From contig CM120640.1 in the NCBI GenBank assembly GCA_051362555.1, positions 15,748,001-15,812,000 on the forward strand: 64,000 nucleotides of DNA, in the 5' to 3' direction. The position numbers and the translations under genes were made by a program. Position 1 is the stretch's first letter. Each line of letters starts with the position of its first letter. This DNA comes from Lingula anatina. Lineage: Eukaryota; Animalia; Brachiopoda. The notes beneath the pieces are model-generated. The model did no database searches and was not told the origin of the DNA. It worked only from the letters and a program-made list of their open reading frames with translations. Below are positions 1 to 64,000 of this stretch, piece after piece.

Positions 1-3000
1 AGAAACAGTCCAATACACATCAGACAGAAAAGGAGGGATGCTTTGAGGGAGGCTGATGTTATAATTATGGCAGGTAAGCCAGTGTATTTTTGTTGCAGCA
101 CATATCTGATTCACTTGGACTAAATCCAGTCATCAAAATGACTATTAAGTTTTCTTAGGTACTTGTGGAGAAGGTATTGAGGACATTTTAAAGTTATCAC
201 TTACATGTATCACCACTAAGATCATCATGTTGTACTAAACTTAGACTATAAAAGTCACCCCAAGGTAGTCCCCTCTATCACATCTATTCTGATTTTTTAA
301 AGTTATTATATATTCTTTACTGAAAGTATAATAAAGATAGGAGAGTCAGGGATTAAAAGCTTATTTACATGTGTTTGAATTTTAGGTGCAGTCTGTGACT
401 TCCGCCTCAGTTATGGTCGTCACTTAAGCAAAAAGGCCAAAGTAATAACTGTGAACAGGAGCAAAGAGCAACTGATGAAAGTATGGCAAAACATCACCCA
501 ACACTTTTAAAACAGACTTACAGATTTATTGAATGATATTTAACATAAGAGTTTTTAAATATCCATTATATAAAAATGATATTATTGATCTGATATGTTG
601 AATATGATATTGATTATATTAATTAGATATGGATTATATTTATTTTTTAAATTTGAAAAATTAAGAAATAAATGAATAACTGTATTTAGTTCTGTATGTT
701 AGTTCTGTTGATATAGACATTTTAACTGGTTTATTTTAGAATGCTTATGTGTTCTGGACTCCATCTGTGGCAATCCAGGCAGATGCTGGCAGTTTCCTTG
801 TTTCGCTGTCCCAAAAATTGAAAGGGTACACTTGTAACAAGGACTGGATTGAGATGCTCAAACAGAGGGACGAGGAAAAGGAGAAGGCAAACTTGTGAGT
901 AAACCTTTACATAATGACTAAGCGCTCAATATTACCAAACAAGCTTAGATGAAATGAGCATTCTGGCAGTTATTTTAATTAAATAATGTGCTTTGTTATG
1001 TAGTCAGCTTTATTTATGCTCTATTTGGAAGTGGTGTCATATTTGTCTAACAAGTGAACCAGAGCATAGAGCATAAATTGGAAAAGCATATTGTCTCCTT
1101 ATCTCTACCAGAAAACAAGCAGAGCAGAAGACAGAGTTCCATCTGAATCCATTAAAGGTACTGCATAAAGTGGAGGATTTGATGGCAGATGACAGCATCA
1201 TTGTTGCTGATGGTGGTGACTTTGTTGGCAGTGCGGCTTACATACTTAGGTATCCGTGACATTTTTTTTTTTTTCAAAATATTTGATTCCAAATCTGAAA
1301 TAAAAGTCATCAGAATTGACCTTAAAATAGTCTTGTTTGATTGGCCATGATCACCATTTCTGTTTTATGTCTGTAAACCTATAAGTCCCCCTAGACCAGT
1401 CTCACTAGAGAAATTTAGCCTAAAAATTGGTGCAAAATTTTGATCCATAGTTGTTCATTTTAAGGTTTGTACTGGTCTGAAACATAAGCTTCATCTTTTT
1501 TTTATGTACAGACACAGATGTGTCTGTACATATTGCCATCACCTGCGTCTGTCGTCGCCGTCGCCGATCATGTCGCCGTCGCTGTCGCCGTCGCCGTGCA
1601 CTTTCAGCGTTAACACCATAAGTGGAAGACAGTTTTACTTTTTGGCTTTATATTTACAGAGCTGACTAATATTCATAAAACGCAGGTCAAGTTCGAAAAT
1701 CAGCATGATCGGGCCATTATTGTAGAATTTATGCTGTTTTTTCACTTTTTAGCATATATGCAACACTGTTAACACATTTCAAGGAAAACCGATAGGCCTG
1801 TTGTCATGAAACTCATAGGAGTAATCAATCTTACTAAAACGCAGGTCAAGTTCGAAAATCGGCATGATCGGGCCACCATTTTACTAGTTATGCTGTTTTT
1901 TTACACTTTTCAACATATGCAACACTGTAAACACAATATAAGAAAAACAGATGGGCCAATTGTCATGAAAGTCACAGGAGTGGTCAATTTTACTAAAATG
2001 CAGGTTGAGTTCGTAAATCAGCATAATCGTGCCATTATTTTAGAAGGTATGCTGTTTTTTCACATTTCCTCAGATTCAATTTTTAGGCATGTTAACAGTC
2101 TCATTATTAAACTAATAAGATACGTGAAAGTGTTTGTTTGATATTTCCTGCATCTTTACAACATTATTAGTTGATTTTGTAAAAATGATGATAAACATGT
2201 TATCGTGTATTGTGTAATAAAGTTTCAAAAATGGAAATAAACTCATATCATTGCAATTTGTCAGATTCAATCATTCACTATGTTCAGAATCTCAGAATGG
2301 AAGAAATTGGACATTTAACACTGTTTTATTGATACTTTTGTCATCTCATCAATTTTCTTAGTTGATCATATAAAAATGGCAGTAAACTGTTAATTTTGTT
2401 TTATGTTAAAAATTGTTAAAAATGGGGAAAAAAACATTTCAGAACAGTGCTGTCTTGTTTACATTTTGGCATTTTCAAGTTGTGACTTTGAAGTTCCATG
2501 GGCCTGAAGACCTTTGCTAGTCACATTTTCTGAATATCCATGATACTAATATTTTATTATTAAAAATTGATGGTCATTATGCTGTTAAACATTATGTAAT
2601 ATTGCATCAAAATTTGAAAAAAAACCTATTTTGGGCACTGCTCCCATGATTACCTTTTAAGAAAAACCATGTTACTTACTGTTCTCAAACTTACAGGAAA
2701 GAAACATGGGACTAAAATACAGCTTCAGTAGGCAATGCAATCTGCCAGATAAAAGTTTTTTTGTGAAAATTTAATTTTTCACATATTGGCATTTTCAAGG
2801 TGTGACTTTGAAGTTCCACAGGCTTGAAGACCCAGGCTAGTCACATTTTCTGAAAATCCATGATACATATATTTTGTTATTAAAAATTGATTGTCATTAT
2901 GCTGTTAACCATTATGTAATATTGCATCAGAATAGAAGAAAACACAATTTTGGGTGCTGCTGCCATGATGACCATTATGGGAAAACCATGTTACTTATGA

Positions 3001-4878
3001 TTGCCAAACTTTCAAAAAAGAAATACAGGACTAAAATGCAGCCTGAGTTGGAAAAGCCGTCTAATTGACTTCTTTTTCTGGAAGTTTTACATTTTCAAAG
3101 TGTGAACTTGAACTCCCATGGGCCTGAAGCCTTATGCTTGTTTCACATTTTACTTACATTGGTATTACCTGTTGAGCATAATTAAAATTTGATGTTGAAT
3201 TTGCAGTTTAACATAATGTACTTTTGCATCAGAATTGACAGTAGCCTATTTTGTTATTTCCTGCTTTTTGTCTGTACATTTGACAGCTTTGCTGCCTTGT
3301 TATTTCATGTATGCAATACTTTAACTAGACTATTCCTGACTTATGTTGAGTTAAAGAAGACCGACATTTTTGTCTAATAGTGAATACCAATTTTTGGACA
3401 TAAGCTTTTTTGCAAAACAGGCCCAGACAGGATGGTTGGTTAACTGCAATGCAGTGAAACGGGCCCATTTGTAGTTATGCTGTTAATCCTCAGATTACAA
3501 GTTCAATCTTTATTTCAAAATTAATAAGTCAAAAAAACAATTTTGTTAATAATCAAGGCCAAGGGGCCCACTGCGTTGGTTGGATCCCGGTGCCTTTGGT
3601 ACCCTGGGAGTGGGAGGTGGATTTGCTCTCGGAGCCAAGCTGTGCCGCCCAGACAGTGAAGTGTGGATTGTGTATGGGGACGGCTCTCTTGGATACAGTG
3701 TTGCAGAGTATGACACCTTCACCAGACACAAAGTAAGACAGGACTTGAAATGTTTTGCACTGTCTACATTTTTTTAAGTCAAATAATTAATGTTAACATA
3801 ATAAGTGGTAAATTAGAGACAGAGAATCAAGTAATTTAAGTGACTTAATAAGTTGAAAATTTAAAGCATTTAGCAAAATTTAATGATTTGTAAGTTCCTT
3901 GATTGTTGAACTGTGAAGTGAAAATTATTTTTGCAAAGAAAAAAACACTGGTGAAAGAAAAGATTACTGCATGAGTTGTGTTTGGCCGATTTTGCATGTT
4001 TAACTTTTGAAAATTAAAAGAGGTTTATTATAGCATATCAAGTATTGTTCACAACCAAATATTAAGGATGGCTTTAACTTCACCCAAGCCCTTGATTTTT
4101 TTATACATTATCCACAAAATCATATACTTTGCAATGCAAGGTTTATTGATGCTGATTATCAAAGAATGTTCAGTTAAGTAATTTCACCCATTCTCTGTCA
4201 CAATTTTCTTCAGCTTCCTGTGATCTCCATTGTTGGGAATGATGCTGGCTGGACCCAGATTTCCAGAGAACAAGTGCCTTTGTTTGGGAGCAATGTGGCT
4301 TGTGGCTTAGAGGTATAGTGGTTATTTTATGTACTACAGAAAATAGTATTCCATCCATCATGGACTAATAGTAATGTCTGTTGAATTTCTGATTATTAAC
4401 TTCTGTTTTGTATGTGTGTTTGCATGTGTTATTTTATACTCTGAAGGATTTATTTACAGATTCAATTTACAAAGTTTACTTTGTCCTTTTCAGCTTTGAA
4501 GGACGTGCAGTTTGAAAGTGGCAGTCCTTGAAGATATCATTTAATGTCTTATGTGTGTTTAAGAACTAATTTATGCTTGTTCCCTTCAGCAGTGTATATA
4601 AATAGACAGTCTGACAGTTAAAATTGAAAAAAAAAATTATTCTTCATTAAAAAATATATTTTATCTAACTGATAAAATGATATTCTTTACAGTTTACAGA
4701 CTATCATGTAGTAGCAGATGGCTATGGTGGCAAGGGTATTAAGTTGGACCGTGACAATGAAGACAACATGGAAGAGGTGATCAAAGAGGCACAGAAGCTG
4801 TGTCGGGAAGGAAAGAGCGTCCTGATCAACACTTTGATAGGGAAGACCAATTTCAGAGAAGGAAGTATATCTGTGTGA
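1..4878 (+). CDS. ILVBL: Acetolactate synthase-like protein / 2-hydroxyacyl-CoA lyase 2 (ThDP-dependent); 3' part, 7 exons, 5' end outside the window
   Basis: GT-AG exons <1-73, 386-480, 740-894, 1112-1249, 3558-3732, 4214-4312 and 4693-4878 splice in phase. The product reads [25 protein letters not shown]...HLNPLKVL...[62 protein letters not shown]...[25 protein letters not shown]...[13 protein letters not shown]. This is collinear with my recollection of the human ILVBL C-terminus and includes the GDG...N ThDP motif. Confidence 0.96.
1501..3301 (+). mobile_element. Non-autonomous Helentron-associated element (HINE/DINE-1-like), family A, in an ILVBL intron
   Basis: 5' T-run, then palindrome TGTACAGACA-cagatg-TGTCTGTACA, a (GTCGCC)n microsatellite and ~159-bp tandem units (1680/1839/1998). 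The 3' end has subTIR TGTCTGTACA, a short stem-loop cagc-ttt-gctg and ends in CTTGTT. Confidence 0.8.
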
Positions 4879-6233
4879 TGAGAGAACCTAATTGAAGATG
4901 AATATTTGTTGAAGTTTGGTAGACTAATTTAGAAATTTTAACATTCTGATTGGAATTTTGTCTCCAGTCTATGATATCTTCAGAATCATAAACATAGCAC
5001 ATAGTCAAATGTGTTAAACAGAGAGAGAGCATTTAAGAATTAAAGCATTGCTTGTGTCTCCATCACAGGGTCTCTTCTATATGCACTCAGAAGATATTGT
5101 TGATACTAGTAATGCTCAGCATTAAGGCAAATTTACAGTTCATGCTATTTTCAGTTTTCTTATTTGAAAGTTAAGGTGTATTATTATGTATTATACTGCA
5201 AAGAGATGCATTTAGAAAATTACTGTTGCAAGATAAGAATCATGGTGCACAATTTTTGCCTGGTGAAAATTTTGGACAGAGTATTGCTTCATCTCTGCAT
5301 TTGAAACCAGATTTTTTTTCTTTTTTTGGTGTATACGTTTTTTTTTTTTTTTGTTTTTTTTTTGTTTTTTTTTTTTTTGTTAAATTGCATTTAAGGTCAT
5401 ATTAACCAAGTTGAAATAATATCCAGAACCGTGATAGAAATGTACTCAAATGAATAGGGTAATACTTACATAATTTGTAGTGTGTATGTTTGCAATCTTT
5501 GTATGCATTCCACTTTCCTGCATAATGTAAAAACAGGAACAGAGACAGTGATTTAAATAACAATTGAGAGATAAGTTCAGATGTTTATTCATTCAATTCA
5601 TAATGTAAACAGTGAATAGAGATCATCTGGCATAGTTGCAATGACAATGTCCTTCATTTTTGTTATGATATAAAACAGGGCTGAATAATTGCATTAAATG
5701 AAAATACATCCATTCTCCAGTCATGATTGCTTCACATAAATTTGCTTTGTAGCGTATGCCACTTAATAATATTGTTTTTAAATGTTGTGAACAAATGCTA
5801 GTCATGCCATTGGACATTGTTTTTTTCCATTTAGATCATTTCAGAATAGATGCAGACATCTTAAAGCTCTTTGAACACCATTAATAACACACAGTAATAA
5901 AATGCAACTTATAAATCACATCTTAAAACATTTTATATAAAGTATATTGCCAATTTATAAAATTTTCCAAGCATCAAAATTTAATGTCCTGTCAAGCATG
6001 CCATGCTAACATAAATTAAAACAAAAGCAAAATGTTTGTTTCTACATGTACCAGAGCACTGAATGGTTTGAATGCTGTAAAAGAGTTTCATGATCTATTT
6101 TAAAATGATGCTTGGGCATTTTTAACACTGTGTGGTGATATTCCACATGTCGAGGTTTTTATAATGTTCACTGAAAAAAAATTTTTCACACATTCTGACT
6201 GGACATGACATTTTTTTCTGACCCTTGCCAGTT

Positions 6234-7606
6234 TTACTCCCCTGAGAGATGCATCTCCTCTAAAGTGAGGCGTGAATTACCACGGTAACCAAGATAGATA
6301 TTTGTGTTGCTTGAATATCCGACATCTGAACATGTGTTTTCAGCATGCAATGAAATAACCACATCCCCAGACTGTAGACCTTTACAGATGCCGTCAACTG
6401 GAAGTCAAGAGATACATATTAGCAAACTTTTTAAAAATAAACTACAGGAACTGTAATGGTTAAGATAGTACTTACAGTCCTTTTATCTCATTATGATAGA
6501 AAAGTTTACCTTAAGAGGCTGATTTGCATTAATTATGTTAGGATCCTGTGTGGTTATACTGGGCATGTAGATTAAAGTAGTAATGTTTTAAAAAACAATT
6601 GGATTCAGACCGAGTTATTTCATTAAAATAGTTTTATCTGTACTGTTTTAGGACAGGATTAATAAGCGCATTTCGTTTGCTATCAAGGTTCAAGAACTTA
6701 CTTGCATGGGTCCTGTGATAGTTTTGATAACTATTTGTGTACAGCCGAACGTACACACTAGCTGGGTCGGTACACAAAGCCCCATTAAATTTAAAGAAGA
6801 GCTTGCCACAGAAATCATCTCCAATTCCAATGGGACCAACCCACTTCACGTGAAGTGTACTGACGGAAGATTTCTTACTGTAGGTGGCGCTCTGGAACAT
6901 GACAGGAAGTGTCTGTGCAGCCATGAGGATCATTCAACAGTCTTAGGCTCTGTTCTCACAACTTTTAGATCGATCTATCACCGCGGGGAGTCTCACTAGA
7001 TTACTGTCAGATAATCCCCCTTAAGTTTCCGTCCCCGCCTACTACAAGCTTTAAGGGGTAATTAACTTTCGTGTCCGCCCGGCTGACAGCTATTTAGCGT
7101 GAACCCCCAGGGAGTTAGGTCGATCCAATGTAGGTCGATCTAATCTATGAGAATGGGGTGTTAAACACATACAAAACCCCAAATATAAAATGTACCCAAT
7201 TAATAATGGCATATGAGCTTTTTGTTAATATTATTCAATCTTAAGGCACAAACCAATTAGTTTTTATAATTATTGTTACTGTTGTAATGTTTATGAAATA
7301 CATTGGTGTTGGTCTCTCAAAAATACCACATTCATCATGTACCAAAATCAGTGCTTGATCTTTTGTAGACTAAATCATAATGTGAACAGCACCAACAGTG
7401 TTTTTGATACCTGCAACTCTCCTTGATTAGTATTTATCTGCAGTATGTCCCAATAAAACTGCTGGATGTTAAAAATGGGAACCTGGTACATGACACCATC
7501 TGAACCCATGACTGAAATAATAATAATAATAATATACAGGGTGGTTCATAAAAAAATGATCACTTGCCATTATAATTCAAAATAAGTCGTTTTTATGGAC
7601 CAACCT

Positions 7607-7657
<51 letters not shown>

Positions 7658-10600
7658 CAGTTCTATCTGGTTGTGTGCCACAGTGTTGCAGCTGATATAT
7701 TTTGGACTGGAAAGGTGATAAGTAAACCCAGGTATAGTGTAACTTTCACCAGATACTCTACACATGGATCTTTTGTCATGGTTTAAAATCCATTCTTGTC
7801 AGGGTTCAAGTCAAAAGTATAAACGTAAATGGTTTCTGTAAATTTACGTTCTGAAAAACAGACCACCCTTTCTTCACTCACTGACTCTGCAACGGGGTTA
7901 GTTTTAAGTAGTCATGTGCATTTTGAAAGACTACTAAGCTATAGTCTCAGCAAATTGAAGAAGTCTTTCTTTAATATTTTGTTAATCAGTTATATTATAT
8001 TGACACATTTAAACTAATATTACATACAAAAGGCATGTAGAAAGCATATATTTTATTTTTGTAACATTATAAATATAATTCAAGCATATTCTATAAAACT
8101 TAGTGAATATTTTACTTACAAGCATCAATATCATGTCCCATACGTATTTCTTCCACCATAAACCTGGAAACAGCCAACCATCCTGTGTTTGCCTCTCCAG
8201 TTTCCACCTCATTCACACTGCTGCGACTTTCACCAATCAACAGACGGATGCGGACTTTGCCTGCTGGGATTCCCTCACAGATACCTTCCACTAAGAATGA
8301 TGAAACCAAAACTATATCAACCTTTTGTTCACTTAAATTCCAAGCATTTTGCCAAAGAGCAAATAACTATGTATTATTACGTAATAAACATTATTCATCA
8401 TTACTCAACTGAAATTATATTTTGTGCCATTTCAAATAGGCTACAATAATGATTATGTGATTGCAATTTTAAGAAAATGTTCAATTTGATCATATGAAAT
8501 TATAGTTGGCACAAGATTTAAAAGTATATACATTTTTCTTAACAGGCCACTCCAGGGGATTTTCCTGCCAAAATAAATTTTCCTGGAGCAAAGAGCAATT
8601 ACCTCTTACTCGTGAATTATTGCTTGACCGATCCCTGAACTTGAAATCCATGTTTTATTCCATAATTTAATACTAAAGTTTTATGTGATTGCATGACCAG
8701 TCAAAGTAACGACATCTGCCATGGAACGGTTAATCTTATGATAATTTTCAATAAGCAAAATCCACTACCAAGTCCTGTTCTGGTGTCAGCTTCGACTGAA
8801 CTTCCAGCAAACTGTGCCACAACGCCCTCTATTGGTGTTTGATAACATTCCTTCGTGGAAAATGTCACATACCTAAAGTAAAAAAACTTGCCATTAGACA
8901 AATGTAAGCTAAGTAACATGCATATGTTTTGCATCATTACTTTTTGCTTGGACAAATAAAACATTTAAAACATTTTATTTGTCCAAGTTTTCTGTCATTG
9001 TTGAATTCCTTTACAACTTCATCACAACAGTGTATGTTGAAATGACAGTCTTTGTGAATATTCCCTCTTCCAGAATGACTTAGCCAAACTGCAAATGTGA
9101 AAGGGGTTTATGTTGATATAATTTTTTTAAATAATTTTCATTTATAAGTATATATTATCTAAATCATGCTTTTAAAAAACATACCATCTTTTACTTGTGT
9201 CTCCCTTCAGCCACATTGTTCCTTCCCACTTCACTCGTACTGCAGTGTCTTCCTCACGCTTCACATAGTCAACCCACTGATATAAAGAATTTGTGACAAT
9301 TTTTATAATGCTGCTGATGTTATACAGATTTTTGGAATTAGCCATTGCCAAAAAAGATGCAGGTTTATTGTAAAGATGCAGCTTTATTTTAAAACTTATT
9401 AATTATGCAACACTTCACTTATTGTTTTTTCATGATTATTTGGCTAAGACTTGGTTCCCATACCTAGATCTATATAACAGGATCGGTTTATCTCCAAGGG
9501 GTTTCTCACTAAATTGCTTTCAGCTTAAGCAGTTTAGATGTCTGGCACGCCTACTGAAGCTGCTAAACGATAATGAATATTACCCCCTAGCAGCTTCAGT
9601 AGGCATGACAGGCATCTAAGCCACTTAAATTGATTACAATTTAGCTAGAATCCCCATTAATAATAGATCGATCCACAGTTAGTACGATAAGGTCTGGGAA
9701 TTGTCCATAAGTTTAATATTAAAAAATCTATCATGCTTACTGCAAGTTCCACATCTCCAGTGTTATCCCCTTTGTTCAAGTTGTGCACTGTGTGTTGCTG
9801 CACATTGAAGACAGAATGTGCTTCACAGGGACTTGGGATAGAGGTCTCTGAAAAAGGAATAAAATTCAACAAATAATTATTTCTACTTTTCATTATTGCT
9901 ATTTTTGCTTGAAATACTTTTTCTTATGTTTCATTTAGTTACTTTTACTATTTTTGAGAAATGTCTTTTGTATTCACTAACAAAAGGCATTTCTCAAAAT
10001 GTCTTTTGTACTCACTAACAAAAAGGAAGAATAATTATGGCTGTCAAAGTTAACATTATTTTTGGGGTTAATTTATATAAAGATATCTGAATTAGAAAGC
10101 TTTAACCAAAAACAAGTGTTTCTGAATAATTCTGGAAAAAGATACCAAAACCAATATGTGCTACAGTAAAGGACTCATGATAGGAAATATATACCTCCAC
10201 AAATATCTTCCTTGTGGGACAGGATATTATGTTGCACTGCTGTGTCCAGAATTTCTTGCCATGATAGGACATTCCCTTTCAGTTCAGACTGACATGTCTG
10301 TCCCATGGCAGTAATATCTAGTACTTTATCCCATACATTGACTCCAGTCAGATACCCAACATATGCTTGTGAAGTGGAAAAACATCCACCCACACAGTCT
10401 TGGTCTTGACCTATGACCCAGGTTCCACCTCCTAACACGCAGAGAAAAAATATTGGATACAACAATTGTCAATAAAAAAAAACAATTAAGACAGGAAGTC
10501 TCAGTAAAACCACCCAGCACTGTCAGACCAAAACAGATTCAAAATGTGCATGTCTAAATACCAAGGTTATCCCTAATAGTTACAATACAAGTTTTAACCT

Positions 10601-13600
10601 ACATGTATAAATTTACAATCAAAAACATGAATATAATAAATATCAAATTTATATATTTTATAACTATTTATCGATCTCCATTTCAACCACCCTCAAAATC
10701 CCTCCAAATTACAGGTAAATCCAATGCATATAGAAATGTGGTCTGGCTAATGAAACTGCAAATACAATATAATTGTACACTTTGTACTACAGATTGGATT
10801 ACATTTTGATGATACCTACACCATTACTATATCTAAATTATCACAACACTATACTGTAATTACCTTACCACATTCATACGTTCACCCATCACACATTCAC
10901 CAACCCACTGTCATTGTAAGAGAACACTTGTGAAATTTTATCAAAATTATTAATTTCATGAATTGTTTTAGAAGAGTTCCCTGAAAACTAAACACAACTT
11001 TATTGACACTGTTACAGAAGAACTGTACATGATAGCACAAAAAGCTTGGTCAGAAATACTGTGCATTTTTCTTACCTGCAATTGTTGTTCCAGAAGCCAG
11101 CCCTGTGGAAGTTTTAATCAGCAGTCCATCAGAGTAGAGAGCCCATTCACCATTTGCACTCTTCCAGGTCAGACAGATATGGTGCCAGTTGTTATCATTG
11201 GTCATAGTATCAACATCTATAATGTAAAAAGAATTTACATAAAATAACACAAAAATGACTAGAAAAGCACTCCGAGAGCGCAGACCTCCGCCAAGGCAGC
11301 AAAGTCTCCACCCAATGCCGTTTCACCCCTAAATTTTCATTCTATAATGATTTAGTTTTTTGATTATTGATTATTGATTGATTACTGATCTGGATCACCA
11401 CCAAAAACTAATCATCTGTTCCTTGGCCCACTTCTGACAGTTCCTGAATATTTCTTCAAAATCGGTCCATAACTTTTTTTTTTTTTTTTTTGATTATTGA
11501 TCCAGATCACCACAAAAAACTAATCACTTCTAAGTTAACCCATTTCTGACCTACCCTGAAAATTCTATCAAAATTCATCCATAACTTTTTGAGTTATGTT
11601 GATGAGAAACAGACAGACAGACAAACAGGGGTGAAAACATAACCTCCTTGGCGAAGGTAATAATTAAAAGTTATCTATAAGTTAATGAGTTATAATAATG
11701 ATAAAAAGTTTTTCCAATATGTTAGTAATATACATTGTCAAAGTAATAATCTACCATGAATAAGATTTAAAAAACTCTAGCCTACTAAGCCTACTAGAAT
11801 GAAGAAAAAAGGGGCAGCCTATCATACTGTACCACCTATAAATTCTAGATCAACACTGAGGCTTGCCTATTTAAAAGCCACAATTGTGTGTCCTGCAGGC
11901 ACTAATACAGGCCCAAATCTTAATAATATTTTTTTATTGCAAATTTTAATTTATTCTTGACTTGAGAATTCCAAAATAACTTTTTTTAGTACTGTCAACC
12001 TTGATTGCAGTATCTGCATCTGTTTTGTAAGCACAGATATAAAATGTACTAGTAGATTACTTAGTACACACTAGCTTAAATTAATACTTACCAGTATGAG
12101 GACTATTTATGTGGACTCTAATCCCTGCTGAAGCTGCCCTGTACATTATTAAAATGCCATTGTGTGTGTCAGAGTTGGCATATGAGAGAGTCGACAACCA
12201 GGCTGGAAAAATGTGAAACTCGTTTCTCAAAAATTATCTTATTTTGTTTTTCAATAAATTTTATAAATTGTCACCAACATAAAACAGAATGATGCCCATA
12301 CCTTGGACAATTTCACATTGATGGGTTTTAGTCATAGAAACAGTTTGTCATTGCCCCTCAGATCCAACTTAATATGATTTATCTTTTAATATACAGACAT
12401 AGATGTGTCTGTACATATGGCGGTCACCTGCATCTCGTCGCCATCCTCGTTGTTGTTGTTGTTGCCGTCATCTCGTCGCTAACTTTGCTGTGTGCTTTCA
12501 ATGTTATAACAATTAGTGGAAAACAGTTTGGCCTTTTGTTCTCAAATGTACAGAACAGATGAATATCTATATAATATAGGTTTAGTTCAAAAACCAGCTT
12601 GATCTGACCGTTTTTCTAAAAGTAAGTTTTTTTCACCGTATTTTATCCACCATTATACATAAAATGAAAACCATTTTACCTTTTTTTTTTTTTCAAATTT
12701 ACAGAACTGATGGATATTCATGAAATACAAGTCAAGTTAAAAAATCAGCTTGATTGGACTATTTTTCCAAAACCTATGCAGAGTACCCCCTGTCTACACT
12801 GTATGACATTTTCTTATTTGCCTCAGGCAGTAGATGGTCTATTTTGTGACCTGATCCCTACTGCCAGCAAGTTTTACAATGTTAGCAATTTTGAAATGCA
12901 ACAATCAGTATGTGACGGTGCCTGTAAAATTGGATCTGTATTCAATTACCAGAAAATTATAACTTATAAATTATAAGCTTACTTTGAATACTATATTATT
13001 ATAGTCGTAACTTCACGTCACTGCAGTGAGTTAAATAATTATATATATATTCTGTGCCACCTACTTGAACTGTCGTAGTAATCACTCCTTCCCCAGTAAC
13101 ATGCAGTGAATTCAGTCAAGTCTGGAGTTGCATGGTTGGACAAAATGGCATACTTGCTTGTGCTCAAACTACGCCATTGCCAGACTGTCCGTGGTGGAAT
13201 GCTCTCATAGCGATGGAAATCTTTCCCTGAAATAGAGAGTATTCTTAAAAACTGATATTGAACAAATTCTCCCTACTTCTCACTACAATTTTTACTTGTG
13301 GAAAAGAGAATCTTTGGATATTTAGGGAAATGGGATAAAATTCTCACACCATCTCACAAACCACATTGTAGAAATGTCAATCTGAGTTTCAGAGGACACT
13401 TTACACTCGCCTCTCACACCTTATCTACAGGACTGATATATGTATAGGTAGTAGACAGCTTGAAGTGAGTTTTCATTTGTCCTCTGTAAACTCACAGTGA
13501 GGAATATTGAGCTAACCTTAAGAATTTATTGTATTATCTGCTAATCTAAGTTTCAATCACTCTTTATTATTCAAAATCATGCATCTTTTTTACCTGGATA

Positions 13601-16197
13601 AATTTTGGTGTCCACATAACAGTTTGTGCCACAGCTGGTATCTATGATGGCACACTGGATGTTCTTTGGATAGCACATGGAGTTGGATTTGTCGTAGTAG
13701 AAAGATTTGCAATCTTTCATGGCACTGCAGGTCCAAATGCATTCCTCATAGGTAGATGATACTGCGGCATTTGAAATGTCACCCCCAGCACAAGAGCCAT
13801 ATCTTCACAGATAATACTTTCCTGTTCTAACTAGGCTTGAGTGCTTCACATATGTCCATCCACTTCCAGATGGACAGGAATATCCTTTCCCTATAGTATA
13901 ATATATAACTGTTGTAACTTTCACTTTTGCTTTATACTTATTTGTATCTTTATGTTCAAACCTATATTATTGCACGAGAAAAAAATGTGAAATATATATA
14001 CCTGGATATTTTAAAGCTTAATTTGCTCTTTTATGTAAAAAAACACGTTAATTAAAAATACTGTAATATTTATACATTTGGAGTATGTATCAGGGAAATC
14101 AGGGAAAAAACTTGCTGCAACCAAATGGGTAATTAAAAGAAGGGCAAAAATTCAAAGAACTACAAAGAGAACATTATATAAGGCCCTTTTTACATAAGGT
14201 GGTACATTTACTTGGTATATACTGAACAGCACTGGTCCCCTTTGAGAGGTAGACACTTTGATACTCTGACAATTTATGATATTGTAATATACTTGCCTAT
14301 ATACTATATACAAAAATATCAAAATTCAAATTTTGATCTAGATGCTATACCAACCCTTAAAAAAAATTCCTATAGGACAGCCTTTAGGACTTTATGGGAC
14401 TCGACAGGAATTCCCTGACATGTCCTATTGGATTCTTATCTAGAACAAATGTCCAATAGGACTCTGTAGGATTTTGGGCTTTGGGACCATATAGGAAATT
14501 TTGTTAGGGATTTCTCAAGTAGGGCCTGGTAAAAAAAGGTATAAAAAGCTCCAATTTTTCAGAAAAAGACCACCTTGAAATTACTGACTATAGGTCTGAA
14601 AATGAATACACTATTGGTGTACCTACTCCAGCACTTGTTTGAGTAAGCTTGATACATAGCAAGCCTGCATTCTCCTGTGAGTCGGCATTGGCTTTCACAC
14701 TCATCCACTCCAGAAACTATACGATAATGTACAGTGCCAAGGTCATTACCACCACAGTCTGCCTCTTTCCACTCACCATAGGAGGACATCAGCACTGAGT
14801 AGAAAATGGAAATTACCTTAACTTAACATGTTTGATTTGTATAGACATTACAAATATTTTTTTACATGACAGATCTGTAAATGACAGAAATGTTATTGGT
14901 CAAATATTCAACATTTGGTATTCATTTTGAAATTTCTGTATTTTGAAATATTAGCAAACATTTCTAATTATATGATATAAAATAAGTTTCCATGTCTAGT
15001 TGATTTGAAACTTATCAAATCATTTTCAAATATGAAAATGAAAGTGCATGCTCAAAATGGTTTCATGGGCCTGCTGCATAGATAATGCCTCATCTTGCAG
15101 CTTCATAAAAAAAATTCAGGATGCTTTCCAGAATCTTTCACAGGATGCTTGCAAATCATTGTTAACATCATAATTTTGAACAGTATGACTTGTATTTCCT
15201 CACCTAGGCAATTTCCCCATCTTCCATCTAAATCATAATTGGTTGTGGTGGCACACCATGGCTGGTTATGGTTCACAGTGATACAAGAATGGTACACAGT
15301 GTCCTGATAGATGAATGGTAGGACACATGTCATACCCTCAGAATTCCCACCAAATGTCTTCCTGATTGGATCTGAAATAGAAAAATATATATGCAGCTAA
15401 CACCGAAATTATATGACATTAATCTAATTTCTCACAAACTGTAAAATACCACTTTGGGTATTTTATAATTGATATAAACAATTAATTAAAATAATATTCA
15501 TATCCTAAGATAAGCTTAGAAGGGGGCAGTCAACAGACATTCGGGAATGATCGTGACCGGGGCACTTGGCACGAGATAAAATTTAGAAATGCCTTTGAAG
15601 GCTAGGGCGGATAATGGTGATCCAGGAAACATGGTGACTGAGTTGGGGCAAAGCCTGAGACAAAAGGACTGCACTCAGTCAAGTGTTATTTCTTCCTGGT
15701 TATTAAAATTCCTGAATGATCTATAAAGGCTGCCCTGCTCTGGTGATATCATTATACATTTTGGACTGACAGTTACTATGTAGAAGAAACCTCTGTATAT
15801 TTTCCAAAAGACAGTATTAAATTTCCACTTGTGTCAAATGAGAATCTTGTTCGTTTTATTGGATCAGCTGGGCGCACAACACTAAGGCCCAAGAACCGGC
15901 GCGTTATCTAACGTGACATTATTTTCACGTAAAGTCTGACTGACGAAGTCTGGGACTTAACAAAACGGTCAGTTGAAGAGATTTGTTACAAAGAGATTTT
16001 TTCAAATTCATTTTTTCAATTTGTCATCATTTCAGTCAAAAAAAATCTTTCACCATATCATTTAGGATTATCATGCACATAATACTACTTCAGTTACTAC
16101 TTCTGCTAATAATAATGATAATAATGAAAATAACAATAATGGAATGAGCAGCATTTATAACAATAATAATAATATTATTATATTTATTTTGAGTACA

Positions 16198-16267
<70 letters not shown>

Positions 16268-19118
16268 TAAAAGTAAAAAATCCAAGATTTTGCTTATAGC
16301 ATTATTTAGTTTGAAACATGAATGAAAAAATGTGAATGAAAGTTTACCTATAAAATACTTCTCAAGCATCCACCTATCATTGTTTGAAGTTGGGCTTTCA
16401 CAAGATTTAGTTTTAAGCCAACAGTGGTGACTGCTAGGAGCATATGCTATAGATTTACACTCTGGTTTCATGTTACATCTATCTATGCAGTCCTGGACAC
16501 TGGTCAGATAGCCATTTGTTCCTTGAAGATCATTCCCTCCACAGTCAGATCCTGTCCGGACAGCATATAATGACTCAGAAACTGAAAAATATAAAATACA
16601 TCATGCCAAGAATTCATTTACTTTGCAAGATTGGCGATACTGGTTGAATATATCTATAATCTGCAGGATGAAAATAAAAGCCTATTTTCATTGTCCAAAA
16701 ATCTTTACCATGGAATTTCAATGTTATAAAACAGTAACACTGTATGTATTGCTATTATGGATCCCTGGCAAATACAGTTCTCCTGAACCTCAGATTAGTG
16801 TTTCGACATTTTGTTTTTGGAACATAGGAAGGTGGGTACGTGGGAGTTGAGGGACAAGATATCTTCTGGACCCCCCCCCCCCAATCTGTCATTGATACAT
16901 GGAGACTCACTTATACAGTATCCCCATAGTCCTCCTGCTGTGTAGCACCAGGGATGGGCATAACTATTACCATCAGCTATACACTGGTAGTGAGAGGCTC
17001 CACTGAAAAATATTTCATATAGCAAATAATAGAATATCCATCATAACAAGTAGGGTGCTTATAAAGTGTATAAACGGTCATTTCAATCTAGAAGGAAAGC
17101 TTTATGCACAGCATAAATATATAACATTGTCACGGCATTACCATATTAAGTTTCACAGTAAGTTAGTTACCTCCATATATTATAAGTGGTACCGGAGGAG
17201 ATCAGCATTGGTCAGAATTGTGCCGGAAGTGACGTGTAGTGGTGTAAGACATAAAGCTGAGTGGTCATTTTTAGCTGGAGGTGAATGGGAATGAAGACGT
17301 GGGCTTGGAGAAAAAAGCAGTTATTCTAACAAAACGGTAAGATAACATTTTATCTTTAGCTCAGATAGGCTCTCAGAATGTCACCTTTGTCTTGGCATTT
17401 GTCACTGATTAGTGCTTACTCCGGTGTAAAAGGTGTATTAGTGTGATCTTATGTGTGGAATTTCATGTCAGATGGACATATAAAGATCTAAAAATTCGTC
17501 ACAATATTAAAAAAAAAGATATATCTTTGCACAGCAGTCTAGATCAGTATGATTCAGTTGCTAGTTCCAAACTACTTCCTGGTTTTCACAAGGTCCTTCA
17601 AGAATTCTAAAACATCATTATAATTGCAGCACATACCATAAAACACCCCAAAATACTTAGATATGGACATATCAGATTACATAAAAATGTCAAAATTCCA
17701 CATGACAATGATTTATAGCCTCCCGGGAATTCTTTTCCCTAAATGCTCTTTGTTGCGCTGGCGGTTGATGCAGCATGTATTTCAAAACAAGTTGTATGCA
17801 AATTATAAGCACGATTTTGCACCTTCAAGTTCCGTGTCACGTTTTCATATCATGTGCCTATCATTTCTACAAGTATTCTCTGCCCAAAATGCATAAAGAA
17901 GAAATGTTATCTTTCCATGTTGTTTGAAAACTGCTTTTTTCTCCGAGTCCATGTCTTCTCTCCCGTTCACCTCCAGCTAAAAATGACCACTCAGCATCAG
18001 TTCTTACACCACTTGACGTCACACTTCCGGCACAATTCTGACCAATGCTGATTTCCTCCGGTACCCCTTATTATAAGCTTCATTGACATATACCAGTAGT
18101 GTTGTTAAAATTAATGTTGTTTTTTAGCCAAAGCATATACCACCTGTTTTGAAATCTGTTACAAGATTGTAAACTAATGGAATGTTAATTTTTCCATTGA
18201 AAGAACTGAAAAGATCAATTCTTAAATTTTACAAATGCACACCTCTAATCCACTTGTAACAAAGTGACTTTGATGATATGACAATGTTGCTAAGTTAAAT
18301 AACCACTTACTTGTAAGTAAATGGGAACTGGCAGATCAACCCGTTAGCATTCCCTCCATATGTATAGATATTTTGTGTGACTGGACCTTTTCCATGACCA
18401 GCAACTGGAAAGAAAACCCCACCAGACTGAGCAACTTTTATCATTGTCCAATGCATTGAAAGTACTAGCAATATCATCATGTAAAGTCAATTTTCACACA
18501 TATGTGTAGAATCAATGATATACTCAGTATACTCATACCTGTACAGTAGCCCCAAAGTCCATCAGTGTCATAGTCAGCAGTTGTTCCACACCAAGGTCTG
18601 CTCCTGCCTTCCTCGTCCACCAGGCACAAGTACTGTTGTTGACCTGTAAAATCATGTCATTTAATCAAATTTTAAAAAAACATATTTGTTTAGGCATTTT
18701 TAACTTACCATAATACCAGTAGGTGGATCTGAGTAAATATAAATAACCTCAGGAAATATTACTCATCCCCAGCATTTATCTAACCCCATAAAATACAATG
18801 CAATCTTTGTCATTAACTATTTTGAATGTAGCTTGCAATAAAGTGAAGTTTTTTTTTCACCTCACATCTTACCATTGTATGTAAAAGGCCAGTAGCAGGC
18901 AGCCCCACCAGAATTGCCTCCAGTAGTTGGAATCATTACATCTAAAAACCAAGTAAAGAGGAAGATGATCACCCATAGACAAGTTTTCAATTTATATACA
19001 AAAAAAAAAAAAAGCCTGACTGCAGTGGAATCTTCCAGTGAAGCACCATGGTATTTTGGGTTTAATGTCATGGAAACATTTAAAAAAAATCAAGGTATTA
19101 ATCATCCATTAAATCTAT

Positions 19119-19153
<35 letters not shown>

Positions 19154-19997
19154 TAAAAGCTGTTTTTTCCCTGCCTGCTAGCTAGTTCAACTTATTTGAT
19201 GACATTTACAACATTGTGCTATTAATATACCCGTGTCTGAAACAAATGTTTTTCTCACCAAGACAGATGTCCTGATCAGCTGATGTCGATACACTTCCAG
19301 CTTGTAAAATGTTATTTGTTCCATCAAATGCAAAGATATTTCCATAGGTGCTACTGTAACACTGGCCCATTCCATGTGGTTGTAGAACAACATCCCAGAT
19401 ATTGATACGTGTCATGTAGCCCGTAAAAGACTGAGATGCAGAAAAACTTCCACCTTGAAAAGAAAATAAAAAAGGATCCCAATGAAAACTTGATACGAAA
19501 AATTCAGTTTTCTATAGAAACACTGAAACCAAGTAATGAACATGCCATGTTTGAAATAATTTCTTTAAAAAGGAAGGAGGATTTGCTCAAACTTTAATTA
19601 CAGTTTGGGTGAAAACTGCGTACAAATCAACAAAAAATTAGTGTCATTTTGCCTATACCTATGCTGTCCTGGTCCTGCCCCAGTATAATTGTCCCCCCTC
19701 CAGCAATTGTCTGGCCAGTTTGAAATCCAGTCCCACTTCCTGCCTCTCTACTGTCCACATAGACTGCCCAGTAGCCGTCGCTGCTACGCCACATGCCACA
19801 CACCTGGAGACACAGGTAAAAATAGACTGAAGTATTATGTGGGATAAGGTTCTTTTTGCTATTGGTTATTTCAGTCCAAAAGCAAAATTGACACATTGTT
19901 TTATAGTATTTGGTATTGTACAAGCAAGGCTGTAAATTTAGGAGGCCAGTTGAAAAGATGTTTTCATTAAAATGTTTAGATTTTTCTCTGAATACAT

Positions 19998-20043
<46 letters not shown>

Positions 20044-23000
20044 CATGCGATATACATTTGAAATTTTACTTCTCTCAATTTTTGTTTACCTGGTGCCATG
20101 TATTATCAGTTAGTGAGTTCCAACTGGCATCAGCATTTGTGTCCAACACGCTAAGACGGATTTTTCCATCTGATCGAATCCATATCATTAAAGCATTATT
20201 TGCTGCACTATTGGCATAGGAGAAAGTTCCCATAGCTGTCTGTGCATAGCTGGACATTTTTTGCCAGTAGCATACGGTGACTTCAGTTAAGTCAGGAAGA
20301 TTCACAGCTATTGTAGCATAATGAGATGTACTGGATCCTGGGAAATACAGGGTGGTAAATTTGGGAGATTGGTTTGGAAGGTCGAGGTTCCTTGCTGAAA
20401 GCAAACAGTATGTAGACATTGTAAATTAATGTTGCCAACTTGTAAACTTGTGTAATAATAAAATGATAATAATAGTTTATTAAACTCCTAAGGTTCATTG
20501 TCACATTTGCAACTAGTAGAAGTCAATACTTGTTTTTAAACAGATCATAATTTAAGTATATGTGTGTGATTTTAAGCAGGTACAAATACTTTAAGTTTTA
20601 ATTCTTTAACAAATATTATATAAAGTTAACTTATCTATTCAATTGAATTAAAATAAAAAAAAGCATTGCTACTGTACATATAAAAATGGGCTACTTTTAA
20701 AATCAATGAAATTAATTCAACAAAATCCAATTTTTTAATTCGATTTTTAATTTTCTATTCTTTAATTTCAAGTTTTTTTTTCAAACTTACATTGTCTGCT
20801 ATATCTGGTGTCAACTTCTTGAACCATAAGGGCAGATTCTGCGCTCCAACCAATAAAGCCATTAGATAGAGGGAAACCAAAACATTTCCCAGTGTGAAAC
20901 TGAATGGTTACATCTCCAGCAGGAATGCCCTCACACATACCATCCACTGCAATGATGGAAGCAATGATATATACACACATACATGCACAAACACACACAC
21001 ACACACACACACACACAATACAATACAATACAATACAATACAATACAATACAATACAATTATTAGGTCATTTGAGCTGAATGAGTGTCAAATAATATATT
21101 AGTTAGCAAACTGCTAATTAGTAACCTATTTTTGCCAAGTTGAACGCACATGCACCAAGAACAAACCAAGCTACCATTTTTTTGGTATGATGTGCTGCAG
21201 CTTTAAAATGAAAAGGGTTTCTTACATTACAGTCACTTTTAAATAATAAGAATAACTCAGTAAATTCAATTTAATTATTTTTAAAACCTCACAATTTGCT
21301 GGTCTGTGCAAATCCCTAGCACTAGCATCATGGTGCATAAACTCAATGGTGTCTGGATTACCACACTCCATATTGTTGAACTTGAAGTACCATCTGGAAA
21401 ATAAGATGATTGGCAACTTGGAAAGGACTTGTTACTTGGTGTAATGTTAAAGTATATGCCTTCCTAAAATATTAATCAACCTTGCATGAAAATCAATACC
21501 TGACAATTTCATTACTCCTGTGATACATGTACATAACTTACTGACATTGTACATATGGCAGTATTCAAGAAATCAATAACACTGGATATGAGTATTTTTA
21601 ATCATGTGTAAAGTTATCCAATGTGTGTGAGAAACAATATCTTTAAGGGAAGGGATTATATCTCAGAAAGAAAACAAACATTTTTAAGATATATGGAATC
21701 TGCTTAACAAATATTGAGCTTATTCATAACACTATATTGGCAATTTTTTGGGGGTAATAATAATGCCAGGTAGCACTGGCTTTCACCAGTACATAAAATA
21801 TTTTTCAAAAGCTAGTGGTAATTAATTTCACTAAATGGAAAATAATTTATCCTTTTTCAAAGCCCATCCCTGATATAAAATTTTTCGGATTGAATTTTTT
21901 CAAGCTTCATACTTCCGTTTATTAACAATTTTGCTTATTTATTTATATTTGTGAAACAAACCCTGGTTTGATCACATTGCCTCATACCTGACATAAGCTT
22001 CCCCAGTGGCCTTTCTAGCTGTTACAAAATTGTATGGAGGAATCTTATAACAGCTGGAAGGGCCTTCAGTAGAGAGCATACCTGACACACGCTCCTGCAT
22101 TATTATATGGTCCTCTCAGGTTACCTATCCACTGGACTCTGAGGGCAGTAAAGTTATGCTTCTTTGGAAATGTTACTTCCTTGAAAAGAAAAAAATAAGC
22201 AGCATGCCTCAATGTCCTCCATGGGAATGTTGTTGTATATTACAATGGCATATTTACAGGTATTTTATTTTTTTAAAATTAGAATAAACATGGCAATTGA
22301 AAAAAAACATCACCAATGTAAACTGACTTAGTATATTTGTATATTAAATTTATTTAAAGTAATAAATTAAGAAAAGAATTACCTTAAGTACAAGCAGAAA
22401 TGCCAGGCATTTTTTTACCCTGCCCCCCCCCCCCCCCCTCAAATCTTGGTTTCGAAAATTCGAAGGCGAATGGTGACCTGATCAAATTATGTCCTTTACA
22501 CCATGTCCAATAGAAAATATATTTTTTTCTTCCTTTTTTACCGTTATAAGTCCCTGTCCAACATTATCGTGATTTGTGTTCAGTACTCCAAGGTGATAAT
22601 AGCGCAGGTTATCTACAGGGACTTCGGGGCATTTCGTGTTGTCACCTGAAGTGGAAAGATGGCAATGATCGAATTAACCCGCACTTACAGTTTTAATAAA
22701 ATAATTACTTATAATCTAATTATTAAATGTCGTTATTCTTGTGTCAATCGATTTGACTACTCATCGATGGCTTGATCGACCCCCTGTCCCCCTCCCCCCT
22801 TTATCAAAAAAAATTTAAAGGAAATCATTAGTCTCAATAATTGATTGATCCTAAACAAATTGTTATGGGTTTTGTTTACCGTACATGAATCTGATATTGT
22901 GTTCACTTATCAAGTAACTATCAGAGGTATGTTTGAGGAAGACTGCTCTTACCTAAGATCTAATAATTAGATCTTAGCTCTTACCAACACAATACACTTC

Positions 23001-25017
23001 GTTTCCATCACATGAATCGCGGCATTTCCCGTTCGAGCATCTGCCTGGTCCACAGTTGGTTGACGGCGGACCCGCAAAGTCAGGGTTCACGGGGTTCTCG
23101 TCCTGGCAGAAAAGGACCAACATGCATGGATTAAATTTTATATGCAGTTTCATTTATCCACTTTTATCTATTTATTTGCATGGGGGAATTGTCGTTTACC
23201 CCGGGAAAATCCGTTTTATGGCGTTTTTCCTGCCGAAATGAAGAGTAACTATCCTTTTAATTTTAGAGGAAAAAAAAAACACAAATGAAACAACAAATGC
23301 CAACGTATGCCAAAGATTATGCCACTTCTCTTCGATCATCAAAACTAGAGGAACAGTATTTTTGCTTTAATGAACTTTCAAGAACATCATAAGTGACCTT
23401 CAGCTGAAATTTTAAATAATTGACGAGACATGAAATGTTGAAATGCGCTTTAAATTTGTTACTTGCACACAATTTTTTTCTTTTTGGTAACGATGGAATA
23501 TTCCACAAGCAAGAGCTACATGCATTTCGTTTGGTGCAATCGTACATTTACCGTCAGGAGAACAGTAAAGGAAAGTTGCTGCTCATTAAAGCCGCAGCAA
23601 CAGTTTAAATGTCCGGCTACGATATTGTATTCTGATAATTTGGAACGGAAATCAACAGCAGATAAATGATTTGTTTGACTGTATTGGTTAGAAGCATAAT
23701 AGTTTCTTATAACAAAATTGATCGTCAAGTAAAAGAATCAATATACACTATTGGTCAAGGGGTTGTCCAACCTCCAGTTCCCTGTACTTTTATTTGCAAA
23801 ATGAAATGACCACCTCACCGGTGTCAAATGTTTTAAACAGACGCACATGATATTGCCCACGTGACCTTTAACGAGCACATCCTAATGCTAATTGTGTGTA
23901 AATTTGGTGACATTTGGTGTTGTCTTTTCAATCTAATGGACATTTTTTACCTCTATGAAAATCACAGTGAAACATCAGATTTGAGGGGGTATGTTATTAA
24001 TTTGAATAAACGGTATAAAATATGGATATCTTCACCACTATTTTGTATTTTCTGTACCATTAAGCATGTTAGATATGGTATCTGGAATAAAAAGCACTGT
24101 CTATAACAATTTATACCTGTAAGCTAGGTGATCATATGTAAATAAATGCACATGGAATTGGAAATGGGACAACCCCTTTAACCAATGGTGTAAATGACAT
24201 TGAATTCGAATTACGACCTAAAGGAAACCCAATTATCAACAACACATATTGCACCTCCAGGGTGTATCAGTCTTTTGTTTTAACTTACCCCTGAGGGTCT
24301 GACGTGAATCAGATATATCTCAGAATCTCCCGAGGTGTCGCCGCCGTCAAAATTCACGCTGTTAAATAGCGAGTCCGAAAGAAGGTGGCACTCTCTGGCC
24401 GTCTGGTTGAACATGGCGCTCTCACATCCAACATTTTGGAGGCATTTTAGACTACAGTGCCCTGTGGTTTGTGCATCCTCGGTCAGCAACTCGAAGGTGG
24501 AATTCAGGACTATGACAAAAAGCACATTTTCAAAATGATATTTTACTACAGAAATACAGGCACCGTTTTTCCATTTTCACATAATCGCTAAACTACAGTG
24601 TACACTTTACTATACCACAATGGGTTTTTTATATCTATTTTTATTCATTAATTAATTTATAATTAGCTGATAAATTATTTCGTTATTTCTAAAATTTATT
24701 TATTCATATATATGTGCACCGCTGCAGAAAGGTTTAGTCGGATCAAATGGTGGATAACACCGCAGTGCTCGTGAACTAAATATATCCAAATATTTTTTCG
24801 GAGTGTTAGAAAAAATTCCAAGAACCAATCTTATACTACAAATTTGATCTTAATCAAATTTTAATGAGGATAATTGCTCCAAACCTGCAGTAGCGGCTGG
24901 CAGTACGTTGATGTAGGAGGACGTCAAGGCGTTAGCTGGACACGATGTTATAGCATTATAGCTGAATGCAATATCCATCAGCACCGTTAACAGCGACAAC
25001 AGCAGTAGCAGTGCCAT
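6234..25017 (-). CDS. Secreted multidomain protein (PAN/Apple x4, EGF-like, CTHRC1 C-terminal x3, pentraxin x2, FN2 x3); 30 exons, one internal TGA (possible null allele or young pseudogene)
   Basis: Phase-consistent GT-AG exons: 25017-24885, 24545-24289, 23102-22985, 22645-22542, 22179-22082, 21393-21293, 20946-20791, 20394-20090, 19803-19659, 19453-19259, 18941-18873, 18643-18539, 18404-18311, 17002-16911, 16581-16348, 15371-15204, 14794-14623, 14265-14212, 13961-13594, 13226-13065, 12202-12092, 11216-11076, 10431-10195, 9847-9741, 9276-9185, 8872-8769, 8290-8120, 7511-7411, 6891-6702, 6397-6234. They total 4548 nt = 1516 codons including the stop. The protein starts MALLLLLSLLTVLMDIAFS (signal peptide) and ends EEMHLSGE*. 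No transmembrane segment is evident. Confidence 0.88.
6946..7160. mobile_element. PIF/Harbinger-like MITE (family M), intronic
   Basis: Imperfect TIRs with internal TAGATCGATC motifs and TTA on both sides. Homologous to the copies at 9448, 29307, 31083, 42608, 43680 and 45534. Confidence 0.75.
9448..9707. mobile_element. Harbinger-like MITE family M
   Basis: GACTTGGTTCCCATACCTAGATC...GGTCTGGGAATTGTCCA flanked by TAA/TAA; close to the 31083 copy. Confidence 0.7.
11258..11662 (-). mobile_element. MER6/HINE-like non-autonomous Helentron element, family B
   Basis: ACTAGAAAAGCACTCCGAGAGCGCAGACCTCCGCCAAGG at one end; (CAGA)n microsatellite and AACCTCCTTGGCGAAGGTAA (subTIR/IR) at the other; internal ~105-bp duplicated core. 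Confidence 0.7.
12384..12780 (+). mobile_element. Truncated, diverged HINE family A copy
   Basis: TACAGACATAGATGTGTCTGTACATA...CACCTGC and a degenerate GTC/GTT microsatellite, matching 1501-1760. Confidence 0.7.
16199..16262. repeat. (TA)n microsatellite; others at ~7610-7655 (TA), 19999-20038 (CA), 20990-21058 (CA + ATACA), 27935-27975 (ATT)
   Basis: Directly visible simple repeats. Confidence 0.95.
17186..18067. mobile_element. Long-TIR non-autonomous DNA transposon (Kolobok-like termini), intronic
   Basis: ~170-190-bp inverted ends (GGTACCGGAGGAGATCAGCATTGGTCAGAATTGTGCCGGAAGTG... / ...CACTTCCGGCACAATTCTGACCAATGCTGATTTCCTCCGGTACC) flanked by ATAA/TTAT. Superfamily is tentative. Confidence 0.7.
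19259..20394 (-). other. Pentraxin domain copy 1 (exons 8-10)
   Basis: LYFPG...LPDLTEVTVCYW...FSYA...WHQVCGMWRSSDGYWAVYVD...GGTIILGQDQDSIGGSFSASQSFTGYMTRINIWDVVL; HxC signature and Ca-loop GQDQD. Confidence 0.92.
20791..22645 (-). other. CTHRC1 C-terminal domain copy 1 (exons 4-7 of the mosaic gene)
   Basis: EVTFPKKHNFTALRVQWIGNLRG...ACVRWYFKFNNMECGNPDTIE...DLHRPANLDGMCEGIPAGDVTIQFHTGKC...GFIGWSAESALMVQEV matches the CTHRC1 pattern FTK..SALRV...RWYFTFNG.EC..P..IE...IHR...EGLCEGI.AG.V...GW...SRIIIEE. Confidence 0.85.
21983..22087. repeat. 83-bp hairpin insertion flanked by an 11-bp direct repeat that duplicates a splice donor
   Basis: CATACCTGACA at 21983-21993 and 22077-22087; between them GGCCTTTCTAGCTGTTACAAAATT...AATCTTATAACAGCTGGAAGGGCC folds back. 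Confidence 0.7.
23746..24190. mobile_element. Tc1/mariner-type MITE
   Basis: TA|CACTATTGGTCAAGGGGTTGTCC... and ...GGACAACCCCTTTAACCAATGGTG|TA; ~60-bp imperfect TIR and TA TSD. Confidence 0.7.
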
Positions 25018-25106
25018 CTTTGTCTTCAAAACAGCTTACTGGGACAAATTATGTCTAGAAGCTGTGAAGTACAGTGACCAACAACGACAAGGCAATACAT
25101 AATCGA

Positions 25107-25113
25107 TTTTATA
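25107..25113 (-). promoter_or_regulatory. Candidate TATA box of the mosaic gene
   Basis: TATAAAA on the minus strand ~90 nt upstream of the ATG at 25017. A TCACT Inr-like motif near 25075 is spaced slightly longer than ideal. Confidence 0.35.
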
Positions 25114-25699
25114 CCACAGAATATTGGTGGTCATTATGTACTGAATAATGCACTGTCGTCGATATCAGTCGATATTACATATATTCATTACCATAAACAG
25201 TAACAGGGCAGACATAAAGGTGGGCATAAGAGGGTCCCGTCCTGCCCCTCCCCTCATGGCAGAGCTCTCGAGCATGAAATAAACGAACAAACTTTTTTTA
25301 TATGCTGCCTGTGGTTCATTTATTGGTCTGTGTTTGGCTTAAAATCAAATAATTCTAATCGCCAACTTATGACTATTATAGTATCTTGCCTGCTTGGTTA
25401 TAATCCCAAAGTAAATCCTTCCGCATTCAAGTCGAATTGTGATGATGATCATCATAGAATACGTGATCTATTAAACAAATAGAAATGGGCAAGTGAGAGA
25501 TAATGGGACCCTTAGCTGGACCCTGTCCTTCGTAGTTCTCTCGGGACTGTGTTCTTTTTGTTTTATCATACCGATTGTCCACCAAGGTATAATATAAAGG
25601 AAAGACATCTTACTGTCAGATTTTTCAAATATTTACAATACGTCTGTTCACTTCATTAATATTCATAATAGACCTATCTTATCGTTTGGCATTTCCTTG

Positions 25700-26860
25700 C
25701 CAGGGGCCCTCACGTTAGTGTCTAGTATCTAGTTTCCAGTTTCGTTTTTCAAAAACTTGTGTCATTATTTCAAAAACGAACCTGATAACCAGAAACTAGT
25801 TTCGTATTTCAAAATCGATTCTGGCAACCAGAAACTGGTGTCGTTTTTCAAAAACGAGCCTGGTAACTAGCAACTAGTGTCGTGTAAAAAATGATTTTAA
25901 GAAACCAGAATCGTTTTTGCAGAGGGAAACAAGAGTTGATGGAGAGAGGGGTGACCGGAGATTATGTTATCTTCTCGCCGTGCGGGGAGACCGAGAAGAC
26001 CGCCGATCGGTCTATACGGTGCACTGGCAGGGTGTTCCGGTCCTTCCTCACCGTGCGGAGAGGACTAGATGACCGCCGATCGGTCTTTACAGCGCACAGG
26101 TCGGCCTCTGGGCGTCTCGCCTTGTTGTAGGGTGGACTAAGTTTTATTCTGTTTAATAATAATAAACAATTCTGGCTACTAAAGACTAATGTCGTTTTTC
26201 TTACATTTATTTGCTAGAGTCGTTTAATAAATTGTGTGTGTGTGTGGGGGGGGGGGGGATTTCGCTTAATTAGTTTTATGCAATTAACGGTTACCAAAAG
26301 TGATTTAATGAAACAACGCTTAGAACATATCCTTTCAGAATTTTCAAAACAAAAGAAACTTAATATAATACAAAAAAACAGTTTTTGAATTATTTTGCTC
26401 AGTTTTAATATGTGTGCTTTATTCGTGCATAGACAGTTAAAATATTTATTCTGTGGAGTTTAACTATCTATGATTAACTATCTGAAGAGTCGAAATTGCA
26501 CCGGTTGCCAGACCGCCCATGGAAACCAGCGCGAACACGAGTGCATCGAACCCGTTTGGTCTGTGTCAGAATATCGGTTTATAGAAGAGGCGTTTCAACA
26601 GGTCAAAACCAGTGTCATTCTGGAAGCGTATGATTTTTACATATCTCTTCGAGACCTTGAAGACGATCCTTACATATATTCTGTGATCCAAAAACCGACA
26701 ACCGCCGTAAACTTACAAGTGAAGTTATGTCAGCGAAAGGTTTTGAATGCTACGATCACACCTTGCAATCATGTAATGAGCGTGTTTTTTGAATAGGTGA
26801 ACCTGCCATGTATCAAACAGTTATTCGGCCTTTATTATACGGACCAAGACACATTATTAG
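25700..26860 (+). mobile_element. Degenerate DNA-element relic: ~42-bp subterminal tandem repeats plus a decayed Cys/His ORF and RING-like remnant
   Basis: Repeats CAGAAACT(A/G)GT(T/G)TCGT.TTTCAAAA at 25730-25920. ORF 26470-26796 has CTGCQTAHGNQREHEC and KLCQRKVLNATITPCNHVM followed by a broken frame. Confidence 0.4.
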
Positions 26861-27645
26861 CAATATAATAAAAATATTTAATCTAATGTCTTTAAATCCC
26901 GATGTTCCGGAAAATTTTACACGGATAAAGTCATATTATAAACATTGTACACAGAGTTTATTAAACTATTCTGTAATCTTACGCTATTCGAACATAATTA
27001 TACCGATAAAGTCAAATTAGTAGGTGTTTCTTAAAATAATTTGTAATGTTACGTTATTCTGCTGACAATGCACTTTGTTTAATGCAGTCTTTAAATTCTT
27101 ATGTTAGTCTGTTATTTCTCATTGCGTTCTCACCATCTGCAATGTAATTACTGTTACCTGTGCTTAAATCGCTGTCAAAAACAAATTTTAAAATAGAATG
27201 TGTTAGGACCCATGAATGCGGATTCAATTTAAATACATTCTGTGTCTCAATCAATCAGTATCCGTCTAAATACGCCTTTTTCAATGTAAGACCATATTTT
27301 ACAGTGGGGTGGCTATTGTTCAGACTTATTTAAACATGCCACGCCGTTCATAGTCTTTTCGACAGTGTGCAAAGCACTTCAATCAGTAACTCGCACAACG
27401 GATGTGCAAACATCTGACCCCATTTGATTATACTTCTGCTGGCTATACAGATAGACCAGCACTGCTGTTTTTGTGTTATAGCTGCCCAATGTATGGGTGT
27501 AGGCCGAACACAAAATATGAAAGGACTTTGCAAGACCGACAATACCTTTCCTAACTGCTAAATAGATGCATGGATTTACTAACTTCGTATTAGTGTTTGG
27601 TAAGTAGAATATGTCGGTGCTAGGTAAAAGGGATCTGGGTGATTA

Positions 27646-27687
<42 letters not shown>

Positions 27688-27934
27688 AAATATACATCTC
27701 GAAAAATTTTATTATGTGTATGGTCTAAGCTGCCTTTGAGTTACGATCTGATTAAGGTAAAATGAATTAACCGTGATTCCAGTTCAAAGATTCATAAAGT
27801 GCAGCGTAAAATCTTTTGCTTATCCACCCAGAACCACTTTTCGGTTTCTATTTTAACTCGATATACAAGGAATACTCAAACATATACTGTTATCAACATT
27901 TTCGGTTAAGAAAATAAACAAAAGATTTTTTAAA

Positions 27935-27976
<42 letters not shown>

Positions 27977-29306
27977 TTAAGTGTGAATTCAAAGCAAAAA
28001 AGGCACAGAAAACGACTTTTCTGCAAACTTCCGTATCTTCTTTGCTTTCTGAAAAAAAAAACTAACTACTCTGTATATTGAAATGTTAAAAGATATGTCA
28101 TATGACATGATAAAAATTATTTGACAGGAAAATACTACATTTACACGGAAAAATATGAATATATTTAGCCAACAACATGTTTTAAAATTAGGCGACACTG
28201 GTAAAGTTTGACTCAAAATGTTAAAACGCACCTCTTCTTTTATTTTTTTACTTCTTTTTCTTCATCCTGCTCTTCTTCTTCTTCTTCTTCTTCTTCTTCA
28301 TCTTGTTCCATCTCTTGTTCTTCAGTAAGAACAATAAATTCTTCAAGCTGAAAAAAAATCACGCTCGCTATTGCCGTATTGTACAGGATGATGATATTTA
28401 TTTAAAACCATGTAGTTTCAATACTATGAAATAGCTAATCTTTCACAAACTAGGCCAATCAAATATCGTTAGAAGAGGGTAATACATATTTACCTTGTGG
28501 GCTTTGTAGACCCCTATTTGGAGGCCTTGTTGGTCCTCGTCCACCTGTAAATAAGTTTACACTGTTTGTCAAAAGACCGATTGCATTGAGTGCATATATG
28601 CAATACATAGAAATCTCCACCGCTAAAAAATACAATTTGACATGTTTTAGTTAAAAATGCCTTGCCTGATATTTTGTATGTTATACATGCGTTACGTACC
28701 TGTGATTCAATGTGAAACGATTTCACATAGTAATTTCCTAATTCCTTTTCTGTCACGGCTACAATATAGCCGTGACAAATATCGCAGTGCTGCACCTCTT
28801 TCTGCGGCATGTCGGTGTGCTTGTAATGAGAATTGGGGTATTTATATGCAACAAAAAATATGTGACTTTGCAGTTTTTTCTCTAATTTAATATCAAATAT
28901 TAGAATAATTATATATTACAGCATTTCAAACTTGTTCTTTGAATAAAGAAAAGTTGTACAATATCCCTAATGCCATGAAAAGACAGTGACCATCTTTGGC
29001 AAGATAAGATGACTCTGCAATTCTTTTCAGTAAAAACATAATGACTGTGAAGTTTTTCTTCAAATAATTATAAAATAAAACATTTCAAACGTGTCCTTTG
29101 AATAAAAAAAAGTTATTCAATATCAAAAACGCAATGATAAGACAACGACCGTATTTGGCAAACAAAATGACTGCAATTCTTTCCGTTATTGAATATTATA
29201 TTAGTACAGAGTAGGTTTTTACAGATGAATATATAGCCAAATGCTACCGGACTGTGAACGGACCTGTGCTTGTTTACCCTTCCCTTTGTGAGACGCGTTT
29301 AACTAA

Positions 29307-29490
29307 GGGCGTATTCCCAGAGCTTTTAGATCGATCTATCCCTGCGGGGAGTCTCACTGTCGGATTATCCGGCTTAAATGTTCGTCCCGCCTACTACAAG
29401 CTGTAAGGGGGTAATTAACTTTCGTGCCCGCTCGGCTGACAGCTATTTATTTATCTAAAGTAGATCGATCTAATCTCTGGGAATGGGGTC
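29307..29490. mobile_element. Harbinger-like MITE family M
   Basis: TAA|GGGCGTATTCCCAGAG...CTCTGGGAATGGGGTC|TAA; internal sequence matches the 6946 and 42608 copies. Confidence 0.75.
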
Positions 29491-30900
29491 TAAAACTCAA
29501 TGCCACCTCTTTAATGGGTCAGTAATAACACATGTGCATCTTTTTATTTACCCAATTCAAAGAAAAAGTGATGCGTTCAGTAGGTATAAAATACAACTCA
29601 TACAACACCAAATGTATTCTAGATTTTTTTTTTTTTTTTGTATTCGTATGACAAACATTCGATACGAACTCACAGTGACAGACGCGCATACACCAAACAC
29701 GTCTTTCTTCTTTATATTTGCAAATCCGCCTGCACGTTCTTCAGGTGTTAATTTGTTGACAAATCCGCTTAACAGATAACACCCCCTCCCTCTGCTTGTC
29801 ACATATTTGAAAGTTCACCTCAAAGGGTATCCAAGGGCATCTAGTGCATTCGTTATTAAAATTCGCTTACATTTAGCATCATGTCCCACATTTAGGCTTC
29901 AAGGGTCACTAAAAATTGCATTAAAAGTATACTGTACCGCAAAGGATCGGGGCTCTTAAAACTCCTCTTTTACTACTAGCATTAAACTTAGTGCATTGAG
30001 AAACCGTGTGTGCGCGCGAAGGTATGCTCTCGCGTTTGTGTGTTGAAATATTTAATAAGTTCTTACCTGAACAAAATCCGACGGCTCGTCCATCTACAGC
30101 AGAAAACAGCCTACACTTCACGCCATTCATCTAAAAGAAACATTAAGAAGTATTAATAACTGCAAACTAAATACGTCTTTACAAGTAAATGGGGAACCCA
30201 TATCTTTGTATCAAAACCCAGTGTTAAAGAGCACCATAAGCTTTATTCGTCATATTCATTGCGATCATTCAATTGTCCAGGGTCAAACATTTTCAAAAAG
30301 ATGGAGAGTTCACAGTGCTTAAGGATATCAAATAAATTTAGATGCTACTCAAAGTTCAGCTGTGTGCACCGATTTTTCTGCATGTATTCTGATATACAAC
30401 ATTAAAAAGACGAGTTATAAACATTTGACATAACTTACGCGTTTCTAGCGTTTTATTACAAAGATAATTGTACATATAATGATACTTGCAAGATATATTT
30501 TCTTCTATGCCTAATAAAAGCTTGAACTCGCAATTGTACCTTGCATATTCTGTGTCTTCATGAAACGGTGCCCAACAGTTGAACTGACAAGTGACCAATC
30601 TGGACGACAACTCATGTTGCGATGAAGGACTTATTGTTATGTAAATATCAACAGGTAGGGTTCATTTTAGGTGAGGGGTCGTGGCTCAAACCATTCTCAC
30701 GAGAAAAAGCAAATGTTCATAATCTGATAGCTTTTTAGAAAAATAACTGTATTCCCTTAGACATTTAATGTATTCAGACGTTCTTAAACTATAGATGTTA
30801 CACATTAGATAATGAACCCATTCTTCTATAACTGTAGTTTAATACATTAAACCTACACGCTTGCATTGCACCCGTTTCAAGTGTCTGGGGTAAGTAAGTA

Positions 30901-33900
30901 AACAAGGCAGCAAAGCTGTCAAATGTACAGACAAAAACCAGAAAATAAAAACGCAGGAAATACGATACTGTCAATTCTGATGACCTAATGTATTATGCTT
31001 ACTGTAACTGCATAGCCAACATCAAATTCTTATTCTGCATAACATTGGATTAGGATGAAAGTAAAATGTGTATCAAGCATTAGACTAAGTTTCCATACCT
31101 AGATCAATCTAACATAACAGGATCAATCCAACTCCAAGGGGTTTCTCACTAAATTGCTTTCAGTTTGAGAGTCTTAGGATTCTTGCATGCCAGTTTCAGT
31201 AGGCGTGACAGACAACTAAGCCAATTACATTGATTGCAATTTAGCGAGAATTCCCATGGAGATAGATCGATCCACAGTTAGCATGATAGGGTCTGGAAAT
31301 AGTCCCTAAGGTGTCAGGCTGATAAGAGTTAAACTTTGGAAATGCCAGAATGAGGTACAGTGAAAATTACACACAAAAAAAAATTGCTTAAACTCTTTAA
31401 AATATATATATATATATAATTAATTTTTTTTTTTTGGCTGTATGTCAATCCTAAGAATCATTCTTGTAACTTAACAAAATACAGAAAATGTTACAAAGTA
31501 AGAGTACAGGGCTCCTGGCAGATGGGAGTGATAAGTCACAACTTGAAAATGCCAGTATAGCACTCTATAAACCTGCATTGCCTCCAAAACAGAAAACAAT
31601 CACACTGGTTTTCAAACACAAGCTGCGCACTTCTGTCTTATGAAACTTTTCACTAAGTTTCAGTATCATAAGTAACATGGTTTTCCCTTAATCGCTATCC
31701 TGGCAGCAGTGTCCAAAATAGGGTTTTCTTCAACTTTCATGCAATAATACATAATACTTAACAGCATAATGACCATCAAATTTTTTATAAAAAAAATAAA
31801 AGTATCATGAATATTCAGAAAATGTGATTTGGGAAGGTCTTCAAGGCCATGGAAGTTCAGAGTCACACTTTCAAAATGCCCAAATGTAATCAAGAGATAA
31901 CTGTACTGAAATGATTTTCTTTCCATTTTCAACACCTTTTTTAAAACAAAATGATCAATAAACTGTCATTTTTAAATGTTCAACTAGGAAAATTGTTGAC
32001 ATAGGAAAAATATCAACAGAACAATTTTCAATGTCCAATTTGCTCCATTTGCAGATGCTGAACATAGTAAATGATTAAATCTGACAAACTGCAATGATGA
32101 GTTCCTTTCCATTTATGATACTTTATTACACAATGCACAATATTATAACAGGTTTACCGTCATTTTTATATAATCAACAATATTGTTAAGAAGCAGAAAA
32201 TGTCAAAACAACACTTTTACATATCTTATTAGTTCCATAATGAGACTGTTAACATGCCTAAGAATTAAATCTGAAGAAATAACAATTATATACAAAAATA
32301 CAGAAAATGCACAGCACTTCCGGTGGATGGGAGTATAAAATCACATCTTGAAGATGCTAGTGTTTGAAAAATAATTAAAAAAAATTTTTAATAAAATGTA
32401 AAAAATTCCAATAAAGCTGCTATTCAAACTTTTAATATAGCTGTATTAACTTGATATTAATAACCCCACCAAGTTTGAGAAAAATAAAGCACTGTTATTC
32501 ATCTATAGCATGTTGGCATAACACATTCTTTTTGTTGTAAATTATTTGCAATGTTAAACACCATTTATCTGCACAATTATCACCAAATCCTAATTTTGTG
32601 ACACAGTTAAGAGAGCTAAACCTATGGGACTTTACAGGGAAATCTCAAGGAGTGTTTATGTAATCTCATTTAATGGCCAATTGAAAATTAATGAGTAGGC
32701 AAGTGACTTTATAGACCTTAATTTAATTAGTGATCACCCAAGGGACAATTTTAAAGACTGCTATCCATACAGTACCGTCATATAGCACAAAGGTGTTGCA
32801 TACATGCTGAAAAAAGTGACAAAACTTCCCTAAAAATGACCCGATCATGCTGATTTTCGAACTTGACCTGCGTAATATGAATATTCATTAGTTCTGCAAG
32901 TTTCAAGCCAAAAGGTAAAATGATTTTTCACTTATCATGTTATCAGTGTTGCATATATGGTGAAAAAAGTGAAAAATATGCATAACTTCCCTAAAAATGG
33001 CCCGATCATGCTGATTTTCGAACTTTACCTGCGTATTATGATTATTCATCAGTTCTGTAAGTTTCAAGGGAAAAGGTAAAATGGTTTTCCACTTATCGTG
33101 TTATCGGTGCTGCATATATGCTGAAACAAGACAGCACTGTTCTGCAATGGGTTTACTTCCATTTTTAAAACACTTTTTTAACATAAAACAAAATAAACAG
33201 TTTTCTACCATTTGTATATGATCAACTAAGAAAATTGATGAGATGGGAAAAATATCATTAGAACAGTGTTAAATGTCCAATTTCCTCCATTCTGAGATAA
33301 TGAATATAGTAGATGATTGAATCTGACAAACTGCAATGGTATTTGTTTATTTCCATTTTTGACACTTTATAACATAATACACAATAACAAGTTTACCATC
33401 ATTTTTACATAATCAACTAACAATGTTATTAAGATGCAGGAAATGTCAAACAAACACTTTTACGTATCTTATTAGCTCAATAATGAGACTGTTAACATGC
33501 CTAACAATTGAATCTGAGGAAATGTGAAAAAACAGCATAACTTCTAAAATAATGGCCCGATTATGCTGATTTTCGAACTCAACCTGCGTTTTAGTTAGTT
33601 TGACTACTCCTGTGAGTATAATGACAATTGGCCTATCTGTTTTTCTTATATTGTGTTATTAGCGTTGCATATATGTTGAAAGAAGTGAAAAAACAGCATA
33701 ACTTCCCTAAAAATGGCCCGATCATGCTGATTTTCAAACTTTACCTGCGTATTATGATTATTCATCAGTTCTGTAAGTTTCAAGGGAAAAGGTAAAATGG
33801 TTTTCCACTTATCATGTTATCGGTGCTGCATATATGCTGAAACAAGACAGCACTGTTCTGCAATGGGTTTACTTCCATTTTTAAAACACTTTTTTAACAT

Positions 33901-34856
33901 AAAACAAAATAAACAGTTTTCTACCATTTGTATATGATCAACTAAGAAAATTGATGAGATGGGAAAAATATCATTAGAACAGTGTTAAATGTCCAATTTC
34001 CTCCATTCTGAGATAATGAATATAGTAGATGATTGAATCTGACAAACTGCAATGGTATTTGTTTATTTCCATTTTTGACACTTTATAACATAATACACAA
34101 TAACAAGTTTACCATCATTTTTACATAATCAACTAACAATGTTATTAAGATGCAGGAAATGTCAAACAAACACTTTTACGTATCTTATTAGTTCAATAAT
34201 GAGACTGTTAACATGCCTAACAATTGAATCTGAGGAAATGTGAAAAAACAGCATAACTTCTAAAATAATGCTGCATATATGCGGAAAAAAGAGAAAAAAT
34301 AGACTAAATTCACTAAAAATGACCCAATCACGCGGATTTTCGAACTTGACCTGCGTATTATAAATATTCATCAGATCTGCAAGTTTCAAGCCAAAAGGTA
34401 AAATGGTTTTCCACTTATCGTGTTATCGGTGCTTCATATATGCTGAAAAAAGTGAAAAAACAGCATAAATTCCCTATAAATGACCCGATCATGCTGATTT
34501 TCGAACTTGACCTGCGTATTATGAATATTCATCAGTTCTGTAAGTTTCAAGTCAAAAGGTAAAATGGTTTTCCACTTATCGTGTTATCGGTCCTGCATAT
34601 ATGCTGAAAAAAGTGAAAAAACAGAATAAATTCCCTACAAGTGACCTGATCATGCTGATTTTCGAACTTGACCTGCGTATTATGAATATTCATCAGTTCT
34701 GTAAGTTTCAAGCCAAAAGAAAAAATAGTTTTCCACTTATCGTGTTATCGGTAAAAGTGCACGGCGACGGCGACGACGGCGACGGCAACGGCGACGGCGA
34801 CGACAGACGCAGATGATGGCTATATGTACAGACACATCTGTGTCTGTACATAAAAA
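30901..34856 (-). mobile_element. Full-length HINE family A copy (inverted relative to 1501-3301) with 161-bp tandem units, a ~717-bp internal duplication and a nested MITE
   Basis: AACAAGGCAGCAAAGCTGTCAAATGTACAGACA at 30901 and (GACGGC)n...TGTACAGACACATCTGTGTCTGTACATAAAAA at 34760-34856 are the reverse complement of the intron copy ends. Units start at 34381/34542/34703. Block 32984-33540 is repeated from 33700. Confidence 0.85.
31083..31306. mobile_element. Harbinger-like MITE family M nested in the HINE
   Basis: GACTAAGTTTCCATACCTAGATC...GGTCTGGAAATAGTCCC with TTA/TAA flanks; absent from the HINE copy at 1501. Confidence 0.7.
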
Positions 34857-35360
34857 GGAATAAAAAAGTTCATGTATGCTGGAAGAATTTCAGTTGTTTT
34901 TATTGCTGACAAACGTCTTGCAACAAAATGCATTTTATTGCTGTTTGTATTGTTGTATTGCGATCAAACCCGCAATTCCTGTGAAAAATCTGTCCCCTAT
35001 ACCGTATCCATTTATTGGCAACTAGAAAATAAACAGATGGCGAAAATCAGTGTTTTCAGATGGCATATGGTCTGTTTTATACGTGTAGATGCAATGTTAG
35101 TAATGGACACCCATGAGTGAATAAGGAGCGAGGAGTGTTTTGTAGAGTAACTGAGTTGATTGACATGCTCTTATGGCAATGTAAACGGAAGAAGGCCACT
35201 AAAAGGTTGCATGAGGTAAAGACAGAAATGAAAGAAAGCGGAGTGGGAAATATCTCGAAAGTGATTTATAAATAATATTAAAGTATATAAAAGAGTTGTA
35301 TTTACTACCTCGCGTAACGGCAGAAAATAAAGACAACAACTTCGTCACATAGATATATGT

Positions 35361-35570
35361 CATGGGCAGATCCAGGATTATTTGAAGGTTAGGGGGTCCT
35401 GAACGACAGACCTCGGATGCGAAGCCGACCATCGCCCCCTTGGTGTGGGGTTCGGGGCCTGTTCAAGGGCCCCGAAAAAATTTAGGTGTTTCAAAGAGTA
35501 AATAGTGCCCTTTGGTACGTTTTAGAACTATGATTTAGGAACCCTGACCCCCCCTTTAAATCCGCCACTG
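35361..35570. mobile_element. Short hAT-like MITE
   Basis: CATGGGCAGATCCAGG... / ...AAATCCGCCACTG imperfect TIRs with CA...TG termini; TSD not clean. Confidence 0.45.
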
Positions 35571-36329
35571 CGACATGTTATATTTTATGGAATTATTGTG
35601 AAAACATGCCAAAATTAGAAATGGAAGTACATCAGTAAACCTTTATCCTGTTTTTTATTTCCAATTGTTACTACTTTGCTGTACTAGAATTATGACACAT
35701 AATTCTATTAAAGACCACTCACTAAATTTTTACAGACAAAATTTAAAAGAAAGCCATTGCACAGAATTTTCCCCATCATGACTATTTCGCATGTAAATCT
35801 TTACTACCACTACTAATTCTACCGATGAAATTAAAAAAAATTGTGTGGTTAACATGAGGCACAACTGCAATTTTCACTGTCATTTGGTACGTTTTGAAAT
35901 AAAGGAGGCATGGAGGACACAAAATACCACGTGGAGACCTACGACGAATCGTGTGACATTCCTAGAGGTTCTTAGAGTTTGTGGTTGGGGCGGAGTTAAC
36001 CCTTTGAAAGATGTTACCTACACATCAAGAAGTTTTTAGAATATGCGCCTAAACACATTGTTTTAACATCTTCATAATGAAAAAAAAAACACTTGCATAA
36101 ACGTAGATTTGATTTATCTGAGGTATAAATCTATCTTGTCAATGGGTGTACCTAATTACCGTCTACAACCGAGCACAACCGACCACTACCGTCCACAAGC
36201 ACTAATTACCGTCCACACAACAGCCCACACGTAATAAATACCGTCCACAAGCGTCCTCCCATATGAAATAGTTGTAAAATCAACTAAAAGATAGAAATTT
36301 AACATAAGATGGTGCTTTTTTTTTTTAAT

Positions 36330-37020
36330 TTCGATGGAAAGGCAGTCTTTTTTTATATGTTGCACTTCCAAATGGGCTAGCCTCTGCATCCAGGATCTGG
36401 ACTAAGCTTCTTAAACCAGTTTTGGCACAATTAAGGTCAAAAGCATACATTTCCAGCATTTACTTGGATGATCTATATTTACAAGGTGAACCTAAGGAAG
36501 CTTGTGAGGAGAATGTTAGAGAAACTGTGCAATTACTATCAAAATTCGGTTTTCTCACTGAACTGTTTGAAGCTGGTCTTAATTACAGTGCCATCTGCAC
36601 TGCAAGATCTGCCTTATCGGCTTTTGTGCAACTGAAAGATTGCTCAGCACTTGGATCTAACCAGCTCATCAAACGTTTCATTAAAGGTGTATTTCACAGC
36701 AGACCTTCTTTTCCAGGTACCAAACACATGGGATACAAATATTGTATTAGCATACCTAGAGAAATTATCACCAGATTCAAAACTTTCGGACAAAGATCTA
36801 ACACGCAAACTAGTTATGCTGGTGGCACTGATATCAGGACAAAGATGTCAGTCAATTTATCTCATGAACCTTAAAACAGTGTTAAAAACTGACACAGGAG
36901 TGGCTTTTTTAATTGACGCATTAGTTAAACAGTCTAGGCCAACAAAAGATCAGCCAATCATAAACTTACCAGGTTTCCCAGAGAATAGCAGACTCTGTGT
37001 GTTGAATGTGTTACATGAAT
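36330..37020 (+). pseudogene. DIRS-type retrotransposon relic: RT core fused by internal deletion to the tyrosine recombinase
   Basis: RT: FRWKGS..YVALPNGLASASRIWTKLLKPVLAQLR...IYLDDLYL...LLSKFGF. It runs straight into YR FLTELFEAGLNYSAICTARSALS...LIKRFIKGVFHSRPS, then after a frameshift TWD...LTRKLVMLVALISGQRCQ...KQSRP...RLCVL. Confidence 0.88.
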
Positions 37021-38279
37021 ATTATATGAATATTTTTAACGTTGATCCAACGCAACTATGCCTGTTGGGTTTTGTACAAAAAGAACACCCCCCCCCCCCC
37101 CCCCAAAAAAAAAATGTAGGTCTTTAAAAGAAAAATAGGGGTTAGAGTCAGTAAAATATTTTCAATTGCAACCAAAAAAAGAAAAGTCATTTTTATGTAA
37201 AGCATGCTATCAAAAAAAGAAGGGAAAATATGGATAGGAAATAGAGTCCAAATACAGTAAGTATATTGTTGTAAAGCAAATTACTTACACTTTCACTAAT
37301 TACAGATAACAATTAAAGCGGAATCAAAAGAGTAAAAGGGACAAAGAGTTATTGAGCGTAAGTTAAGTTTCTCCAAGAGTCAACAAGTGTAGAACATGTT
37401 TTTAGTGTCAGATAAAGATGGAAAGGTCAAAGTCAGTAACAGTTAATGTGATTGGTTAATTTCATAACATATTTTAATTTTGATCATCTATTTATCACAT
37501 GATAACTGAGTTTTGGATAAGGGCCAAGCATGAGTAATCCAAATAATATTTTAGATATCTTTAATTGAAAACAAGTATCTTAGGGATTACCTAATAAGGA
37601 AATGTTGCATGGTGACTTGCAACATGCGAATGGAAAATATTTTGTAATCACGCAAAGACAATGGAAAAGAAAACAAGTAAATGCGTGATCAGTACGGAGA
37701 AATTGAGTATAAATATTTGTGAAGTTGTATGAAGAGAGAGTCGGTGAATAAACGTTCGAAAGCTCCAAACTGCTGTCGTTATTTCTCACTATAACAATAT
37801 CTTATTTCAATTCTTATTTCTTAAGATTAAGAAAGATTAAATGTAAAATGTGCTTCAGATATTCAAAGTTATATTAATTATCATAATAGCAGATGTACAT
37901 TGTGGTGGCTTCTACTTTATATAGAGACCCATGCTGTAATAGACCTTTACACATAAGGGTGGCTCGACCCAACCCCCTCTAATGGGCATGAAAGTACATT
38001 TTGTACAACCAAACTTGTTGTGTAAATATCCCCTTTTACGTTTATTTTGCATGAAAAGGCTCCATCACTTCCACACCAGCATTACACTTGTAGAGTTTTT
38101 TTTTCTTTTATTTATCACCAAAATTCTATGAATGGCTTTATTTGTCAAGGAGATCAGTGAAAACCTATTGATTTGGTAAATAGTCCAAACAAGAGACCAA
38201 CAGCCTATAATAATTACCAGAATTTTACCAGATAAAGCAAGCTAGCCAATATACTGATGAGCATCTGCTAGAATGCCAG

Positions 38280-38510
38280 TTTGAAGTCAGTGTACGCAAG
38301 GATACACCTGATTCAATCAGAGCCAAAATAGTTAATTAAGGCACACATCTAGCCACCAGTACACATTATGGATTCAGACCTCCCATAGCAAAACTAGACC
38401 CATCAGTGTCTGGTACTGCCTGTGTAAAGCAGGTCCCAAGACAGTTGGAATTTGTGAACATATCACTTCAGTCCTGTGGTATATGGGGTTTGCCATGAGG
38501 CAGGGATACA
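38280..38510 (+). pseudogene. DNA-transposase C-terminal SWIM zinc-finger relic
   Basis: ISVWYCLCKAGPKTVGICEHITSVLWYMGFA (CxC...CxH SWIM) in a decayed frame. PIF/Harbinger-ISL2EU group affinity is inferred. Confidence 0.6.
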
Positions 38511-41500
38511 ATCGAAAATTATGTTGTGGAGAAGGCTGTTTGGATGCATCACATTTACGTACATCAAGTGGTGACAGTATTAGCGAGACAGAAAGTGTTT
38601 CGGACAGCACATCTGATTAATTATTTAATAAATAACTCTTGCATTGCATTCTATACAAGGTCTTTATCACATACTTAATCATCTATGAAGTACTTTTTAT
38701 GTGATTTTTAGATTATTGGCCATAACTGTTATTATGTGTACTATATTTTCGTTCAGTTGTTACTTTTATCCTATCATTATTTTGGTACAATTTATACCTT
38801 GTTTATTTTATGGTTAATGGAAATATTCCAAATAGCTGTTTAGAGTGCTTTTACACATGATTTATTTTCGTTGTTACTATAACATCCTTTTGCTTTTAGC
38901 ATTTTTTACTATTCCTTAGAGCCTTGTACAAAATGTGTATTGGTTAACAATACAATTATTTAGACCAACAAATGCTGGTCTGTGAGAAAAGTTTACACCA
39001 CAAGACCAGTTTCATTAGAAAAAATCATTTATGTAATATATATGCTGAAACAAGCTGCTCTGATTTATTAGACTGCATACAACAAGTAAATCTGCCCCCC
39101 CACCCCCACACACACACACATATAACTCATTAAAAATACAAAGTTACGATGCCCCAAACCAAATAATGTTTTTTTTCACGGAATATATAAATATATACAT
39201 AAACTTTATAATATAAAATTATTTGACGATGGGAGTTTAATGCCAATCAATCTTCAACTTACAGGTAAGTCTCGTTAAATCTTTAAATTATGTTTAACAT
39301 GCGTATGCTGACTTTTATCAGGGTTTGGTACAAGTACCATGCACATGTACAGTATCTATACTGTGTATAATGAGCGTAATATCATGTTAAATCACGTTTA
39401 AAGACTTCGAAAAGTATTTCATCTACCAAACAAAACAAAAACGGGGTACAACTACATGTACTTGGGTAAATATGTCCGACTAGGACATCCAATTGTCTGC
39501 AGGCCCTTCGCAGGACTTTTAGTCCCAGGAAATTGTGTCCGAGGACATGCATTCAGGGCCGTAGCCTGAGCAAAATGCCATGAGGGGTAGTAAGCGGACA
39601 CGAGGGGGCGAAATTGTCAGAAATTGTCAGAAATTGTGGGTTCATTTTGCCATTAGTACAGTCATTGTTTTCAACACAACACGCCAATTGGACTTCATTT
39701 CGTAGATTGTCTCAGGATCAGGAATAACGTTTCTTCCTCTGTGGACAAGCAAGAGAGCCAATCCGCTAAGGTGTTCCTCTGCCATGCTTGTGCGTGGGCA
39801 AAGAGTCAGGGTAAACAATAACCTGATAACAGCCTGGGGGAGAGCTCCCTAAGGGAGGGTGAGCTTTTTGGCATGAACTGAGTTGGCTAAAAACAGTACA
39901 CCTTTGTAAACAGATTGTTGAATGATTGTCTAGTGGCCATGAGTGCATTTTCTCACAGAATTGAAAGCAACTTTGCATTTTTTTTTTACCTTTGCGATTA
40001 TTTTTTTTGCACCTCAAATCCCAGGAGTGGGGCAGCTGCCCCCTGCCCCCCCGGAGGCCACGAGGGGGGGGGGAGAGGGGGCAAGTTTATCTTCTAAATA
40101 GAGGCTATTCATCTGGATAGCCTAATTCGCTGAAGATGTTCTGATAGATATCGAAATATTGGAGGTAAACTCTTATTAAATAACGTTTAAAGACTTCTAA
40201 AACTATTTCATCTACAAAACAAAAACAATGATGGGATACAACTATTACTAGTCTAGTTGGGTAAATATGTCCGACTAGGACATCGACCTCTGTCTGAAGG
40301 ACTTAGAGTACCAAAATCACTGAGTATCCGCTGGACTTTTAGTCCTAGGAACCAGTGTCCGACGACATGCTTTCCTAGGAACGGGGGACCTAGGACACAC
40401 ATTCTCAGGGCAAAGTGCCCATAGGATATTCGTTCCCGTCACGCTGCTAAGGAGGCGGGGTTCTCTTCCTACATATGTACCTTCAATGTAGATTTCCTAT
40501 TAAACTGTGTTTTATTCTGTCCTGTTTTTAAATTGCCGTTTACAATATAGAACGCGTTTTATTTCTGATAATCGTCTAAACTAAAATCAACCTGAAAAAC
40601 CTTCGCTTACGAAGGACGATTAATGCTTTTTTAACAAGTTCTTTACGTGGTTTGAAACCTTAACCGTATCTGGCTTGGCTAGATCAACGTCTGCACAGCT
40701 GCTGAATTAACATAACTTATTTTAGTATTTTAGCTAAATGCGTCTTCTTTTTAAGCTCCCATTCAGAGAAGGTGATTTCTCGCACGCACCTTCTTGTGGC
40801 AGGTCCACTTGAGGCAATCTATAACAGATAATTGTTGGTAAAGCACGACTCTTAGATACATTTAACACAAACTGCAGTCGTTCCTGGGGCAAACTAAGAA
40901 TGTTCCACGCAATATTTATGGTTTAGTATTGTGAGCTGATGATAGGTTACCGTATTGTCTGAAAGGGTCTGAACGTTTATAATTGCTCTCCTCACATCGT
41001 TGGCATGCGTATCTCTTAAAAAAACTGTAATTTACTGTAACTGGCAGGCGTTAGACTTCATTTCTGTTCTGATAATAATCTAAACGATGCACTCCTTTGG
41101 TACGACTCGGCGTCGGTAGTTGCTTTAATAACTGTTATAACTGTAATAACTGTTATTAGGTACAAGCATTTAAAAGTCTAGAACTTGTACTGTAAAGTCT
41201 AAGACATTGCAGGATATGTTAAAGAGACAGTCTTCTTTTGGACACGTTTCTACATTTCTCTGAATTAATACATTTAACATTAGTTTTGTGCTTTGAAACC
41301 CGAAAAGCTGAGATGTATGATTTAAAAATTGTGGAAAAATGAATTAAATTATCACGTTTCATACCTTGCATTAAGCATTGACTGTCAGTGTGGGACAAAA
41401 CAAGATGAACTATAAAACTGTAATCTCACAATTCCAACACTAACAATACATGGCAAATGCACCGACAAGGTCACAAACGCTGATGGATATAAGTTTAACA

Positions 41501-42607
41501 CCAGATTTTAAGTGGGCTGAACAAATTCAACGTATGTATTTTAAGGCAAAGCTTCTTTAAGACAGCATAAAAGAGCAAATTTGGACTCGCACGGTTTAAT
41601 AACAATTTACAAATCAATTTCGTGTGTTGTCCTTTGGTGTTCCACTCATAAGCATATATTACACATCTCTGAAGCCATTACACTAAAAAAAAAAAAAGAA
41701 AAAAGAATAAATAAATTAATATTTTAAATATAAAAGAATTTGGTCGATGAAAATGTACCCATATTTAAATTTTTTTAATCACTGTAAAGTGAAATAATAC
41801 TCTATATATCTTTGTCTCCTCCATCGCAGTGTACCACAAACTTCCATACCAGTAGTCCCATTCACAACAAGAAAGAAGGCAACAAAGAATATCGATTGTT
41901 CGAGATTAGGCCAAACAAGGCCGCTTTTATTATGTAACCCCACTATTTTAATCGTTTTTGCAATTTTAACAATGTAACAATCTCATCACTCATCATCCTT
42001 TAAGATGCATACAAAGTCAATTTTTTGTCACAAAAACCAACCAAATGCCAGCATATAGTTTCAAGTAGTATAACTAAGAGAATTACCAAAAGGCATTGTT
42101 TAATTTTACCCAAAAATGACGTTTGAATGGGTTTTGCTGCTAGCCTTCTATGGGGCATAAAAGTAGGTCTTGAAAGTAGGTTAAATTTCCGACCAAAAAT
42201 TTAAAGAAAGGAGCAGTCTAAAGCTCTTTTATGGCTGATCGAGTGATATATTCGGTTTATCCCTTGGCATGGCGAATTTATTTGACTCGTATAAGAAACT
42301 AGTAGAAGTGGTTTACATGTGTTAATGGGAATCCACGCTCCACCAATGCTCGGTTCGTATGTACCTTTAAAATAATGATGTAACGAGCCAGCAAAAATTA
42401 TTAAAGAAACGATTTAACATTAATCCCTTTTTTCGGGTTTCATACAGATCGAATGAACTGCTAAAAAGTTCTCATCGAAGTAAAAACCGTTGAATTTTTT
42501 TAACTGAACATTTAAGTTGAAGGCTAGAGAAAACTTCTTGCTGAATCGTATCGTACGCGTAAACAGAACGACCCCCTGATATAAGAAGCAACATGTACCT
42601 CAATTTA

Positions 42608-42816
42608 GACTGCATTCCCACAGATTTTAGATCAAACTATCCCCGTGGGGAGTCTCACTAGATTACTGTCAGCTTAGACCGGTTTAAATGTCTGTCCCGC
42701 CTACTAAAAGGGGGTAATTAACTTCCGTGCGCGCTCAGCTGACAGCAATTTAGCGTGAAGCCCCAAGGAGTTAGGTCGATCCAGATGGACCGATCTAAAT
42801 CTGTGGGAATGCAGTC
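42608..42816. mobile_element. Harbinger-like MITE family M (cleanest copy)
   Basis: TTA|GACTGCATTCCCACAGATTT...AAATCTGTGGGAATGCAGTC|TTA: perfect 20-bp TIR and 3-bp TTA TSD. Confidence 0.85.
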
Positions 42817-43923
42817 TTAGACTACCCTTCTCAGGGACCACGGGATTCAAACTACTTCGCAAAATAAACAAATGGTCAAATTGACAAAGCCTCATTGGTG
42901 TTAACCGTCTGGTTGATTTTATTTAATTGGCTCTTTGGTGTCGTTTTGAGGAATTATATTGGAAACATTCTGTTGATTGTATGTACAATACATGTATTAA
43001 AAGGTAAACCCATCGGACTTTGCTTAGAATAAAATTCATTTTGCCTTTATTGTAAGGGATCCCCTTTGTAATTGTAGTCTTGTATGTGGCCCTAAAGGGA
43101 ATTTCGCACCCCTCCCCCACTCTTATTAACGAAAATACTACTTCTTGGCTAGTGTGAATGTTATTACAAAATACATTCAAAAACGTAGGAAGGTTCATTT
43201 TAGGTAATTCATATCAGAAAACCAATATATTCCGGCGAAATTAACTGACATAGCACGTTAATCTTTCACTTCCGCGATAGGACCGACAGATCTCATTTCT
43301 CGAAAGTGAGGCAATGACACTTATCTATAGGAGACGATTTATAGCCTCTTAACAATTGAATTTTTTAAAATAAAAATCGTGAAATTGGCTAAATCAAAAT
43401 ACATCTTGGTTACTATTGGGATCTTCAGTAATAATACATATAATCACATATAGTAAGAAAACCGCCATATTCGGCCTGTTTGTTAGAAAAATTGATAGTT
43501 TTAGAATATGGAGGCTAAAACCACCAGAGTTGTCTGGTTCTCATATCGAAGCACAATGTTTTGTTCGTATGCTCTCTCTCAGGGAAAATTAAGCATGTAC
43601 AGAATGCTCATGTGCGTAAATAAGCTCCGGATATTGTTGTCGCCATAAAATGCCGTTTGACAACGCCAAACTTCTCTCTGACTGGGTTCCCATGCCTAGA
43701 TCGATCCATCTGGATCGGTCTAACTCCATGGGGAGTCTCACTTAATTAATATCAACTTACCTGCTTAAATGTCTGTCACGCCTACCGAATCAGCCAGGGG
43801 GTGCAGATAATTACCCCCTAACAGCTTTACTAGGCCAGACAGACATTTAAGCCGGTTAAGTTGACAGCAATTTTGTGAGACTCTCCAGGGAGATAGATCG
43901 ATCTAAATATCTGTGGGAATGGT

Positions 43924-44016
<93 letters not shown>

Positions 44017-44021
<5 letters not shown>

Positions 44022-45418
44022 TGCAATTAATAAATAAATAAATAAACAAAAGACATGCAATTAACCCCGACTCCGAGTTTCACGGGCATACCCAGAAGGT
44101 ATGCCCGATCGTCAGGAGGTTTATTTGAAAATGGTTTTATTAGCCGTTTTTACATACACGGCGTGACGACACTTACGTCGCACGCCGTGTTAGTTACGTC
44201 ACTTTATGCCGACACATGGTAATTATTTCAGTTCTTTTATTTAGAGTATCTGGTGTTATCATTATTAACAGTTTTTCGTCCAAGCACAGGTTGCATAGAT
44301 GCTGATTCCTCCTTTGCGGCGCTGATTTCTTTATGATGTCCCATCTAATGTCATACTGGGTGTTATTTTCCGTTAATTTCCAAATGTATTTCGATAACTC
44401 AGTATCTGCAGCATATTTCTTGTCTCTAAATGACTTGGTATGATTATTGTATCTCAATTTAAATTGCCCACCACAAAGACCTATATATTTCATGCATTTG
44501 TCCTTAGTTGTAACTGATGCTTGGTACACAATGTTGCTAGACAAACATTCCCCTCTCAAAGGACACTTACTTGGAGCTCTACAATTACATTTCCTATCTT
44601 GAGTGTTAACTGACATGTTTTTGAGAATTTTTTTATTGTGACCGTGAATGATTTGCTGTATGTTTTTCATACAACAGTAACTTACTTTTACAGTCGATCT
44701 GTTGAATAATCGGTAAAGCTTGCTTCCGCGAGGGAAATGTTTATCTAGCAACTGGAGAAATATATGGCCGATTTTCGTTCTTACATTTTTCGAGTATGGT
44801 GGGTTGAACCAAGTAATTTTCCTGTTTCGTCTTTTCTTTTCACTGGGACGAGAGCTGCTAGCTTTAGAGTTATTACCTAACGACATTACGGTATAGCCCC
44901 CGGTTTGAAGCGCCGTCGTATATACGTTATCTGATCCTTCCGCTACCACCCCTTCAGACGAAAGGGATTGCAATCTTTCGCCGATGGCTTTAGGATTGTT
45001 CCTTATTATTGCGGGGGGGGGGGGGGTGATTTGAGTTTTTGTGAACATAAATCGGCTGGGCGTTCGGTTTTACGAACGGCCTGTGTTTCCCGGATTCAGG
45101 TTAGGTTAACATCAAGGAAGTTGACTGCTCTATCGTTGGTGGATACAGTGATGTTAAGGTCATAACTTTTGAAGAGCTTGACTAGATCCTTTCTGATGCT
45201 GTCAGCTTCACTTCCACCACAAGATTTCATCACGGCTAGTCCGTCGTCCCTATATAGTCCTACCGATGTGACGCACGCTGCTCTGCCGGGCTTCTTCGGC
45301 GGTACACATATTTCTTCCTGTATCCTATCTAGCAGGAATAATCCGACTAATTCACAAATTTCAGCGCCATCATAAGCTCCCATAGACACATCAAACTGTG
45401 AATCCCTATCCTTCCTAT
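44017..45418 (-). mobile_element. 5'-truncated Penelope-like retroelement (RT C-terminal half + GIY-YIG endonuclease), probably Naiad clade, frameshifted
   Basis: RT: FDVSMGAYDGAEICELVG...GLYRDDGLA...VNFLDV...(frameshift)PFVKPN..PIYVHKNSNHPP. Thumb and endonuclease: ITWFNPPYS...VKVSYCCM, CxCx5Cx5C (CNCRAPSKCPLRGEC), IVYQA...YIGLC...FKLRYNNH...ELSKYIW...CNLCLDEK...LNKRTE...CRH*. The 3' end abuts (TA)n. Confidence 0.92.
44063..44121 (-). ncRNA. Type I hammerhead ribozyme in the Penelope pseudo-LTR
   Basis: Minus-strand RNA: AACCUC-CUGACGA-UCGGGCAUACC(UUCUG)GGUAUGCCCGU-GAAA-CUCGGAGUC^GGGGUU. It has a complete core, 6-bp stem I, ~10-bp stem II, short palindromic stem III (ACUC-G-GAGU) and a GUC cleavage triplet at 44071-44069. 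Confidence 0.9.
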
Positions 45419-45439
45419 TAAGAACGAAAATCGGCCATA

Positions 45440-45537
<98 letters not shown>

Positions 45538-46107
45538 CATTCCCACAGATATTTAGATCGATCTATCTCCCTGGAGAGTCTCACAAAATTGCTGTCAACT
45601 TAACCGGCTTAAATGTCTGTCTGGCCTAGTAAAGCTGTTAGGGGGTAATTATCTGCACCCCCTGGCTGATTCGGTAGGCGTGACAGACATTTAAGCAGGT
45701 AAGTTGATATTAATTAAGTGAGACTCCCCATGGAGTTAGACCGATCCAGATGGATCGATCTAGGCATGGGAACCCAGTCAGAGAGAAGTTTGGCGTTGTC
45801 AAACGGCATTTTATGGCGACAACAATATCCGGAGCTTATTTACGCACATGAGCATTCTGTACATGCTTAATTTTCCCTGAGAGAGAGCATACGAACAAAA
45901 CATTGTGCTTCGATATGAGAACCAGACAACTCTGGTGGTTTTAGCCTCCATATTCTAAAACTATCAATTTTTCTAACAAATAGGCCGAATATGGCGGTTT
46001 TCTTACTATATGTGATTATATGTATTATTACTGAAGATCCCAATAGTAACCAAGATGTATTTTGATTTAGCCAATTTCACGACTTTTATTTTAAAAAATT
46101 CAATTGT

Positions 46108-46254
46108 TACCTTCTGGGTATGCCCGTGAAACTCGGAGTCGGGGTTAATTGCATGTCTTTTGTTTATTTATTTATTTATCAATTGCAATTGTGTACAAAT
46201 GCTCCGGACTGTTGAGCACTCTGTTCTACACTCACGCTTGGTATATATATATAT
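46108..46254 (+). mobile_element. Inverted partial Penelope pseudo-LTR with a 3' tail
   Basis: Reverse complement of 44017-44102. It begins inside hammerhead stem II, so it lacks CUGACGA, and is extended by ~50 nt of tail ending in (TA)n. Confidence 0.85.
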
Positions 46255-46868
46255 CTGCGTATAGGGGCCCACAGCACCTACTATTTTTTTATTTTATATA
46301 ATTAGCATGGATTATACGTTTAATCGTTGGTTAGTAATTCCAGTTCAAATATAATAATAAAATTATATTGAACCGCAAGATGCTGTTTATCTTCTCTCGA
46401 TTCTATCTGTTCATGAATTAAATGATAGCCTTTATTTCACTTTCGCCGAGAGTTAGAATAAATATAAATCCAATATTTTTATTTCCACGAATTAAATAAC
46501 CAGTGTTAGTTTGCTGACCCTGTTGTCCTTGCATATAAATTAATTCATTGTATGTAAAATTAAAGAAGAATTTTAGTTAGCGCGGGAGTAGCTAAAACTA
46601 TTCCAGTAGGCCTACTTATTATAACTGAATAAGTAAAATTTCTACTCCTTGAAGTATCTAGTATTTCATAATCATAAAAAGCCTTGTTGGAGTACAGGGG
46701 TATATTTGCATATACATGTATATACATGGTGAGAGAGCATTTTTTCATACAGTCGTTAACAGTGACAGACAGCACAAAAGTAACTGGGAGATAGTGTGGT
46801 TTGTCACACCGTATTCCACGTTGATAAGTAGGCGTGGTCAACAAAACAGTTTTTGCATGGTGACAGAC

Positions 46869-46902
46869 TATATAAACAAGCGGGTTTTTTACACGTTCAT
46901 TC
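46869..46902 (+). promoter_or_regulatory. TATA box + Initiator of the mucin-stalk gene
   Basis: TATATAAA at 46869-46876 and TCATTC (TCAKTY Inr) at 46897-46902, ~30-nt spacing, ~20 nt before ATG 46918. Confidence 0.6.
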
Positions 46903-46917
46903 TGGACAGTGTCAATA

Positions 46918-49900
46918 ATGTCTACAACAGAAGCACAGCTGAAGATGTGTTTGTCAGTGAAAGTGTTCGTGCATCTCTTTACTTTGTACATTTCTGTATC
47001 GTTGGGTGAGTGCTTGGAATACATGTAGGTTGTAACAAATTGCTGTTTACTCTGTATATTTTTGCCACTTACCGCTTAGATTTGTTGTAAGATATGATTA
47101 TTGCACAAAGTATAAAAATTATATGGGAGAATACAACACAAACAATCGTTTATCTATTCTTTTGCAGCCTACATATTTTTATTCAATTTTGATCATGTGG
47201 GATTTCCGCTGATATACATGTATTTACCACTTTATTGTATAACATCTAATGACCCAATATGTACAAAAACATCCATAAAATATTAATGTGAATTCACTTT
47301 TTTCTTTCAGTTCCACCAACCACTGTACAAGGACAGACAGGTAATAACACAACTTTTTACTCTCTCACTATATCAGAAATATATCAAAACACCACAATTC
47401 CCATTTATTTCAGAGAAGTGAATTTTATAACATAGTTTGTTCATTTTAGTTAAGTATTTGAAACAGAAAGTAACACTATGCACTCTTGTACTGATATATT
47501 TCTTGGAAAGTCATCTTACCGAATGTTTGGAATACAATATGAGACATCTCTTGAGAAAAATACATTTAAATTTTGTTTGGGATAACAATTAATGTTTTTT
47601 TATTAATTTTATTTAACCAGCTTGCTCAGAGCTGTATTTTTTTAGCGCGCCCACCCCCGGCACCACTTCAGCCAGTGATTGCGTCGCAGATTGTGGCGTT
47701 GCTTTTAACCTTACAGGGTGCTGTGGGACTGATGAGTATGCCAGCAGGTGCATCTGCTACCTCGATAGTAACCCTGTAAGTTGAACGTTTTTGTTGTTTT
47801 AAAGGCAAAAGAAACATAAATGCAAAAATAGGATAGCGTAGGATGTATACAGGTACTCCGTAAATGAGTAAAAATGTTTGTGGAAAAGGCCCTTTGTTAT
47901 CTTCGGATAAACTTACCAGATCGGAAAAACTTACCAAGCAAGGAAAACAACAACTTTATTTCTAGGACCAATAAAGATTCAATTAATGATCCGTTTACCT
48001 TTTTATACAGAGTAAGCAATAAAACTTTTTCCTGTAGACCATTCCTTATTCAAACACATTGCCCTGGCGCGTCAGCTAAATGAAATTTGAAGTATGTTTT
48101 TATGATATATCTATGGACAATCCAGTTAAATTGTTTTCAATGACATTGTAAACATGCATTCTTAGAAAAGGTGAATATTTAACAAATTTGCATATGTTGA
48201 CATAAAACCTGCTTACTGTAACATTTAACAATTCGATTGGAGGCGTTACGAATGCTCTATAAAGAGGATAAAGAGTAGCATTTCATAACTAAAGAAAAGT
48301 GTCGATAAATAAAATTAGTTTCTAGTTGGTGTTGCTTTTTTCTTTCAGTATGGTAACTGCGCAGAGAATACGACAGGTGAGCGTTTTATTATGTTAACTA
48401 GTAACAAGGTATATATTACACCCAAATGTAATGTTAAGGTGATATATCCCTTTAACTTGGACTGCTTACTTGCACTGCCAGGTTCAGACCATGTTCAGAC
48501 CAAATATCACAACTCGCATTCCTTGTTTTCAGCATCTACCACCACTGAGTCAACAAACACCGATTCGACCACCACCGAATCAACAACCACCGATTCTACC
48601 ACAACCGAGTCAACAACCACCGATTCTACCACTACCGAGTCAACTACCACCGAATCAACAACCACCGATTCTACCACAACCGAGTCAACAACCACTGATT
48701 CTATCACTACCGAGTCAACAACCACCGATTCTACCACTACAGAGTCAACAACCACCAATTCTACCACTACCGAGTCAACTACCACCGAATCAACAACCAC
48801 CGATTCTACCACAACCGAGTCAACAACAACCGATTCTACCACTACCGAGTCAACAACCACCGATTCTACCACTACCGAGTCAACTACCACCGATTCTACC
48901 ACTACCGAGTCAACTACCACCGAATCAACAACCACCGCGCCTACTACCGGTGAGTCTTATATCTTTTTTTAAGTAATTGAAGCACTTTAATACTACATGT
49001 TCATGTACAAAGCGGGAGGTAATTCTTTCAATCAACCATTAAAAAACGCATTATAGTGGGAATCCCCTTGCCTTCTTGTCTTGAAATTACAAATAAGGAG
49101 TTTTAATGCGTGATATTTATATATCAGTTTAAAGACTAAGGAATGCAGAATGATCCATCTTTATTTTTTTTCAGTGGCGCCCGATATCTGTTCGTCGGAT
49201 GCTACCCTCATTAAAGGCAGTGGCGGCACGGTGGCAGAGTATTATGTCAGAGTGAACCCCTGTACAGCTTTGTGCAGCAGTAAATATTCTACTGGCTTTT
49301 GGTCCACTGCACAGACGTACAGAGGTTGCTGTGGTAACAACATATGCTATTGTTCTTTAACGTCCGTTCTTTATTCTGTAAGTAATTTACCTCTATCATT
49401 AACATTTAACAACTAGTATAATAGTAAATGGACAAGTACAGACTTGACATTTAATATGGAATATTTTCTCCAAATCATAATTCATCAGTTTTTTTTTCCT
49501 ATTTTGCTGACTGATAAATGAAAATAAGGATTAAAATTGTGTTCTAAATCTTTTGATAATCTGTTCGATGTCATTGTGATATCAGTTCATTAATTGAATT
49601 CGCCAGTCAAGCAAACAATAATACATTACCTATTTTAAGTCAACAACCATTGAAAGCGATATTTTGAACACCCATATTTTCCAAATTATCTTCTTTAAAA
49701 GAGTTACACGCCCCACAAAGGCCCGTCATGTCAGTGTCTAGTCACAGCAATAATCGCTGTTACGCCAGCCCTCATCTTGCTGCTACCAGAGCTTTCAAGC
49801 GGCAAGGCATTCCTTAGGATAGGTTTTTAAAGTTTAATCTGGAATAAAATTCCAGGCAACTGTTAAAATTTGTCCAATTTGGTTCAGTTTTGTTGTAGGA

Positions 49901-51330
49901 CATGCAGGCCGTTGATTCGGCGAGTAATGACCTACCCACATATTGTATATGTGGTTCAAATATGGGGATCTTGATAACCAAGGTAGTTGCTCATTCCCTT
50001 GATTCTGTAAGTTATCTGCTATTAAAAGTGCTCTGTGTGAACCGGCAATCTCATCGTGCAACTTAAAATTGTTCTTAAGGTGCGACCTGTCAAATGATGG
50101 TCAAGTGGTTCCCAGAGTATTGCTTTATTGTACCACCAGCGTTGGCGTTTAGTTTAGTCCCGTCCGGTCCGTTCCGCCGGCTCCGCCGCCATGTTACCGT
50201 TACCGCTTCTCCTCCTAGACTACAAGGGCCTGCGTACCCATCTCTTGGATTTAGGTCACCTATAATCTCAACTCGCTCCACGTAAAATTTGGGCTTCATC
50301 GGTTTAGGGGTCTAGGTGTGGCGCTCATTGCAATGCACCCTTGTCCAAAATTGGCAAAATTAAATGCTAATTATCTACCATACCGAAGGAATTATGGGAA
50401 AAATTTCTATAGACGGCTGACCGAAAGTCATATGTGGAGATTTCAAATATGCTCTTGGATTTGACCTTTGACCTTTATTTCAAGGTCAAACGGGTCAAAA
50501 TTTCCGAAAAAAATTTTATTTGACTAATATTCAGAAACTACTCAGATCTAACCTATAATATTATTGGCAGGTGTTACCCTTCAGGTCATCTTTCATCTCC
50601 GTGAGTTTGGGGTCAATCGGTGCATTTTCACGGGAGTAGCCGCCATAAGTGACCGAAACTGAAAACTGTCTCTAATTCGGGAACCATTGGTGCTAGAGAC
50701 CTGTTCTTTTTTGCATTTTGTAGAGCATGCCAAGCCCAACACTGTAGGTGGTCTCCGTTTTTCTCCGTACGGTTTACGAGTTATGCTGAATCAAAAAGTA
50801 CATTGTGGTGGTGAAAGCAAAATGTGCAATACGGTAATGTATAATAAATTTTGAACTTCTGGAAAATAAAACATAAGGGTTGGCAAAGCAGACAACTTCT
50901 GGTCTAAAATGACATTATTTCATGAAATTTGAACATCTGGAACTTCTGAGCACCTCCCATTTCAAGAATTTCAACCAAAATGACCTTTTCTTTATTTCAA
51001 TTAATTTCTTCTGTAGGAAATTTATGGCACATTATTGTAACTCCAAAATTGTAACATTTAGTCCCTTATATCTCCAAAACTGGCAGAGATAGGCATATGC
51101 TGGCAATTTAACTGTGACCTTGAAATTGACCTTTGACCTACTTTTCACCATGAACTGAACTTTGCAAATTTTCGTTCCCTTTTATCTCCAAAACTGGCAG
51201 AGATACGCCAATAGTTACTATTGAACTTGAATAGGAAGTCATATACTGGCAGTTTACTGTGACCTTGAAATTGACCTTTGACCTACTTTTTACGATGATC
51301 TGAACTTTGATTGTAGCATTTTTAGTTATA

Positions 51331-51361
<31 letters not shown>

Positions 51362-54300
51362 TTGCATATTTTGAGAATTCCTGTTGATTACATTTTTTAG
51401 GAAGTCATATACTGGTAATCTAAGTGTAACCTTTAAATTGACCTTTGACCTACTTTTCACCATAAACTGAACTTTGCAACTTTTTTTAATGCTTTAACTT
51501 TCAAAACTGGCAAAGATACGCCCATCGCTACTATTGAATTTGAATAGGAAATCATTAGAGGCTTAACTGCGACCTTAAATTTGACCTTTGACCTACTTTT
51601 CACCATAATCTGAACTTTGCAAATTTTCGTTCTCTTTTATCTCCAAAACTGGCAGAGATAGGTCCATAGTTACTATTGAACTTGAATAGGAAGTCATATA
51701 CTGGCAATCTAAGTGTAACCTTTAAATTGACCTTTCACCTACTTTTCAACATGAATTGAACTTTGCAAATTTTCGTTCCCCTTTATCTCCAAAACTGGCA
51801 GAGATAGGTCCATAGTTACTATTGAATTTGAATAGGAAGTCATATACTGGCAATCTAAGTGTAACCTTTAAATTGACCTTTGACCTACTTTTCAACGTGA
51901 ACTGAACTTTGCAAATTTTCGTTCCCTTTTATCTCCAAAACTGGCAGAGATAGGTCCATAGTTACTATTGAACTTGAATAGGAAGTCATAAACTGGCAAT
52001 CTAAGTGTAACCTTGAAATTGACCTTTGACCTACTTTTCACCATGAACTGAACTTTGCAAATTTTGGTTCCCTTTTATCTCCAAAACTGGCAGAGATAGG
52101 TCCATAGTTACTATTGAACTTGAATAGGAAGTTATTAGAGGCTTAACTGTGACCTTAAATTTGACCTTTGACCTACTTTTCACCATGATCTGAACTTTTG
52201 AACTTAAATAGGAAGTCATATACTGGCAATCTAAGTGTAACCTTTAGATTGACCTTTGACCTTCTTTCATGATAAACATTTAGCCCTTATATCTCCAAAA
52301 CTGGTAAAGATACACCCATAGTTACTATTGAAAATGAATAGCAAGTCATATACTGGCAATCTAAGTGTAACCTTTAAATTGACCTTTGACCTACTTTTCA
52401 CCATAAACTGAACTTTGCAACTTTTTTAATGCTTCAACTTTCAAAACTGGCAAAGATACGCCCATCGTTACTATTGAATTTGAATAGGAAGTCATTAGAG
52501 GCTTAACTGCGACCTTAAATTTGACCTTTGACCTACTTTTCACCATGATCTGAACTTTGCAAATTTTCGTTCCCTTTTATCTCCAAAACTGGCAGAGATA
52601 GGTCCATAGTTACTATTGAACTTGAATAGGAAGTCATATACTGGCAATCTAAGTGTAACCTTTAAATTGACCTTTGACCTACTTTTTCACCATGAACTGA
52701 GCTTTGCACATTTTCTTGCCCCTCATATCTTCAAAACTAGTAGAGATATGCCCAGTGTTGCCCAGTTTAGGTTTTTTCTTTTGTCAGACTATATGCAACA
52801 CTGACAACACATTTCAAGGAAAACCAATAGGCCTATTGCCTAGCGAATCACAGCATTGAATAATGTAAGGAAAATACAGGTCAATTCGAAAATCTGCTTG
52901 ATTGTACCATTTTTATTTTATTTTATTTTATTTTTTTTATTTATTTATTTTTTTTTTTGTGCATATTTTGAGAACTCTTGTTGATTGTATTTTATAGAGC
53001 TTGTCAAGCACAAGACTGGTGTTAGTGTCCCTTTTTTGGGGGGTTTTCCATACGAATGCTCTTACTCCAGCTGGCGGTATCGCCTCTTTGATCCTCTAGT
53101 TTGATCTGGTTCAGGTTTTCATCGATGACTTCCATTAGTGATTTGGCACCAATGTGGTATCCACCCCAAATAGTGACGCTTTCAATGACCCTAGTCACCT
53201 TAAGAAGTGGCACACGCCTTGTCGTAAGCCTCTCCAGGATGTCTGTAAACTCTGTTTTGACCTCAGTAAAGAAAGCCACGCGGTTTCAGTGCTCTACCCA
53301 GAAACGGTTATGGTCCCCAATTAATTAGAGAAACAGACTACGCTGTTTTGCTGTTTACAATGGCTTCCTCAGAGGTCGCCTGATATCTTAACCTGCTGAA
53401 ACCATTTTGGTGTTCTAAGAGCCTTGAAAACGTGTTTTGGTGACAATTTGCCAATGATTCAAAACGGACTGGATGGTTTTGGTTTAATTGCAGCAGCATA
53501 TCCTGACGGACAGTGAATCCTGTACCCTGGTGGTAAGATGTCGATATATTGGGCGTGGTCTCTGTGTTAGTGCATCAGTCTGTGCATAACTCTATAAAAC
53601 TATGCAGACCATTCCGTTTGACACATAAATCAGTCTGGCAATGCCTGTCTTTTTTGTGCCATTCTGGCACAGCTTAACAATTTTATAAAACACTGCTTAA
53701 CTCATTTTACGCACTGCAAAACCGACCGCTTGCATGCAAAATTTCAAATTCTTCGATACAGTAGTTGCCGATATATGGATAGTTTTTTTACAGAACCATG
53801 CTTCATCAAAGCCAAGGTTTGACCAGCCCAAATCGCTGCATATTACACAATGCAGCCGTGCATCAGACTTGGTAGACAGTTTATTGGTAGCGACACACCT
53901 GTCTTCATACTTCTCCAGTCAGATATCTTCTGTGAGATCTGAGTTTTTTTAAAAAAAGAACGCATTTTTAATAGGCATACCATTAAAACTGAAATATTTC
54001 ATATTAAATGTCAAGTCTGTATATATAAAAGATGTATATAAATGATTACTATTTTATAGAATCTGTTTAGAAAAATCAGAGAATAAGATAGTTGATATTG
54101 ATCACCCCACCCATCTTTACAACTCTATCAGCGTCAAAGATTGAGCTTTGAAGTGAAAAAAGTGCAAACGCCCCTTTCTTCCGCTGTTTCCTCAATGTTT
54201 AGGTGAATTCAAACTAAATAATTTAAGGAAGCCAAACTTTCAGTGGGTAGAGAATATTGTATCACATTGATATTTTAAAGTTTTGCCAAGTACTATTCAA

Positions 54301-57300
54301 TAAAGCCATATTTTCTCCTTCTCTTGTTGTAGTTTCAGTTTTTAGTCAGAATTTTTAGTTTCATTTTTCCCACTCACTCAACCTCTCTTCCTCCTCCTCA
54401 TCTACCGTTTTCACTCCGATATGAGATATACGGGACTAGATTCTAAAGGCTGGGTCACACTGCGCTTGCGACCTAATTAAGAGGCTATGGCATATTTTGA
54501 TCGGCAAGTAGTTGCAAACCGGTTGCAACAAGGTTGCAGTATGGTATCTGCAACCTCTTACAGACAATCTTCAAGTCAGAGTTTACCAGTCGCACACCGT
54601 TTGGCGTGCGATAAACAACCTGTCAGCAACCACTTGGTGACTGAAAACCGGTTACCGGACTTCATTTCCTTCCTAAGAATAGAACCAGTCATGTTATGCG
54701 AGCTTTTGGACAGACTACACCCTCGCCTAACTAAACTGGATACAAACTTGCGCAAAGCCTTGACTGCAGGACATAAGCTCGCCATAACATTACGTTTTCT
54801 GGCATCTGGAAATACCTATCGCAGCCTTGCTTTTTCCTTCCGTGTGGCACACAACACAATTTCTCTAATAGTGAAAGAAGTATGCAAAGCAATTGTTGAG
54901 GAATATGGAGATGAAACTGTATCTTTTCCCAATACAGAGGAAGGTTGGAAGGATTTAATCGAGGGATTCAGCAAAAAATGGAACTTTTGCAACACTATTG
55001 ATGCCATTGATGGGAAACAAATTGCGATAAAAGCGCCCAGCAATAACCTTGCGCGCGTTATACGTCACAGGTCTTGCGTAACTACCCACGTGCTACGATT
55101 TTTCCCTTGGGGGGGGCAGCAAGCGGACATTTTGTACAGGAGCAATGCAGAGATGGGTGAAAACGATACGTTGTTTTTAACCGAAAACGATGCCCCCGGG
55201 GCGAAACTGCCAACACCAAAAGTAAAGGAGCATACCAACGTTGTTTTGAAACGGTGTGGTTAGCCTGTCAGTGGCGAGTTGGGGAGAAAAGAGCAGCACT
55301 GATAGCAAGGTACTGTGTACACGTGAACCGGCAAAGTTAATGATAATTTCATGTTGCAAAAGCATAATTAAATCAGTTAGTTTTTTTCCAAACGATATTA
55401 TTTGAATAGCAGATACATAGATCAAACTAACAACAATAAAAATTTTGATGACATTGAAAATCAAAACCTGCGGTGCACGGTAGGTTGAGGAGGACACTGC
55501 CACAGCAAGTAATGCATGAATTTTGTTACATAACACCATATGCTTGTGTCGTTGTTAACTCTGTGGCATTATTACTGCTCAAATTAATACCTGATACTAT
55601 TTCTCAGGCTACGAAGTACAAATCAACTTATTTTGTGGCAATTGACCTCCATGTTCCATCATGTGTGCAGGTTGTTTATTATTATTATTTGTTCAAGCAC
55701 ATTTTGATAAAGTGGCTATGCTTTAACAAGAGAAAGTCAAAATTTATGCTGAAGTTTAAAAGATTAAATCATCAGTAGTATATACAATTAAAGCTATTTG
55801 ATTATGCATATTTGATTTTCAGTTATCTTGATTATGATACGTGGTTGCTGCCTTTTTCTTTTGCCCTCAAATCAATATATAACAAGTAAATTGATAATGC
55901 TTTATTACAATTTTGGCTTTATACTTTCAGATGTAAAAAATGTGTATCTGTTGGTAAAGTTGTAGAGATTGATGTGAGCATAGATCAGGGGAAATGGTAT
56001 TAGAGAAAATAGGAGGACAAGACATAGATACTAGTAGATCCATCATCACAGCAAAGGTAGATGGTGTGATCTTGTCCCTGAAGCTGTGCCTCAAGTTTTC
56101 AACTGGTTGAGTCCTTACTAAGACAAGCTGCTGCGGTGTGAATTGCAATATGTACATTCAGGTTATACTTGGCAGATTTATGACAAAAGAGACCTTCACA
56201 ATATACATGTACTTCAAAGGAGTTATTCTTGCATCTACTGGAGAGTATGCCTCATCAAAAGTACACAGTTTGAGTGACTAGATCATTGTCTGCAAATAGT
56301 GAGGCAGTGAAGGCTGCAAGATACCATTGTTTTTCAGTATTAAGACTGACAGTATCTGTTTTTATTATTATTTTTTATTATTCATTTTTAATGGGAGGGA
56401 TATTCACTTTGTTCTTTCTATGCCCATTCAGTTTAGGGTTGGTGGCAATATATGGTAAATCTGTCATGCCTGTATGTAGAATTTCTTTTGCTCAAATTTC
56501 TACATTTATTAAATGCATTATGAAGTTTCCTGAGTGATTAATGAGGTTACTTGTAGAAATATCTTGCCTACACGCATTTTGTGATATTTTTACTGCTTTA
56601 TACGTATGATTATTCACATTTCATCAGTGGTGTGTGAAAGGTATTTGCATTTTAGAACTGTAGATCTGTGTACCAGCAGGGTTATATTGCAGTAATATTT
56701 GTTTATGTTTCTAAAAATAAGCTTCATGTTTGATAATTAATTGGTTTGAAATAAATAAATAACCCAAATAAAATTAATTCATTTTATATTTCACATAATC
56801 TGTTCTTATTATTTCTTCTAAGCATTTAATCATAACATCTCCCACCATTATACTGTTATTGTGTAATGCCTCAGTTGCCTAACTTTTGCCAAATTTCCAA
56901 TATCTACAGGTCGTGTTGTTTAATGCTTGGGGTCTTTTCTCTGGCGGCGGTTAATTGGGGACACCTGTGCGGCCTGTCAACGCACCAAGACCCACTTTTG
57001 TCAGTGCCACATTTTCCATTGCCGTAAATATCAAATTTGTGAATAGAATGAGGAATAATGACAGTTATGAAAAAATGTTTGGAAGTACCTGTCACCTTCG
57101 CCACAGTAACCATATGGGCTGTGCCGCCCCCCCACCACAGGCGACACCTTGCGGAGCAAGCGTGCGTAATCCAGGGTGCAACTGAAAATAACCTTGTCGC
57201 GCAACCTTATTCAGGCACTCTGTTCCACAATTACAAAGACTTTTTTCAGTTATTTTACTTGCAGTGGTAGACTCCAATTATAGGTTCATCTGGGTAAATG

Positions 57301-60042
57301 TTGGGGCAAATGGCTCAACTTCTGATTGCCATATGTCTTTAACAACACGTTACGCAGGTCTATAGAGAATGGGACTGTCGGTATACAAGCTCCTCAACCT
57401 CTTCCAGGAGATGACAAGCTGATGCTATTTTTTCTTAATGGCGACGATGCATTTCCCCTCTCTACCTGGATGATGAAGCCTTTCAAACGTCGCGATCTTT
57501 CCGAGGAAGAGAGGCTTTTCAATTATAGGTTATCTCGCGGAAGGCTAGTTGTTGAAAATGGCTTCGGTATTCTTGCTAACAGATTCAGGTGCCTTCAAAC
57601 AAGGTTATTGCCACACCCAGATACAGTCAATTTTATAGGTTTTATGTTGTGTGTGCCTGCATAATATTATGCGTAATCGATACCCAAACCTCCAAAACCG
57701 GGCATTAGATCGTGAAACAGAAAACCATGAACTCATCCCTGGAAGTTGGCGGGATGAGGGAGTATTAAAAGATAAGGAAAATGTTATAGCTCTATCCGCT
57801 GCTTCGAGGGAGGCAAAACAACAGAGGGAATATCTTAAACATTTTTATACAACGATTGGATCCGTTCCATGGCAGCTTTAAATGATTTAATCTTTTGAAT
57901 ATGAAACTAAGATTCTGTTATGAGATTCTGTTATAACGTTACAGTTGATTTCTGTGCTACCAATTTTGCCAAACTTACAATTATAAATAATAAGAAAAAT
58001 ATTTGTACTATATATTGGCATTTATATCAAACCAGTGGTGTAATAAAACACATATTTGGTATGTTTTCAGCCTTATTAATCTAATAATAGGCATGAATAT
58101 TTTCTTGTTTAAATACTTGAGCTATTCGAGGTCGCAAGGCCTGTGCAGTTACGGTCACACTGCACAAAAAACCTTGCGACTTGCAACTGCCACCGGTTGC
58201 AGAAAGGTCGGCGACAAGTTGCAACAACTCGCAAAGTGGTCTCCAAATGAACGCTGGGTTACAATCCAGTCTCGCCGTTTTTTAGGTGCAGCACCGATAA
58301 CCTCCTGGCGACCGAGAAGCCTATTTGTGGTATCCAACCGGTTGCTAAAACGTTGCCGACTGCTTAGCAACTGATTTGCAACTGATTGTGTGGTTTTCCT
58401 ATTGTCTTTGTAGCCCCAAGCGTTACACTTACAATACAACATTATATAATTAAATAGTGACGGATCCTGCGCATCATGTATTTTTCCATTCAAGTCCTTG
58501 TGGTACGAATACTAAGTACTGGGAGAAAGTTAATTTGTATATCTTTGAACTTTTTTATATTACTGACACTGTTTTATTGTTATAAAAATGTCTGACGATT
58601 AAATTTATTGTAATAAGTATGAATCAAACTTTGCTATTTAATTTTTTTATTTTCTCTGCGCCCGCCTATTTGCTTAATTGTTCTTGCATTGATTACGACT
58701 TTGCAAATTAAAAAAGTGAGATATGTAAGGCTGCTTTAGTCATTAAAAAAAACAATGTTTCCAGTAAATTTTACAACAATAATTGTCAAAATTAGCCATG
58801 AGATAGGAATGGATAAAAAGATAATAGTTTAAAGTTTACATTGTGATAATCGTTAAATGATTGTTTTGGCGCTTTTGTATCCCACTGATAACTGTATAGA
58901 AAAATAATTATCACTGAACATTAAACAAACAAAATTATTTTTACACTTTTATTATTTAAATTATCCATTTATTTGGACTCATTAAATTTTATACTTGGAA
59001 GCCAATTGATAATAAAAACTAAACGTTGCACTAAATAACAAAATATTTAATTATAATACTAATTGTTTTGAAGATTTTGTATCCCACTGATAACTGCATA
59101 GAAAAATAATTATCACTTAACCTTAAACAAACGAAATTGTTTTTTACTTTTATTTTTCAAACTATCAATTTATTTCGACTCAGTAAATTTTATACTTGGA
59201 AGCCAATTGATGCTACAAACTAAACTTTGCACTTTTAAGTTAAAATAAAATAAAAATTAAATAATAAATTAATCAAAATAAATTAAAATAAAATAATATT
59301 CAATTATAAAACTAACCATATCTTAGACTCAATTACACAGTTTTTCATTAGACTGCATTTAGTAATCATTAATAAAAACTCCATGGGTGCCCTGGTGTCA
59401 AATGCTGAGAAGTGGACGCGGGAGTAGGAAAAGCAGAAGCGGGGGTTGGGAGAGAGGGAATGGTTAAGGCCGAAGTGTTCAATGGAGACGGAAAAGATGT
59501 GTTAACTTGAGGACGTTGAGGAGTAAACAAGTACATTGTATGTAGGCCTGTGACTGAGCTGCGCTTCTTGGTTGCGTGCTTTTAGAATTAAGTCCACGCT
59601 CTGTTGCTGAAATATCGCCAACTGTTGCTCAGATAGATTGTCAACTTCCGTAGCTAAATACTGGCAAAATGCTTTTCAGCTAGATGTGGGTTATTGATCA
59701 CTGACAATTTTACATAGGTTAATAATACTCTCTTCAACTGGATCTGGCTTACGTTTCCTTTTGTTGGTCTTGGCGCTGCTGGTTAAAGGTTCTTCCTCTT
59801 CGCCGTCATCTTCTTGTCCAGGGGGCTATAATTAAAACTGTGAAAAACTTTTAAGGAACATTATAGACACTATATATTTTAAAACCTGTGGCAACTCCTT
59901 GCGACTGAGGTTGCAAAGAGGTTGCCAAAAGGTTGCAAGCGCAGTGTGACCCAGCCTTAACTAGATTCTGAATCATTCTGAATTTTAGTATTTCTATGAA
60001 AGTTTTAATTTCTTTCAGAGTAGTTGCACGTTGATAAACTGA
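46918..60042 (+). CDS. Secreted 314-aa protein: two 8-Cys defensin-like modules separated by a Thr/Ser/acidic mucin stalk; 7 exons
   Basis: Exons 46918-47005 (signal-like MSTTEAQLKMCLSVKVFVHLFTLYISVSL), 47311-47340, 47621-47775, 48349-48376, 48533-48949, 49175-49377 and the inferred last exon 60019-60042 (SSCTLIN*). All are GT-AG and in phase, 945 nt in total. The last exon is the least certain. Confidence 0.8.
48535..48945 (+). repeat. Coding 15-bp tandem repeat, ~27 x (E/D)STTT
   Basis: GAGTCAACAACCACC / GATTCTACCACTACC units within exon 5; variation is mostly at synonymous positions. Confidence 0.95.
49830..53700 (-). pseudogene. Tc1/mariner transposase relic split by the satellite-bearing insertion
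   Basis: The 5' part at 53020-53700 reads FFTEVK...SVTIWGGYHIGAKSLMEVIDENLN. The 3' part at 49834-50061 reads HRA...LPWLSRSPYLNHIYNMW, a degenerate WPxxSPDLNPIEHLW. Both are on the same strand and collinear. Confidence 0.7.
51060..52750. repeat. 146-bp satellite array (about 10-11 units, some truncated)
   Basis: Unit TTGACCTTTGACCTACTTTTCACCATGAACTGAACTTTGCAAATTT...CTCCAAAACTGGCAGAGATAGGTCCATAGTTACTATTGAACTTGAATAGGAAGTCAT; registers 51721/51867/52013. Confidence 0.93.
54655..57880 (+). pseudogene. Harbinger (HARBI1-like DDE) transposase, 5'-deleted, interrupted and frameshifted
   Basis: KLAITLRFLASGNTYRSLAFSFRVAHNTIS...WNFCNTIDAIDGKQIAIKAPSN | SGTLFHNYK...VDSNYRFIWVNVGANGSTSD...GDDAFPL...FNYRLSRGRLVVENGFGILANRFR...LHN. 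Confidence 0.92.
55045..57208. mobile_element. Nested 2164-bp non-autonomous DNA element with a 2-bp AT TSD (ISL2EU-like)
   Basis: Removing it restores ...CCC AGC AAT TCA GGC ACT... (PSNSGT). Ends AACCTTGCGCG / CGCGCAACCTT form an imperfect TIR and AT is duplicated. A THAP-like remnant LVPEAVPQVFNW lies at 56071-56106. Confidence 0.7.
59510..59825 (-). pseudogene. Harbinger accessory (Myb/MADF-BESS type) ORF2 C-terminal remnant
   Basis: EDDGEEEEP..KRKRKPDPVEESII...AFCQYLATEVDNLSEQQLAIFQQQSVDLI with internal stops, convergent with the transposase and inside the TIRs. Confidence 0.6.
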
Positions 60043-61009
60043 TGAGATGCGGAGAAGTTTTCAATGGAGTCGCAGAAAGACATCTGCAGAGTGTTTCTGC
60101 TGAATAATCGAAAACAAATTCTTTTGATTGGACTTACTGTTTATAATGTATCTAGAACCATCTACATGCCTTCCTTTTTTGCGAGGATTTTCCCAAACTG
60201 AATATCGTGTTCAGTTAAGTACATTTTATGAATGATTAAAGTGAAGTAAGTGTGCTAACATTTAAGAATGGCCATGTCAAAAAACTTTTTTAATAGTTAC
60301 GGATTGCAGTTATAAATCGAAAATAATACATTCTTGTGGGAATATTGATTAGTGGTGTTTAATGTAAAGGTGATAAGCGTACTTAGACTTAGTGTTAGTC
60401 TCCGCGTTATCTTTGGTAGCTTTTCTGTATCAATCTTGATTTGCCTGATATCTTTTAGATTTTGTATTTTACTTATCGCACAGTTTACAAGTAAAAGGCT
60501 AATATAAACTCAGATTGGAGTTTTTGTAATCAGTCATATAAAACACAGTTTTTTTTCTGAATAAATCTCCACCCGGTTAGTTTTACAGGTAACCCGTACC
60601 AGTTTTTGAAATCTTTTTCCAGTGTCTTTATGTTGACAGACCAATTTATTTAGAAGGTTTTCACAATATTTCTATTTATATTGCGGTTGCATATTTCATT
60701 TATCATAATCTTTTCACCGAATATAGAGACGTATAATTTGTCCGTGAATTAAATACACTTCAATAAGTGGGAAACATGTAGTCGAGGGCACAGGAAACTC
60801 AAATAAATTTGTATCAGCTTTTGCTTTTGAACTTTGAAGACATTTGTTTTTCATTTTAAAAGATGTTTTGATCAAATTAGGGCTTGGTTTTAATCGTCGT
60901 GATTCTGTACAAATGGCTTAATTTTCACAATTGCCGAGGAGCAGACACGTGTTCATTCAATCTTTTTGAAGTATTCAAAACTGTTCAATAGATCTTTTGC
61001 ATGGACTGT

Positions 61010-61290
61010 CAAACATTTTTTCAGGTATGAAATTATAATTGAGTAATCAATGAAAACCACGTGGAGTTGCCCACCTTCTTCCAGCGTTTTGTCTATTAGC
61101 ATCTGAAGGCATGCCAGCATGTCGCACGTGCCAAGATTCGTTTGATAACTAGTTTGTTCATCTGGTAGTTCCAGTTCCACCTTGGCTTTTATGCGATTAA
61201 GTATTATGATGGGAAGGTCCTTGCTTATGTGACAGATTAAAGCAATGGTGCGATAGTTGGAACATTATTTCAGGATTACAGCTTTGAATA
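61010..61290 (-). pseudogene. RTE-clade LINE reverse transcriptase fragment
   Basis: ELPDEQTSYQTNLGTCDMLACLQMLIDKTLE...LHVVFIDYS, a degenerate LPEEQAGFR..RGT.D...FIDY.KAFD. Confidence 0.75.
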
Positions 61291-62859
61291 ACATTACTTA
61301 TTATTGCCGTAAGTTTTTTAATAATAATAATAATAATAATAATGATAATAATTCATTTGCTAAAATCGCAACTCAAAGGTTGAAGTTTTACAATGTGTCA
61401 TAAGTAAAATCATAAGGTATTTAAAAGTAACTGAAAATTATAACTTCCAACCGTTTTGCAAAATTTTCGACAGTTTTCCGGAATACGTTTTGGAAATGCT
61501 TATGTGTTTATCTGTTATAACGTTTTTATTTCGTTCTGGAAGAACATTGCAATATAAGACCTTTTAATAACACTCATAAGAGGTGTTACAATAACAAAAT
61601 ATGTTATAAAACGATTTTGTGGAGATAAAAAACGCCATAATAACGTTGCAGCAAGTAAAAGGCTAAGTTGCAAAGTTTATGAAATGTTTCTATAAGTTAT
61701 GACAGCGTTATAATATTTTGTGGAGAAAAGAACGTTTAGATGTTCAGAAACAACAATAAGACAACACAGCTCAATTTAATTAAAAAAAAAAAACAAGAAA
61801 CCCTACAAGTTCAACTGTACTCCAAAAGATCGGGAAAAATAGACTTTGTGTAGCCAAATGTTCACAAGCACAACGAAGCTCTGTTTTTGCTCCAAATTAA
61901 GTAAGATAAGTCCATACGACTGAAAATTGTCATTTATTAATGACGAAAACTAATAAGATACAAAGTTACAAAACTGGGGAGATAATCAAACATCCCCCAA
62001 ACTATATAAGTGCCATAATATAAAAATAATAAAGTATGTAAATGAGTGTAACCAGGATTAATTAAGAAAAATATGAGAAATCACAACAGCTATAGGAGAT
62101 AAAAAGTTGGCGCAAATGAAAATAAAGGCCATATGATGTGAGAGAAGATACTGCTTATGATATCCTCCATTAGTCAAAATTACATATATCTTTATACTAA
62201 AATTATATATATGAAATTGATATTAAATCTCCACAAACAGTTTTCTTTGTGTTCGTTCAAATAATAATAATAATAATAATAACATTTTTAAAACATACCT
62301 ATGATGGTTTAGATATAAATATTTTCTACAGAACCTTATAATACTCATTTTAAATGGTCTCAAAGCGTTAAGCGCTATTTGGAACAAGACCATTTTGTAA
62401 TTTGTTGTACATATCTCAATGTTATAGATGATTTTAATATTTGGCATCTTACAACATACAGTATCCTAATATCCTACTTAATAACCCATATTTGTCATCA
62501 ACAGGTCAAGAATAAACTCACTTCGCTATGTTCCCGCTCCCATTCCTTGTAACTAAGTTTGTATATCTGTAGATCTCCAGATAAGACGTACATGTAATAT
62601 ATAATCCAGAAATCTTACTGTCTGAAAAGAAGACAGTGACTGTGGTACTTAAAGGACTTGCGTCATACCGTCGGAATGGCCTGAACGGAGCATATTCTTC
62701 AGAAAACATGCCCAACTAACGATATCTTTATCTAAATACACGAAGTAAAAGCTCATTTTGTAAATTTTGGACTCTAAAAAACGTCCTTTTTGCTTGGCCT
62801 GCCAGTTAATGAGCTACGTGGTCACGTGGTACGATGACGATAATCGTGAATTTAAAAAG

Positions 62860-64000
62860 AAAGTCATTAGAGGCAATTTTCTGTGACCTTAAAATTGACC
62901 TTTGACCTACTTTTCACCATAAACTGAACTTTGCAAATTTTTGTTCCCTTTTATCTCCAAAACTGGCAGAGATAGTTCCATAGTTACTATCGAACTTGAA
63001 TAGGAAGTCATATACTGGCAATCTAAGTGTGACCTTGAAATTGACCTTTGACCTATTTTCATCATGAATTGCACTTTGCAAATTTTGGTTCCCTTTTATC
63101 TCCAAAACTGGCAGAGATAGGTCCATAGTTACTATTGAACTTGAATAGGAAATCATTAGTGGCAATTTACTGTGACCTTGAAATTGACCTTTGACCTACT
63201 TTTCACCATGAACTTAACTTTGCAAATTTTGGTTTCCTTTTATCTCCAAAACTGGCAAAGATACACCCATAGTTACTATTGAATTTGAATAGAAAGTCAT
63301 TAGAGGCAATTTACTGTGACCTTGAAATTGACCTTTGACCTACTTTTCACCATAAACTGAACTTTGCAAATTTTTGTTCCCTTTTATCTCCAAAACTGGC
63401 AGAGATAGTTCCATAGTTACTATTGAACTTGAATAGGAAGTCATATACCGGCAATCTAAGTGTGACCTTGAAATTGACCTTTGACCTACTTTTCATCATG
63501 AATTGAACTTTGAAAATTTTGGTTCCCTTTTATCTCCAAAACTGGCAGAGATAGGTCCATAGTTACTATCGAACTTGAATAGGAAGTCATATACTGGCAA
63601 TCTAAGTGTGACCTTGAAATTGACCTTTGACCTACTTTCATCATGAATTGAATTTTGCAAATTTTGGTTCCCTTTTATCTCCAAAACTGGCAGAGATAGG
63701 TCCATAGTTACTATTGAACTTGAATAGGAAATCATTAGTGGCAATTTACTGTGACCTTGAAATTGACCTTTGACCTACTTTTCACCATGAACTTAACTTT
63801 GCAAATTTTGGTTTCCTTTTATCTCCAAAACTGGCAAAGATACACCCATAGTTACTATTGAATTTGAATAGAAAGTCATTAGAGGCAATTTACTGTGACC
63901 TTGAAATTGACCTTTGACCTACTTTTCAACATGAACTGAACTTTGCTAATTTCTTTCCCTTTGAACTCCAAACCTGACAGAGATAGGTCCATAGTTACTA
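62860..64000. repeat. Second array of the 143-146-bp satellite, runs off the window end
   Basis: Monomer registers 62885, 63031, 63174, 63318, 63464, 63610, 63753, 63897. Confidence 0.95.

What the first reader, a model, noticed from the sequence alone, without database searches (positions are those of the whole stretch)
6234..25017. Unfamiliar secreted mosaic protein combining collagen-free CTHRC1 domains with pentraxin, FN2 and PAN modules
Seen: 30 phase-consistent exons give SP-PAN-EGF-CTHRC1_C-PTX-FN2-FN2-PAN-FN2-PAN-PAN-PTX-CTHRC1_C-CTHRC1_C, with no Gly-X-Y repeat and no transmembrane helix. Known: CTHRC1_C normally follows a short collagen triple helix in small Wnt/PCP-modulating, repair-associated proteins; pentraxins are Ca-dependent pattern-recognition lectins; FN2 binds gelatin/collagen; PAN binds glycans or proteins. 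Inference: this could be a lineage-specific extracellular sensor linking damaged-matrix binding and microbial recognition to repair signalling. I do not recognise the architecture from any named gene, and the ORF track shows only fragments of it.
Basis: partly seen in the sequence, partly recalled or inferred. Interest (0 to 1): 0.85.

Follow-up and report, generated by a model that had tools for sequence, protein, structure and literature searches.

The report
Brachiopod protein with split C1q-like head
This gene, likely from the lamp shell Lingula, encodes a large, likely secreted protein whose three collagen-free CTHRC1 domains are predicted, from shorter relatives, to fold into one C1q-like head, with about 840 residues of likely binding modules inserted between the first two; the copy in this window carries a premature stop codon.

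Summary
The architecture is real, with corrections. The minus-strand gene has 29 GT-AG exons, not 30, and reads SP-PAN-Cys-rich-CTHRC1_C-PTX-FN2-FN2-PAN-FN2-PAN-PAN-PTX-CTHRC1_C-CTHRC1_C (1460 codons). EGF is unsupported. A stop-free 30-exon path exists only by bypassing an in-frame TGA at codon 864; window-type contigs in two other DNA runs have CGA there, so this is a nonsense allele or an assembly error. An uncharacterised RefSeq Lingula anatina paralogue, XP_013399870, has the same architecture (1102 of 1432 residues identical), and the RNA reads at the two exons tested in one run carry second-copy variants. The gene derives from a SP-PAN-3xCTHRC1_C scaffold (Lingula and one unnamed record) with a 15-exon cassette, phase 1 at every module boundary, between repeats 1 and 2. 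AlphaFold models of two scaffold proteins match engineered single-chain C1q/adiponectin/TNF trimers (Z about 24), so three repeats likely replace the collagen helix. Best reading: a secreted multivalent binder with a built-in C1q-like head and a looped cassette of binding modules. Whether the split head closes within one chain or links chains is untested. A Wnt/repair role is unsupported.

The parts
6234..25017 (-). Whole gene: 29 exons, 4383 coding nt, 1460 codons with one internal stop
   Evidence: 1102 of 1432 aligned residues identical to XP_013399870
24885..25017 (-). Exon 1: start codon and signal-peptide-like hydrophobic N-terminus
   Evidence: hydropathy only; no signal-peptide predictor was available
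24289..24509 (-). Exon 2: PAN 1 (scaffold)
   Evidence: Pfam PAN_1 E 1.9e-07
22985..23102 (-).
   Evidence: no Pfam family; Cys spacing shared with P0001 and P0004
20791..22645 (-). CTHRC1_C repeat 1: exons 4-7 (22645-22542, 22179-22082, 21393-21293, 20946-20791)
   Evidence: Pfam PF25815 on exons 5 and 7; profile iE 9e-44
19259..20394 (-). Pentraxin 1: exons 8-10 (20394-20090, 19803-19659, 19453-19259); start of the inserted cassette
   Evidence: Pfam Pentaxin on all three exons
16911..18941 (-). FN2 a and b: exons 11-14 (18941-18873, 18643-18539, 18404-18311, 17002-16911)
   Evidence: Pfam fn2 E 8e-11 and 0.0016; paralogue matches the MMP-9/MMP-2/fibronectin FN2 repeats
16348..16581 (-). Exon 15: PAN 2
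   Evidence: Pfam PAN_1 E 5e-07
15204..15371 (-). Exon 16: FN2 c
   Evidence: Pfam fn2 E 8e-19
13594..14794 (-). PAN 3 and 4: exons 17 (14794-14627) and 18 (13890-13594)
   Evidence: Pfam PAN; boundaries from the paralogue and RNA depth
13805..13807 (-). In-frame TGA at codon 864; the paralogue and window-type contigs of two other runs have Arg (CGA)
10195..13226 (-). Pentraxin 2: exons 19-22 (13226-13065, 12202-12092, 11216-11076, 10431-10195); end of the inserted cassette
   Evidence: Pfam Pentaxin on exons 21 and 22; best solved matches are neuronal pentraxins 2 and 1
8120..9847 (-). CTHRC1_C repeat 2: exons 23-26 (9847-9741, 9276-9185, 8872-8769, 8290-8120); keeps 2 of the 4 cysteines of repeats 1 and 3
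6234..7511 (-). CTHRC1_C repeat 3 and stop: exons 27-29 (7511-7411, 6891-6702, 6397-6234)

Best explanation
The intact alleles and the paralogue encode a large, likely secreted protein whose three CTHRC1_C repeats are predicted to close into one single-chain C1q/TNF-like head in place of a collagen-driven trimer, and whose inserted pentraxin-FN2-PAN cassette would loop out of that head, so that it likely works as a multivalent binder of glycans and collagenous matrix (an agglutinin or opsonin-like bridge). Shown: exon structure, domains, the same architecture in a RefSeq paralogue, the scaffold-plus-insert layout, transcripts of a second copy, and a stop codon in this haplotype. Predicted: the single-chain head, for two scaffold proteins that lack the insert. 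Inferred: that the head still closes across the insert, the ligands, and the immune or matrix-bridging role. The window haplotype itself would give an 863-residue fragment or be degraded by nonsense-mediated decay.
For: Scaffold family SP-PAN-Cys-3xCTHRC1_C: 6 of 9 hits carry tandem CTHRC1_C, 3 of them PAN plus three repeats. The window's exons 1-7 plus 23-29 align end to end with them at 30-33%. A tree of 22 repeats groups window repeat 1 with repeat 1 of two scaffolds (88/89, below the starred threshold). AlphaFold2 of P0002 (pTM 0.75, pLDDT 69) and P0004 (pTM 0.70, pLDDT 67) match single-chain trimers of adiponectin, C1q, Cbln1 and APRIL-BAFF-BAFF at Z 19.6-24.5, rmsd 3.4-4.3 over 341-353 residues; the next hits are at Z 11.5 and 7.4. 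Single-domain neighbours include the TNF-like lectin PLTL, Pgp3 and BclA. All 9 module boundaries of the cassette are phase-1 introns, as expected of exon shuffling (established knowledge). Repeat 2 lost two cysteines as a pair, which suggests it still folds (inference). Bivalve secreted multi-C1q proteins mostly have three domains (PMC6835236 passages) and one binds LPS and peptidoglycan (PMC10672478 passages). Paralogue identity is very uneven, 39% to 98% by module, as in diversifying recognition proteins.
Against: The head was never modelled on the mosaic protein: repeat 1 to repeat 3 spans more than the 1200-residue limit. Both models are of modest confidence, from alignments of 9 and 6 sequences, and the four matching single-chain trimers date from 2012-2016, so AlphaFold2 may have learnt that packing. 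A shared fold shows no function. No ligand, tissue or induction data exist. The uneven divergence may come from old partial gene conversion instead of selection; I lack the paralogue's coding DNA. RNA depth on the exons was low in all 4 RNA runs laid. The RefSeq paralogue model lacks most of exon 25 (3 of 15 aligned residues match, 19 gap columns), which I read as a model error but could not check.
Confidence: 0.5

Rival explanations
1. Self-assembling matrix component: repeat 1 of one chain completes the head with repeats 2-3 of another, so the protein polymerises head to tail into strings or rings in the shell, pedicle or mucus matrix, with FN2 gripping collagen.
For: About 840 residues between repeats 1 and 2 make closure within one chain less favoured (inference). 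A 446-aa secreted PAN protein with best hit CTHR1_HUMAN is listed among Lingula shell-matrix proteins (gene 19546, acid-insoluble; PMC4595640 supplementary table 25). Three FN2 repeats resemble the gelatin-binding repeats of MMP-2/9 and fibronectin (the gelatin binding is established knowledge).
Against: That shell hit rests on 1 peptide and is not marked mantle-enriched. The same paper's domain table for shell proteins has no fn2, one PAN and one Pentaxin, so the mosaic is not in it. A 2026 Lingula shell proteome supplement has 0 hits for CTHRC1, PF25815, Pentaxin, PF00354 or LOC106166018.
Confidence: 0.2
2. CTHRC1-like signalling modulator: the repeats bind Wnt/Frizzled or TGF-beta pathway receptors and couple damaged-matrix sensing to repair.
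For: The repeats are true PF25815 members. A single-chain head could mimic the vertebrate CTHRC1 trimer. PMC7058181 suggests a conserved signalling role for Cthrc1.
Against: The family is defined there as collagen repeat plus C-terminal domain; the collagen is absent. Lingula has 8 canonical Cthrc1 genes. The three repeats are only 27-31% identical to each other, so the head would be asymmetric. No functional data outside vertebrates were found.
Confidence: 0.12
3. The window's copy is a decaying duplicate (young pseudogene) and only the paralogue is functional.
For: In-frame TGA 1627 nt before the last junction. All 6 RNA reads laid on exons 17-18 were under 95% alike and those in the variant table carry second-copy variants.
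Against: Window-type contigs in runs X3 and X4 have CGA (X1 had no window-type contig listed over the site). There is no frameshift or broken splice site in 29 exons. Reads at 18555 in exon 12 include ones with no other difference from the window in 2 runs (3 and 10 reads), although the paralogue differs at 3 of 35 residues there, which suggests the window-type copy is transcribed.
Confidence: 0.15

Closest known systems
Lingula anatina LOC106166018 / XP_013399870.1 (uncharacterized protein, 1440 aa)
   Same: Same domains in the same order; 1102 of 1432 aligned residues identical.
   Different: A separate copy: both forms occur together in all 3 DNA runs laid, about 91-92% alike over exons 17-18 with unlike introns. 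Identity by module runs from 39% (SP-PAN1-Cys) to 98% (FN2 c). It has Arg where the window has TGA. It is a database model only; no paper names it in the library.
SP-PAN-3xCTHRC1_C scaffold proteins (Lingula XP_013395411, XP_013399537; unnamed record P0004)
   Same: PAN and three collagen-free CTHRC1_C repeats, collinear with exons 1-7 and 23-29; two of the three also show the signal-like start and the Cys-rich linker.
   Different: They lack the 15-exon pentraxin-FN2-PAN cassette; their repeat 1-2 linker is about 10 residues.
Cthrc1 family (PMC7058181; Pfam PF25815)
   Same: Homologous C-terminal domain; predicted C1q-like fold, which that paper also proposed.
   Different: No collagen repeat, three repeats per chain, many extra modules. 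That paper notes collagen-free Cthrc1-domain proteins in Lingula and Phoronis only in a table footnote; the five accession and name terms searched in its supplement gave no hit for the three scaffold or mosaic accessions.
Bivalve secreted multi-C1q proteins (smultiC1q; e.g. Hyriopsis HcC1qDC5/6)
   Same: Secreted, collagen-free, usually three tandem C1q-fold domains; pattern-recognition activity reported.
   Different: They use the C1q family proper, not PF25815; no C1q Pfam hit here. No large insert between domains appears in the passages read.
Neuronal pentraxins, CRP and SAP
   Same: Both pentraxin domains match them; the acidic loop aligned with neuronal pentraxin 1/2 is largely kept.
   Different: Two domains embedded in a mosaic chain; ring assembly and calcium binding untested.

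Membership tests
Cthrc1 (Leclere et al. 2020 definition) | Cthrc1 C-terminal domain (PF25815) | tested here: met
Cthrc1 (Leclere et al. 2020 definition) | Collagen triple-helix repeat before the domain | tested here: not met
   longest G-X-Y run 2 triplets in window model and paralogue
Cthrc1 (Leclere et al. 2020 definition) | N-terminal signal peptide | tested here: met
   hydropathy only
Cthrc1 (Leclere et al. 2020 definition) | Wnt/PCP or TGF-beta modulation | not testable with these tools
   needs assays
PAN-3xCTHRC1_C scaffold family (unnamed) | SP-PAN-Cys linker followed by three collinear CTHRC1_C repeats | tested here: met
   end-to-end alignment at 30-33% once the cassette is set aside
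PAN-3xCTHRC1_C scaffold family (unnamed) | Repeat-by-repeat descent (1 with 1, 2 with 2, 3 with 3) | tested here: inconclusive
   repeat 1 groups with two scaffold repeat 1s at 88/89; repeats 2 and 3 unresolved; repeats under 95 residues, including the paralogue's broken repeat 2, were left out
C1q/TNF superfamily fold | Jelly-roll protomers packed as a three-fold head | tested here: met
   predicted for two scaffold relatives only: Z 24.5, rmsd 4.2, 346 aligned; Z 24.2, rmsd 3.4, 343 aligned
C1q/TNF superfamily fold | The head also forms in the mosaic protein, across the insert | not tested
   the complex-prediction queue was full; the span exceeds the single-chain folding limit
C1qDC / smultiC1q | C1q family domain by sequence profile | tested here: not met
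   no C1q family among Pfam hits at E 1 per exon or E 0.1 on the paralogue
Pentraxins | Pentaxin domain | tested here: met
Pentraxins | Complete two-calcium site and pentameric ring | tested here: inconclusive
   acidic loop aligns with neuronal pentraxins, but a second acidic position is Ser in both domains (its role as a ligand is recalled); assembly untested
EGF-like domains | EGF profile match for exon 3 | tested here: not met
   no family for the exon ORF at E 1; no EGF family in homologues

The most novel reading that the evidence does not exclude
A natural split single-chain trimer: the three protomers of a C1q-like head lie on one polypeptide but about 840 residues apart, so the protein either clasps itself into a lariat that displays two pentraxins, three FN2 and three PAN modules, or snaps head to tail into polymers by completing heads between chains. 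This would be a collagen-free way to build a C1q-like bouquet or a matrix net, and the first animal protein on which the trimer surface and ligand of the CTHRC1 head could be tested as a single chain.
Probability: 0.3. Interest if true: 0.75.

Novelty: new variant of a known kind. Interest (0 to 1): 0.5.

Why it matters
The CTHRC1 head had no solved structure in the sequence searches run here, although human CTHRC1 is much studied in repair and cancer. Two independent models of natural three-repeat proteins support a C1q/TNF-type trimer and supply single-chain constructs for crystallography and ligand screens. The mosaic shows exon shuffling placing a large cassette inside a predicted trimeric head, an unusual topology that can be tested directly (lariat or polymer). 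On the other side, lineage-specific extracellular mosaics are common in invertebrates, the architecture already sits in RefSeq, and the function remains inferred.

Tried and rejected
No genome was held for the window, so copy number and synteny are unknown; no second copy lies in the window. A 63-residue exon query found no long homologue by word search (0 of 4 candidates); the near-length profile search returned only 2 of 5892 candidates and missed known members, so the family's range is not settled. No RNA holder was listed. The whole-gene RNA lay was swamped by intronic repeats; none of the 15 joints shown, of 83, was an intron of this gene. Rejected: the 30-exon stop-free model; a first 29-exon join with the exon 17 donor at 14623, which shifted the frame; simple skipping of the cassette to restore the short scaffold, which creates a stop at the junction; allelism with XP_013399870, since run X3 shows two window-type alleles plus the second form. 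Some second-copy variants (13869/13870, 13629) are in neither the paralogue model nor the RNA reads, so a third copy is possible. The docking test of repeat 1 on repeats 2-3 gave no verdict: the queue was full. Literature searches with no description of this architecture. Gerdol et al. 2018 on the Lingula immune repertoire was seen only as a reference entry and may cover these genes. One search failed on a frame slip and was not repeated.
Full report
Observation. Reading the minus strand gave a chain of exon-sized open frames from 25017 to 6234. My first assembly had 30 GT-AG exons and no internal stop, matching the finding's count and ends. There is no collagen repeat and no hydrophobic segment after the N-terminus.

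A database twin. A profile of CTHRC1_C-repeat proteins found one long relative among 3973 candidates: XP_013399870.1 (LOC106166018), an uncharacterised 1440-residue Lingula anatina model with the same families. It aligns with the window model from end to end. The organism is therefore likely Lingula anatina or a close relative; this is inferred from the named protein and from finding its diagnostic variants in the same DNA runs.

Corrected model. The alignment broke down only at the 54-nt exon 14265-14212. The paralogue instead matches 13890-13594 in full, through a TGA at 13807-13805 where it has Arg. With the exon 17 donor at 14627 and the exon 26 donor at 8120 the gene has 29 exons, 1460 codons, one internal stop at codon 864, and 1102 of 1432 residues identical to the paralogue. 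Laying three DNA runs and one RNA run on 13500-14850 showed: RNA depth over 13592-13913 and 14604-14833 and none over 14190-14281; single-copy contig depth over the false exon; and G at 13807 (CGA) in the window-type contigs of X3 (2 differences over 126 bases) and X4 (a 933-base contig spanning the intron). X1 had no window-type contig listed over the site. So the stop is a CpG-type nonsense allele or an assembly error, not a fixed lesion, and the 30-exon path merely steps round it.

Two or three copies. All 3 DNA runs also hold a second form, about 91-92% alike in these exons with unlike introns. Of 21 variant codons examined, 4 reproduce the paralogue's amino acids in exon 17, 14 are silent, 1 removes the stop and 2 match neither protein, hinting at a third copy. 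The 6 RNA reads were all under 95% alike, and those in the variant table carry second-copy variants. Across the whole gene, four RNA runs gave low depth, mostly on the expected strand in the two runs that look stranded, and the 4 variants listed in exon 24 are all silent. Reads at 18555 with no other difference suggest that the window-type copy is also transcribed, but no splice junction was displayed.

Origin. A search of 1.84 billion representatives with exon 28 gave 9 hits; 6 carry tandem CTHRC1_C and 3 are unrelated repeats. Four are Lingula proteins, one an unnamed record, one a sponge protein with collagen, four repeats and an fn2. Three are PAN-3xCTHRC1_C. Window exons 1-7 plus 23-29 align with these at 30-33% without large gaps. 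The remaining 15 exons (residues 311-1151) sit in the short linker between repeats 1 and 2, and all 9 module boundaries are phase 1 (20 of 28 introns overall). The two pentraxins are 41% identical but share no intron position. The cassette cannot simply be skipped: joining exon 7 to exon 23 makes a stop. The repeat tree is compatible with this history but weakly resolved.

Structure. No CTHRC1 chain was found in the PDB by sequence. AlphaFold2 models of two scaffold proteins have pTM 0.75 and 0.70. Against 48,161 chains, both match four engineered single-chain trimers far above anything else: adiponectin 4dou, C1q 5hzf, Cbln1 5kca and APRIL-BAFF-BAFF 4zch, Z 19.6-24.5 over 341-353 residues, next Z 11.5 and 7.4. 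This suggests why collagen is missing: covalent linkage would do the trimerising. The caveats are shallow alignments, mean pLDDT under 70, and possible training bias. The test on the mosaic itself could not be run.

Mechanism. Most likely (0.5) the secreted chain closes its head and loops out a cassette of binding modules, acting as a multivalent bridge between glycans, microbes and collagenous matrix, much as bivalve three-domain C1q proteins act as pattern-recognition lectins (PMC6835236 and PMC10672478, passages). Paralogue identity varies from 39% to 98% by module (chi-square p 6e-54, exon 25 left out), from selection or old conversion. A polymer-forming matrix role (0.2) draws on a PAN plus CTHRC1-like shell protein seen by one peptide (PMC4595640 supplement part 9 of 24), but the mosaic is not evident in either shell proteome. 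A Wnt/repair role (0.12) rests on the domain name alone. That this copy is decaying (0.15) is argued against by intact alleles.

Known or new. PMC7058181 (parts 1-5 of 8 and supplement passages read) defines Cthrc1 as collagen plus C-terminal domain, proposes the C1q-like fold, and footnotes collagen-free forms in Lingula and Phoronis without describing them in what I read. PMC13425148 was seen as passages, section 8 and a supplement term search; PMC12716839 as passages and was not relevant; PMC5519582 as a listing only. No paper in the library names the accessions or pairs CTHRC1 with brachiopods and shell; subscription papers, including the Lingula immune survey, were not searchable. Two earlier AI notes report three-repeat CTHRC1_C heads in bacteria; they are leads, not support. 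Verdict: a real, lineage-restricted mosaic already modelled in RefSeq, not a Cthrc1 by definition, best seen as a new variant of single-chain C1q-like proteins with an unusual split head. Interest 0.5.

Noticed in passing
window 43350-46195: Near-perfect inverted repeat of about 670 bases (43350-44015 against 46109-45446, 99.4%) around minus-strand ORFs at 44194-45599 that look like a Penelope-type reverse transcriptase and endonuclease (likeness recalled; no Pfam hit at E 0.01).
   Followed up: partly
window 17178-18075: Element of about 900 bases with 183-base terminal inverted repeats (87% alike) inside intron 13 of the gene; MITE-like and covered by repeat-derived RNA reads.
   Followed up: partly
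window 51078-52754 and 62847-64000: Two arrays of a related tandem repeat with a period near 144 bases.
   Followed up: no
window 48319-48972 (+): ORF with a long Thr/Ser/Glu-rich five-residue repeat, mucin-like, probably one exon of an unmodelled gene; no Pfam hit.
   Followed up: partly
window 36329-37127 (+): Fragments of a retroelement: weak RVT_1 match (E 3e-4) and an overlapping ORF that looks like a DIRS-type tyrosine recombinase (recalled; no Pfam hit).
   Followed up: partly
window 54481-57664 (+): Remnant of a Harbinger/PIF-type DNA transposon; DDE_Tnp_4 E 8e-13 at 57326-57661.
   Followed up: partly
window 6953-7166, 9447-9711, 11258-11660, 12378-12757: Intronic repeats heavily covered in all 4 RNA runs (up to several hundred-fold), some with further copies in the window.
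   Followed up: partly
P0005 (Oscarella pearsei, EP00118_P015510): Sponge protein with signal-like start, short collagen, four CTHRC1_C repeats and an fn2 between repeats 2 and 3: a second case of an FN2 module inserted among CTHRC1_C repeats.
   Followed up: partly
P0015 (XP_013399870.1), around residues 1215-1235: The RefSeq model appears to lack the equivalent of window exon 25 (8872-8769), leaving its second CTHRC1_C repeat broken.
   Followed up: partly
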